NCBI GenBank assembly: GCA_964658305.1
Contig: OZ210884.1
Span: 6,014,001-6,078,000, forward strand
Source of the DNA: Leptogorgia sarmentosa
Taxonomy: Eukaryota
Length of the DNA stretch: 64,000 nt
Reading direction: 5' to 3'
In this document: positions 1-64,000 of the stretch, in pieces
Layout: the number at the start of each line of letters is the position of its first letter
Position numbering within the stretch: the stretch's first letter is position 1
Notes under the pieces: generated by a model
The model's input: only the letters and a program-made list of their open reading frames with translations
The model's database searches: none
What the model was told of the DNA's origin: nothing
Position numbers and translations under genes: made by a program

Positions 1-3000
1 AGTCTAGCGACGAAATCGTCCGGATTCGTTCGAGTTTCGGGAAGAGATGCTGTCCTGGTACCGGCAAATTCCGTAGCCAACGTGAACGTGAATGGTACAC
101 CGTGCGGGTCGTGCGCGTTAGTGGAACCGTTGCGTGGTCCCCTCCCAGGGAACCTGATAATTGCCAATACTCTCGTGGACGCGTCTCGAACTTGTTTTTC
201 TATTCAGGTTGCTAACCCAACCTCGAAGGACATTTGGCTTAAACCCCGGACACGTCTAGCTGTGGTGTGCAGTATCGGAAGAATCATGACCGGCGAGACA
301 TTGAACGTCGACGTGCGGACGGACGAGATTATTGTGTCGTGTACTGAGGTAGCGGGACCTCAGCAAGACACTACTGATGGAGACACTGGGACCGTGATCC
401 TACCTCGTGGTATCGCCTTATCCGATTTCCCTGGCACTCCAGATGAGAAGCAGAGAGCCACGGAGCTATTTAAGAAGTACGCTGATGTCTTCGCCCACGA
501 TAACATGGACTTAGGGAGGACGACAGCAATTAAACATGGCATTCCAACGGTCGATGACAAGCCGGTGACTCAGCGCCACCGAAGAATACCCCCCAATCAA
601 TTCGCTGAAGTAAAGCAACACCTGCAAGAATTGCTAGACAAGGGCGTGATACGGCCGAGCCAAAGTGACTACTCTTCGCCAATCGTCCTAGTACGTAAGA
701 AAAACGGTGACTTGCGACTGTGTGTAGACTACCGTCAGCTAAATGCGAAGGTGAAACGCGATGCGTACCCTCTACCCAGAATCGAAGAAAGTCTCGACGT
801 GCTCGGAGGTGCGAAGTACTTCTCGACGATAGACTTGGCGGCGGCATATAACCAAGTAGAAGTTGAACCGGATGATCGACGTAAAACGGCATTCACTACT
901 CCATTCGGGCTGTTCGAGTACAACCGTATGCCATTTGGTTTGTGCGGAGCACCGGCGACGTTCCAACGAGTGATGCAAACCATTTTCCGAGATGAGCTGC
1001 TACAGGTATTGATTGTGTACCTTGACGACATAATCGTGTTTAGCGAAGATATCGGGGAGCATCTTAAACGTTTGGAACTTGTGTTTCGTAAGCTACGAGA
1101 ACATGGTCTCAAGATCGAACCCAAGAAGTGCCAGTTCTTCTGCTCGAAAGTTACATACCTTGGACATGTTGTGTCAGCGGAAGGTGTGGCCACCGACCCC
1201 TCAAAGACTGAAGTGGTGACGAATTGGCCCGAACCGAAAACGTTGAAGGAGCTTCGATCGTTCCTGGGGTTCGCATCTTACTATCGCAAATTTGTCCCTG
1301 GATTCGCTCAGGTAGCGAAGCCGCTACACGAACTTGTCGCTAGCTTATACGATGGCGGGAAGAGCGGGAAACAGAGGAATAAGCCAATCGGAGACTTGTG
1401 GCAAGAACGTTGTCAAGGAGCCTTTCAGAACTTAAAAGCAGCTCTAACCAGTCCACCGGTCCTCGCGTACCCGGTTTACTCCAAACCCTTTATTGTCGAG
1501 GTAGATGCTTCTAATGACGGACTTGGCGCGGTGCTATCGCAGGAACAGGATGGTAAAGTCAGGCCAATTGCGTACGCCAGCCGAGGCCTTAGAGGAGCCG
1601 AGAAGAACATGAGCAACTACTCATCGCGGAAACTAGAACTTCTTGCACTTAAATGGGCAGTTACGGAAAAGTTTCGCGAGTATTTGATCTCTTCTACGTT
1701 CACCGTATTAACTGATAATAACCCACTAACGTATTTGCAATCGAAAAGCAAACTGAAGGCAGTGGAGCAACGCTGGGCGTCCGAGTTAGCGAATTTCAAC
1801 TTCGAGATCAAGTATCGAGCCGGAAAGAGTAACGTGAACGCCGACGCCCTGAGCAGGATGAAGCAGTCGGACGACCGGATCCACGATGTAAATTACGTGC
1901 AGTCGTGCCTCGAAGATAGTACCGGCACTACTATCCTACCAGAAAGATTGCGCGCGAATCTACTGAACTCTGCTACGTTCCTCGCGGATCAGAATCTAGT
2001 TGATGTCTCCCAAGTCCTGACAGAGCGATCCCTGCCGAGCAGTCCAACGTTGCCAGCCTGGGATGACAGCTACCTACGGAGACTGCAGCTGGGGGATCCA
2101 GCAATTGGTCGTCTAATCCACTACCGCAAACTGGATCGGAAACCTTCCCGTGGAGAACGTGTGAACGAGTCAAGTGAAGCAATGAAGCTGATTCGACAGT
2201 GGGATCTCATCACCGAGCAGTCCTCGATACTCTACCGCGCTATCACACGAGACGACGGCAACACCCAACTACAGCTCTTGTTACCACACGGGATTCGTAA
2301 AGAGATGCTCAGTCGTGTCCATGACGAATGTGGTCATCAAGGTCTCGAACGGACAGAGAAGTTAATTCGTGAGCGTTGCTGGTGGCCTGGACTCCACAAC
2401 GATGTTAAGGAATATGTCACGCAATGCCAACGTTGTGCAATTGCGAAGGGTCCTTATACGGCAGTGAAGACCCCCCTGAAGAGTTTTATGGCAACGAAGC
2501 CCCTGGAAGTGCTGGCAATGGACTTCACGCAGTTAGAGAAATCGGCAGATGGGAGAGAAAATGTGTTGGTTCTAACTGACGTGTTCTCAAAGTTTACCAT
2601 AGCCGTGCCCACTCGAGACCAGAAAGCCACTACGGTAGTTAAGACCCTGATACGAGAATGGTTCCTGGTGTACGGGGTACCGAAACGAATACATTCAGAT
2701 CAAGGCCGAAGCTTCGAAGCGGAAGTGGTCGCGGAGCTGTGCGAAATGTACGGAGTAAAGAAATCTCGCAGCACCCCATACCATCCGGAAGGGAATGGAC
2801 AGTGCGAGCGCTTCAACAGAACCCTCCATGACCTCCTACGGACCTTACCCGAGAAGAAGAAGAGGCGATGGCCTGAACACCTGAAGGAACTATGTTACGC
2901 ATATAACGCAACACCCCATTCTTCCACCGGATATGCTCCATACTACCTTCTGTTTGGAATCGACCCCAAGCTCCCAGTTGATCTTGTTCTACCCACGGAG

Positions 3001-3570
3001 AATGAGGGGCAGCAAACGGAACAGAGTGAATGGTTGACCTTGCATCAAGATCGGTTACGTGAGGCTCATGCGAGAGCTCGACGTAAGTTAGAAACAGAGG
3101 CTCTGCTACGGAAATGGCAATTCGATCGTCACACCAATGTGAAGCCGAATGAGATCTCAGTCGGAGAAAGAGTTTTCGTGCGCAACCACCCGAAAGGCAG
3201 ATGCAAAATTCAGAACAAATGGAAGAATACGGTATTCAAGGTCGTACGGAAGCAAGGTGACGTATACGAGATTGAACCGGCGGATGGACAAGGGGAACCT
3301 AAGACCGTGAATAGATCAGAGCTTCAGGTTTGTCCCAAACCAAGGCAAGCGGACACGAGGTCCAACAGATCAAGACGAAAGTTGTCCCAAAGTAACAGGA
3401 ATGACGAGAGCTCATCGGATGAAGAAGCGAGTGTTGAAATCACAATCCCTCAGCGAGAGAACAGAAGGTTCCAGGAAGATGGTGATCCACCTCAACGACT
3501 TCGTCGCTCTCATAGAAGAAACAAGGGGCAACATGGTAATCCTTACAATCAACCCAGAAGTGCGAGATAA
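1..3570 (+). CDS. pol: Ty3/Gypsy LTR retrotransposon pol polyprotein (RT, RNase H, integrase); frame is open from the window edge
   Basis: RT motifs LCVDYR, MPFGL and YLDD; RNase H VDASNDGLGAVL; integrase H-H-C-C zinc finger (HDECGH..CQRC) and DDE residues (MDF, HSDQG, ERFNR), in the Gypsy order RT-RH-INT; no stop in frame 1 from base 1. Confidence 0.97.
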   Translation, partial: SLATKSSGFVRVSGRDAVLVPANSVANVNVNGTPCGSCALVEPLRGPLPGNLIIANTLVDASRTCFSIQVANPTSKDIWLKPRTRLAVVCSIGRIMTGETLNVDVRTDEIIVSCTEVAGPQQDTTDGDTGTVILPRGIALSDFPGTPDEKQRATELFKKYADVFAHDNMDLGRTTAIKHGIPTVDDKPVTQRHRRIPPNQFAEVKQHLQELLDKGVIRPSQSDYSSPIVLVRKKNGDLRLCVDYRQLNAKVKRDAYPLPRIEESLDVLGGAKYFSTIDLAAAYNQVEVEPDDRRKTAFTTPFGLFEYNRMPFGLCGAPATFQRVMQTIFRDELLQVLIVYLDDIIVFSEDIGEHLKRLELVFRKLREHGLKIEPKKCQFFCSKVTYLGHVVSAEGVATDPSKTEVVTNWPEPKTLKELRSFLGFASYYRKFVPGFAQVAKPLHELVASLYDGGKSGKQRNKPIGDLWQERCQGAFQNLKAALTSPPVLAYPVYSKPFIVEVDASNDGLGAVLSQEQDGKVRPIAYASRGLRGAEKNMSNYSSRKLELLALKWAVTEKFREYLISSTFTVLTDNNPLTYLQSKSKLKAVEQRWASELANFNFEIKYRAGKSNVNADALSRMKQSDDRIHDVNYVQSCLEDSTGTTILPERLRANLLNSATFLADQNLVDVSQVLTERSLPSSPTLPAWDDSYLRRLQLGDPAIGRLIHYRKLDRKPSRGERVNESSEAMKLIRQWDLITEQSSILYRAITRDDGNTQLQLLLPHGIRKEMLSRVHDECGHQGLERTEKLIRERCWWPGLHNDVKEYVTQCQRCAIAKGPYTAVKTPLKSFMATKPLEVLAMDFTQLEKSADGRENVLVLTDVFSKFTIAVPTRDQKATTVVKTLIREWFLVYGVPKRIHSDQGRSFEAEVVAELCEMYGVKKSRSTPYHPEGNGQCERFNRTLHDLLRTLPEKKKRRWPEHLKELCYAYNATPHSSTGYAPYYLLFGIDPKLPVDLVLPTENEGQQTEQSEWLTLHQDRLREAHARARRKLETEALLRKWQFDRHTNVKPNEISVGERVFVRNHPKGRCKIQNKWKNTVFKVVRKQGDVYEIEPADGQGEPKTVNRSELQVCPKPRQADTRSNRSRRKLSQSNRNDESSSDEEASVEITIPQRENRRFQEDGDPPQRLRRSHRRNKGQHGNPYNQPRSAR

Positions 3571-3670
3571 GTAACGAACTAAAACAGTGTGTTACCTACT
3601 GAACAATTAAGAATCATAAGTCTATTAGAATAGTAATTGTAGTTATTGTTCGCTTGGGGACATGACGAAC

Positions 3671-4293
3671 AAAAGTAGGGAGGATTGTGACCGGATGATG
3701 CGTATCCGTATTTACTTATTTTGTTAGTTAAATGGCGTAGTTAGGCCACAGTAATTTCCTATGCAAACCCCAATTACGCAAATAGTTTCAAGCTCATCCA
3801 AGGTCATAGCTTAAGGGAAGTCAAAACTGCAGAATCATGCTTCTAGCATTATCTTGCGACGCAGATCCTGTTTTTGTGGTTAATTTTCTGTAACGTAAAG
3901 TTGCTTTCAGCATGAGTGAGCAACCGCAAATCTTCCTTTTACCACGCATTTTACGCAAATGCTACGCACGCGAAAATTGCTAATCTTCCTGTGTGTGATT
4001 ATAAATTGAGCGCACAAAAGTATAATACTGATTCAGTCGCTGTTGCGCAGTCACGGTTAACGCGTATAATGTACGGAATCTACGTGTATATTGGTCGTTC
4101 AATGTGGATATACGACGTATGTTTGTAAGAAACCTCGCGGAGTCAAGCCTCGGGTGACATTAGTGTTCAATTCGTTCTCGTTTATTCGTTTATTGTATTC
4201 GTTTATTGTATTCTGGTTTGTAATCGCTTATTAAAGTCTTTAAAAACTCACTCGTATCTTTGTGCGTAACCCGACCGTACCGGCCGTCTTACA
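3671..4293 (+). mobile_element. Polypurine tract (3671-3685) and 3' LTR (3686-4293) of the Gypsy element
   Basis: aaaagtagggaggat directly precedes TGTGA; the LTR ends ...TTACA at 4293; ATTAAA poly(A)-like signal near 4230; BEL gag sequence begins right after 4293. Confidence 0.8.
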
Positions 4294-5591
4294 CTTGTTC
4301 TACCCGCAAAGACTTTATGTCTTGGGCCCCGTCTATCAGTTGAAGTTTGACTAATCGTGGAACAAAGTTGTGCATTCTCCATATGCCTAGCTCTTGATTC
4401 TAACCAAGTATAGAACTCTTCCAAATTAACTCTCTCAGGATGATCACTAGACCACTCATGCCACTTATAAAACAAAAATGTTGGCAACTTGGCTACTGCT
4501 TCCTGGACGATAAAACTAGACTTTAACTCGTGATTCAACTTCAGCGATCGAAACGACTCAATCATGTTTGAAATTACATCAGACAATGAGCGTAATTGGC
4601 TTGGGTTGTGTCCCTGCACTTGAGGATGCGATCGTAAGGCTTTAAGATTCGCATTAGTAATTGTTCTCACATTTCCAAACCTCTCTTCAAGAATTTTCAT
4701 GGCTCTATTGAACTGTCCGGAACCGGGTAAAATTCCCTTCAAAGCATTTTCTGCATCGCCTCGGACATGTTCAATTAGAAGATCTAGCATTTCATTTTCA
4801 TCATAAATGCCTCGTTTTCTTATACGATCGAATGTTGCTTTAAAAGCCACAAATTTATCCACAGCTCCACTAAAGATTTTAATATGAGGTTTTGACTGTT
4901 TTGCTATCTCAGTTCCCAGTCGAAAGAGGTAGTTTGGCTCACCTTTCTCTTGCGATGTTCTGTGTATGGATTTCTCATTCTCGGTAGTTTGTCCTTGCTT
5001 CGCGTCACCCTCGGGACTTCTCACCTCTGCAACATCACTTAACAAACGTTGGACTCTGTCTTCTCCTTTCTCTTTCGGCAGACTTTCTAATATTGATGTA
5101 GGTTGTGACTCCTTTTCCTTCTCGCTTGATTCTCGCGAAGAATTGTCATCAGACCCTGTTAGTGATTGTTCCGCCTCTAACTTGGCTATGTCTACTTCTA
5201 GTTGCTGTTCTTGTATTCTCCGTTCGTTTTCGAGTTGTAGTTCTCTTGCTCGGAATTCTGCTTCCCGTTTGATTGCTTCCAATTTGATCTGTGCCAGTCT
5301 AGCGGCTTTTTTCTTCTCTATAAGTTTTTTCTTTGAGCTCGTTGTAGAGCCATGTGACTTGCTTTTTCTCGATCCTTTTGATTTTGCCACACTCCGAACC
5401 TCAGAATTTGCTACTTGCGCATTGTCAATTTCCTCGCTACTTTTTTGTCGTTCCTCCTCGTTTCTCTCGTCCGTAGTTGTAGCGTCCTCGCTAACCTTTT
5501 CCGTCTCTTTTACTCGACTTGATCTTGTTTTAATAGGTGAAAAATCGTCTGGAGATACCTCGATATCCTGTGTTTTACTCATCGTCGACAA
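4294..5591 (-). pseudogene. gag: BEL/Pao LTR retrotransposon gag (DUF1759-like), interrupted by the Gypsy element
   Basis: Coiled-coil N-terminus plus Pao gag-like motifs (FSGAVDKFVAFKATF, HVRGDAENAL, AMKILEERFG, KLP..W); the last residues of the ORF read into the Gypsy LTR. Confidence 0.85.
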
Positions 5592-5620
5592 TTTGAATTT
5601 ACTCCGTTTGAATTACTTTA

Positions 5621-5869
5621 TCCGGCTCGAAGGACCAACATGTGGCGTACAAACCACTTAACTGACTCAATTTATGCTGGTTCTCTGTGTAATTAACCTC
5701 TTGATGACTCGATTGCAAAGGATTGTATTATTTAATATCTCAATTTTCAAACATACAGAAAATATGAACCTTTCGCCTTCGTTTTACTTTTCGTACCGTT
5801 TCTTTGTCCAGCGGTCATTATTATTATTATTATTTGAAACTTAATGTTATATTACTTTGTTCGTTCACA
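5621..5869 (-). mobile_element. BEL/Pao 5' LTR (5641-5869) with a tRNA-Tyr-type primer binding site (5621-5637)
   Basis: LTR bounded by TGT...ACA; the minus strand reads TGGTCCTTCGAGCCGGA, complementary to the tRNA-Tyr 3' end; KS coding sequence resumes exactly at 5870. Confidence 0.85.
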
Positions 5870-8800
5870 TAGCAATTGTATGTGCACCAAATATTCTTCT
5901 TACGGGTAGAAAATTTCACCTGGCATGCTGCAGGGCAGGACTGTTGGCCCAAGACGGTCGTTGCAAGAGTTTTGATATAACAGGAGATGGATATGGTCGA
6001 GGCGAAGGTGTTGCTGCTGTATTGATTAAACCAACCCAAACAGCTCTGGATGACCGAGATGATATTTATGCGGAGGTTCTAGCTTGTGGTGTGAATAACG
6101 ATGGACAAACAGCAATTCCAATAACAGCTCCTAGCGAAGTTACACAAGCCGTCTTGTTCGAAAGAGTTCTTCGAGAATCTGGTTTGTCGAAGGATGAAAT
6201 ACAGTACGTTGAAGTGCATGGCACCGGTACAGCTATTGGTGACGTCGTTGAAATGGGATCATTGGCTGCAGTTTACGGGCATAGTAGCAGCCAAATACTT
6301 CGTGTTGGATCCGTGAAATCCAATGTAAACCACACCGAATCAACTGCAGGTTTAGCTGGCTTGATAAAAACGTGTCTTATGATAAAACATGCTCAATATG
6401 TTCCGACAATCAACGTCCATGAAGTTAAGCCTCAGCTTAAAATGACTGAGAGAAGAATGATGGTTCAAACTAGTAATGAGCCGTGGAATTGCAATGCTGG
6501 GACTGGCAGAGCAGCTGCCGTCTCATCCTACGGCTTTGGTGGTTCTAATGCTCACCTTATCGTCCGAGAAGTTACCAGGAAACCTGTTTCAGTATTTCCT
6601 ACTAGACCAATATCTAACAGAGTTATGACGTTGTCCGCTACTTCAAAAGATGCTTTAAAAGCCCTGGCCATGAAAGTATCGCAGTCTTTCAGGACGAAAC
6701 CAGATGATGTCGAACTTCTCAAGGACAACATTTGCTATTCCCTAAAAGAGAGATACACTCAACATCAATATCGTTTGGCTGCCAGTTTTTCTTCTTTTCA
6801 AGACGCAGCAAATGCTTTGGAAAAGTTCACTAATCTTGATGAAGGGTTTGAAGACGTGGTAGCTACTGGTCATGTAACTGAATCCCGTAATAAAGTCGTA
6901 TTTCTGTATGGTGGTCAAGGAGCTCAATGGTTTGGAATGGCAAAGGAATTGTTAGTTCATGAGCCAAAGTTCAAGGAAAGTATTGAAAAGATAGATGACC
7001 TCCTGAAACGGTACAAAGCCTCGTGGTCCTTACTAAATGAGCTTCAAAAGCCGGAAGAAACGTCCCGCCTAAACGAAAATCCCATCGGGCAGACGGCGTT
7101 GTTTGCTGTACATTTCGCCTTAACTGAATTACTGGAATCGTGGGGTGTCACACCATCAGCTGTTGTTGGCCATAGTCTTGGGGAAAGATCGGCTGCTTGG
7201 GCTTCTGGAGCATTGCGTTTACATAAAGCGTTGCAATTGGTTTTATTTCGATCTCAACTTCACGAGAAGTGTTCACCGACAGGTTGTATGGCTGCCATTG
7301 GTCTTTCAAAAGCTGATGCTGAAAAAATGTTGAAGGAACTTCAGGTAGAGAATGAAGTTGGTGTTACGGTGATGAATAGTCCAGGAAACATCGTCTTATC
7401 TGGTTCTAAAGCGTCAATGGAACTCGTTGAAAACCACGTGAAAAGTGCGCGAAGTGATGTTTTCTGGAAAAAACTTTCCACAATACGAGCCTATCATATA
7501 GCCAAGAGATGGAAGAAATCAAACCACCAGTGAATTCCGCGTACGTCAAACATCAAGTAATATACCATTTTACTCAAGAGTAACAGGCCCCTAGTTGTCT
7601 AGTCAGCTTCTCTCCTTGGAGCATTGGTGGCAAAATATCCGACAACCTGTTTTGTTTAAGCATGCCCTAAAAACCATGTTTGCTGATGGCTACCAATTTT
7701 TCATTGAAATCAACGCTGCCCCTCAACTTTCATACCATGTTCGCCAGACGTGGTTCCGCAGTCAAACAGCAAAGTCCTTGCGTACGAATGAGGTTTTTGT
7801 GATTCAAACTATTCCGAAACGCACAGCAAGTCATCAGCACTTGTCTTTTCTTCAAAACTGTGTTGCTCATCTCTATACCCATGGTGTGCCCATATCCTGG
7901 AACAAAGTGCAAGGTTTAGGTTCAAAAACATTCTTTCCACGTCCAACATACCTCTGGCAAGAAACAGAGTTTTGGTACCGTGATGAACGTCCTTTGGAAT
8001 TTGTTACGTTTTTGAATAAACCCAAAGCAGAAGGAAACGATCGGGTTGTCTCCTTCCATCCCCTTCTTGGAAATGCGGTACCAACGGAAACATTTGCTGG
8101 CATACGTGCGTGAGAGTCTGAAATAAATTTACATGATCTGCCATACTTGAACGATCACAAATTCTCTGGTTTTCCTGATCCTGTGATTCCAGCGGCCGTT
8201 TATGTGGAAATGGCATTGGCAATGTCATTAGATCTGTCTCCTAATTCAGCGCAAGATATACACAACATTGCCTTCAAGAATCTGCTGACTCTATCTAGTA
8301 TCGATTCACATATAATTAGAACACGTCTTTTACCAGAAGAATATCCTAGTAAAGAAAATATGTTTCAAATTACTATCGTTCAAGACTTTGGTGACGAAGT
8401 GATTCTTTCTGATGGTGGCATATATGTAGATGCTAGTTATGGCTATGCGAACCAAGGTATGACAAGGTTTTTAGCCCCTAGTTACACGATATCGGATTAC
8501 TATCGGAGCGGCTGTTTCAATGTGGATTTAGCTCTTTTGTGATAATATCCCGAGAGAAGACTGGAAAGTGTCCTAAATTGATGTCACTCCGATGCAAATC
8601 CGCGGCATGGTGTAACTGGGAACTAATAAATCAGATGTTGGACAGTCGTCCAGCGAATTAAAACTCTTGTTTCATCGACAACTTATTTAGTAAAAAACGT
8701 ACCCCCTGATGAAACAGATATGAAAAGCCGAATAAGATAAGAAAAAACGCGAAGAGTTGAGTTTTGCATTTGGTCCCCAATTTGATTTGATAACCGATAC

Positions 8801-9600
8801 ATGGTCAAACGACACAGAAGCACTATCTTGCATAGTCCCGACTGAAGAGATTGTTAGAAGCGTCATTTTATGTTTTCCACCGGACATTGATTGATGCGTG
8901 TTTCCAAACAATTCTTTTGCTCAGTAATCAAGCTGGTAAATTTGTTCCCAAGAAAGTGACTTGTGTCACCATGCTGCAAAATCTCTCGTGTATCGAACAG
9001 TTTTATGTCCACACCAAATTGGTGGAATCTGAGAAAACAATAACCTACAACATCACCCGTTGAACAAAGACCTCAACGGGTAGTACCCGATATTTCTCAA
9101 TTGAGAACATGGGTAATGCCCACGCTGGACTATCGTCTAAGTAGCCTTGCCTGGTAAATTATGAACAGTAATTGCCCGGGTCTATAATCATATGCATTTA
9201 GCCAGGCCAGAGTGGTGAGCAGCGAGCTGGAATTAGCTCAAGTGGTAAGGCACGCGGTGCGTGCGTTGCAGTTCTATAGTTCAAACCCCAGTTCGACACA
9301 TTTTTTCAGCGTTGGTGATGAAAACCTTTTTTTCCTCAATATTTTTCTCACCACAATGGTCAGGGTTAGGATTCTAGGGTTTGGGTTGGGATTAAGGAAA
9401 TTCTTAGTATATAGAAAAATGGTTTATATCTAACACTAATATAACTATATCAAGAGTAATACTGAAACGCCGACCAGCAAGCTTAGGCGATAGTCCAGCG
9501 TGGGCATTACCCGTGTTCTCAATTGAGAAATATTGGGTACTACCCGTTGAGGTCTTTGTTCAACGGCTGACAACATCACCCTGATCGATCGGTATTCGAG
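5870..9600 (+). pseudogene. Copy A of the Patched-PKS gene: KS C-half, AT and DH; disrupted
   Basis: Near-identical to copies B and D; EVHGTGT, GHSLGER, a frameshift near 7499, TGG>TGA at ~8111, a deletion at the next exon's acceptor (~8730), a MITE at 9054, and truncation near 9600. Confidence 0.9.
9054..9569. mobile_element. Non-autonomous TIR element (~85-bp TIRs, acaacat target duplication) with an internal tRNA-like segment
   Basis: ccgttgaacaaagacctcaacgggtagtaccc... is repeated inverted at the right end; acaacat at 9047-9053 and 9570-9576; the empty site is present in copy D (~49042). Confidence 0.88.
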
Positions 9601-10270
9601 ATTGTATTATGATTGGATGACGACCTGATGACAATTGGATTTAAACTTGCCAAGCATGCGCAGTTGATCATTTTTTGCCGATCGCATTGAAAAAAAAGTT
9701 GCCTGAAAATGATACTTTTTAATATTGAGTTACACCTCTGTATGCTATATACTCTGCGATCGGGTGGAACATTATTCGTGTAAACACGCGAGACAACACG
9801 CACGACTCCAGTCGGCTGGCGCCTACCATGATGAGGCATCGTCACATTCGCCTTTCCTATTTAGCGGGAAAACATGCAATTTTACAACAGAGCAGCCATG
9901 CACAACTCACTAAATCATGCAAGCTATCAATATTTTTAACTGCAAACAAGGGTTCTTCACAACAAGCAGTACTGTTCAATTTTATTGAAGGAAGTATTAT
10001 TATATTACTTACTAAAATTCCCTTTGTGTGGCTTTTACCGGTCACAAAATAGGTATTAATCCCAACTAGTTTAGCATAATCATACATATATTTTATATAT
10101 AAAGCTAATACAATTGTCCCCCAAATAATTCTAAAGTAGTGTTATATATAATCACATATTATATCCCAACCTCCCAAGAGTATTAGTGATAAAAGTTAAA
10201 ATAAGAATAAATGTTATGAAAATAAAGTTGGTGAAAAGTTGACAGTTATATATTCGCATGCCGCAACATG

Positions 10271-11960
10271 TCACTGGATAAATGGAATTCCAAAGAGAGC
10301 TTCCAAGGCATCGATCAGTTTCTTAAGTTGTTCCCAATCTTCACATCTGAACGTGTAAAACTTGTCTTTGTTGCTCAACATACACACAAGGAAATCTATG
10401 TAAGATTTGTTCTCTTGACTCTTTCGGATTTCATTGACATGTCTACCAGGTACAACGTTGCTCAGCTCTTGAAGGTAGATTGAAAATAGGATAAAATTAG
10501 ATTAAATTCAAAATTAGCTTTTCGGAAGCCCCTATATATATATATAAGTCTTATATATAGCCCACTCCCTGTGGGATGTTGATGCTATTCTGGGAGATAC
10601 GATTGTGATCAGGTTTTTAAAATATGATGGAATGAAAGAATAATAGAGTCTCGAGGAATTGAGTGCCGTAAGATGCGTATTTTTCGTGACAAATAAACTC
10701 AACCGGCAACATTATATTTGTGAAAAAACAGTAGAACAGTGTGATGCATGAGCATGTTCATTTTCCTGGTAAAGGTAAATTTGTTAATGGTTACGCACCA
10801 AGATTGAGAGCTGGACGATGGTCGTCAAATTTATGAAAATAATTAATACGGTCATTTATCTAATTTTTTACGTTGATTTTCACAATAATAACACAACTTT
10901 GCCAATGAACATTTTTAAGTCAATGAGAATATTATTTCACTCTTAGGTTTATATATCAAAAAAGGAAAAGGCTCAATTTTGAGTTGCATTCATGAATATG
11001 TGCTACTCTCCAAATTCCAACGATTGAAAATTCAATCTAAGTATCGGTAAAAACAATCTGTTTGGGACTGTTTCTACGGACCAAACTTTTTCTATTGAAA
11101 ATCAATTCTAAGGGCGATTGAAAGGAAATCCGTCTAAAAGATTAACTTTTCAATCAAATTTTACTCGATTTTCGATTTAGCGAAAGAAGCTTATTTTTGG
11201 TCTGCTATTGCCGCACACGCGAAGTCTGAGCAACATGATTGGCTTAGAATTCTAAATCTTTGCAAAGGTTGAAATGATTCTCAGCCGTCTTTATCCACTG
11301 ACATACTTTCAATCGAATTGCACACTGAAACAGTATTTTTCAATCTAAGTTCAATCAATTAGACTAATCTATTTTTCAAACTGTTGAAAGATTGAAATTT
11401 TCAATTTTTTGAACTAAGAGAGTAGTGAAATTTGTACGATACTGATACGCTATCAAACAAAAAACTCTGCAGCACTTCCGAAAAGAGATCTTTAGAATCT
11501 CAAAGCTAGTGTTCTAAGAATGCATGAGCAAACATTCTCATTACGAATACAGTATATATGGATTTGTACGATTGATAGTTTGTGGGTGAAAAATTCAAAC
11601 TTGATTAAAGTGAAGAAATACCTTTCAGGAAAATCTTTCGCATCTTGGGGAATCCAAACGACTCATATGTAAAACAAAATACTGTTTCTTCAGAATCTAA
11701 CCACAAAATACCTTTCAACATTGCAGTGGAACCTAAATACAGAATTCAGAGCTAAATTCAAAGGTCTGAATATTTACTCAAACATCTGTTTTCAAACACC
11801 GTTTCATTATTTTATTTTGCAGTTTTGTAATCTATTTGTTTTATGTATAATATTATAATTGCATTTTTTTTCTCTCTTACTTGGACTTGACAACATTCTG
11901 ACGTGTAAGCCTTGCTTCAGGGACTCTACCAAGCGTTCTTGTGGCCTGGATCTCACAGTC
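10271..11960 (-). other. C-terminal PH-like domain of copy B (end of coding exon 10 plus exons 11-12)
   Basis: Spliced sequence LKQGLHVRMLSSPSSTAMLKGILWLDSEETVFCFTYESFGFPKMRKIFLKELSNVVPGRH...FLVCMLSNKDKFYTFRCEDWEQLKKLIDALEALF fits the beta-sandwich plus terminal helix pattern of PLC-type PH domains; conserved in copy F. Confidence 0.6.
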
Positions 11961-14900
11961 TGGAGGCTAAATGTAGAAAATGCTGATTGATACTTCATTG
12001 CTGCTGTTGTCATTATTATAGATCCACAAATCTTGCCACGAGTCTCGTCACGCATCTGCAAATGCCTTCCCGGGACGTAGAAAATATCCATTGTTTTCAC
12101 CAATGTTTTCCACATATGTATTCCCCACAGTGGTGATAAGTTAGTCTCATCGCAGCATAGAAATGTTATTGTGCCTTCGTAACATACCTGTTCAAAGATA
12201 CAATTACAAATAAACATGGCGAGCAAGTCAATCAAAAAATCCTTAGACCGGGAAAATCAGTTTGGAGAAGTATTTAGCCCTGAAGAGAGCCACATTACGA
12301 CATTTTTCAACCATATTTTCTAGTTTCACTACTTTTGCAAGGTTCTTTTAGGATTTCCGACTTGTCTCGATGAAAAATGAGTCTATAACGTTCATTGTAA
12401 ATTCTTACTAGCATGCAGTGTTTCAATTTTGGTGAACCACGTAAGTTAGTTTAAAAAGGTAATCGTCTTGGGAATAACTTGCTTTTCACTTGGTTAAGAT
12501 TAGGATTTGATATTTACATACATACTGGACAGCCAGAACCCTATGTTACCCCTAACCATAACCCACAACGTCCTGAAGGAGATAGGTTAATATCATGCTA
12601 AATGCAAATGAGTTGAAATCATGCTAAAATTGCAGGATTAAACACATCTATAAAAGCTAAAAACTTAGGGGACGACTTCCAGACCCCCAAACAGTTCACT
12701 TGTATGTACTTAATTCAGTAAGTTAGATGGGTTCAAGGCTGACTAACACCTGGTATAAAACGAGAAAGTATTTTACGTTCTCTATTTTATCATATAAAGA
12801 TAATAAAGAGCGAAAACCTGCTTGGTGTACGCATGTACTATAAACTTTCGTCCCCTTATTTTAGATTTCAAAATGCAAAAGTAAAGTAATTTAACATACC
12901 GTAGAAGGTTGCCATTCAGTATATGCCTTAGCAGCGGATCTAAGCTCATACAAAACACTGTCCACACCTTCTTGCAAAGAAAAGTCTATGTTCGTCTGCG
13001 CAGCTTGATTTTCCAAAGCACTTATAACTTTTTCTCTGTCTCCGAACTTATCGTACATATTATCCAACTCATTTCGTGTCGTACCGAGTGCAACAAAAGC
13101 CATTCTCCCGATATATCGCCTTGTCTGCAAAAAAAATCAGAACGACAAATTGTTTATAATTAGATAATTCTAATGATTCCGGAGGAGGGAAGGCTTGCAT
13201 ACATTAAAATCAGTATGCCCAAAAATTGGTTGCAATATATATGTGATTTGATCCGGGCTTTATTCATGATTCGAATAGTTATTTACCACATGGTTCTCCA
13301 GGGTCTGCATGTTCAGCTGTATGCATTTTGTGATGTATTCACTGCAGTTAGCCAAAGATTTAGCAAACCACGCGTACGCATCTACCATGGACACCATTGC
13401 GACTGCTTCATTTTTTCGCGTTAGTTCACTTGCCATTTCATACGCTACGAATCCACCGAAAGAATACCCCGCTACAATACGAAGTAATCAAAATTATGTC
13501 GGGAGGACTGAGAAATTATTGGAACGAATACGAAACATTTTTTCAAAGATGATCTCGAGATCAATACACATGTCTTCACCATTGATGGAAAATTCATTAT
13601 TAATGTATTTTCGGTATGCTACTGTCTACTATATATATGAAAGTTTTTTGTTTTGGTGTTCAACCCATTAGTTGTGGAAATTTTGTTGCAGATGTTTTGT
13701 TGCTAAAGACTGGTTGCATGCAAACTTTACTATAACATATGAAGAAAATATTTTGGCCTTACCAAGATAATATGGACCACGTGGCTGGATTTTCTGTATC
13801 AGATTTACATATCTTTGAGCGAGTGTCAAAACTGTACCATAATCACTTGTCACCAAAAAGGTATCATCCACCCCAATGCCATACAATGCAACCTTAGTCT
13901 GAAGCAAAATGCGACACAAACGCCTTTACATTTTGGAAATCACAAATGACACGAGGGCTAAGTTGTCTGTTCTTAGGCGAGAAGGCCTCACGTGAATGCG
14001 TCCGAATTATTTTAACGAATATATAATTACCTGTTGTTGAAAACCAAGTGCATATGTTCCCAATACCAGCGCTGACTTCTGGCTGCCATGAACCATAAAC
14101 ACTTTTACAACTGCGTCATCTGGAGCATAGAGGGGGATGACTTTTTCCTTGATCGATTCAATGCCTTGAAGCTCCAAACCATTGTCGTTTTTGGCATTTT
14201 CCACTTCTTTATTGGCATCAGAATTATTTTTGAATTGGTTATCATCTAGCGCAAAGGTTTCCCCTTCACTTTCTAACGTAGAACTTTCCCCTTGCTTTTC
14301 TGACAAGAGGCTACTCTCTTGCATATTATTTTCATTTTCATCGTCGGTATCATCTGTTGCAGTTGTGTTTTCAATTTGTTCAATGATGTCATTAATGATA
14401 GCCAAACCATTCGTCTTTGGTTGAATAAAGTAGTATGTCTATAAATGATGTTAACGTTTACGTGAGAACAATGTACCAATGGCTGTAATGCAATCCCAGT
14501 ACATTGTTTGTAATGCACTGCCATATGAATACCACATAAAAAAGGTATGTTAACCGTTAGCGCGGTGTGTTAGTAGGTACACAGGCGAGTGATTAGTTGT
14601 TTCAGATAACTATTCCGAACAAATTTAAAATACAATAAAAATAATTGTAATATTTGTACTTCAACAGTATCGTGAATTTAATGAATAGATGCTTTTGTCA
14701 TTTGGATCTGCTGCACATATAACTTTAAGAATTCTTTTTTGTTCTTGAGACACTTTTAAAGCAGGATTGAGGAAAGGGACCATATTTAAACATGCTTACT
14801 TCAAATGTAGCACCAATGTTATTCTGTATTTGAAGTTTCATATTCGTTGCGGCAATTGAATCAATTCCATATTTGTGCAATCCAACGTTTAAGTCGAGCT

Positions 14901-17900
14901 CAGCGGCATCAGCTCCTGACCACGAAGACAGCAAACGTTTGACAAACTCCTCAACATAATTCACTCTGAATTCGAGTGGCTGTAGGGCTAGCTCCTTCAA
15001 AGTCATGACTTTGTTATTCTCACCAGTGGACAACATCGTTTCTTCCCGGATAGGCTGCAGTCTTGGAGAAGTATGAGTTTGAAGATAAACTTGCCAATTT
15101 ATTGGAGCTAAGGAAACCTGAGGTTCGTTCGAATGCTCGAGGAGAACGCGAGTCAAAAATTCAATTCCTAAACAAAAAATGAACTAATAATTAATAATTG
15201 AAATAAAAGATGATCTCATATGCAGAAAAGGAAAATTCGGTAAAACAGAGATTCATTCCGTGAAAGACGTCATTAACCTCGTAATATATATATTCTCATT
15301 CTTGACTCGTAGTACAACGTAATGATAAAGCATGGAATAATAAATTACTTTAGCATATTTTTGGATATATTTTTGGTCCGGAGTAATAAAAAGTTAAAAA
15401 GCGACTATTTGTTTATTTGCCTCACATGCCTGTTGTAAAGTGTAGAGAATAGAACCCTCCTGATTCAAGTATTGACGTGATATCTGTGTTTCTTTCAAGC
15501 ACACCAGCACCACTAATTGGTCCCCAGTTGACAGAAAGTCCGGGCAGGCCAAGTTTGTGTAGACGATATTCACAAAGTTGGTCCATGAATGAGTTGGCTG
15601 CAGAGTAGGCGACTTGACCAGCATTGCCAAGAACACCAGATATTGAAGAAAACATAATGAAGAAATCCAAATCCATTGATAGACTGAGTTGATGTAGGAT
15701 AACACTACCTAAAAGGAAAATTTAAAGCAATGAATTTATGAGATAATCTGCAACAATTGTAATGTTAAAAAACTCATTATCTATTGTCCCAAGAGTGTAT
15801 GTAAAAAAGGCAGTGGGGCGTCAGTCCGTTACAGATTTATGAAACTCATGTTGAAATTTGTTCTAAGTCGCTATACGAAAACCACCAAACGTTTAGAATC
15901 ATTTTTTTCCTTTATATAATCATGGGGCTAATCATTTGTAGCCAGTCAGTGGCGTAGGAAGATCGATAATAGGGGGGGGGGGGGCTTATATTCATATATT
16001 GGTGTTCACAGACCATAAAAACAATGGATTTCAACAGAAACCAATGATGCAGCACACGAATATATGAATATCAGCTCCCCCCCTCATTATTTCAATATTC
16101 CTATACGCCACTGAATACATAGAAGTTATACAGAAAGGTTCTGCGTTTGGAATTGAAAATTCACCTTTTACTTTTGTCTGGACAACTTTTTTACATGTTT
16201 CTAAGTCGGCGTTGATGAGCAACTGATCTGCCAGAACCATAGCGGTGAAAACAATTCCAGCCACAGCAGGCAAGCTCTCAAGTTCATCCTTTATTACATT
16301 CATGTCTTTCCACGATGTAACATCTGCTTGTCTCAGTAGAATCTGGGATCCAGTCTCTTGCTCTAAGCGCTGAACCTCGACTTTCTTTTCCTCGCTGGGC
16401 GGTGATCGGGCTGTACATACCACTGTTTTGGCACCATTTTCAACCATCCATTTGGCAACTTCAAAACCAAAACCACGAACACCTCCAATGACAAGATACG
16501 TGCGATCATCTTTCAAACCGTTTGCATCGAGTGGTAAACTGTAGAAAGCCACTTTTTCGGGAGTATTGTCTGGTTTGAATGAAACTGTGGACAAACCGAT
16601 TTCTGCTTTTTCACTTTCTGATGGTTTGTTGTTGTATCCATTGTTCATGACGTCATATATACTCGATACTCTCAGAGGAATGTTCAGCAGTCTTTCCAGA
16701 AGACCTTTTGATTTCAAATGAAAATAACACGAACTGAACAATTTTTCGAAGTTCTCGGAGCCTTCTGTGATGTTTGGCAAGTTGGTCACAACACACCGGA
16801 TGTTTTTGCCCTGAGCAAACGGGTTAAAGTGGAGATTTTTATCTTCATGGAGAATAATTACGCTGCCGTCTGGTTTAAGATGATTAACTATTTGACGGTA
16901 GACATATTCACTGCAGTCGCTCAAGAGGCAAACAGCATCGAATTGCGCTAAATTGGCAGCATTTACTTCTGCTCTTGCTATTTCCTCCACAGTTACGACA
17001 AGTAGGTCATACATTTTCCTCAGTCGCTCTTTACTGGCCCGATCGTTAGTGAGACAGACGATTTTTACATCCAAAGACAATGCGACACATGCAAAAAGGG
17101 ATGATATTTCTTCTCTTTCATGATAGATGAGGACATTCTTTTCTGGCGCATCTTCAACGAGATTCGTGAGAATATAATAGGACATTTGCAAAGGAAAGCC
17201 AAGAACAACTGCCTGTTGAGGATTGGTGTTAGCTTCTAAATTTGTTATGGAAGATTTTTCTTCATCAACGTAACTTCCCAAGTCATCCGTTTTACAAACG
17301 CCGAGTACGAAACGATTTTCTGGTTCATTCTGACTGTCCAAAAACTTTCCTACAAAGGTGATGCGATCATTCTTTTTGAGGTCACACCAGGGTTTCTGGA
17401 GAACTGGGCAAGCGAAGTGGACGTCAATTTTCGTTCTTCCGTTTATTTGTTTTTTGGATGTTTTCTGCAGGAAAAGCTGGTCTGACATGCTTGTCACCTT
17501 AAAAGGCCTTTGTGCTCCTTCTTTTGTCAGAGGAGACTCTTCTTTCGTAATTATTTGTTTTTCACCCGAAGTCAACTTGTTGAATCGATTTACATATCGT
17601 AAGCCATCTCTATAGACAATTTCTTCTTCCATTGTCCCTTTTCGTACGTCTTCTTCCAAATATCGAAAATCATCGTCGCTGGGATTGTAAGGTAAATCCA
17701 CCACAGAAGCGTTAATTGCTGTGATTTCCTCCGAGAAAGTTCTCCTGAATCCAAGCACAGAAGCAGACCATGGAAAAGCATCTAAATTATCCGTGTTGGG
17801 ATAGCGGTTGGGTTGAGGAATGGTAACAACTCCTGAGGTGACAAAGATTAGTTGGATATTTTCTGCCTCTCTTTTCGCAATTTCTTGCGAAATTAAAAGA

Positions 17901-20900
17901 CAACTTTCAAATGCAAGGGCATGAGTTGCATCAAAGTTTTGGGCTCCAATATCAAAGGTGCTGCCATCTACTGGCCAGAAATTCATCACCAGTAACTTTT
18001 CTTCGTTTTCAATTCTTGCCAGGGCAACATCGAGTGCTTCAGAAAATGTTTCACGTGTGTTTCTTGACGAATCTTCTCTATCAACAAAAATCACATTCTC
18101 ATGAGCAGCAATACACTGTGAGAAACGTTCAGCATACTTGCTTTGATCCCTGAGAATCAGCCAAAATATATCATCCTGACCCGATGTTGCAATTTCAGAC
18201 GTTAATTGTTGCCAACCAAAAGAAAACGATGTGTTCTCAAAGAACGTTCTGGTCTTCTCTGATGAGATATCCTCCATTCGGAGTTCTTTTATGATGACTA
18301 CTGGTCTAGCATAACGGTCCATCAGGGTAATATTGTAGCTTGATGTTTTCTGTGATTTTATCATCTTTGTGTGAGCGTAAAACTTTTCCGTGGCTATAGG
18401 CTTTTGCAGGAGAGTGACTTGTGCAATCTTCTGTGGCACAGATGAACCAGCCGAATCGTCAAGCAAGATAATTGTTTGGAAACATGCATCGATCAACGAG
18501 GGATGAATAAAATAAGCTGATGCTTCTTTGGTCATCTCTTCAGTTGGGCATATCTGAGCGAGAGCTTCTGTGTCATTGGACCAACCTTCGGTTATCAAAT
18601 TAAACTGGGGACCGAAATCGAAAATAGATTCTTCGCGTTTCTCTCCTACATGCTTTTCTGACCATTTACTCATTGCAGATTTTAAAATTTCAAAATGCTC
18701 TTCATTTTCTTCTTGGATTGCTTCTACACAAAAATTCAAACAAACGTAAAATCGAGTTTGTCTTTCGTTTTGATGCAATGACATATTAATAATAAATAAT
18801 CTGCAGAAACACCAGCTCTAAAATTTTAACCTTATGTTTGATTTGATTTTTATATATGGGGGTTTTTAACTATCTTTTTCATTCTTGTTATTACATAATA
18901 TTATTATATGCCAAGTATTCGTTTTGGCGAATGGCGCGATCTGATTGGCTGGTATTGCCCACGGGCAATACGCAATTTTCATTTCCCTGTCAGGAAAACA
19001 ATCACAAAATTTAAGATTTGACGAAATTTTATTTGTTAAATTAGACTGAAAAGTGTTAAAATGAGAGACCAGGAGCATTCTGGAAGCGAGTTTTATTAGG
19101 CTATCCAGAGGCTGAAAATAAAGGATACGTAACTGTTTTTTGTCAGTTATCGTTTTTATCGAAGAACATTATGAGAATTTGGTATATTCGTGCATGTTGT
19201 CTGAGCTCAATTCGAAACGCACATACAGAAAATCTTAGTCTTAATAATTACCCCACCACAAATTGTGAATGAGCTACAGCTTTTCTTGCATTTTTGATTG
19301 TTCGATATTGGTTAGCCAAAGAGTAATTATTTGCGATGATCACTTTTTGGAAATAGTGGAAATATAATAATTTCGAACAGCTAATTTCTATTCTTACAAG
19401 GTGGGTCAAAACTTGTCATTGACCCTTACGTATGTTGTGTTTTAATAACACGGTCTAAAACAACAAATGATAATAGAAACTAGCATGAGACCTGTCTTGA
19501 AACAATTTGTGTTGCCATACCTTGCTTTCCATAGCGATGACTATTATTCAAGTTTACACAGCCTTCGGAGAGGATCACTTCCTGTCCATTGTCTTGAACA
19601 ATGGTAATTTGAAACATTTTCTCTTCACCAGGGTATTCTGCCGGCAAAAGACGTGTTCTAATTTTGTGGGACTCGTTACTAGATAGAGTTAACACATTGG
19701 TAAAGGCGATATTGTGCGCATTTGGAGCAGTGTTAGGAAATAAATCCAATAACATTGCCAATATTATCTCCACGTATACAGCTGCAGGAACCACAGGATC
19801 AGGAATTGTGGTAATTTTGTGATCATGTATGTATAAATGATCGTTCAAATTGATTTCACCCTCCCAAGCACGTATACCAGAGGACGTTTCGGTCGGAACA
19901 GTTTTTCCAAGAAGAGGATGAAAAGGGACAATACGCTCATTTTCTTCTAACCCAGATTCATTCAAAAACGTGACAAATTGAGACGGCTGCTCATCACGGT
20001 ACCAAAACTCTGTTTCTTGCCATGGGTATGTTGGACGTGGGAAGAATGTTTTTGTTCCCAAACTTTGCACTTTGTTCCAGGATATGGGCACACCATGGGC
20101 ATAGAGATGAGCAACACAGTTTTGAAGAAAAGACAAGTGCTGATGACTTGCTGTGCGTTTCGGAATAGTTTGAATCACAAAAACCTCATTCGTACGCAAG
20201 GACTTTGCTGTTTGACTGCGGAACCACGTCTGGCGAACATGGTATGAAAGTTGAGGGGCAGCGTTGATTTCAATGAAAAAATGGTAGCCATCAGCAAACA
20301 TGGTTTTTAAGGCATTCTCAAACAGAACAGGTTGTCGGATATTTTGCCACCAATGGTCCAAGGAGAGAAGCTGACCAGACAACTGGGTGCCTGTTACTGT
20401 TGAGTAAAATGGTATATTACTTGGTGTTTGCCGTACGCGGAATTCACTGGTGGTTTTGTCGAACGATTCTTTGATTTCTTCCATCTCTTGGCTATGATAG
20501 GCTCGTATTGTGGAAAGTTTTTTCCAGAAAACATCACTTCGCGCACTTTTCACGTGGTTTTCAACGAGTTCCATTGACGCTTTAGAACCAGATAAGACGA
20601 TGTTTCCTGGACTATTCATCACTGCAATATCAACTTCATTCTCTACCTGAAGTTCTTTCAACATTTTTTCAGCATCTGCTTTTGAAAGACCAATGGCAGC
20701 CATACAACCTGTCGGTGAACACTTCTCGTGAAGTTGCGATCGAAATAAAACCAATTGCAACGCTTTATGTAAACGCAATGCTCCAGAAGCCCAAGCAGCC
20801 GATATTTCTCCAAGACTATGGCCAACAACAGCTGATGGTGTGACACCCCACGATTCCAGTAATTCAGTTAAGGCGAAATGTACAGCAAACAACGCCGTCT

Positions 20901-23900
20901 GCCCGATAGGATTTTCGTTTAGGCGGGACGTTTCTTCCGGCTTTTGAAGCTCATTTAGTAAGGACCACGAAGCTTTGTACCGTTTCAGGAGGTCATCAAT
21001 CTTTTCAATACTTTCCTTGAACTTTGGCTCATGAACTAACAATTCCTTTGCCATTCCAAACCATTGAGCTCCTTGACCACCATACAAAAAGACGACTTTA
21101 TTACGGGATGCAGTTACGTGACCAGTAGTTACTGAGTCTTCAAACCCTTCATCCTGACTACTAAAGTTTTCCAAAGCATTTGCTGCCTCTCCAAAAGAAG
21201 AAAAACTGAAAGCTAAACGATATTGATGTTGAGTGTATCTCTCATTCAGGGAATAGCAAATGTTGTCCTTGAGAAGTTCGTCATCATCTGGTTTCGTCCT
21301 GAAAGACTGCGATACTTTCATGGCCAGGGCTTTTAAAGCATCTTTTGAAGTAGCGGACAATGTCATAACTCTGTTAGATATTGGTCTAGTAGGAAATACT
21401 GAAACAGGTTTCCTGGTAACTTCTCGGACGATAAGGTGAGCATTAGAACCACCAAAGCCGTAGGATGAGACGGCAGCTGCTCTGCCAGTCCCAGCATTGC
21501 AATTCCACGGCTCATTACTAGTTTGAACCATCATTCTTCTCTCAGTCATTTTAAGCTGAGGCTTAACTTCATGGACGTTGATTGTCGGAACATATTGAGC
21601 ATGTTTTATCATAAGACACGTTTTTATCAAGCCAGCTAAACCTGCAGTTGATTCGGTGTGGTTTACATTGGATTTCACGGATCCAACACGAAGTATTCGG
21701 CTGCTACTATGCCCGTAAACTGCAGCCAATGATCCCATTTCAACGACGTCACCAATAGCTGTACCGGTGCCATGCGCTTCAACGTACTGTATTTCATCCT
21801 TCGACAAACCAGATTCTCGAAGAACTCTTTCGAACAAGACGGCTTGTGTAACTTCGCTAGGAGCTGTTATTGGAATTGCTGTTTGTCCATCGTTATTCAC
21901 ACCACAAGCTAAAACCTCCGCATAAATATCATCTCGGTCATCCAGAGCTGTTTGGGTTGGTTTAATCAATACAGCAGCAACACCTTCGCCTCGACCATAT
22001 CCATCCCCTGTTATATCAAAACTCTTGCAACGACCATCTTGGGCCAACAGTCCTGCCCTACAAGAGGCCATATGAAATGCTTCACCTGTGAGCAGAATAT
22101 TTGGTGCGCATACAATTGCCACGTCACATTCACCGGTTTGTAGGTGTCCAAAGGCAACGTCGAAAGCCACCAAGGATGACGAACATGCTGTATCCAATGT
22201 TAAACTGGGACCAGTTAGATTAAATGAGAAAGAAATCCGGTTGGCAACAACAGACATGGCACATCCAGTTGGAGAAAATTGATCGATTGTTCGAATGTTA
22301 GACGGATGCAAAACAAGTGAACCATATTCTAAGTTCATTAATCCAACATAAACGCCCGTTCGACAAGTTTGCAAATCTTCAAGGCGCATTCCTGCATCTT
22401 CGATTGCTTCGTAAACAACTTGAAGAAGTAACCTTTGTTGTGGATCCATTGAGCGTGATTCGGCGGGGGTTATTCCAAAAAACTGATTATCAAATCCAAG
22501 AATATTTTCTAGAAATGCTCCAGTGTAGACATAGTGTTTTCCAGGCGTTTTCGTTCCTGAGTTGAAAGAATCCAGAAATTTATTTGAGTCTGGTCTATTT
22601 TTGGGATAAGACCCAATACCACATCGTCCTTCCACCAGCATATTCCAAAATTCATCTTTGGAGTTCGTCCCTCCTGGAAAGCGACAACCAATGCCAACTA
22701 TAGCAGCAGGAATGGGAGTTTTAGATTTCACGACATCCTTTGATAAATTTGCGTGGGCATTATCGTAGAATTTTCGCTTTCTTACACGTTCAAACCACTT
22801 GATTATGAATGAATCGAAGTTCACTTTTCGAAAGTCGAACAGTTTTCCCAGAAGTGTCAGGTACACGGGTAGTATCACTAAGCCATGCAGCAGACCAAGA
22901 ACCACAATGCCAACAAACATCTTGAAGAATGTTACAAACACAGTAGAGGAAGCAAATCCTGTAGGCATCATTCCAAGGAAAGTACTCAGACCCCCGAGAA
23001 AAACACTGCCCCCAATTTTGCCAAGTGAGTCAATAACACGATTCTCTGCAGAGGTCTCCTTCGACGAAACAAAATGATAGGCCACATGTGCGTTGTAATC
23101 CACGGAAAATCCTAGAGCCATAACAAGATTTATCATAGAAATTGAGTTAAGAGAGACATTCCATATGTACATTAGTCCAAGAAGTTCAAGAATAAGAGCT
23201 AAAAACCCCCACAAAAGACAAATTATTATCATAAAATGATTCAGGAACAGGGATGATATCAGAAGAATTGAGATTCCAGCAACGACCAAATTCCTCACAG
23301 TTTCATTAAGGACATTAGCAAATTGTTCAAAGTAGATGAAAGGTAGGGTAATGGCAAATGCATTGACATCCGTGGCACGTGAGAGATCCTGTCTTATGCT
23401 CAGCATCATATCTCTTTGAAAACTTGAAGCAGGGTTACTCTTGGAGAACAACAACATTCTTGAAGCTGTCAAATGCGTTTTGTTTTTTGAAAATTTCAAA
23501 TCTTCGGCAAACCTTATATATTGTGGCAAAGAAATAAAATGTGGCAAGGTATTGTAGAAAGTAGTGGTTTCATTTATGTCAATATTCTGTTTGTTTGCCC
23601 ATGACCTGTATTCTGACATCCAAGAAATACTTTCGGAAAGAAAATGCGCATTACGTTCAGCGATATTTTGAACTTCTGAATACATTTTTTGAATGTCTTG
23701 ACTGGATTGGCTCGCCTGTCCGGGGAAGATAACATCAACTGGAATAGTGAGATGAAATTTTTCTTCAAAAACGTTCAGGTATTCCCGGTAGTGTGATTTT
23801 TCAGTTGTTAGTAACTGTCTGCTAAAACTTTCATCAATATTGAGAGCGCCATAAATACCACCAGACAATAGCAGCAAAGAACCCAGACAGACGATAATTT

Positions 23901-26900
23901 TTCCTTTTGGAGATGTTATTATCTTGCCCCATGATCTCATCACGTTGTCAAATCCATGCGTTTTGAAACCAATACAGCAGCTCCTAGGCGGTCCGACCAT
24001 TACACAAGGTGCCATATCTCGACGACGCGCGTTAATTCGTTTGATATCAAACCACATGCATCCAACAAAAAATGTCATCAGCATAAGAAATGCTGTCCAA
24101 ATCGTCAGCGCTGCGTATGTGCAAAAATAACGAATCGCGGGAAAGATAGAACGACAGCTAACAGCAAATGCTACCAGGTCAGTGAGGGTTGTCATGGTAA
24201 TAGTTGGACCACTTCTAGCCATTGTACCGCTAAGCATATACCTAGCTGGAAGATTTTGACGGACTAATTCGTTCAGTTCATGTAGAATAATAAACACGTC
24301 ATCAATGCCAATACTGACGACTAAAAATGGCAAAACCCCAACCATACTGACGAAAGGAACATCGAAAAACAGCAAGAAGCCAAGCGCCGAGGTGACACCC
24401 AAATAGATAGATAACAAAGCAGTAAATCCTAAAAGTTGATGTCCATAGCGAGAATCTGCACATCTACCGTTTATTATTCCACTAAAAATTCCCATGATTG
24501 TGAAAGTCAGCGAAAAGAACTTGATATCAGAACCAGTACTTTCTGCCACTGAATCATCCAGGCTTCGTTCTGCTGCATAAAAAATGTTTACACAAGTTGT
24601 GTTTTGTGCAAAAGATGAAACAGCGTTCAAATATTCCATCTCCCAGTCCAAAACATGCTTTCTGTTTTCGTCCTCTCTTCTGTATTCTCTCATATAGTAA
24701 ACAATTCTCAAGGCATCTGCAGAATCAAGTTTACCATTCGAAGCAGCTTTTCCAAATATTGCATTGTAGTTATCTTGAAGTCGTCTTCCATTCGTCATTA
24801 GAAAAACATCGTTGTCAAGCAATTGCTTGATGTGTTGTTTAATATTGTTCAAGTTATTTATATGGTAACCGAAAATTTCTAACAAATTTACGGAGGCACA
24901 AGGGATAGTTGGATGTGGTTTATAACAATATTTCTCGTAAAACTTTATTTTTGTGATTATGTTGTGTAAATCAATCATTTCGGACAAACATTCCTCGGAA
25001 AGAACAGACTTGTTTTGTTTTGGTAAAAAAATAATCTCCTCTTGTCGCACTTCAAGTTCAAATCCCAAATCTCGTGCCTTGCGTATATCCTGCGATGCTT
25101 CGCTGTTTTCTGGCAGGAACAAGTATTTTACATTTTCTTCGGGCTCTAACTTCACAAATCCACAGGTAAAGACAATGGCAACAAACAGGCATGTGAATAT
25201 GATATGAAATGGCCGCCGCGAAATAAAGAGGGCGGTTTTTTCAAAAAGCTTTTCAAGGAAGACAATAAAGAGTTTTTGACACCATACCCAGTGCCGAAGA
25301 CACCCATTTTCAAACCAAGATTGTGGTTCCTGCCGGTATAAGTATTCGACTTCATTGTAGACATTTGGTTTGTTGCTAACAAGTAAAAAATAAAAAAAAG
25401 ATGAGGAAAGCTAGCTTGGAAGAAAGCCCGTATCCATTCATGATCATCGGTGTAAAAATCCCTGGATAAACCAAGGAGACATTGTTGGGCAACCGAACAA
25501 AATTTGCTGCCGGGATGACCTAAAAGTATTTGCACTGGAGGTTTCAGGACAGGGGGCATATTTAAAAACAAACATCTCGAAAAAATGGTGTGGCGTCTTG
25601 TAAGCAATATTTTAGATCATCCGTACACACGAATGGTTTCCACAGCATGTTTCCCAGATTGCCTGTTAGGAACGTTAAAACGTCCTTTGTGAATCCCTTA
25701 AATAAATTATGTTCGTAGACTATTTTGATTTTGTTCAAATGCTATTCCTACAATACATTTCTCGCCCAGACTTGTTGCGATTCAACCTTGGCTGAAACAT
25801 GTCACTAACTTTACATATTCCACAGTACGTTTCGTTATACAATTACGTTTTATATGCATCATACGTTTCACAATTACGTTTTATTTGGTAATTTGGTTAT
25901 TTGGTTTACCAAATCTATAAAGTGACATATATTATTTGTTTAAAGCTGTACCTAGGGATCTTGAACAAAAGCCTCGTGTTTTCTAGAAGGTTCCTATTAT
26001 TATAATAATAATAATAATGGGAACTTTATTAATAAATTTTTTTAGTATACATATAAAATTGTAAATCTCACTTATGTCAGGTAATTTACAATCCGCTACT
26101 TGAATCGATTATTGAACTGCGATATTGTATGGTGGACGTACAACAACATAGCAAGTGAGAAAACAGTGTGATAGCGTAGAAATTATTTAAAAATTATTCC
26201 TACAGAAATTCCCCCTTTGTCTATTTATTTCTTGGTGCGGCAGGTATTCTCTTCTTGGACATAACAACGCAATAGTAGTTCCGGGAAGTTGGAGCCTACG
26301 AGACGCAACCATGGTTGGCGGCGACTGAAAATTTTTTTAGAATTTGTGGTTTCTAGATCATCGGAAATTGCCTTTTTGGGGTCTTTTATTCCTCTTTTCT
26401 TTGGTTTTGCCCTCATCATTTGCTTGAGGGGTGTATTAGATATTTACGGTTAAACATTTGCAAAATTAGTCTACTTTCCTGGAGACACATTCTTGTGGCG
26501 ATTTTCCTTAATTTTAATCTTGGTTCCGTGTTAATTAACCTTAAATTGTTACGTGGTCTCAGTTGGTCGCTACGTCCCTGGTTAAACCAGGCTGATCGGC
26601 ACGAAATTGACCAAGAACTGCAATGTGCAGCTAACGATGAAATTTTAACTGTTTATGTATGAAGAAAGATACTCAGTATATTCATTTCAGTAATCTTATA
26701 AGACTTTTTATATGCTATAAATACGATGATCGTATGCAGTTTTAAAGATTTCGAGAATGTATTTCTGCGCCAAAAGCTAGAATTGTAACATTTGTGTTGA
26801 TTTTAAGATTATCTTGTGGAATTCACTTTTATTTACATTATTGTCTAGACAAGGGTTGTTTTTTTGCAACAGGATCCGCGCATATCACTACATCTGGTAC

Positions 26901-27841
26901 AGAAAGCAACATATAGCCCTTAATTGGCCCCAGAAGGTTGGAGCAGCTAAAAGTTTAAACCGCGGGGTAGCATGGGTGTACTTAATTTTTGAGGTTATAT
27001 TAATGAGAATATAAATTTTTATGTCATTGAAGTGATTGAGAATTATCCTTGGCCGAATCGGAACTATCAATTGTCATATGCAATTATATATTTTAGAAGT
27101 TAAATAAGCCTGCAAGTAGAAGTCAGTCAACATTCTTAAAGTTTCAGTTTTGAATTATCATATTCTTGTAACGTGCATTTATATAGACCATAATCTTTCT
27201 TCAGTAAAACTCTCAATGTTTCTCGGTGTCACACAAAATTTTCCCTCTCTCTGTTCCCCCAAGGGGCGACATTGCAAGGCAGGGGCCGCGGAAGCACCTC
27301 GAAAGAGGGGGCCACAATCAAAAAAGGGCACGGATGAAAAAGGGCGCTTTCCTTTCAAAAAAGGGCACATTTACCCTTTGTCCAAAATTGGGGGGGGGTT
27401 CACTTGCCCCAATGCCGTAAAACACTGACATTAATGATTAATTACAATATCATAGCACACACTATATGACGCAAAAGGCCCTGGCTATATTACACAAAAA
27501 GGGCACAAATCTAATTGAAAAAAGGGCACAAATCTAATTGAAAAAAGGGCACATTTTCTCGTTTTCAAAAAGTGGGGGGGCACCGTGCCCCAGTGCCCCT
27601 CCCCCTGTTCCGCGGGCCTTGTTGTTAGGAATTTCGAAGCCCTAAACTAACACCTTAACCCAGACAATTTCCTGTAATAAGCAAGAGATTAAACTGAGGA
27701 GAATAATATCGTTAGGAACATCCCCCCACGCCAGCGGCCAGGACGGATTTGTTAGAACACTGGAGTCAAGCAAAACTAAATGTTCAATGACCAGACTGAC
27801 CTGTTTTGGAATCCATCACTATTATTCTCAAATTTTGCCAT
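10271..27841 (-). CDS. Copy B (apparently intact): Patched/RND(SSD)-KS-AT-DH-KRs-ER0-KR-ACP-TE-PH fusion, 3,556 aa. Coding exons (minus): 27841-27801, 25375-19521, 18723-16165, 15708-15430, 15167-14800, 14438-14031, 13898-13763, 13471-13287, 13124-12900, 12187-11881, 11732-11622, 10467-10271
   Basis: All 11 introns have GT(one GC)-AG ends and compatible phases; exon lengths sum to 10,671 nt (3,557 codons including TGA). Motifs: SIGIDD, GFSVDYNAH, DTACSSS, EAHGTGT, KSNVNH, GHSLG, AYHS, HPLLG, DACFQ, GGVRGFG, YSAAN, GIDS, GYSFG, PGRH. Confidence 0.88.
11003..11427. mobile_element. Intronic MITE
   Basis: ctactctc...gattgaaaattcaatc at the left end mirrored by gattgaaattttcaat...gagagtag at the right end. 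Confidence 0.6.
15947..16113. mobile_element. Intronic hAT-like MITE
   Basis: TIR cagtggcgtagg / cctatacgccactg; related to the element at 40044-40199. Confidence 0.75.
19521..22720 (-). other. KS-AT-DH(N-half) domains of copy B, in the same exon as the Patched domain
   Basis: AIVGIGCRFPGG, MDPQQRLLL, DTACSSS (Cys codon 22183-22185), EAHGTGT, SSYGFGGSNAH, YGGQGAQW, GHSLGE, HPLLG, DHKITTIPDPVVP. Confidence 0.96.
22850..25375 (-). other. Patched/PTCHD3-like RND domain of copy B (TM1, luminal loop, sterol-sensing domain TM2-6, TM7, second loop, TM8-12)
   Basis: FISRRPFHIIFTCLFVAIVFTCGF..E....LFLPENSEA N-terminus; PFLVVSIGIDDVFII; GPTITMTTLTDLVAF; NSISMINLVMALGFSVDYNAHVAY; FFKMFVGIVVLGLLHGLVILPVYL. 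Confidence 0.95.
27280..27621. mobile_element. hAT-like MITE in the first coding intron of copy B
   Basis: TIR caggggccgcggaa / ttccgcgggccttg; imperfect 8-bp TSD ttgcaagg/ttgttagg; absent from the paralogous site (~42785). Confidence 0.8.
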
Positions 27842-28436
27842 TTTCTTCGTCACCTGTAAATTTAGAATGCATGCAATTTATTAGGAAAGGTATAAACAAT
27901 TGCCTCCATTCATCGCCATTGTAATATGAGGAATCATGTAATGGACCGGCCTAAACTGCTGTGCGTAAGGTTCCTAAAATACCTTGCTTATAATGCGGTT
28001 ACATTTGAATAGGGCGTGAACATGATGTCGATTGTACTAACGTGTGCTCCAATAGATTGTGTCTTCTGGATAGTATTATAAAACTATTTTGTGCAACATT
28101 TTACAGTATGTCTGATTCTGATTAAGCTCACCTTAGAGTTCAACGAGATGCATTATCGTCGATTTAGGCTCCACCCTTCATAAAAATCTTAAGCTTGTAA
28201 TCTAAATACACTGGCCTGAAAGAGCCGAGTGTTTAAAATTAGGCTCCGTCAAAGATCTCAGATTATTATCCCGAAATTACTGGATTGCCTGGTTCTTTCA
28301 ACAATTATATATTATAATAAAACAAACTTTTAACTAATTCATTTCGTCTGTTAAACAATTCAATTATTCGTAAGTAGTATTATATTGTAGGCAATTTAAT
28401 ACGGTTGTGATGAAAAATTGAAGTAGATCAACATAC

Positions 28437-28476
28437 CTTTTCTTTAAAGAAAGAATCAATCCAGCGATCCAAAAAC
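28437..28476 (-). other. Putative 40-nt 5' UTR exon of copy B (paralogous exon at 41891-41930, +)
   Basis: ctgtag| ... aaag|gtatgt splice signals conserved in both copies. Confidence 0.4.
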
Positions 28477-29413
28477 CTACAGACTGGATAACACTTCTGC
28501 TGTAGTGTCCGGAGCTTTTATACTTTGTGTAATCAATTATATTGGATCGTGTGGCGGTTATCTCTCAATATCGGGAATAGTCAATAACATATAAAGACAT
28601 TAGCTACATAAACATACGTTAATTTTTCCACAATGTAAAACTCGGAAAACCCCCTCCTATATTTTCGCAGCGATAGTAGTAATAGCTATAAAGGGGAATG
28701 TATATAATTAAGAATGCGTTGGAAAAGTTGGACAGATGGACAATGAACAAACATATGCATGCAGAAGCGTCTTTGTGGGTAAAACTGGATATATACAAGG
28801 AAAAACCGTCGGTAAAAAAAAGGGAAAAAGTGTTTGGTTGGTATATTTATTAAAACTGGTCGCGATGTTGTGCATAAATTAAACTTTTATTCGTCGGTAA
28901 AATGTGAAGTCTACATATAAACGCTCTCCTCTGAAGTTCTGGCCTAGCTACGCCACTGCAAACGGTGCCTTTTTCAACTATATATCTGCGGGAGGGGGGT
29001 AATTGCCCCCAGGGAAAAGATTTGCCCTCACCCAGTAAAGCCATTTAAGCCATTTCTGCCCCCAAGGCGCGAAGCAGAATTATATTATGATTGTTAATAA
29101 TTGTTGCCACAGTTACAGTTGGTTTACTCGATAATGAGATTATGCCCTTCCATAGCTTCTTGCACAGTCATCTTGTCTGTAAGTAATATTGTTATTCATC
29201 AAGCATTAATAAATAAGTTTATTTAAACGGAATGGTGTCCCAACCGCTTCATATGACCCAAGATCTAGACGAACCGTTGTATTCTTTATCGACAAGAAAG
29301 AAGACGCAATGAAAGGCCATGTCTTGAGACTATAAACAAAGAGATTTTATTGCAAATTAATTGTTTAAGACGAACTACTGCTAAAGTTATAAATTAAAAC
29401 AAATCACTTCTAA

Positions 29414-29555
29414 GGCCTGTTTCAAACGTCGAACTTTAGTCGCGTCGAATGCAATTCAGACAAAGGATAATGAGTTGATAATGAGGCAAGTTATCTCATT
29501 ATCTATTGTTCTAATTGCATTCGACGCGACTAAAGTTCCACGTTTGAAACAGGCC
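29414..29555. mobile_element. Palindromic PIF/Harbinger (Tourist-like) MITE with TAA target duplication
   Basis: ggcctgtttcaaacg...cgtttgaaacaggcc flanked by TAA on both sides; a single TAA at the paralogous empty site (~40951). Confidence 0.88.
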
Positions 29556-30170
29556 TAAGACTTTCTCCAGGGGCGACTAACGTAAAAAAAGGCATGGGGA
29601 AAAAATTCGGAGCATGGTTTCGAAATTATTTTCCAATTGATTGAAACTCTTCTCAAATTACAATTACGCATTCAAAATCCATCACACTCCAGCGGTCAAC
29701 TTCGATCAGTTTTTGCACATTGAGCCAGCGATTGACAGTCAACCGATTAGTCAAATAAACGGTATTCGAATGAAAATTGACTAATCTGCGTTTTAGATCA
29801 TGCAATTTAATTGGTCCAAATTGCTCTAGCCACACATTGCAGGCGTGTTGATTGTTCAAAAAGATTTTGACTAACGATTGCAAAATTTTGACTAAAGCAG
29901 GGAATTTTTTTACTATATTATTCTGCAGTTAGATGGAGGGTTGTGATTGGATTATTTTGGCGCAAAGTAAAGTAAAGAACGTCTCCTCTGATTGGCTTGG
30001 GTGAACTTTCAGAAATATAGTAACCAAATTCTTGGTCAATTGATGCTCTATTTGTACTTCTGCTTCACGCAGACCTTCTGCAGACACCCCAGATAATATA
30101 TAAGGAAAATAAAAGACAGGATTTTGTAGGCCACAAAATTAGTACGTACAAATTTATATTAGTACGTACT

Positions 30171-30465
30171 AGAATACTATTCGACAGTGGCAGTCAGCGG
30201 ACATATATATCAGAAAAGGTTCGGAATAGGCTGAAGTTGAAGGCAATAAGATCAGAGAGGATGATAATTAACACCTTTGGTCAGAGTGAGGCTAGTGAAG
30301 TGCAAAGGTTGGATGTAGTTCTATTGAAAATTAGGAGTAAAAATGACAATGTATTAATGTGTATTGAAGCGTTATGTGTTCCCACTATATGTAGCTCAGT
30401 AACAAATCAAAATCTATCTAGTGTATAAGGATTGTCTGAGTTCCGAGGGTTGCAACTCGCAAACT
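30171..30465 (+). pseudogene. BEL/Pao aspartic protease (DUF1758-like) relic
   Basis: RILFDSGSQRTYISEKVRNRLKL...INTFG...ALCVPTICS, followed by a stop. Confidence 0.8.
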
Positions 30466-32440
30466 GGGTGATATTGTTTAGAGCGGATGCCGCACTGCGA
30501 TACTATGATGGCAGTCAATATTTTTAATTATCAACTATATCATAATATGGTGTTAACAAGCAAAAATTTGATAAGCCACTGCTATTTTATTCTCAAGACA
30601 CGCATTGCTTTTAATATTTTAACACTTTGTTATCAGTAGTTAAACTAGAACTATTAAACCAGAACTAATATCTGAAGTATAGGGCAAAAATTCACAAATG
30701 ACTGGAATAAATTACGGTAGCAACTCGTCTGAGCGCCACTCACAATTAGTCAACAGCTAACATAAAACGAGCACAAGACATTTCAATAAATTCTAAAAAA
30801 CAATATATTACATTCCCTTCTGTTGAAATGAGTGCAATTCAAACCACTGCTAACAGTTCTCTTTATCATTCATAAATAAAATGCCTCGGATTAGCTCCAT
30901 GAAAATTTGAAGAGCGGCGCACCTCAAACGAGCCCAGACGGTAGTCTATTCCCAAAGCTCATGCCGCATTAAGCGTTTAATATTTTTTAAATAAGAACTT
31001 GGTTGCTATGTACGTACAGGTCTACTTTGCTATATCCGTATGAACTATGAACGTTTTCTTTGAATTACATATTTATATCAAATTTGTTTTATAACGTCCC
31101 CGAATAATATCTTTAATCTTAACAATGCCAATGTTCGATTGCACTGTATAGCTGTACTTTTTGTTTTTAAGAAACTTGTCAACGAAATTGAAATTACCTG
31201 CTATGCAATTAACTAGATGGTTTGCCCCAGTCAATTGGTCAATATGTGTGTCTGTTGGCTAGATTTTGTGTCTCTTATCAGGCGCCAGAATGAAAAAAAT
31301 TCTGGCGGTGATTCAGCCGATAAAGATCGGAACACGCCGACAAACAAATATAGTCAATATTGTTGATTGTTGTGTAATTATCGCTTTTATAGTATGTATA
31401 AAAGCTCCGTGTAGAATTCTTATCAGTATTGAGTACTACATGAAGCCATGCAGTTGCTGAAATGCACTGTATGTATGAAAAAATCCATATTCAAGGTTTG
31501 TGAAGTCGCCATATGATGCGCATCATAATTATATCAGTTTGTTTATCAGGACATGCAGGTGCGTAGCTATACATTGTATGTTAGATTTACTTGTGCAGCA
31601 GGCAGCCTGTACAGTCTCATTAAATTCAACCAGGCAACTGCTCTGAATTCGAATACACTGTAATTTACAAAAATCAAATCTGTAATTTTACAGTAAAAGC
31701 TACTGGCAGTTTGGGTGCCACTGTTCTTTAACAGCTAGTGTTTATTTTCACAGTGAAAAGTCTGTAATGAAAAAATCGGTAATTTTAGAGTAAAAAGTAC
31801 TTGCAGCTTGGGCGCAAGAGAAATTGCTGTAAATTTACTGCGGCTGTTCTTATCAGCAGTGTTTATTTTTACACAAGTCATAACTCTATTTCGACAAAAT
31901 CAAGTATATTTTATTTTATATGCAGCTCAAATCAAATACTCAATTGCCAAGAACTTCTTTTAGTGGAAAATGTCGATATATGTTGCAATGGTATGAAATC
32001 ACAATGTTCACAATATCTTTGCTGAAGGGGATGGACTACAGGTAGGTTTTCACGATGGCGGATGCATGACCTTAATGACTTAATCGAACCCCGAGTTTAA
32101 ATTTTGATCATGAATACTTCTGGTTCATCCCCTTCACCAAACCGCGGTCCTAACCATTTGGTTATGGTAATAGTCACATGCAAATAAAATCGTAATGCAC
32201 TCGCATGGAAAGACCCATGACAGTCAGACGAGGTCGAGTGCTGTGATCTCATAATTCTCTTCAGTCATATCACGCTACGTCGCCAAAAAATATGTTGTGT
32301 TGTTGTGTTATCTCTATCTATACATTCATCGCTCATTGCATTGTAAAAAATAAAATCCGTAAAAAATAACATTACATTATTATTCTTTGGAAAAACAGGT
32401 CCTTGTAAAAAATTAAAGTGTATTGTGAGGGGGTGATTAC

Positions 32441-32965
32441 CAAGGGCGTCAATCCTGGGGGGATGAGGGGGGGGGGACGCGTCGAAGTGGGGAGGGGACG
32501 AATATCTAATTACCCCCCCCCCCCCCCACTTTTTATCATGTTTAAAAAAAAATGTTTTTGGTAATCTTAAAACCCCATGCCTGTATGCTATACATCGTGA
32601 ATTGTGGTTGGAACGAAGACTTTTAATAAGATAAAGACATGAAGTACAATCAACAATCTGAGATCAGAAGAAAACTATTCGGAGCCTTTGAATATTTCTG
32701 CGAATGAAGTCCTAACGGCAATAACGGCAATAAACGGACCTCAGCCACGTACACACGTTCGAATTTGCTTTAGTTTTTATTGATCATTGTATGTACGATT
32801 CAGATCTTTATTGTTTTATTTTTAAGTAAACGTATCCAAATAATAGCTACACATTCGACATCGACAAAAAATTCTCTTAATTAATTTAGGCAAGAAATTC
32901 GGCGGAATTAATTTAGTAAAACTCGTCCCCAGAACGCTGAAAATGGCATTTGTGCATAACGTTTC
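32441..32965. mobile_element. Right-truncated copy of the hAT-like MITE family seen at 34415
   Basis: Starts caagggcgtcaatcctgggg and aligns with 34415-34928, then switches abruptly to PKS sequence. Confidence 0.8.
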
Positions 32966-33881
32966 AGGTGTTTTCGTGCCTGAGTTGACAGAATCAAGAA
33001 ATTTATTTCAGTCTGGTCTATTTTTGGGATAAGACCCAATACCATAACGTCCTTCCACCAGCATATTCCAAAATTCATCTTTGGAGTTCGTCCCTCCTGG
33101 AAAGCGACAACCAATGCCGACTATAGCTGCAGGAATCGGATTTTTAGCTTTTACCACATACTTGGGAGAAGTTGTGTCAGTAGTTTCGTAGAATTTTCGT
33201 TTCCCTACACGTTTGAACCATTTCATTATTACAAGTTTACCATTCGAAGCAGCTTTTCCAAATATTGCGTTGTAATTATCTTGAAGTCATCTTCCATTCG
33301 TCATTAGAAAAACATCGTTGTCAAGCAATTGCTTGATGTGTTGTTGAATATTGTTCAAGTTATTTCTATGGTAACCGAAAATTTCTAACAAATTTACGGA
33401 GGCACAAGGGATAGTTGGATGTGGTTTATAACAATATTTCTCGTAAAGCTTTATTTTTGTGATTATGTTGTGTAAATTAATCATTTCGGACAAATATTTC
33501 TCCGATAGAACAGACTTGTTTTGTTTTGGTAAAAAAATAATCTCCTCTTGTCGCACTTCAAGTTCAAATCCCAAATCTCGTGCCTTGCGTATATCCTGCG
33601 ATGCTTCGCTGTTTTCTGGCAGGAACAAGTATTTTACATTTTCTTCGGGCTCCAACTTCACAAATCCACAGGTAAAGATAATGGCAACAAACAGCCATGT
33701 GAATATGATATGAAATGGCCGCCGCGAAATAAAGAGGGCGGTTTTTTCAAAAAGCTTTTCAAGGAAGACAATAAAGAGTTGACACCATGCTTAGTACCGA
33801 AGACACCCATTTTCAAACCAAGATTGTGGTAGTTTGTCATGCGAAAAGTTTTCGACATTTTTCGTGACGTGCGGTTTCTTC
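32966..33881 (-). pseudogene. Copy C: internally deleted Patched-PKS fragment (Patched N-terminus joined to linker and KS start)
   Basis: Acceptor tttgctag near 33882; CGA>TGA at 33287-33289; a junction at ~33230 skips about 1.9 kb of the copy-B sequence; stop after KNRPD. Confidence 0.9.
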
Positions 33882-34414
33882 CTAGCAAATAAAATTGAAA
33901 AGGGAATCATGTTTCAAAAACCTGGGCAATGTATAATTCCGCCTCGCCTATCCCTGCTCACCGAATAACACAAACCATCCTGCGTATATCACTTTCATAA
34001 AATATTTAAGTGGTCGGTGGCAAATAATTTTGAAGATTGGGGGAAATTCTCCAGTAAACTTTAAAAATAAACTGGTTACTCCATTTCGCAATAGTTGTTG
34101 GAAAAGTTCCTTATCTATAAATTTGGCGTTTGTGGTAGTGGTTTGAGCTACTTTTGTTTTACACAGTGGCGTCGTGGTGGGGGTTGGATGACCCCTAGAA
34201 TTTGAGGCTTGTAAGAAATTTTTGGAAATTTAACAATTGTCGGAAAAACTAGTTTATCATATCAAAATTATTGCTTTTGTTTGATGGTATCAAGTCATGT
34301 TGGCGTTCACCTCCAATATTTCTATAGTATCCATAATTCAGTTTCGTCACATTGAGAATGGTGATGAACTAACTGAGAGATATAATTATGCAGCCTCTGG
34401 TATACTTTAGAAAG

Positions 34415-35768
34415 CAAGCGCGTCAATCCTGGGGGGGATGGGGGGACGCGTCCCCCCCACTTTTTGAAGTGGGGGGGGACGAATATCTAATTATCCCCCC
34501 CACTTTTTATCATGTTTATAAAAATGTTTTTTGGTAACCTTAAAACCCCATGCCTGCATGCTATACATCGTGAATTGTGAAGTACAATAAACAATCTGAG
34601 ATCAGAAGAAAACTATTCAGAGCCTTCGAATAGTTCTGCGAATGAAATCCTAATTGGAAAGACAATAAACGGACCTCAGCCACGTACACACGTTCAAATT
34701 TGCTTTTGTTTTTATTGATCCTTTTATGTACAATTGATATAATTGTTAAAGAAATCATTTCATTTGCGATTCAAATCTTTATTGTTTTATTAAAAATAAT
34801 ACGTATTCGAATAATACACATTCGACATCGACAAAAAATTTTCATATAATTTAGGCAAGAAATTCGGCGGAATTATTTTAGTAAAAATCGTTCCCAGAAC
34901 GCTGAAAATGTATTTGTGCATGTTTCAAATTTGAAAATTTTTCGGGGAAGATTGCCCCCAGACCCGTTTAGAAAGGGGCACGTTTCATTACTATTTTACA
35001 ACAGACAGATTTTTGCCCCCCCCCCCCCCCCCAATAGGCGTACGAGGCGGGGGGACACGGGGGGCAACTGCCCCCCAAAAAATTCAAATAATGTCAACAA
35101 TCCTCCAGTCGTTCACCTGAACGAGCGTACCAAGAAAGTGGAGTTGGGACTCTGAAATCGCCGTTTCCAGCAATCCAGATGTTGTAAAAGTTCAAAAATT
35201 TCTCGCTTGGCGCCGCTAGTTTTTTTTCCGTAGACAGTCGGACCCCTCCTTTAATATCATATTAACATTAGCATTAGGAATAAGCATTATAAGGATTTTG
35301 AATGTAAGACCTGGCAGCTTGAGCGGTTGGTGTAGTGGAAGCATGCGGACTGCGTGCAACGTGTCTGGGTTCGATCCCCATCAGGGCGTTGTTTTTTTCA
35401 TCATTTTTTTTCATTCTGCCAAAGATATTTGAGCGATTTATTTTTGAAATACAGCCGTACTTAAGATTTTCTTTCAAAATTTTATTTATATTCAAGGTTA
35501 GGGTCAGAACTACCGTTTGAGTAAGTGTTAGTATTATCAATTGATCACGGGAAAGAGTCTGGACGCTAATAAAGGAGGAGTCCGACCATCTCGGAGGGGT
35601 CCGACTGTCTATGGAAAAAAAATTTGCCTCGGCGCCAACCATGGTGGCGCCTCGTGACATTCACTACCCTCAAATTCGGGCAAAGATCTTTCTGCCCCCC
35701 CCTGAAAAAATGTAGCCCATACGCTTATGGTCCCCCCCCCCACTTTTTGGAACGGATTGACGCCCTTG
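34415..35768. mobile_element. hAT-like MITE containing two nested elements (35034-35729 and ~35220-35622)
   Basis: TIR caagcgcgtcaatcc / ggattgacgcccttg with perfect 8-bp TSD ttagaaag; middle TIR ataggcgtacg / catacgcttatg; inner TIR ttccgtagacagtcggacccctcc / ggaggggtccgactgtctatggaa. Confidence 0.88.
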
Positions 35769-36732
35769 TTAGAAAGAGAGTGGTAAAGGCCATTTTCGTG
35801 AAGCGTGAATGGCCATATTTATTCTCCGTGAAACGTATTTTATTTTTCGTGATTCGTGATCATGATCTAAATAGACCCCGTGAAGCGTGAAATGCATTAT
35901 TTAATCAACTTGAAATTTAACAAGATTTGAGCAGAAATTTCCCGTGAAATGTGACTACGTTTCATCGTAAAGACCAACCATATACATAGATCAATCCGAA
36001 TATTACCTTTCAAAAACCAACAGCGTGCGGTGATTTACTAAATTTCAAAAACTAATTGCCAGAATTCAGGAATTATAGCGCATTTCGTTAGACATGAAAT
36101 GCTATCACTCCGCAATCTTTCGAAACGGTATACTCGCCGGCCAAAAAGTAAGAAAAAGTCGGCCTAATTAACTGTAAACCTTACTGAAAGAAATATTAAT
36201 TTCCTAGATTCTTAATTATCAAAACCCGTCAAAAAAGGCATTATTTTCTTACAAATATTCTGTTGATACCATCATGAAATAGTAGTTTCCGACGATCTAA
36301 AGGATCGAAAGGTTCAAAATTTCCTCACTTGGCGCCAACTTGCGCCTCCTCAAATTTCATCCCCCCCCCCTCTACACACAATTCAAATTGCTTTTTAGTT
36401 TTCGTCTGCACATTTCTCAAATCACAACTCCACACTCGAAAAGCCTGAAAATATCATGACTATATGCCCTTTAGTCCATTTATGTGCCCATTTGGGCCCC
36501 GTACCTAGTTTTTTCATTGCAAGAAAGTTTTCATGGATGCAATTTTTCACCAGAATAGCAAATCCCCCCATCATGATCAGGTTCCTCAAAAATGCGATTT
36601 GTTTGTAAAAAAATCGGCTTTTCCTTATTAATTCGATACAAAAATGTTGGATGTTGCTGATCTGATAGAAAGGTTGCGTATGCGCAGTAAAGCATATGCC
36701 GAAAAACGCCTTGAGTTTCACATCTATATGTA

Positions 36733-37080
36733 CAGGGGCGAAACTTGCACCTTCTCAATGGGGGGGTTATGGGTAAAAATGCCCTGCAAGAAAATGAAAT
36801 ACCCTGCAAGATAACCATGACCGTACAGATTGTTCCTAAATTGTTGGCGAGCGGGGGGGGGGGGGCGGGGGGTGGGGGCGTCTTTTCCGCAAACCAACTT
36901 ACAAGCGCAAAAACGTTTCATGTCTACTTCAATGGCGATTTGAAACTCTTGATAGTCAATTTTTTTAAAATGAATGTAGATTTATTTCGTTTGGCCCTGC
37001 GAACTCCCTCTTTGCCCTGCAAAGTTAAGCATTGGGGGGGTTAGTCACCCCCCCTAACCCCCCCTTAGGTTTCGCCCCTG
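36733..37080. mobile_element. hAT-like MITE
   Basis: TIR caggggcgaaac / gtttcgcccctg; TSD tatatgta/tatatgtt. Confidence 0.85.
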
Positions 37081-38549
37081 TATATGTTACTTAACCTTTG
37101 GTGATGATCTACGATCGACGACAACCCAAAATGCTGACTCCGTTATACTGTCTAATACCCTCGGTGTAAATCAGAGGTGTAAATAGCAGTGGAAATTACA
37201 TATTACCCTCGGTATTATTGTATCACGAGAGACACCAGTGAATGTTCTTACATAAGTTGCGCACCTTGATAAGTATAGCGTATTTAAAAAAAACTTAAAT
37301 GTGATGATCATGCACGTGCCACAAAAAAGCAGCATGACAAACCTTCAATAGCAATCTACTGTTTTATTCAAATATATTTCAACAGGTGACTCGCATTAAT
37401 CCAGTTCTTCAAAATACAAATGAATATTAATCCAGCCTTCCAAAAGCTCCTTCATTCTATGCTCAGATTTGCACTCAGACTTGCAAAATAAGAGCGTCCA
37501 AGGTTTTTGTACTCATATTAAATAGTTACTATACACAGTTATATTGTTATATTGTTATATACAAACAAATGCCTACCCGATATTGTCATTCATGACTTAC
37601 TACAAATGCCACATATTGGAGACAACTGTGCATTTGTTACGTAATGTAAGCGAACAATTCGAGCATATTTAATAAACATGTAATCTTTTTTAATTTGACT
37701 CAAATTCACCCATACTCATTTCTACTTCTGCTTGTACTTCTACACTTCTACACTCCTGCAGTTCTATATACTTCTACTTCTATATTAAATGTTAGTGTTG
37801 ATCGATATCCAATTCAAGGCCCAGACATTCCCTTACTTGTTGTAGTGACAAGTCAAAACATTATCTCTATCGATATTCCCAATACGTCAATTTTCATAAT
37901 TTCACAATTTTCACAATTCATAATTACACGCGCAAAAACCTATTTTCATATTCTAATTAATTTATAACTGTATACTGCACGATTGCGCAGAATTTTATAT
38001 ATTAAGTATAGAGCTGAGTCACATAAAATTGGCAATAGGTAATCTCAACAGCGATAGTCATCATCTTCAACATCAACAGATTATAATTCGTTACCTTCCT
38101 TACGTTCAACGAAAATAGAACATGCATGAATTTCAGCCTTAATATTAAACGCCACGAAAAAGATAACTAAACCTATTAAGCGAAATAACAAAACCCATGT
38201 TAGCTACATTTTTAATTAATGAGTTATTCCTTGCGTTACAGATGTTGCTAGCTTGGCTCATTTTATCACAGTTCAAGAGTATAGTGGTTGTGCATCTCAT
38301 GGATACGCACTGAACCAGTGAACGGGTGTTTTCTGAACAAGACTATTATATGCACGCAATTGAAGCATGTATATCACTTTATGTCGTTTGTAACGAAACA
38401 AGCTGTCTAGTATGAAGTTTAATAACGAACGTATATTGAATGCAATGTATATTTCAATATACATACTGCATGTTCTGAATTGAAATATTCAGAAGATGGA
38501 CGTTCTATTCTATTAATTAGCTACATCAAGTCATGATCAAGTAGCTGGA

Positions 38550-38730
38550 TTGTCCTGGAGATCTCAAGGACATGCTCATGTTCTGCCTATATTGTTGAAT
38601 ATAATTATAAACTGTCCTGGAGATCTCAAGACATATTTTGTTCTGGAGATCTCCAGGACAAATATGTGTTATTGTTTAATTATTAGGCTACTTTGAAAAT
38701 ATAAACTGTCCTGGAGATCTCAAGGACAAA
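38550..38730. repeat. Clustered ~20-bp repeat tgtcctggagatctcaagga (about 4 copies)
   Basis: Copies at ~38551, 38613, 38640 and 38707. Confidence 0.7.
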
Positions 38731-40043
38731 TTCGCAATGGCTTTGTCTTTAAGATGAGATACAGTACGAATAATTGCAGTTTTTGTAAACACAATTTCTC
38801 TCCACTGATGTGATTATATACTTTTTTTTCAGCTTTTAGTATTTAAATTTTTCTGTGTTGGGATATTCAGGATATTTTACTGCATTTCACATGCTTTGAT
38901 TGTGCTGAAATTGCACTTACAAGATCTGTTTCGCACAAATAGTTTTTGCCATGTTTTTCATGCGATTTTGGACGAAAATGGTAAACAATCGTTCATCCTT
39001 GCACTTTGGCTTTTTTGGAGGAAAAATACGAATTTTCACTATTTTAGCAAGCGGGTTCATTTTATTGTATTATATCGGCTTTTTTTTGTCCTTTTTCCCA
39101 TCGCTGACGTGATTTCTTATGCGATATATTATTTGGCTAAAAAGTCTAGTTTTGGTAATTTAGGGAAATTTAAGGTCATTAATGTCATTGTAGTCAATTT
39201 CCTGGACGCTGATTGGCTAAACATTAAACATTAATTGCACAGGTGTGTAATTAACTTTTCAAATACAACGGTTTCGAGCCCGCGATATGCGAGCGGTAAA
39301 TTTAAAAACAAGTAAAACTACGGTAAAATTTTTGTTTCTCGTATAAATTTACGATGGATTTGATTGTTTGATATTATTATTTCGCCAAACCCGCGTGCAA
39401 TGTTTCATAAATACTTCTCGAACCGTGTAATTTCCTCTACTAAAATTGCGTAATAATATTGCATGAAACAAACCTGAAACGCAAGGGTTTAGGGTTCACT
39501 AAAGAGTAAAGTTGCACATTGGATTTAAAACAAAGTTAAATGTAACTTAAATAAATCCGTAGATTTAAGTGGTATTTAGGTAACAATTAGGGTGATTATT
39601 TATGTTATGATGTGACGTTACTCTGAGCATATATATCCACACCGTGCAGGCTGAAAACTTAACCTTGGCCTATGTGGGAATCGAACCCGCGACTTTCAGT
39701 GAAAATGGGTCGCTTGAGGCTTTTAGAGTTACCTTAAATGTTCGTGAAATCCAGTTTTTAACAATTTAAGGAAAGCCTTAAAGTTCACTTAAACGGTTCA
39801 ATAAGGCGACTTTAATGAAACTTTGGGATACTTAAATCTGAGATTTCATCCGCAGCTCTAAAATAATGTCAGTAATGTGCCGTGAAAGCTATTATAATTA
39901 CCGTTCGTTTCTGAATTCATTATTTCAATTCCCATTGGGATTTACTTTCAATGGTTTGCGCCCAATTCCCAACCGTGGACAGTTTCGACCCCCAATTTTT
40001 AATGGATTCGCATAAAGCCATATTTTCACACAGAGGGAAGAAC

Positions 40044-40199
40044 CAGAGCGGCGGTGGAAGATCGATAATTGGGGGCTGCACATTTATTGGTGTTCACAGA
40101 CCTTGAATACAATTGATTTCAAAAGAGATTTTTAATGCAGAACACGAATATTATATGAAAATGCCCCCCTCCCCCATTATCGATCTTTCGCCGCCAATG
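40044..40199. mobile_element. hAT-like MITE (same family as 15947-16113)
   Basis: Shared internal sequence attggtgttcacagacc...gcagaacacgaata; TSD ggaagaac/cgaagaac. Confidence 0.75.
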
Positions 40200-40513
40200 C
40201 GAAGAACTATGTTGAGTAAGAAGCTAAAAGCTCAAATTTTATTGCTATGAGAAAATTTTATCGATAAACGTCATGTCTAGCGCGCAATAAGACACCAAAG
40301 TTGCATTATCTTTTTTATACACCCTGTAAAAGCAAGATGAATATTTCTGTATACTGTTCTCTGGCAAAGCGGTTTTGGTTCTACCGGCAAAAACTGGAAA
40401 CCGCAATAGCTACAATTCTGCAATTTGGAATTTTCCCAAAGCTTGCAAGTTAGCAACCATATTCAAATATTCGTCTTCGCCAAAACGTAGACATTGCTAC
40501 AGCCGGTCAAACC

Positions 40514-40566
40514 TAGCCTGTGCCCCAGACCACACACGGTTCGTGTGTGGTCTGGGGCACAGGCTA
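40514..40566. mobile_element. 53-bp perfect hairpin mini-element with 8-bp TSD
   Basis: 25-bp perfect inverted arms around a gtt loop; gtcaaacc at 40506-40513 and 40567-40574. Confidence 0.9.
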
Positions 40567-42557
40567 GTCAAACCAATATCCACTTAGACCCCGTTTACAC
40601 GATACCGGATCAATGTAGTCACGACAATGATTTCGGTGAGTTTAAGGTTATTTCTACTCCTACCACTTTTTCTATGATTAGTTGTCATTAAATTCTGTAA
40701 TATAACCAGAGATTTAAGAGCCATACACTCGTCTTGAAACTGTTAAATTTGATGTCGTGACCAAGTGTATCCGGTACCACTCATGTAAACAGGCCGGTCT
40801 TAGTTTTTCAATATCTATGTCTAATAGATTCACACCCATGTTTTAGTCATGGGGCCTTTTTTAAAAACATTTCACTGGGGGGAGGGGCAAAACAAAAAAA
40901 ATTACAGAAAGAAAAATATGAAGCGTCTAGGTTTGACGAACGAGCAAGTCTTACAAGTGATTTGCTTTAATTTATAACTTTTTAGCCGTAGTTCGTCTTA
41001 AACAATTAATTTGCAATAAAATCTCTTTGTTTATATGTCTCAAGACATGGCCTTTCATTGCGTCTTCTTTCTTCTTGATAAAGGATACAACGGTTGGTCT
41101 AGATCTTGGGTCATATGAAGCGGTTGGGACACCATTCCGTTTAATTAAACTTATTTATCAATGCTTGATGAATAACAATATTACTTACAGACAAGATGAC
41201 TGGGCAAGAAGCTATGGAAGGGCATAATATCATTATCGAGTAAACCAACTGTAACTGTGGCAACAATTATTAGCAATCATAATATAATTCTGCTTCGCGC
41301 TTTGGGGGCAGAAATGGCTTAAATGGCTTTACTGGGTGAGGGAAAATCTTTTCCCTTGGGGCAATTACCCCCCTACCGCAGATATATAGTTGAAAAAGGC
41401 ACCGTTTGCAGTGGTGTAGCTAGGCCAGAAGTTCAGAGGAGAGTGTTTATATGTAGACTTCACATTTTATCGACGAATAAAAGTTTATTTTATGCTCAAC
41501 ATCGCGACCAGTTTTAATAAATATACCGACCAAACTTTTTTCCCCTTTCTTTTACCGACGGTTTTTCCTTGCATATATCCAGTTTTACCCACGAAGACGC
41601 TTCTGCATGCATATGTTTGTTCATTGGCCATCTGTCCAACTTTTCCAACGCATTCTTAATTATATACATTCCCCTTTATAGCAATTACCACTATCGCTGC
41701 GAAAATATAGGAGGGGGTTTTCCGAGTTGTACATTGTGGAAAAATTAACGTATGTTTATGTAGCTAATGTCTTTATATGTTATTGACTATTCCCGATATT
41801 GAGAGATAACCGCCACACGATCCAATATAATTGATTACACAAAGTATAAAAGCTCCGGACACTACAGCAGAAGTGTTATCCAGTCTGTAGGTTTTTGGAT
41901 CGCTGGATTCATTCTTTCTTTAAAGAAAAGGTATGTTGATCTACTTCAGTTTTTCATCACAACGGTATTAAATTGCCTACAATGTCTTGCACGCACACGC
42001 CTAAGAGTATTAATAATTAATTGCCTGAAATTATTTCAAATAATTGAATGTTCAACAGACGAAATGAATTAGTTAAAAGTTTGTTTTATTATAATATATA
42101 ATTCTTGAAAGAACCAGGCAATCCAGTAATTTCGGGATAATAATCTGAGATCTTTGACGGAGCCTAATTTTAAACACTCGGCTCTTTTCAGGCCAGTGTA
42201 TTTAGAGATTTTTATGAAAGGTGGAGCCTAAATCGACGATAATGCACCTCGTTGAACTCTAAGGTGAGCTTAATTAGAATCAGACATACTGTAAAATGTT
42301 GCACAAAATAGTTTTATAATATTAGCCAGAAGACACAATCTATTGGAGCACACGTTAGTTCAATCGACATCATGTTCACGCCCTATTCAAATGTAACCGC
42401 ATTATAAGCCAGGTATTTTACGAACCTTATGCACAGCAATTTAGGCCAATCCATTACTTCATGGATTAATTTTGCTTACACAATGGCAATTAAAGGAGGC
42501 AATTGTTTATTCCTCTTTCTAATAAATTGCATTCTAAATTTACAGGTGACGAAGAAA

Positions 42558-45500
42558 ATGGCAAAATTTGAGAATAATAGTGATGGATTGCAAAACAGGT
42601 CAGTCTGATCATTGAACAATAAGTTTTGTTTGACGCCAGTACTAGTCTTCCAACAAATCCGTCCTGGCCCCTGGCGTGGGGGGGGGGGGAGATATTCTTA
42701 GAGATATTACTCTCTTTTTAGTCTCTTGATTATTACAGGAAATCTGCCGGGTTAAGGTGTTAGTTTAGGGCTTCAAAATTCCTAGCAATGCCGCCCCTTG
42801 GGGGAACGGAAAGAGGGAAAATTTTGTGTGACACCGAGAAACATTGAGAGTTTTACTGAAGAAAGATTATGGTCTATATAAATGCACGTTACAAGAATAT
42901 GATAATTCAAAACTGAAACTTTAAGAATGTTGACTGACTTTTACTTGAAGGTTTATTTAACTTCTGAAATAATTGCATATGACAATTGATAATTCCCATT
43001 CGGCCAAGGATAATTCTCAATCACTTCAAAGACATAAAAATTTATATTCTCATTATTATAACCTTAAATTAAGTACACCCATCGTACCCCCGGTTTAATT
43101 TCTAACTGCTCTAACCATCTGGGGCCGAGGGCCTATGTTGCTTTGTGTACCAGATGTAGTGATATGCGGTTCCTGTTCCCAATAAACTACCCTTCTCTAT
43201 AGATAATAATGTAAATAAAAGTGAATTCCATAAGATATTCTTTAAATCTACACAAATGTTACAATTCTAGCTTTTGGCGCAGAAATACATACTCGAAATC
43301 TTTAATACTGCATACGATCATCGTTTTTTTAGCATATAAAAAGTCCGGCTTATAAGATTACTGAAATGAATATACTGAAAATATAATTTTAAATAAACAG
43401 TTAAAATTTCATCGTTATAGCTTTACATTGCAGTTCTTGGTCAATTTCGTGCCGATCAGCCTGGTATCACCAGGGACGTAACGACCAACTGAGACCACGT
43501 AACAATTTAAGGTTAATTAAGACGGAACCAAGACTAAAATGAAGGAAAATCCCCACAAGAATATGTCTCCCGAAAAGTAGACTAATTTTGCAAATTTTTA
43601 ACTATAAATATCTAATGCACCGTTCCAGCAAGTAATGAGGGCAAAACCAAAGAAAAGAGGAATAAAAGACCCCAAAAAGGCAATTTCCGATGATCTGAAA
43701 CCTCAAATTCTAAAACAATTCTCAGTCGCCGCCAACAATGGTTTCGTCTCGTAGGCTCCAACTTCCCGGAACTACTATTACGTTGCTATGTCCATGAAGA
43801 CTAGAATACCTGGCGCACCAAGTAATAAATAGCTGGAGAAAGGGGGGGAATTTGTGCATTCTCCATCTTTAAAGAAATCTTCAATTGCTAAAAATGTTTT
43901 GAACCATTAAATATTCGCGCGTTGAAAAGTAGCTTTGAAGTTTATTTGGCAAACCAATTACCAAATAAAACGTAATTGTGAAACGTATGATGCATATAAA
44001 ACGTAATTGTATAACGAAACGTACTGTGGAATATGTAAAATTAGTGACATGTTTCAGCCAAGGTTGAATCGCAACAAGTCTGGGCGAGAAAAGTATTGTA
44101 GGAATAGCATTTGAACAAAATCAAAATAGTCTACGAACATAATTTATTTAAGGGATTCACAAAGGACGTTTTAACGTTCCTAACAGCTGTACATTACAAC
44201 ATCTTTTTTTTTATTTTTTACTTGTTAGCAACAAACCAAATGTCTACAATGAAGTCGAATACTTATACCGGCAGCAAACACAATCTTGGTTTGAAAATGG
44301 GTGTCTTCGGCACTGGGCATGGTGTCAAAAACTCTTTATTGTCTTCCTTGAAAAGCTTTTTGAAAAAACCGCCCTCTTTATTTCGCGGCGGCCATTTCAT
44401 ATCATATTCACATGCCTGTTTGTTGCCATTGTCTTTACCTGTGGATTTGCAAAGTTAAAGCCCAAAGAAAATGTAAAATACTTGTTCCTGCCAGAAAACA
44501 GCGAAGCATCGCAGGATATACGCAAGGCACGAGATTTGGGATTTGAGCTTGAAGTGCGACAAGAGGAGATTATTTTTTTACCAAAACAAAACAAGTCTGT
44601 TCTTTCGGAGGAATGTTTGTCCGAAATGATTGATTTACACAACATAATCACAAAAATAAGGCTTTACGAGAAATATTGTTATAAACCACATCCAACTATC
44701 CCTTGTGCCTCCGTAAATTTGTTAGAAATTTTCGGTTACCATAGAAATAACTTGAACAATATTCAACAACACATCAAGCAATTGCTTGACAACGATGTTT
44801 TTCTAATGACGAATGGAAGACGACTTCAAGATAATTACAATGCAATATTTGGAAAAGCTGCTTCGAATGGTAAACTTGATTCAGCAGATGCCCTGAGAAT
44901 TGTTTACTATATGAGAGAATACAGAAGAGAGGACGAAAACAGAAAGCATGTTTTGGACTGGGAGATGGAATATTTGAACGCTGTTTCATCTTTTGCACAA
45001 AACACAACTTGTGTAAACATTTTTTATGCAGCAGAACGAAGCCTGGATGATTCAGTGGCAGAAAGTACTGGTTCTGATATCAAGTTCTTTTCGCTGACTT
45101 TCACAATCATGGGAATTTTTAGTGGAATAATAAACGGTAGATGTGCAGATTCTCGCTATGGACATCAACTTTTGGGATTTACTGCTTTGTTATCTATCTA
45201 TTTGGGTGTCACCTCGGCGCTTGGCTTCTTGTTGTTCTTCGATGTTCCTTTTGTCAGTATGGTTGGGGTTTTGCCATTTTTAGTCGTCAGTATTGGCATT
45301 GATGACGTGTTTATTATTCTACATGAACTGAACGAATTAGTCCGTCAAAATCTTCCAGCTAGGTATATGCTTAGCGGTACAATGGCTAGAAGTGGTCCAA
45401 CTATTACCATGACAACCCTCACTGACCTGGTAGCATTTGCTGTTAGCTGTCGTTCTATCTTTCCCGCGATTCGTTATTTTTGCACATACGCGGCGCTGAC

Positions 45501-48500
45501 GATTTGGACAGCATTTCTTATGCTGATGACATTTTTTGTTGGATGCATGTGGTTTGATATCAAACGAATTAACGCGCGTCGTCGAGATATGGCACCTTGT
45601 GTAATGGTCGGACCGCCTAGGAGCTGCTGTATTGGTTTCAAAACGCATGGATTAGACAACGTGATGAGATCATGGGGCAAGATAATAACATCTCCAAAAG
45701 GAAAAATTATCGTCTGTTTGTGTTCTTTGCTGCTCTTGTCTGGTGGTATTTATGGCGCTCTCAATATTGATGAAAGTTTTAGCAGACAGTTACTAACAAC
45801 TGAAAAATCAAACTACCGGGAATACCTGAACGTTTTTGAAGAAAAATTTCATCTCACTATTCCAGTTGATGTTATCTTCCCCGGACAGGCGAGCCAATCC
45901 AGTCAAGACATTCAAAAAATGTATTCAGAAGTTCAAAATATCGCTGAACGTAGTGCCTACTTTCTTTCCGAAAGTATTTGTTGGTTGTCAGAATACCAGT
46001 CATGGGCAAAGAAACAGAATATTGACATAAATGACACCATTACTTTCCACAATACCTTGCCACATTTTATTTCTTTGCCACAATATTTAAGGTTTGCCGA
46101 AGATTTAAAATTTTCCAAAAACAAAACGCATTTGACAGCCTCAAGAATGTTGTTGTTCTCCAAGAGTAACCCTGCTTCCGGTTTTCAAACAGATATGATG
46201 CTCAGCATAAGACAGGATCTCTCACGTGCCACGGATGTCAATGCATTTGCCATTACCCTACCTTTTATCTACTTTGAACAATTTGCTAATGTCCTTAATG
46301 AAACTGCGAGGAATTTGGTCGTTGCTGGAATCTCAATTCTTCTGATATCATCCCTCTTCCTGAATCATTTTATCATAATAATTTGTCTTTTGTGGGGATT
46401 TTTAGCTCTTAATCTTGAGCTTCTTGGACTGATGTACATATGGAATGTCTCTCTGAACTCAATTTCTATGATAAATCTTGTTATGGCTCTAGGATTTTCC
46501 GTGGATTACAACGCACATGTGGCCTATCATTTTGTATCGTCGAAGGAGACCTGCAGAGAATCGTGTTATTGACTTAATTGGCAAAATTGGGGGCAGTGTT
46601 TTTCTCGGAGGTCTGAGTACTTTCCTTGGAATGATGCCTACAGGATTCGCTTCCTCTACTGTCTTTGTAACATTCTTCAAGATGTTTGTTGGCATTGTGG
46701 TTCTTGGTCTGCTGCATGGCTTAGTTATATTGCCCGTGTACCTGACACTTCTGGGAAAGCTGTTCGACTTTCGTGAAATGGAAATCGATTCGTTCATAAT
46801 GAAATGGTTCAAACGTGTAGGGAAACGAAAATTCTACGAAATTACTGACACAACCTCTTCCAAGTATGTTGTAAAAGCTAAAAATTCCTGCTGCTATAGT
46901 TGGCATTGGTTGCCGCTTTCCTGGAGGGACAAACAGTAAAGATGAATTCTGGAATATGCTGGTTGAAGGTCGTTGTGGTATTGGATCTTTTCCAAAAAAT
47001 AGACCTGACTCAGAAGAATTCATGGATTCTTTTAATCCTGGACGGAATACTCCTGGAAAACATTACGTGCTTACTGGAGCATTTCTTGAAAAAATTACGG
47101 GATTTGATGCTCAGTTCTTTGGAATAACTCCCACCGAGTGCCGTCAATTAGATCCACAACAACGCTTACTTCTTCAAGTTGCTTACGAAGCAATTGAAGA
47201 TGCAGGAATGCGCCTTGAAGATTTGCAACAATGCCGAACCGGCGTTTATGTTGGATTAATGAACTTAGAATATGGTTCGCTTGTTTTAGAGTCGTCCAAT
47301 ATTCGAACCATTAATCAATTTTCGCCCACAGGTTGTGCCATGTCCGTTATTGCCAATCGCATTTCTTTCGCATTCAATCTTACTGGGCCCAGTTTAACAC
47401 TGGATACAGCCTGTTCGTCATCCTTAGTGGCCTTCGACGTTGCCTTTGGACACCTACAAACTGGTGAATGTGACGTAGCAATTGTATGTGCACCAAATAT
47501 TCTTCTTACGGGTAGAAAATTTCACCTGGCATGCTGCAGGGCAGGACTGTTGGCCCAAGACGGTCGTTGCAAGAGTTTTGATATAACAGGAGATGGATAT
47601 GGTCGAGGCGAAGGTGTTGCTGCTGTATTGATTAAACCAACCCAAACAGCTCTGGATGACCGAGATGATATTTATGCGGAGGTTTTAGCTTGTGGTGTGA
47701 ATAACGATGGACAAACAGCAATTCCAATAACAGCTCCTAGCGAAGTTACACAAGCCGTCTTGTTCGAAAGAGTTCTTCGAGAATCTGGTTTGTCGAAGGA
47801 TGAAATACAGTACGTTGAAGCGCATGGCGCCGGTACAGCTATTGGTGACGTCGTTGAAATGGGATCATTGGCTGCAGTTTACGGGCATAGTAGAAGCCGA
47901 ATACTTCGTGTTGGATCCGTGAAATCTAATGTAAACCACACCGAATCAACTGCAGGTTTAGCTGGCTTGATAAAAACGTGTCTTATGATAAAACATGCTC
48001 AATATGTTCCGACAATCAACGTCCATGAAGTTAAGCCTCAGCTTAAAATGACTGAGAGAAGAATGATGGTTCAAACTAGTAATGAGCCGTGGAATTGCAA
48101 TGCTGGGACTGGCAGAGCATCTGCCGTCTCATCCTACGGCTTTGGTGGTTCTAATGCTCACCTTATCGTCCGAGAAGTTACCAGGAAACCTGTTTCAGTA
48201 TTTCCTACTAGACCAATATCTGATGGTGGCATATATGTAGATGCTAGTTATGGCTATGCGAACCAAGGTATGACAAGGTTTTTAGCCCCCAGTTACACGA
48301 TACCGGATTACTATCGGAGCGGCTGTTTCAATGTGGATTTAGCTCTTTTGTGATAATATTGAGAGAGAAGACTGGAAAGTGTCCTAAATTGATGTCACTC
48401 CGATGCAAATCCGCGGCATGGTGTAACTGGGAACTAATAAATCAGATGTTGGACAGTCGTCCAGCGAATTGAAACTCCTGTTTCATCGACAAGTTATTTA

Positions 48501-49776
48501 GTAAAAAACGTATCCCCTGATGAAACAGATATGAAAAGCCGTTGGAGTTCAACATAAAGAATAACCTCCATAATAAAATGTTCACTGTATTAAAGTGAAA
48601 TTAAATTAAATGGATACTTTTATATTTAATTTTTCTTTGATTTTTTTTCTAGAAATTTCCCGACAAGGAGATCCTAAGAATTTTGACATCTTAAAATCGG
48701 CAATGATTCAAAGGTCAAAAGAAGATATAGAGAAAAAACGCGAAGAGTTGAGTTTTGCATTTGGTCCCCAATTTGATTTGATAACCGCGATACATGGTCA
48801 AACGACACAGAAGCACTATCTTGCATAGTCCCGACTGAAGAGATTGTTAAAGAAGCGTCATTTTATGTTTTCCACCCGACATTGGTTGATGCGTGTTTCC
48901 AAACAATTCTTTTGCTCAGTAATCAAGCTGGTAAATTTGTTCCCCAGAAAGTCACTCGTGTCACCATGCTGCAAAAGCTCTCGTGTATCGAACAGTTTTA
49001 TGTCCACACCAAATTGATGGAATCTGAGAAAACACCAACCTACAACATCTCCCTGATGTATCGGTATTCGAGACCTTTATTATTCATTGAAGAGCTTATC
49101 TTTGCCGAAATCTCAGCAAATAAAAGCAAAATGAGTTTTGAAAACACGTCTTTCACATTCGGCTGGGAGACAGCAACATTGGAAAATCCAAAATCGAGTG
49201 AAGGTAATTAATGTTTGGTTGATTCTCAGGGATCAAAACAAATATGCTGAACAGTTTTCTAACTGTATCCCTGCTGAGAGTGTTCTTTTTGTTGATATAC
49301 AAGATACTTCAAACAATACACGTGAAACATTTTCTGAAGCCCTGGATGTAGCCCTGGCAAGAATTGAAAACGATGAAAAGTTACTGGTGATGAATTTCTG
49401 GCCAGTAGATTGCAGTACCTTTGATGTTGGAACCCAAAACTTCGATGCAACTCATGCCCTTGCATTTGAAAGCTGTCTTTTAATTTCGTAAGAAATTACG
49501 AAAAGAGAGATAGAAAATATCCAACTAGTCTTTGTCACCTCAGGAGTTGTTACCATTCCTCAACACAACCGCTATCCAAGCATGGATAATTTAGATGCTT
49601 TTCCATGGTCTGCTTCCGTGCTTGGATTCAGGAGAACTTTCTCGGAGGAAATCACAGCAATTAACGCTTCTGTGGTGGATTTACCTAACAATCCCGGCGA
49701 CGATGATTTTCTATCCCTGGCAGAAGACGTACGAAAAGGGACAATGGAAGAAGAAATTGTCTATAGAGATGGCTCA
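42558..49776 (+). pseudogene. Copy D: 5' part of a second full-length Patched-PKS gene (exons 42558-42598, 44229-~48267, ~48653 onward), pseudogenised
   Basis: Same start exon (MAKFENNSDGLQN) and acceptor as copy B; frameshifts near 46553 and 46885; EAHGAGT; a deletion at ~48220 fuses the KS end to the DH exon end, removing AT; further frameshifts and stops at 48787-49491. Confidence 0.92.
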
Positions 49777-49820
49777 ACTCAAACTCAACTTCTTGAATCG
49801 ATTGACATAATATTACGATA

Positions 49821-52800
49821 TGCCAGGGGTATGTTGGACGTGGGAAGAATGTTTTCGAACCTAAACCTTGCACTTTGTTCCAGGATATGGGCACACCATG
49901 GGTATAGAGATGAGCAACACAGTTTTGCAGAAAAGACAAGTGCTGATGACTTGCTGTCCGTTTCGGAATAGTTTGAACCACAAAAACCTCATTCGTACGC
50001 AAGGACTTTGCTGTTTGACTGCGGAACCACGTCTGGCGGACATGGTAGGAAAGTTGAGGGGCAGCGTTGATTTCAATTAAAAATTGGTAGCCATCAGCAA
50101 ACATGGTTTTTAGGGCATGCTCAAACAAAACAGGTTGTCGGATATTTTGCCACCAATGCTCCAAGGAGAGAAACTGACCAGACAACTGGGTGCCTGTTAC
50201 GGTTGAGTAAAATGGTATATTACTTTGTTTTTGACGTACGTGGAATTCACTGGTGGTTTTGTGGAATGATTCTTTGATTTCTTCCATCTCTTGGCTATGA
50301 TAGGCTCGTATTGTGGAAAGTTTTTTCCAGAAAACATCACTTCGCGCAGTTTTCACGTGGTTTTCAACGATTTCCATTGACGCTTTAGAACCAGATGAGA
50401 CGATGTTTCTTGGACTATTTATCACCGCAACATCAACTTCATTCGCTACCTGAAGTTCCTTCAACATTTTTTCAGCATCTGCTTTTGAAAGACCAATGGC
50501 AGCCATACAACCTGTCGGTGAACACTTCTCGTGAAGTTGCGATCGAAATAAAACCAATTGCAAAGCTTTGTGTAAAGGCAAGGCTCCAGAAGCTCAAGCA
50601 GCTGGTATTTCTCCAAGACTATGGCCAACAACAGCTGATGGTGTGACACCCCACGATTCCAATAATTCAGTTAAGGCGAAATGTACAGCAAACAACGCCG
50701 TCTGCCCGATAGGATTTTCGTTTAGGCGGGACGTTTCTTCCGGCTTTTGAAGCTCATTTAGTAAGGACCACGAAGCTTTGTACCGTTCCAGGAGGTCATC
50801 AATCTTTTCAATACTTTCCTTGAACTTTGGCCCATGAACTAACATTTCCTTTGCCATTCCAAACCATTGAGCTCCTTGACCACCATACAGAAAGGCGACT
50901 TTATTACGGGATGCAGTTACGTGACCTGTAGCTACCACGTCTGCAAACCCTTCATCCTGATTACTGAACTTTTGTAAAGCATTTGCTGCGTCTTCAAAAG
51001 AAGAAAAACTGACAGCTAAACGATATGGATGTTGAGTGTATCTCTCATTTAGGGAATAGCAAATGTTGTCCTTGAGAAGTTCGTCATCATCTGGTTTGGT
51101 CCAAAAAGACTGCGATACTTTCATGGCCAGGGCTTTTAAAGCATCTTTTGAAGTAGCGGACAACGTCATAACTCTGTCAGATATTGGTCTAGTAGGAAAT
51201 ACTGAAACAGGTTTCCTGGTAACTTCTCGGACAATAAGGTGAGCATTAGAACCTCCAAAGCCGTAGGATGAGACGGCAGCTGCTCTGGCTGCTCCAACGT
51301 TTGAATTCCAAGGCTCATTACAAACTTGAACCATCATTCGTCTATCAGTCATTCTGAGCTGAGGCTTCACTTCATGAACATTGATTGTCGGAACATATTG
51401 AGCATGTTTTATCATCAAGCAAGTCTTGATTAACCCAGCTAAACCTGCTGTTGATTCTGTATGGTTTATATTAGATTTCACGGATCCAACACGGAGTATT
51501 CGGCTGCTACTATGCCCATAAACGGCAGCCAATGATCCCATTTCGACAACGTCACCAATAGCTGTATCTGTGCCATGCGCTTCAACGTACTGTATTTCAT
51601 CCTTGGACAGACCAGATTCTCGAAGAACTCTTTCAAACAAAGCCGCTTGTGTAACTGCGCTAGGAGCTGTTATTGGAATTTCTGTTTGTCCATCGTTATT
51701 CACACCACAAGCTAAAACCTCCGCATAAATATCATCTCGGTCATCCAGAGCCGTTTGGGTTGGTTTAATCAATACAGCAGCAACACCTTCGCCTCGACCA
51801 TATCCATCTCCTGTTATATCAAAACTCTTGCAATGACCGTCTTGGGCCAACAGTCCTGCTCTGCAGCATGCCATGTGAAATTTTCTACCCGTAAGAAGAA
51901 TATTTCGTGCGCATACAATTGCCACGTCACATTCACCAGTTTGTAGGTGTCTAAAGGCAACGTCGAAGGCCACCAAGGATGACGAACAGGCTGTATCCAG
52001 TGTTAAACTGGGCCCAGTAAAATTGAATGCGAAAGAAATGCGATTGGCAATAACGGACATGGCACAACCTGTGGGCGAAAATTGATCAATGGTTCGAATA
52101 TTGGATGACTCTAAAACAAGCGAACCATATTCTAAGTTTATTAATCCAACATAAACGCCGGTTCGGCATTGTTGCAAATCTTCAAGACGCATTCCTGCAT
52201 CTTCAATTGCTTCGTAAACAACTTGAAGAAGTAAGCGTTGTTGTGGATCTAATTGACGGCACTCGGTGGGAGTTATTCCAAAGAACTGAGCATCAAATCC
52301 CGTAATTTTTTCAAGAAATGCTCCAGTAAGCACGTAGTGTTTTCCAGGAGTATTCCGTCCAGGATTAAAAGAATCCATGAATTCTTCTGAGTCTGGTCTA
52401 TTTTTCGGAAAAGATCCAATACCACAACGTCCTTCAACCAGCATATTCCAGAATTCATCTTTACTGTTTGTCCCTCCAGGAAAGCGGCAACCAGTGCCAA
52501 CTATAGCAGCAGGAATGGGATTTTTAGCTTTTACAACATACTTGGAAGAGGTTGTGTCAGTAATTTCGTAGAATTTTCGTTTCCCTACACGTTTGAACCA
52601 TTTCATTATGAAGGAATCGATGTCCATTTCACGAAAATCGAACAGCTTTCCCGGAAGTGTCAGGTACACGGGCAATATAACTAAGCCATGCAGCAGACCA
52701 AGAACCACAATGCCAACAAACATCTTGAAGAATGTTACAAAGACAGTAGAGGAAGCGAATCCTGTAGGCATCATTCCAAGGAAAGTACTCAGACCTCCGA

Positions 52801-53003
52801 GAAAAACACTGCCCCCAATTTTGCCAAGTGAGTCAATAACACGATTCTCTGCAGAGGTCTCCTTCGACGAAACAAAATGATAGGCCACATGTGCGTTGTA
52901 ATCCACGGAAAATCCTAGAGCCATAACAAGATTTATCATAGAAATTGAGTTCCGAGAGACATTCCATATGTACATCAGTCCAAGAAGCTCAAGAATAAGA
53001 GCT
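49821..53003 (-). pseudogene. Copy E: inverted Patched(TM9-12)-KS-AT fragment inserted inside copy D/F
   Basis: ORFs 50594..53014 and 49685..50581 are in the same frame, separated by TGG>TGA; EAHGTDT; flanked by 130-bp direct repeats. Confidence 0.92.
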
Positions 53004-56000
53004 TTACCTAACAATCCCGGTGACGATGATTTTCTATCCCTGGCAGAAGACGTACGAAAAGGGACAATGGAAGAAGAAATTGTCTATAGAGATGGCTCAA
53101 CTCAAACTCAACTTCTTGAATCGATTGACATATCGTAATATTATGTCAATCGATTCAAAAAGTTGAGTTTGGGTGAGAGAAAAATTACGAAAGATGAATC
53201 TCCTGTAACGAATGATGGTAAACAAAAGCCTTTCAAGGTGACAAGCATGTCAGGGAGATGGTTTCTTCAAAAAACGACTGAAGAGCGAATGTATGGAAAA
53301 ACAAAAATTGACATCCATTTCGCTTGTCCAGTCCTTCAAAAGCCGTGGTGTGACTTGAAAACGAATGATCGCGTAGCATTTGCAGGAAGTTTATGTGATG
53401 GTCAGATCAAAGCACAAAATGGCTTCGTACTCGGCGTTTGTAAAATTGATTACTTGGGCAGTTGCGTTGACGCAGAAAAATGCTGTTTAACAAAGATAGA
53501 AGACAACATCAATGCTCCGCAGGCGGTATCTCTAGGTTTCCCACTGGTAATGTCGTATTATATTCTCACCAATCTCGTTAACGATGCACCAGGAAAGAAT
53601 ATCCTCATCTATCACGAGAACGAGGAGATATGCTGCATTTTTGCTTGCGTTGCGCTGTGCTTTGATGTTAAAATCGTGATCCTCGCCAAGGATCGAAAAA
53701 GTAAGGAACGAATAACAAATACATACGATTTAGCGGTTGTAACTGCAGATGAAATAGCAAGAGCAGAATTAAATGCTGCTAGCGTGGTGGAATTCGACGC
53801 TGTTTGCCTCCTAAGTAAAAACAGTGCATATCTCTACCGTCAAATAATGAGTCATCTTAAACATGGCGCCAACGTAATCACTCTATGTGGAGATGAAAAT
53901 GTCAAGTTTATCCCGTTTGTTCATGGCAAAAATGTCCAATGTTTTATGACCAATTTGCAAAATATCACCGAGAGCTCTAAAAACTTTGAAAAATTGTTGG
54001 GCTGCTGTTATACGCTTTTGAGATCAAAAAGCCTTCTGGAAAAACTTCTAAATATTCCTCAGAGAGTATCCAAGATATACGACGTCATGAGCAATGAATA
54101 CAAAGACACAGTTTCAATAAGAGAAAAAGAAATCGGTTTGTCCATAGTTTCATTCAAACCTGAAAATACTCCCGAAAAAGTGGCTTTCTACAGTTTACCA
54201 CTGGATGCAAACGGTTTGAAAGATGATCGCACGTATCTTGTCATTGGGGGAGTTCGTGGTCTTGGTTTTGAAGTTGCAAAATGGATGGTTGAAAATGGTG
54301 CCAAAACAGTCGTATGTACAGCCCGATCACCGCCCAGCAAGGAAAAGGAAGCCGAGATTCCGCGCTTAGAGCAAGCGACTGGATCCCAGATTCTACTGAG
54401 ACAAGCAGATGTTACATCTTGGAAAGACATGAATGTAATAAAGGATGAACTTGAGAGCTTGCCTGCTGTGGCTGGAATTGTTTTCACCGCTATGGTTCTG
54501 GCAGATCAGTTGCTCATCAACGCCGACTTAGAAACATGTAAAAAAGTTGTCGAGACAAAAGTAAAAGGTGAATTTTCCAACATATTTAATTATTTATAGC
54601 TCCTTTACATGATGAATTTAAATAAACACGGAAAGTCTCTAAATGAATTCCTCACGGTATAATACTACATGCAGTATGTATGTCAACCTTCTACGGTATG
54701 TTAAATTACTTCAAGTATCTTGCTCATCCATATTCATCTTCAAAGCAAATGCCTAATACTCTAAAAAAGTTAAAAATTGCTCGATATTCCGAAGAGTATA
54801 TATTATGAAGACTTTTATACAGGTCAATTTGTTATTATTTTTGCACAGGTATGTTATGAGGGCACAATAACATACATATGCTGTGATGAAACCAATTCCT
54901 TTCCACTGTGGAGCTTACAAATGTGGAAATCATTGGTTGAAAGAATGGACTTTTACTACGTTCCGGGAAAACATTTGCAGACGCGTGACGAAACTCGTGG
55001 CAAGATTAGTGGATCTATAATGATGACAACAGCAGCAATGAAGTATCAATCAGCATTTTCCACATTTAACTTCCAGACTGTGAGATCCAGGTCACAAGAA
55101 CGCTTGGTAGAGTCCCTAAAGCAAGGCTTACACATCAGGATGTTGTCAAGTCCAAGTAAGAGAAAATTAAGTAAGAGGCGAAGAAGAAAATATTGGAAAA
55201 TTTTCCGTATTTACTCGTAATTACCGTTTGTGCGCCGCCTTCCAATAAGCGCCTAATGTGAGAGCGAAGAACTTAAAAGACGCCGCCTACGAATGAGCAC
55301 CACACTCGTTATCTGCACCATGCAGTGTTTATTCGAAAACACTGTCATAAATATTTAAAAAAACTGATCATACAAAATAACTATATGACATTTTAATCCT
55401 AAATGAACGTGGAAAATTTATTTTCTTGCACTACAATCCTTTTCAGATAAAATAAGTGCATTTCAAAGCCCTGGTAACGGTTCTTTTTATTATTTATATG
55501 TAAAGTTTTGCCGCTGTCCCTGAATAAGCGCCGCATCTTAGACACTGAAAATTTAAAGAGCGCCGCCGCGCTCGAACGAGCAAATGCGGTATATAGTTTT
55601 GATACCACAAAAAATTACCTCGTCTTCATCGAATGCCTATCCACTCATATTCTCCATCTTCTACATGTAGGTTCCAACACAACGATGAAAGGCATTCTGT
55701 GGTTGGATTCCGAAGAAACCGTGTTTTATTTCAAATATGAATCACTTGGATGTCCCAAGATGTGAAAGATTTTTCTCAAAGGTATTTCTTCGTTCCCGTC
55801 AAGTTATATACCTAATATAAATTTTAAGTTAGTTTATACACAAACACAATCTCAAGCACATTTAAATGACTGCCTTAAACACTAACATTTGAAGCACAAG
55901 GATATGCGCACGCTCCGTTTTGTTGACTTGCAAGGAAGAAATATAAACGCGTCTTCGTGTTTTCTTTATTAGTTAACATGATTTTGGCAAGCGGAACTTG

Positions 56001-56312
56001 CGCTGGCGATTGCTGTTAAAATAAATAGTGAAAAACTTTTTTTTGAATTTCTTATAGATATTAAAAAAAACCTATACATAGATTTGTATTGAATAATACC
56101 AATTTTACCTTTAAGATCTGACCAACGTTGTACCTGGTAGACATGTTGATAAAATCAGGAAATATCATGAAGGCAAATCTTACACTGATTTCCTCGTGTG
56201 TATGTTGAGCAACAAAGGCAAGCTTTACACGTTCAGATGTGAAGATTGGGAACAACTTAAGAAACTGATCGATGCCTTGGAAGCTCTCTTTGGAATTCCA
56301 TTTATCCAGTGA
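53003..56312 (+). pseudogene. Copy F: 3' continuation of copy D (ER0-KR N-part to 54568; exons 54849-55155, 55671-55781, 56116-56312)
   Basis: The last three exons have the same lengths as in copy B (307, 111, 197 nt); exons for the KR C-terminus, ACP and TE nucleophile are missing; CGA>TGA at 55763. Confidence 0.9.
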
Positions 56313-58565
56313 GATGTGACTTACCATATAATACCATATATATTACTTTATTGACTTTTTATAGTTATGAATCATTATAAAAATGGGGTAAAATTGGATT
56401 AGTAGTATTATCATTGGGGGAAATAGTGTTAGCTACTGTATGCATGCGATGAATACGATATTATAATTTTTGATTGTGGTGAAATAATTGGGCTGAGTAG
56501 TTCTTGTCACAAAATGCAATTTAGCATTTTAATTTCTATTTATATTTGTGTTCAAATCGTTAGCTCTAAGTACTCATTTACTTCACGCAGGCTATGTGAC
56601 CAGGCCTTAACATTCCAATCCCAAATTCATTTTTTCATCAAGGGATAAAAAGTTACTTGTTTTCCTCGTGAACAATTGTTTGACGGTTAGGATTAGGGTC
56701 AGGTCAGATTGCAAGAAATGTTCTAGTTGCCTCAAATCCTCAAAATACACTGATTAACAATTTTTCCCCGAATACGAGGTGATTCCAAGCTCATGTTCAC
56801 TGAGCCACGAATCGAAGGGTTGGGAAATTAACCAGGAACAGGCCATCGGGAGCAATTTACAATTAGAGGGCTGAAAATTCGTATTAGTGATTGCGTTTCC
56901 GGAGGGTTTGCGAAAGAGCTGGCCGGTTGCACGTTTTTCTGGAAACTTTTGACGGCACATTTAAGACTAGAGTGCCAGATGCTAAATTCTTGTTGAAATC
57001 TTATATCTTATAAAGATTCCTTTTAAATTTTTAAATATTTTCTTCTTCTAAAAAGATTTTCGCCAAAATGTTGACAATTATTGGGGGGTGGGGGTGTAAC
57101 CTGCCCTAAAAATACATGCAATGCAGCAACCCTCGCCTAACAAACCAACAATTATGTTTTCGAAATATTTTTGGATTGATGTCACGCGTTACTTGGCTCT
57201 TTAATTTTATCTGGCTCCATCCCACAGAATAATCTCACAGAAGTCCAAGTCTATTGTTTTTTTTTGCATTGCGTAAGCTGTATCGCTTAGCAAGTACCAT
57301 AAGCAGGGGCAGTTACCCCCCTGAAATATTCGAAATGTTTCTTCATTCAGGGGGGTACTACTTCTGTTTAAGGGCACTTGCTGAGCAAGTGATGATGAAT
57401 ACAGCTTAGGAAAAAAACAATAGTAAGAGATGGACTTCTGTGGTGTATTATATTATGAGCCATAAGGATTAAAGGTCAACACAGGTAAGTTTAAATGTAT
57501 TATAGGTTTATGAGTAATTTGGCGCAGCTTTGTACTTTTAATCATCGTTAAATGAAGCGATGAAGTTACCTTGTTTATTGTTAATTTGATGTTTGCTATT
57601 TGGTCGTCGCTTTGGTCGCATTGTCAGCATGTTTTATACAAGATTTTATTCCTAAATTTTCTAGTTGTTGTTAAATGTGAAATATTATTACAATTCCTTG
57701 ATAGTTTATCCTTCTTTATCTTTTGTTTTTAAGCACATCATATCGTTCAAACAATCAAGGGTGAATAACTTAAGTAACACATGTAAATAATTTGTTTTCA
57801 TGTTTTGCTTATTAATTATCTCGCATTTATCTTAAACCTGATTGGCTGTTTAAGCACCATAAATAAATATTATTGGTTCGTTACAGTCAGTACTCAAACA
57901 GGATTGGTTAAAAAATGATGCAATTACAACTCATGCAAAGCTCAAAATAGTGCGATTACAGCTAAAAATGGCGCGATTTTGGCACTAATTGCACTAATTT
58001 TATTTTTTAACTAATCAGATTGCTCGAATTATGCATGATTTTACAATGAATATATCAAAAAGGTCTGAAATCGAACTTGTGCACCCATAAATTTTGTAAT
58101 TACACGACACTAAGTGCAATTTCCACTTTATTTTTGTTATATTCATTTTGAAATCTTGGCTTGACGATTTTTTGCAAAGCGGAAGCAAAAGGGACACGCC
58201 TCCGTATACTCCCTCATAATTGCTGTAGCATAGCAACACTCGCCAAATGAAAATGTGAAAGTACAGTCCGTTAAATCACGGTTAAATAAAGCGGATAAAT
58301 GTTCATAAAATGAAATCACAGACAAAGATCAAAGGACAACACAAGTAAGTTTGAATATATAGTAGTTTTACGAGTCATTTGGTGTGGTTTTGTGCTTTTA
58401 AACATCGGAACTATTACTATATACCTTGTTTTGCTTGCTTGCTGCTTGTCGCGTTTTGACCAAATGTTTATCGGAGATATTTTTCCTATTAAATTTGGTT
58501 GTTATATTTGTGAAATATCAACACAATACACTAATAGTTTAGTCTTCTTTATCTACTGTTTTCAA

Positions 58566-58901
58566 AGCCCTGTTCATATGAGAAAAATTTATCCCGGTTA
58601 GGGAGGATAGGAGGGCGGACATTTCGAAAAGTTTACAAAAGCGAGATCTATATCGCCTTGTTGACGTTGTGAAAATAACATGAAAGGTTACATTGCGTTC
58701 ATATGCGACGAATTGTTTTCGTAAGTATCGAGATCTCGCTTGCAGGCAGATCTCAATAACCTAGTAGATCATTTTTGTCCCATATGAGCACAAATAACCG
58801 TAACTTTCTCGCTTAATGGGAAAATGTCCATTGTTCCTTCGTCGCGCGGTCGAAATGATTTCTAACCAACTGGGATAACTTCTGTTGATGTGAACAGGCC
58901 T
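58566..58901. mobile_element. Harbinger-like MITE inside a degenerate duplicate of 57460-57850
   Basis: agccctgttca...ttatcccggttag / ctaaccaactgggataa...tgaacaggcct; the flanks align with 57470-57850. Confidence 0.6.
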
Positions 58902-59183
58902 TAAGGACAAAATATTGCTTAGGCAATATTCTAGGAGTATATTAGAGAAACGTGTAAATAATTTCTTTTCATGCAAAGCTTTATTGCTATATAATTACCA
59001 TCGAATATTTGTCTTAAACCTTATTGGCTGTTTGCCCGGATGTCCCCCAAGACAGTGGAACCTGCATCAATTAATTATGCATTCGATGACATTTTTATTC
59101 ACAGTAATGTAATTAATTATTATTGACATTAGTTTGACGAACTTGTTATTTTTCTGTGTCTGCGATTTCATATTTTGTGTACA

Positions 59184-59607
59184 GAATAAGTAAAAGCATG
59201 GCAAGATAAAACTGTGCAAAGCGATTTCGTCTTAAATGAATACATTATTCTTTATGCGGGTTCCGTTCTTTTTGGGACACCCTGTATAAAAAAAGAAAAC
59301 GGGGGGGGGGGGAGCTATTTCAGATACTTCAGTATATGTTCTTGCTTTCACGCGTAATTTTCCAAATAAGTAAAAGCAAGACAACATAAAATAATTTTCG
59401 GAATAAGTAATAAAATAATTTTCCGAATAAGTAAAAGCAAGACAATATAAAAGTACTGATACAACAAAGCGATTTCGTTTTAAATGAATACATTATTTAT
59501 GCAGGTTCCGTTCTTTTTGGGACACCCTGTATATAAAAAAGAAACGGGGGGGAGGCTATTTCAGATACTTCAGTGTACCTTCTCGCTTTCGCACGTAATT
59601 TTCCAAA
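59184..59607. repeat. Tandem duplication of a ~185-240-bp unit
   Basis: gcgatttcgt..aaatgaatacattatt...ttccgttctttttgggacaccctgtata...gctatttcagatacttcagt...gtaattttccaaa occurs twice. Confidence 0.85.
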
Positions 59608-61428
59608 CCATAAATTTAACTCTGAACGTAGCATTCGTACCCTAACGACCAACAACAATTCGAAGGAGTAAGAAAAAAAAAGAAAAAAATTGTAAGAAAT
59701 TAAAGTAAATTTAGTGGTCCTGCAATTAAAGTAAAACGATGCCCGACCTCGTTTAGGTTTTTTTCGCTCGCAGCGGCGGGCTCGCTTATTAACACAGAAA
59801 GATAAGGACTGGAAACGAGGTGCTCTGAAATATCTGAAATAGCCATCACCTGAGATTCGCTGTCCAACCGGATTGGTTAAAAAATGATGCGACTCTCAAA
59901 GTTTTTCGCTTCTGGGTGCGAGCAGGGCTTTGACAGAATTTAACCTATGATCTCATGATCAAGGGCTCGTTCACACTTAGCTCACTTGTAAATTGATTTT
60001 GTAAATTCCAAAACGATTCCATTCGCTTTCGAGGAGTTGTCGCATTTAATTAAACATTCTTTTGTTTTGCTATACCAATTTGGCGGCGTGATGTCACATG
60101 CAAACGCTCCCGGCCATACCTAAGTCGGGAAAGGAATTTTTAAAAAAAATGCTGGATAATTACTGGTGGATACTAGCTGACGCAGTGTTAACTGTCATGG
60201 TAACAAACTGTCAACTCCACATCTTGCTATATTTTGAGAACCGAAATATTACGTTTTCGCCGGGCCAAAAAAGTCGAGACTTCTCGCCTATTGTTGCAAA
60301 TTCGAAGAGAGTCAGAACTCAACTAACTGTCTCACTGATTTGTGAGCACTTTCAAAAGGGCCGAGGGCAAAATAAAATTGGTAGTGGTTGTAGAGAATGG
60401 AGGACCAGACACTCATATATAATAATATATATCAAAATCCGTATACAAAATGCATATTTTACAACAACATAACAAGAGAAAGTAATATGAACAAAGAAAT
60501 AGGAAAAACCAACTTATTTAACGCTAGACTTTGCTGTTATTAAGTTCGGAAAATTTTCTCGAAGTGCGGCTTTCGAATATCGTTGCGTCCCACAAATTCA
60601 TTGGCGACATCTGTAAGATTGAGGTGGTCAGTTCTGTCTTTGCGTATGTTAACAATGCCGAGGCTGTTAATCGTGTTGGGTCGTTGATGATCTAAGCCAT
60701 GTCTTTAACCTTCTGGCCATATGATCTTTTTGCTGTGGCACTCGTTGCAGGATTAACGAACAGAAGTTTGCAAATTAAAAGAAATGAAATACAAAACGAA
60801 ATGCTAGATAAACATTCCTTTACAAAGTTTTAGCAATAATGCGGGGGGGGGGGGGGGGGGTGATTGCCTCCCCTCCCCCCCTTCCCCTCCCCTGTTCCGC
60901 GGCCACTGTTGTTTCACTAGATTTGTGCGTTTATACTGCGAAACCGGGGTCAAATTAACAACTTGAATTGGGATTGGTCTCGGTCGTTTTCGTTTAACTT
61001 CATTTACGACTGATGGCACAATGCCTTATTCCGACTCGAATTAGTTATGATTTTATCATCATTAAAGATCAGAGCTGTTTGGTCGGACGACTGCAATATC
61101 AAATTCTCCCAAGTGATACACCGGAGTCGTCAGGACCTAAATCAAATGTTTATTTGTCTCGCTGATCCCTAATGTTAGTAGTCGTCAAATTCCCTATTTC
61201 ATAACAACATGAACTGTTGAATCTTGATAGTAAAGCACGCCATAATAAAAAGCAGTGTTAGTTAATTTCATGCAGGTAGCGCCATCACTTTGATGCTATA
61301 CCACGTGACTAATCTCGGTTGTACGGTTGGTTGATAGATGATCACTGAAATTTTTGTTATTTCCTATTTTGAGTAAGCGAGTTTAGGGCTTTACTCATGT
61401 ATATTGACTGGGTTTTCAAAGATACGGC

Positions 61429-63294
61429 ATGGATGGATATTTTCTTCGAGACGAAGATATAATCGGTGAAAATCCTGGGGAATATAGACCATTCGATCTG
61501 GTCGATTGGAAAGTTTCGCCAACTACAGATTTTTCACTTGAGTCGCCGGAACTCAATTTTACTGCGGAAAATTTGCTTGACAGAGTGCCGAAACACGACA
61601 GTACACTAGAAGATACAGATAGTTGGTTGTCTGTTTTAAATACTAAAGAATCTTGGTCTGAAACGAAAACAAAATTATCACAAGAAGGATATCTTAATGA
61701 ACAGGTCGTACCAGACCAGTGTCATGGAGTACATCAATTAGATCACAAAGCTAACAGTGTAGCAATTCAAGAAATTCAGAGGAATTTTGCTGAAATTTCA
61801 AAAGATAGTTGCACTAAGGAAAGTAACTGTAGTCCTAATAGAATTTCAGATGATGTGACGATGGACAATGCATTAGAAGGAGATGAAACACCACAAAATC
61901 CAAACAATTCAGTGCTTATTGTTGATCACAAAGAGCAGGTCAAATGCGAACAAGAACGTTTTGAAATACCACCTGCTAATATCTTGTTCAACTTTAATCC
62001 TCTTACTGAGGAGAAAAATGTCGAGAATATAGCGAAAAATCGTGCCAGTGAAGAACCAACGGATTCGGTAAAAGTTGCTTCTGTGTCAAGTCTGTCAGAC
62101 ACCGTTCAAACAATAGATGTCAGTGAAGCAAATGGCCAGTTAGAAATTCAAAACAGCGAACGTTCGAACAGCGAATTCGTGCAACCTGCTAATGTTGAAA
62201 AAACTAAAATAAAATTGCAAGAAAATAGCTTCGCACAACAGAGAAGCAAACAAACTCGAGAGGGAAATGAGATTCGTAAAATTCGTAAAGAGGTTTTTAA
62301 ACTACTAACAGTGACTAAAATTCCAAAATGTATGATGGTTGATTATAAATTTGATCGTAGCAACAAGCTTCCTTCCTTTGCCGAAACATTTTGTCCCGAT
62401 TTGTCTGAAAAGCGAAGGAAGACGCCCAGAGATATTGAACTCCCAGATGTTTTACAGAGCGCAGACGAAAGGAGCGATAAAGACGAGGAGATGTCCATAT
62501 TTATACCTGGAAGTGATTCGGAATATGAATGTAGTGAGCCAGATGTTGAGGAAGATGAACGGCCTTCAGAATTGACAAGTCAGGATTCTTCAGGCTCAGA
62601 CGCGTTACCCAAGATAAAATCAGAAGTAATGGACAGTGAATCAGAAACCTCAAACAAGACTCAAATTTTAAAGACGGAATATGTCGATACTCCTTCAAGT
62701 ATGTTGGCTATTGACGACGAGTTGGAAAACTTTTTAGTTTCAAGTATTGTGTTTAACGATACAACTCAACGAAGCGTTTCCCATTTGCCAGATTTATCTA
62801 ATAATATAGGTCTAATTTTCAAGTCTGAGGGATTAAATGAGGAACATTGCATAGAACCGGATTATGGAAGCTTATTTGCGAAACCTGAATTGCCAGATGA
62901 TAGCGTAAAAACTTGCAAACAAGAGCAAAACACAAACGTCAATGTCAATACAAGTTATACAACATTGAATAATTATCAAGGGGATCTCTTTAATACTGCA
63001 TTGCTTGGCAGTGAGAGATCGTGGCATGAGCACAATGCTCCAGAGAATATGAATCCATTCTACGGCAGTCTTTTGACAAATAGTACTCCTAGTTATGTGA
63101 ACCATATCGGCTCAAGACATTTCACCAACAATATATTTCGCATGGGGGACCCGTTTATGAACAACGCGGATTTAAAAACCATGACAAGTTTACCGATGGA
63201 AATCATGCAAACAGATATTGATCCTTTTAAATTCACTACCTTGGTTCCCAAAGTCGAAGTCTTAGATTCCTCTATGAATTATGGTTTCAGCTAG
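61429..63294 (+). CDS. Uncharacterised 621-aa acidic, Ser/Glu/Asn-rich, probably disordered protein (or a large terminal exon)
   Basis: 1.87-kb open frame in AT-rich DNA, starting at ATG; no domain recognised. Confidence 0.65.
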   Translation: MDGYFLRDEDIIGENPGEYRPFDLVDWKVSPTTDFSLESPELNFTAENLLDRVPKHDSTLEDTDSWLSVLNTKESWSETKTKLSQEGYLNEQVVPDQCHGVHQLDHKANSVAIQEIQRNFAEISKDSCTKESNCSPNRISDDVTMDNALEGDETPQNPNNSVLIVDHKEQVKCEQERFEIPPANILFNFNPLTEEKNVENIAKNRASEEPTDSVKVASVSSLSDTVQTIDVSEANGQLEIQNSERSNSEFVQPANVEKTKIKLQENSFAQQRSKQTREGNEIRKIRKEVFKLLTVTKIPKCMMVDYKFDRSNKLPSFAETFCPDLSEKRRKTPRDIELPDVLQSADERSDKDEEMSIFIPGSDSEYECSEPDVEEDERPSELTSQDSSGSDALPKIKSEVMDSESETSNKTQILKTEYVDTPSSMLAIDDELENFLVSSIVFNDTTQRSVSHLPDLSNNIGLIFKSEGLNEEHCIEPDYGSLFAKPELPDDSVKTCKQEQNTNVNVNTSYTTLNNYQGDLFNTALLGSERSWHEHNAPENMNPFYGSLLTNSTPSYVNHIGSRHFTNNIFRMGDPFMNNADLKTMTSLPMEIMQTDIDPFKFTTLVPKVEVLDSSMNYGFS

Positions 63295-64000
63295 CGATTG
63301 ATAATTATGCAGATATTATGACGTCGACTGCTCAATCTAGCAGCAATATATAGCGCAGTAAATTTTGGGTAAATGTGTGTAGGAGGAATCAAGCAAGTTC
63401 ATATTCGAATTCATTTTCTGAATCGTTAAATTAAAATATTGTTCTCTGGTTCACACTTTCTCAGCTACAAAGATTCGACAAATTCATATTCTGCATAATA
63501 TGAAATTTGCGCCGATATTTTTAACGTGAGAGATTCATCAAATAGTTAATTTGTGAAAACTTTAATTTGGAGAAAAAAATAAAATATTTTCGCCATTTTG
63601 AAAAAGCATTCGAGATAACCTTAACAAGAATTTGCATAACGTGTGACAAATTCCCTTTAAACCAAAGTTGAATAGTGATTTTTTCGAGCTTCCCAAAATA
63701 ACCGGTTGATTTATCTGACCCAGACTAAACAGTCTAAACCTAAATATTCCGTGGATGAACTTTCTATCCGACTTTCGAACAACCGCCCCCAGGTGATGTG
63801 AAAACACGGAAAAGTACCGGTACTATCGCTAGCTGTCAAATAAAGATCACAAAATATAATTTAGTTTCCTCCCAAATTTCTGGTAGACCAATCAGTCTTG
63901 CTGAACCTGATCACTAAGTTTCATAAAAGAAATAAGAGGTAACAAAAACAGCAAAATGAAGGTGGCAAATCATTTCGGACGGACTTTTAAGAGCCTTTAC

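What the first reader, a model, noticed from the sequence alone, without database searches (positions are those of the whole stretch)
10271..27841. Membrane-anchored 'exporter-synthase': a Patched/RND transporter fused to a complete type I PKS in an animal gene
Seen: one reading frame encodes a ~12-TM Patched/PTCHD3-like RND domain with SSD motifs (SIGIDD, GFSVDYNAH), followed by KS-AT-DH-KR-ACP-TE, all with catalytic residues (Cys-His-His, GHSLG, His/Asp, Lys/Tyr, GIDS, GYSFG..D..H). The hand-spliced model has 12 exons and 3,556 aa. Established: eukaryotic RND proteins (Patched, NPC1, Dispatched) move sterols or lipidated cargo; mycobacterial MmpL RND exporters are encoded beside, and export products of, type I PKSs; animal FAS/PKS enzymes are soluble. 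Inference: a single polypeptide makes a lipid or polyketide at the cytosolic membrane face and exports it. I do not know of a characterised enzyme with this architecture.
Basis: partly seen in the sequence, partly recalled or inferred. Interest (0 to 1): 0.95.

Follow-up and report, generated by a model that had tools for sequence, protein, structure and literature searches.

The report
Coral transporter-fused polyketide synthase
This soft-coral-type gene joins a complete Patched-like membrane transporter to a polyketide synthase in one reading frame, a fusion also present in jellyfish and noted once in print but never studied, and it likely makes an unsaturated lipid at the membrane and would export it itself.

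Summary
The minus-strand gene rebuilds to 12 exons and 3,556 aa with no internal stop. The RND, KS, AT and the DH N-half lie in one intron-free exon, so the fusion does not depend on splicing. The RND part has 12 transmembrane segments and folds confidently (pLDDT 92). All catalytic residues are present. All 37 long relatives found are also RND+KS, in octocorals and the jellyfish Sanderia; Rhopilema has it too. Both halves show dN/dS well below 1. The architecture is not new. A 2026 preprint states in one sentence that most cnidarian PKSs carry a patched domain, and a 2015 table lists coral 'other-KS-AT-DH-KR-TE' proteins. I found no functional study in ten searches. Synthesis coupled to export is inferred (about 50%); the product and its role are untested. 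Verdict: a real, intact member of a barely noticed, uncharacterised cnidarian family. Interest 0.62.

The parts
27801..27841 (-). Coding exon 1 (start codon, 13 codons + 2 nt), inferred
   Evidence: donor and phase; 97% copy before a paralogue at 42543-42613
19521..25375 (-). Exon 2 (5,855 nt): whole RND, linker, KS, AT and DH N-half in one intron-free frame
22858..25203 (-). PTCHD3-like RND domain: 12 TM segments (aa 72-853), two luminal loops, TM4 SIGIDD, TM10 GFSVDY
22705..22857 (-). Basic cytosolic linker from TM12 to KS, 50 aa here, 47-52 aa in 37 of 37 relatives
21574..22704 (-). Ketosynthase (Cys1078, His1215, His1253)
20206..21093 (-). Acyltransferase (GHSLG, RAYHS)
19621..19920 (-). 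Dehydratase N-half (His1866)
16165..18723 (-). Exon 3: DH C-half (Asp2044), structural pseudo-KR, degenerate enoylreductase relic (about 18200-16550), start of KR
15430..15708 (-). Exon 4: KR catalytic part (Tyr2853); followed by a GC-AG intron
14800..15167 (-). Exon 5: ACP (GIDS, Ser3015)
   Evidence: joined to exon 6 in an X4 contig
14031..14438 (-). Exon 6: ACP end, acidic linker, TE start
13763..13898 (-). Exon 7: thioesterase
13287..13471 (-). Exon 8: thioesterase GYSFG (Ser3219), Asp3246
12900..13124 (-). Exon 9: thioesterase lid region
11881..12187 (-). Exon 10: TE His3394 and start of the C-terminal tail
11622..11732 (-). Exon 11: C-terminal PH-like tail
   Evidence: aligns to the Sanderia tail; lead
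10271..10467 (-). Exon 12: end of the PH-like tail and stop

Best explanation
One polypeptide joins a 12-pass PTCHD3-like RND domain to a single-module polyketide synthase, and it likely works as a membrane-bound synthase-exporter that builds an unsaturated (polyene-type) fatty acid on the cytosolic face and is predicted to pass it out through its own RND domain. Shown: the fusion, the 12 segments, the catalytic residues, the loss of the ER nucleotide-binding motif, and conservation in octocorals and jellyfish. From established PKS and RND biochemistry: an even number of passes and a basic post-TM12 linker put the PKS in the cytosol; one module with AT, KR, DH and TE works iteratively; without ER each cycle leaves a double bond; the TE releases a free acid. 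Inferred: malonyl-CoA is the extender (the motif reading is recalled); the released amphiphile enters the inner leaflet next to the RND and is moved outward by ion-coupled transport using the TM4/TM10 acids; the PH-like tail may target a membrane domain. Most likely role (about 40% of this explanation): a secreted lipid or pigment of the mineralising matrix (sclerites, skeleton, statoliths). Next most likely: a surface or mucus defence lipid.
For: The fusion lies within one exon. All 37 long relatives found with the RND as query also carry a KS; 34 of 37 have both Pfam sets on record and the other 3 are N-terminally cut. The full RND-KS-AT-DH-KR-ACP-TE order occurs in the jellyfish Sanderia protein P0035, and RND+KS in Rhopilema. 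TM4 keeps both aspartates in 29 of the 34 relatives that include it, and TM10 keeps an acid in 37 of 37. In C. elegans PTC-3 the TM4 aspartate is essential, and only 7 of 26 PTC/PTR proteins keep both motifs (PMC3078328, passages), so retention is not automatic. The TM12-KS linker is 47-52 aa in 37 of 37 and has more K/R than D/E in 36 of 37. dN/dS against window paralogues is 0.27 over 733 RND codons and 0.15-0.25 for KS. No ER Pfam match at E<=5 in P0035 or P0058. An ER profile finds a relic in P0035 (E 2e-6) with the glycine motif replaced; the octocoral relatives score at noise level and the window's model not at all. The KS is closer to microbial PKS (CurL, 314 bits) than to animal FAS (257 bits). 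Precedents: medaka OlPKS (KS-AT-DH-KR-ACP) sits at the apical membrane and its lipophilic product is secreted and nucleates otoliths, and sea urchin PKS-2 is needed for spicules (PMC4604110, passages and sections 19-20); a bird PKS makes polyenes (PMC10764717 and PMC11739604, passages).
Against: No transport, product, localisation or tissue data exist here. Patched-family domains can act as sterol sensors or scaffolds, and DAF-6 works without the motif. The TM4 motif has Ser where canonical RNDs have Gly in 17 of 18 fused sequences, which may mark a changed function. Five of 34 relatives have lost one or both TM4 aspartates. The same RND subfamily exists unfused in Nematostella (909 aa) and Hydractinia (869 aa), so its native cargo may be a host sterol unrelated to the PKS product. 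An ER acting in trans, or a DH or KR that skips cycles, would change the product. Against the mineral role: jellyfish and some Palythoa carry the gene, it is absent from P. cf. toxica, and the many recombining copies here look like chemical diversification. No contig shown bridges TM12 to KS in a spliced run.
Confidence: 0.5

Rival explanations
1. The RND domain is an anchor and sterol or lipid sensor. It places the PKS on a membrane and tunes its activity or turnover, as sterol-sensing domains do in HMG-CoA reductase and SCAP (recalled). The product leaves by another route.
For: The domain carries a sterol-sensing domain and matches SCAP and HMGCR weakly. Some relatives have lost the TM4 acids (5 of 34). 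TM4 has a family-wide Gly-to-Ser change. Some PTR proteins do not need permease activity.
Against: An anchor does not need 12 passes and two folded luminal domains. The acids are kept in most relatives and in both jellyfish. The best structural-database matches are the transporters NPC1 and NPC1L1 (E 1e-53 to 1e-43), far above SCAP (E 1e-6).
Confidence: 0.22
2. The RND moves a different lipid, such as a sterol or a dietary starter or acceptor, to or from the PKS. The TE then transfers the chain onto that acceptor, so the coupling is supply or conjugation rather than export.
For: NPC1 and PTCH1 move sterols (established; search listing). Unfused members of the same subfamily exist in species reported to lack a PKS (Nematostella), so the ancestral cargo was not a polyketide.
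Against: There is no direct evidence. The TE has an ordinary hydrolase triad.
Confidence: 0.15
3. It is a synthase-exporter, but of a saturated or only partly unsaturated lipid or of a short signalling molecule, because an ER works in trans or the DH and KR are programmed.
For: The DH is the least conserved catalytic domain (26% identity to Sanderia over 133 aa; 48-57% to octocorals). Iterative animal PKSs vary their reduction (PMC10764717, passage).
Against: The ER motif is lost in both the octocoral and the jellyfish lineage. The DH His and Asp are kept.
Confidence: 0.1
4. The fusion is an assembly or annotation artefact, or this is a pseudogene.
For: The window holds several broken, rearranged copies. 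The transcript junction across TM12-KS was not seen directly.
Against: There is one stop-free ORF. The same fusion occurs in 37 of 37 long relatives from separate assemblies. dN/dS is well below 1. A contig is spliced at the modelled intron 5. The architecture is reported independently.
Confidence: 0.03

Closest known systems
'Cnidarian PKS' clade with a patched domain (bioRxiv 10.64898/2026.04.08.717340; Acropora 'other-KS-AT-DH-KR-(ACP)-TE' in PMC4604110 Table 2)
   Same: Same domain set: patched + KS, AT, DH, KR, TE. Cnidarian host. Duplication and pseudogenisation of copies.
   Different: Those papers give no function and do not discuss the transporter, the ER relic, the linker or the tail in the text I read. 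Whether the Acropora 'other' domain is Patched is my inference. The preprint's Fig. S15 and tree could not be seen.
Medaka OlPKS and sea urchin PKS-2 (biomineralisation PKSs, PMC4604110)
   Same: Single-module animal type I PKS. OlPKS has no listed ER, sits apically, and its lipophilic product is secreted.
   Different: No fused transporter in their listed domains. OlPKS lacks a TE. Their product is also unidentified.
Budgerigar MuPKS (psittacofulvin polyene synthase; PMC11739604, PMC10764717 passages)
   Same: Iterative animal PKS that makes polyenes from malonyl units.
   Different: No RND domain. That its ER is inactive is recalled; the Cooke 2017 paper was not held.
PTCHD3/PTR, Patched-1 and NPC1 (eukaryotic RND sterol and lipid transporters)
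   Same: 1+5+1+5 topology, SSD, two luminal domains, TM4 and TM10 acids; about 25-30% identity to general PTCHD3-like proteins; NPC1 E 1e-53.
   Different: Stand-alone proteins without an enzyme. TM4 has Gly at the first motif position in 34 of 38 unfused sequences, against Ser in 17 of 18 fused ones.
Mycobacterial MmpL exporters encoded beside PKS genes (recalled, not checked here)
   Same: The same logic: an RND exporter coupled to polyketide lipid synthesis.
   Different: Separate polypeptides in bacteria. The coral RND groups with eukaryotic PTCHD3-like proteins, and its bacterial RND match is weak (AcrB E about 1e-4), so the pairing is convergent.

Membership tests
Cnidarian patched-domain PKS | Patched domain plus KS, AT, DH, KR and TE in one protein | tested here: met
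   definition
Cnidarian patched-domain PKS | KS falls in the preprint's 'cnidarian PKS' clade | not testable with these tools
The KS is 50-55% identical to jellyfish and other distant fused KSs, against about 40% for bacterial PKSs.
Cnidarian patched-domain PKS | Cnidarian host | tested here: met
   The closest named relatives are Paramuricea clavata and Dendronephthya gigantea (KS 83% and 77%). The host is inferred from homology.
Eukaryotic RND (PTCHD3/Patched/NPC1) | 12 TM segments in a 1+5+1+5 pattern with two large luminal loops | tested here: met
Eukaryotic RND (PTCHD3/Patched/NPC1) | Sterol-sensing domain | tested here: met
   PF12349 E 7.8e-31, PF02460 E 1.5e-26
Eukaryotic RND (PTCHD3/Patched/NPC1) | GxxxD(D) in TM4 and GxxxD/E in TM10 | tested here: inconclusive
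   TM10 is canonical. TM4 keeps DD but starts with Ser. NPC1 also lacks Gly there.
Eukaryotic RND (PTCHD3/Patched/NPC1) | Ion-coupled transport of a lipid | not testable with these tools
   needs an assay
Iterative type I PKS, partly reducing | Single module with intact KS, AT, DH, KR and ACP sites | tested here: met
Animal FAS | Active enoylreductase | tested here: not met
Animal FAS | KS nearest to animal FAS | tested here: not met
   microbial PKS 314 bits against FAS 257 bits
AFPK (animal FAS-like PKS) | FAS-like KS, reported only in molluscs and arthropods | tested here: not met
   range from a PMC10764717 passage. AFPK-Finder was not run.
Biomineralisation PKS (OlPKS / PKS-2 type) | Expressed in mineralising cells and required for nucleation | not testable with these tools
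   no tissue or knockdown data

The most novel reading that the evidence does not exclude
Cnidarians evolved a one-chain synthase-exporter before octocorals and jellyfish split: a PTCHD3-type RND transporter welded to an ER-less PKS that channels a polyene fatty acid out of the cell. It is the source of the conjugated polyenes of octocoral skeletons and of a mineral-nucleating lipid for sclerites, coral skeleton and statoliths. It would give the first defined small-molecule cargo made in cis for an orphan PTCHD transporter.
Probability: 0.3. Interest if true: 0.9.

Novelty: new member of a known kind. Interest (0 to 1): 0.62.

Why it matters
The architecture is in print as a one-line remark only; I found no study of it. 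If synthesis and export are coupled, this is an animal counterpart, in a single chain, of the bacterial PKS plus RND exporter pairing. It makes three open questions testable with one construct: what cnidarian PKSs make, how a secreted animal polyketide leaves the cell (the otolith PKS product is still unidentified per PMC4604110), and what orphan PTCHD3-like transporters carry. It is also a candidate source for octocoral conjugated polyene colours (known to me only from a reference title in PMC4930200, and from recall), and a possible chassis for membrane-coupled polyketide secretion.

Tried and rejected
No RNA holder was listed. Spliced-read support is limited to what one search showed for 4 of the 6 listed runs: one exact joint (intron 5) and two contig ends at acceptors. 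The other introns, the first exon and an RNA bridge across TM12-KS remain untested. No whole genome is held, so copy number and synteny beyond the window are open, and the organisms behind the unnamed relatives (P0003-P0038 except those named) are unknown. Two homologue searches meant to retrieve named stony-coral or non-cnidarian fusions were swamped by modular bacterial PKSs. In one search, 21 of the 120 listed were already-known fusions and the other 99 show no Patched Pfam. In one search, none of the 120 listed shows one, and even the query's own family was pushed off the list. So absence outside Cnidaria is not shown. RND trees place fused proteins, exon-cut ORFs and the unfused Nematostella and Hydractinia proteins in one clade (support 1.0 and 99.8), but fused-only monophyly is weak (0.88 in FastTree, absent in IQ-TREE fast). 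The support values printed may be shifted by rerooting and are not used. The C-terminal tail gave no Pfam hit and no PDB sequence hit at E<=10; only the Atlas suggests PH (0.90, 137 of 256 features shared). No fold comparison of the RND model was obtained, so the family call rests on sequence. No complex prediction was run. Three look-ups in earlier scan notes returned nothing. Literature searches. Only and led to a mention of the architecture; none showed a functional study. Most subscription journals are not searched. PMC10764717 has 0 occurrences of 'patched', as do PMC11413580 and bioRxiv 2022.03.23.485437. A bacterial contaminant was rejected: the gene has spliceosomal introns, retroelement neighbours and a eukaryote-type RND.
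Full report
Observation. The feature is a spliced gene on the minus strand. A six-frame scan shows a 1,976-codon stop-free frame at 25410-19483 and a 928-codon frame at 18817-16034. Pfam places Patched SSD, sterol-sensing, KS, AT and DH_N in the first frame, DH and KR in the second, and the rest of the KR and the ACP in the next small frames. Intron 4 has a GC donor. The RND-to-KS junction lies inside exon 2, so it does not depend on any splice choice. All catalytic positions are occupied. Contigs of four public runs cover 28 to 30 of 30 bins. One X4 contig joins exon 5 to exon 6 exactly at the modelled sites, and two X5 contigs stop matching at the exon 3 and exon 12 acceptors, as spliced RNA would. 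Those runs are not on record as RNA, and no listed contig from them bridges TM12 to KS.

What the membrane part is. Hydropathy averaged over an 81-row alignment gives 12 segments in a 1+5+1+5 arrangement. AlphaFold2 builds the domain with mean pLDDT 92.2 and pTM 0.88. The best solved relatives by sequence are NPC1 (E 1e-53), NPC1L1 and Patched-1; AcrB is marginal. Named unfused relatives are 'patched domain-containing protein 3' of Nematostella, Hydractinia and Patella. Trees put the fused RNDs, several exon-cut ORFs and the unfused Nematostella and Hydractinia proteins in one strongly supported subfamily (1.0 and 99.8), but do not resolve whether the fused ones alone form a clade (0.88 or absent). 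A shared character favours one origin: the first position of the TM4 motif is Ser in 17 of 18 fused sequences (Thr in the other), while it is Gly in 34 of 38 unfused and in 8 of 9 exon-cut sequences; the ninth clusters with the fused Rhopilema protein. The TM4 aspartate pair is kept in 29 of the 34 long relatives that include TM4, and the TM10 acid in 37 of 37. These acids mark ion-coupled activity in RND permeases and are essential in C. elegans PTC-3, though not in DAF-6 (PMC3078328, passages).

What the enzyme part is. It is a single module, KS-AT-DH-pseudoKR-pseudoER-KR-ACP-TE. The KS scores higher against microbial PKSs (CurL, 314 bits) than against animal FAS (257 bits). The region where an enoylreductase belongs gives no ER Pfam hit at E<=5 in two full or near-full relatives. 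A profile built from 17 bacterial ER windows finds a relic in the jellyfish protein (E 2e-6) whose glycine-rich nucleotide motif is replaced, near-noise hits at the same place in two octocoral proteins, and nothing in the window's model. The ER was therefore probably lost before these lineages split. By standard PKS logic each cycle leaves a double bond. The AT motif RAYHS and the KR motif VLADQ resemble malonyl-selective and B-type signatures (recalled, not tested). After the TE histidine come about 120 residues that align with the jellyfish tail. The jellyfish tail's nearest Atlas clusters are PH domains (top score 0.90, ten of the ten best family hits in one clan), which is a lead only; Pfam and PDB sequence searches were blank.

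Distribution. Searching with the RND part among proteins of 1,519-4,335 aa returned 37 hits, and all 37 also carry a KS. Named ones are the octocorals Dendronephthya gigantea and Paramuricea clavata and the scyphozoan Sanderia malayensis, whose 3,629-aa model has the whole architecture. Rhopilema esculentum models also run from RND into KS. The window's host is therefore inferred to be an octocoral. The linker between TM12 and KS is 47-52 residues in 37 of 37 relatives and mostly basic, which fits a cytosolic KS held close to the membrane. Against paralogous pieces in the window, dN/dS is 0.27 over 733 RND codons and 0.15-0.25 for KS. Across all 15 segment comparisons it ranges from 0.06 to 0.87, with dS from 0.05 to 1.3, which suggests mosaic recombination among copies. 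Whether the fusion exists outside Cnidaria was not settled, because searches were filled by bacterial modular PKSs.

What is known. BioRxiv 10.64898/2026.04.08.717340 (passages and section 12 read) says that most cnidarian PKS proteins contain a patched domain besides KS, AT, DH, KR and TE, and reports patchy presence and a pseudogene copy in Palythoa. It offers no function in that text. Its Fig. S15 and supplements, which I could not see, bear on which species were already covered. PMC4604110 (passages, sections 19 and 20, and Table 2 rows) lists three Acropora proteins with an unnamed N-terminal 'other' domain, finds no PKS in Nematostella or Hydra, and shows that medaka and sea urchin PKSs are needed to start mineralisation, the medaka one through a secreted lipophilic product made at the apical surface. 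PMC10764717 (passages) analysed KS domains only and never mentions patched. PMC11739604 (passages) covers polyene synthesis by the parrot PKS. Octocoral polyene colours and calcium-sulfate statoliths are known to me from reference titles and from recall. Ten searches showed no functional study of the fused enzyme.

Mechanism. The best reading (0.5) is a synthase-exporter. The cytosolic PKS iterates malonyl condensation, ketoreduction and dehydration, the TE frees a polyene-type acid at the membrane, and the RND moves it outward. The fusion, topology, active sites and ER loss are shown or follow from established biochemistry; the cargo, the direction and the biological role are inferred. The rivals are anchor or sensor only (0.22), supply or conjugation of a sterol-like partner (0.15), a non-polyene product (0.10) and artefact (0.03). 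For the role I favour a lipid of the mineralising matrix, because of the medaka and urchin precedents and the reported absence from Nematostella and Hydra. The presence in jellyfish and Palythoa and the many recombining copies in this window keep a surface or defence role close behind.

Verdict. The thing is a new, intact member of a cnidarian family whose architecture has been remarked on but, in what I could search, never studied. Interest 0.62; the novel case has probability 0.3 and interest 0.9.

Noticed in passing
window 42543-56317: A rearranged paralogue. Exon 1 (42543) and exon 2 to aa 1377 are on +, with frameshifts near 46550 and 46880. Then come a piece of exon 3 (48652-49773, +), an inverted aa 740-1804 block (53002-49781, -), the rest of exon 3 (52950-54569, +), and exons 10-12 (54836-56317, +), with most of exons 4-9 missing. 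It is a real rearrangement or a misassembled tandem array.
   Followed up: partly
window 5869-9057 (+): An inverted partial copy (KS C-half, AT, DH) with frameshifts and stops, facing the intact gene. Its DH part is far more diverged (dS about 1.2) than its KS/AT part (about 0.07), a mosaic.
   Followed up: partly
window 32966-33894 (-): A short copy in which the RND N-terminus (aa 16-230) is joined directly to the linker and KS start (aa 871-958): an internal deletion of most of the transporter.
   Followed up: partly
window 1-3567 (+), 4251-5612 (-), 30024-30425 (+): Retroelement genes beside the cluster: an RT-RNaseH-integrase frame, a DUF1759 gag-like frame and a DUF1758 protease-like fragment. 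They are possible drivers of the duplications.
   Followed up: no
window 15429-15168: Intron 4 needs a GC donor to keep the frame; not checked against spliced reads.
   Followed up: partly
window 61408-63291 (+): A 628-codon acidic, low-complexity frame with no Pfam match, probably an exon of an unrelated host gene.
   Followed up: no
P0494 (Nematostella XP_001632695.3), P0357 (Hydractinia XP_057293421.1): Unfused RNDs of the same subfamily with both acidic motifs intact. They are natural controls for the ancestral cargo.
   Followed up: partly
P0031, P0038, P0012, P0014, P0023: Fused relatives that have lost one or both TM4 aspartates. They are possibly transport-dead paralogues.
   Followed up: no
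window about 11000-11400, 15950-16100, 18900-19200, 27280-27620: High-copy repeats inside introns 11, 3, 2 and 1, with depth up to about two orders of magnitude above the exons in runs X1 and X2.
   Followed up: no

What the first reader, a model, noticed from the sequence alone, without database searches (positions are those of the whole stretch)
10271..12187. PH-like domain after the thioesterase, visible only after splicing
Three short exons (the last two not in the ORF track) add ~110 aa after the TE His motif. The pattern resembles a PLC-type PH fold: LKQG..., LWLD, KIFLKELSNVVPGR, FLVC, YTFRC, and a final helix EQLKKLIDALEAL. Exon sizes, the AAG acceptor and the final TGA are conserved in copy F. 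A phosphoinositide-binding tail could tether the release domain to the membrane near the transporter (inference). The canonical Trp in the terminal helix is not in its usual position, so the call is tentative.
Basis: partly seen in the sequence, partly recalled or inferred. Interest (0 to 1): 0.7.

Follow-up and report, generated by a model that had tools for sequence, protein, structure and literature searches.

The report
Transporter-fused polyketide synthase with PH tail
The last three exons of a soft-coral-type gene that joins a membrane transporter to a lipid-building enzyme add a domain predicted to have the pleckstrin-homology fold, which likely docks the enzyme's product-release end on a membrane although it lacks the usual phosphoinositide-binding motif.

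Summary
Three minus-strand exons (12187-11881, 11732-11622, 10467-10271) join in frame at the end of a gene of at least 3,542 aa: Patched/SSD-KS-AT-DH-KR-ACP-TE, closest to octocoral proteins. The splice is supported by a related contig that lacks exactly these two introns and by Xenia and Dendronephthya models carrying all three exons. The ~125-aa tail is under purifying selection (dN/dS 0.21-0.24). The homolog's tail (77% identical) folds at pLDDT 89 and matches PLC/ELMO/ISP-type PH domains (Foldseek E 1e-5; Z 12.3 to PLC-delta PH); Pfam misses it. The likelier role is weak, non-canonical docking of the thioesterase end on a bilayer or a partner protein. A jellyfish homolog keeps the tail; chromerid and gregarine homologs show only a hint of it. 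The Patched-PKS fusion is in print; I found no mention of the PH tail in ten searches. Copy F is a pseudogene. New variant of a known kind; function untested.

The parts
19521..25375 (-). Large exon: Patched/SSD (RND-type) transporter, KS, AT, N-half of DH; begins at a splice acceptor, start codon lies further upstream and was not located
   Evidence: Pfam Sterol-sensing 7.8e-31, Patched 1.5e-26, KS 5.1e-75, AT 1.4e-57; gene model
16165..18723 (-). Exon: DH C-half, long region without an ER or MT hit, KR N-half
   Evidence: Pfam PS-DH 3e-19, KR 2.1e-24; contig 23 of run X4 joins 15707 to 16164
15430..15708 (-). Exon: KR C-half; followed by a GC-AG intron
   Evidence: Pfam KR 1.9e-22; joint 15166-15430 in run X5
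14800..15167 (-). Exon: ACP (GIDS serine)
   Evidence: Pfam PP-binding 8.5e-07; contig 27 of X5 joins 14438 to 14800
12900..14438 (-). Four exons (14438-14031, 13898-13763, 13471-13287, 13124-12900): acidic linker and thioesterase core with the GYSFG serine at 13463-13461 and an Asp candidate
   Evidence: gene model with one open frame; homologs P0002, P0005, P0091 hit Pfam Thioesterase
11881..12187 (-). Exon 9: end of thioesterase (His at 12064-12062, last helix), linker, then N-terminal helix and strand 1 of the PH fold (from about 11947)
11622..11732 (-). Exon 10 (111 nt, symmetric): predicted strands 2-4 of the PH fold
   Evidence: joint 11717-11879 in runs X4 and X5
10271..10467 (-). Exon 11: predicted strand 5, helical insert, strands 6-7, C-terminal helix, TGA
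   Evidence: contig 24 of X5 lies on 10061-10467 and leaves the genome exactly at the acceptor
54849..56312 (+). Copy F of the three exons; pseudogene (in-frame TGA at 55763-55765; ACP and TE N-half exons missing)

Best explanation
The three exons complete a Patched/SSD-KS-AT-DH-KR-ACP-thioesterase gene and add a conserved tail predicted to be a PLC/ELMO-type PH domain, which likely docks the thioesterase end weakly on an anionic membrane surface through a non-canonical site so that the lipid-like product would be released next to the fused transporter. Shown: exon structure, splice points, intact catalytic motifs, purifying selection, absence of the KXn(K/R)XR motif. Predicted: the PH fold (about 0.95). 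Inferred: cytosolic position of the PKS and tail (from recalled RND topology), an iterative fatty-acyl or polyene product (no ER hit), hand-over to the transporter, and membrane docking by the tail. Because the N-terminus already anchors the chain, the tail would position or gate the release domain rather than recruit the enzyme.
For: Splicing: L001, P0016 and P0091, joined contigs in X4 and X5. Selection: dN/dS 0.21-0.24, the same as the TE end in the A-L001 pair (0.235 against 0.235). Fold: pLDDT 89.4, pTM 0.81; 29 Foldseek matches at E<=0.001, all 29 PH-containing entries; VIA Z 12.3, rmsd 3.3, 117 aligned to 1mai among 48,161 chains; Atlas TM 0.75-0.81 in 10 of 10 rows, 6 named PH_12. Membrane docking: all 5 tails are net basic (+3, +2, +10, +7, +18), basic residues gather in the beta3-beta4 and beta6-beta7 hairpins (alignment, strands); third-ranked VIA match is the GAC C-terminal PH domain (Z 11.9), reported to bind phosphatidic acid, and APH binds it without the canonical motif (PMC6084407). 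Proteins with a membrane anchor plus a PH domain are a recognised class (PMC9692390 abstract).
Against: No binding was measured. The window's own tail is only +3 and the basic residues are not well conserved in position. A shared fold shows no function; ELMO1 and PLC-beta2 PH domains in the hit list are solved with protein partners. The model is of L001's tail (76.6% identical), not of the window's spliced product. Sequence scores are below Pfam's cut-off (18.3 and 14.8 bits against 25.1). No listed run is on record as RNA, and the exon 10-11 joint of this copy was not displayed. One Dendronephthya model (P0005) skips exon 10. Product and transport activity are unknown.
Confidence: 0.45

Rival explanations
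1. The PH-fold tail is a protein-binding module: a small GTPase, G-beta-gamma or trafficking adaptor would bind it and switch on or localise synthesis and export.
For: Closest folds include ELMO1 (solved with DOCK2/5), PLC-beta2 (with Rac1), PLC-beta3 (with G-beta-gamma) and Exo84 (with RalA); the N-terminal helix is present, and in ELMO1 a helical extension binds DOCK180 (title seen in a reference list); canonical lipid motif absent.
Against: No partner identified; no test run; the fold match to lipid-binding PLC-delta PH is as good (Z within 1).
Confidence: 0.27
2. The tail is structural: it packs on the thioesterase or another domain, or helps the megasynthase dimerise, with no outside ligand.
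For: Only about ten residues separate the last TE helix from the tail; selection is as strong as on the TE end; in PLC-gamma and -beta the PH domain is part of the catalytic core (recalled).
Against: The tail folds confidently on its own; TE domains of solved FAS, PKS and NRPS relatives work without such a tail (recalled).
Confidence: 0.17
3. A canonical high-affinity phosphoinositide sensor like PLC-delta1 PH.
For: Best VIA match is PLC-delta PH with IP3 (Z 12.3).
Against: [quoted passage not shown]
Confidence: 0.08
4. Artefact: the exons are not spliced on, or the tail is a decaying remnant.
For: 3 of 5 named octocoral models lack part of the tail (P0002, P0004, P0005); copy F has a stop in exon 10.
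Against: Precise intron loss in L001, two complete models, joined contigs, dN/dS near 0.2, and a tail at the same place in the jellyfish protein.
Confidence: 0.03

Closest known systems
Cnidarian Patched-domain PKS (Palythoa preprint 10.64898/2026.04.08.717340; Acropora 'other-KS-AT-DH-KR-ACP-TE' in PMC4604110 Table 2)
   Same: Patched domain plus KS, AT, DH, KR, TE in one chain; duplication with pseudogenised copies
   Different: No PH or pleckstrin term in the preprint's main text (0 hits; Fig. S15 not seen); the Acropora table ends at TE; no function known
Chromera velia 'AcrB-coupled' PKS/FAS Cvel_8275 and Cvel_22311 (PMC7464705)
   Same: SSD/AcrB-like N-terminus fused to one PKS module; Cvel_8275 is P0014 here and has a TE and a further tail; its KS groups with the cnidarian KS against 45 other, mostly bacterial-labelled KS (support 1.0)
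   Different: Tail longer, with low-complexity inserts; homology to the cnidarian PH tail not established (6 of 60 shuffles reach its score); 'pleckstrin' 0 hits in that paper
PLC-delta1/PLC-gamma/ELMO1/ISP1-type PH domains (PDB 1mai, 9qb7, 2vsz, 4chm; Pfam PH_12)
   Same: N-terminal helix, seven strands, helical insert between strands 5 and 6, C-terminal helix; Z 11.6-12.3
   Different: 10-16% identity; canonical basic motif absent; helix Trp replaced by Leu/Phe; sits at the C-terminus of a biosynthetic enzyme
Mycobacterial PKS-MmpL coupled synthesis and export (title seen in the reference list of PMC4604110; otherwise recalled)
   Same: RND transporter coupled to a type I PKS for a lipid product
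   Different: Separate proteins there, fused here; no PH domain there (recalled)

Membership tests
PH-domain superfamily (fold) | Seven-stranded beta sandwich capped by a C-terminal helix | tested here: met
   AF2 model of the L001 tail: seven long strands plus H115-129, pLDDT 89.4; Foldseek and VIA matches cover residues about 8-132
PH-domain superfamily (fold) | Pfam PH or PH_12 score above the curated cut-off | tested here: not met
   PH 18.3 bits (P0016), 14.8 bits (L001 tail), cut-off 25.1; no hit for the window's single exons
PH-domain superfamily (fold) | Conserved Trp in the C-terminal helix | tested here: not met
   Leu in window, L001, P0091, P0013 and Phe in P0016 at the position (alignment; register from recalled PLC-delta sequence)
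PLC/ELMO/ISP-type PH subgroup | N-terminal helix and helical insert between strands 5 and 6; best matches in this subgroup | tested here: met
   H12-23 and H82-88; ranks 1-8 of VIA are PLC, GAC, ELMO1, ISP1
Canonical phosphoinositide-binding PH domains | KXn(K/R)XR motif in the beta1-beta2 loop | tested here: not met
   0 of 5 tails in register; 1 of 5 out-of-register regex hit; motif definition from PMC4358224
Canonical phosphoinositide-binding PH domains | Measured specific phosphoinositide binding | not testable with these tools
   needs liposome or NMR assay
Cnidarian Patched-PKS | Patched/SSD domain fused N-terminal to KS-AT-DH-KR-(ACP)-TE | tested here: met
   61% identity over 2,668 columns to Dendronephthya P0091
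Cnidarian Patched-PKS | KS falls in the published cnidarian PKS clade | tested here: inconclusive
   groups with octocoral and jellyfish KS (support 0.93), but the published reference set, animal FAS and other eukaryote PKS were not in the tree
Active type I PKS/FAS | Catalytic motifs KS Cys/His/His, AT Ser, KR Tyr, ACP Ser, TE Ser/Asp/His | tested here: met
   motifs located in the gene model; motif definitions recalled; activity itself not tested

The most novel reading that the evidence does not exclude
An old eukaryotic make-and-export megaenzyme, shared by cnidarians and by chromerids and gregarines, runs RND transporter-PKS-thioesterase-PH in one chain, and its PH tail is a signalling input (anionic lipid, second membrane or small GTPase) that gates release of the product into the transporter: a polyketide synthase under direct membrane-signal control.
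Probability: 0.22. Interest if true: 0.8.

Novelty: new variant of a known kind. Interest (0 to 1): 0.52.

Why it matters
Cnidarian Patched-PKS genes are noted in print but have no known product or mechanism; coral PKS has been proposed to act in calcification (PMC4604110). A PH domain after the thioesterase is a eukaryotic signalling fold on a bacterial-style assembly line; I found no such architecture in the ten literature searches. It gives a small, soluble 125-aa handle for testing where the enzyme sits and what controls it, and it corrects gene models: 3 of 5 named octocoral models seen here lack part of the domain, and Pfam misses it in all. If the alveolate tails prove homologous, the four-part architecture is very old or was transferred whole.

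Tried and rejected
Pfam on the window's single exons: no PH hit. AF2 on Xenia P0016 without alignment: pLDDT 35.3; Foldseek with that model gave no match at E<=0.001; discarded as a failed model. Atlas search with the half domain of P0002: only unnamed clusters. Sequence searches of PDB: one chance MarR hit for P0016, none for the L001 tail, thioesterase hits only for profile A6. Alignments A2 and A3 were misaligned by a look-alike motif in TE and strand 5 and were not used for folding. First metagenome scan with the last-exon profile: 184 pattern matches, 0 confirmed. TE plus PH complex prediction: no answer, score 0.00, alignment not used; no evidence either way. Sequencing runs: no RNA holder listed. 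Alveolate tails: HMM search not significant (P0014 no hit, P0015 E 33); hhalign 0 of 60 shuffles reach the P0015 score, 6 of 60 the P0014 score, 1 of 100 the two-row profile score, over only 26-56 columns; I do not claim a PH fold for them. Papers on ISP1 and ELMO1 PH were not held. Earlier findings of this scan: none by sequence, by place or with all words.

Full report
Setting. The window holds one intact and several broken copies of a large gene. The intact copy (minus strand, 25375-10271) has at least 11 exons that give one open frame of 3,542 codons; nine introns are GT-AG and one GC-AG. Pfam finds sterol-sensing, Patched, NPC1 luminal and AcrB-type matches, then KS, AT, DH, KR and ACP; close homologs add the thioesterase. 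The start codon lies upstream of the first large exon and was not located. The nearest named relatives are octocoral: 61% identity over 2,668 columns to Dendronephthya P0091, with Paramuricea and Xenia models next. Catalytic motifs of KS, AT, KR, ACP and TE are present (motif definitions recalled). No ER or MT family was hit.

The observation. The three last exons are as described: 307, 111 and 197 nt, the last behind an AAG acceptor and ending in TGA. Copy F repeats all three sizes, the acceptor and the stop, but carries an in-frame TGA in the middle exon and lacks the ACP and TE N-half exons, so it is a pseudogene that still records past selection.

Is the splice real? Four lines say yes. 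(1) A scan of metagenome contigs gave 1 confirmed locus of 301 pattern matches; in L001 the upstream intron is kept but the last two introns are missing, and the three exons form one ORF of the same 615 nt whose junction bases agree with the predicted splice. (2) Xenia P0016 and Dendronephthya P0091 carry all three exons. Of 5 named octocoral models seen, 2 are complete, 1 stops after exon 10 (P0002), 1 reads through after exon 9 (P0004) and 1 skips exon 10 (P0005). (3) I laid 4 of 6 listed runs. None is on record as RNA, but contigs of X4 and X5 join exons across several introns, including 11717-11879 with 13 letters between that equal copy F's exon-10 start, so that contig is of an F-like paralog. 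Contig 24 of X5 lies on 10061-10467 and leaves the genome exactly at the last acceptor; where its other 179 letters lie was not displayed, so the exon 10-11 joint of this very copy remains unseen in reads. Intron-less gene copies such as L001 could also give joined contigs. (4) dN/dS over the tail is 0.235 (A-L001), 0.224 (A-F) and 0.207 (F-L001).

The fold. Sequence methods only hint: Pfam PH E 0.0034 for P0016, 0.042 for the L001 tail, 0.02 for P0006, all below the cut-off. Structure is clear. The Atlas's own model of P0016 (pLDDT 0.63) matches 10 of 10 listed rows at TM 0.75-0.81; 6 are named PH_12 (ELMO, PLC-eta, PH-RCC1-FYVE proteins) and 4 fall under the naming bar. AF2 on L001:888-1292 (76.6% identical to the window's tail) with a 13-row alignment gives pLDDT 89.4 and pTM 0.81, with an N-terminal helix, seven strands, a helix between strands 5 and 6 and a C-terminal helix. 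Foldseek finds 29 matches at E<=0.001, all PH-containing: ISP1 (1.1e-5), ELMO1, PLC-gamma1, PLC-delta PH 1mai (5.4e-5). VIA-align over 48,161 chains ranks 1mai (Z 12.3, rmsd 3.3, 117 aligned), PLC-gamma1 (12.1), GAC (11.9), ELMO1 (11.7) and ISP1 (11.6), which are tied. A single-sequence fold of P0016 failed (pLDDT 35). Exon 9 gives the first helix and strand 1, exon 10 strands 2-4, exon 11 the rest, so skipping exon 10 would break the domain (inference).

What it binds. The canonical site is a KXn(K/R)XR motif in the beta1-beta2 loop (PMC4358224, passages). It is absent in register from 5 of 5 tails; one regex hit in Xenia starts in the N-terminal helix. Net charges are +3 (window), +2, +10, +7 and +18. 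The motif predicts binding poorly: most of 67 human PH domains had it whether or not they bound (PMC8282632, passages), and APH binds phosphatidic acid without it, as the GAC C-terminal PH is also reported to bind it (PMC6084407, passages); PMC4704004 (passages) makes the same point. So a PLC-delta-like sensor is unlikely, and weak non-canonical docking or a protein partner is open. Since an RND-type N-terminus anchors the chain, with a cytosolic C-terminus (recalled; a hydropathy scan found 8 hydrophobic segments in residues 1-840), the tail cannot be needed for recruitment; it would place the thioesterase at the same bilayer beside the transporter, or reach a second membrane, as for anchored membrane readers (PMC9692390, abstract and outline). 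I give membrane docking 0.45, protein partner 0.27, structural 0.17, canonical phosphoinositide sensor 0.08, artefact 0.03.

Range. A search among proteins of 3,459-5,000 aa gave 3 hits among 2,964 candidates: jellyfish Sanderia (3,629 aa), Chromera Cvel_8275 and the gregarine Selenidium, all with transporter-type N-terminus, one PKS module, TE and a further tail. An HMM of four octocoral tails hits the last 114 aa of the jellyfish protein (i-E 0.0045 among 146 proteins; 0 of 60 shuffles reach its hhalign score). The alveolate tails resemble it only over the first two strands (0 of 60, 6 of 60 and 1 of 100 shuffles), which is a lead, not a result. A FastTree of 55 KS domains (10 fusion proteins and the 45 best of 86 other, mostly bacterial-labelled hits) puts all 10 fusions in one clade (support 1.0); no animal FAS or other eukaryote PKS was included, so this shows no transfer or age.

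What is known. The fusion is in print: most cnidarian PKS carry a patched domain (Palythoa preprint, passages), two Chromera enzymes are AcrB/SSD-coupled (PMC7464705, passages), and Acropora PKS are listed as 'other-KS-AT-DH-KR-TE' (PMC4604110, passages). PMC10764717 has no 'patched' or 'pleckstrin' (passages). The PH tail did not appear in ten searches (seven on PKS architecture, three on PH-domain background), nor in the main text of the preprint or the chromerid paper. The preprint's Fig. S15 of domain architectures could not be seen and may list a PH-like hit; subscription papers are not searched. Two unchecked earlier notes of this scan describe PKS and Patched genes side by side in fish, which would fit a make-and-export pair.

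Verdict. Observation confirmed; PH fold of the PLC/ELMO/ISP type well supported; canonical phosphoinositide binding unlikely; role inferred. New variant of a known kind, interest 0.52.

Noticed in passing
L001:681-1295: A homolog has lost precisely the last two introns while keeping the one before: 3'-biased intron loss of the kind expected from recombination with a cDNA (inference).
   Followed up: partly
window 5845-9057 (+), 32966-33877 (-), 44230-49773 (+), 49781-53002 (-), 52950-56312 (+): At least five broken or partial copies of the same Patched-PKS gene, some nested and inverted, around one intact copy.
   Followed up: partly
window 15168-15429: GC-AG intron; a joint at 15166-15430 in run X5 fits it.
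   Followed up: yes
window about 10905-11567 and 15946-16114: High-copy repeats inside introns (contig depth 10,000-170,000 in X1 and X2); the second is self-inverted and recurs at 40047-40180; MITE-like.
   Followed up: no
window 9053-9141 and 9482-9570: 89-bp inverted repeat pair, 95.5% alike, directly after the end of a broken PKS copy; likely a small transposon.
   Followed up: no
window 1-3570 (+) and 4248-5612 (-): LTR-retrotransposon pol frame (RT, RNase H, integrase) and a DUF1759 gag-like frame.
   Followed up: no
window 12073-12062 and exon 11 start: The short motif around the thioesterase His recurs by coincidence in predicted strand 5 of the PH tail and misleads aligners.
   Followed up: yes
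P0010, P0018-P0026: A cluster of ten 77-80-aa ORFs about 30% identical to the last exon points to a more divergent paralog family with the same exon.
   Followed up: partly
window 19521-25375: The transporter part keeps acidic residues in both SSD-type helices (GIDD and FSVD words), which in RND proteins serve ion coupling (recalled).
   Followed up: no
window 61408-63294 (+): 628-aa acidic open frame with no Pfam match.
   Followed up: no
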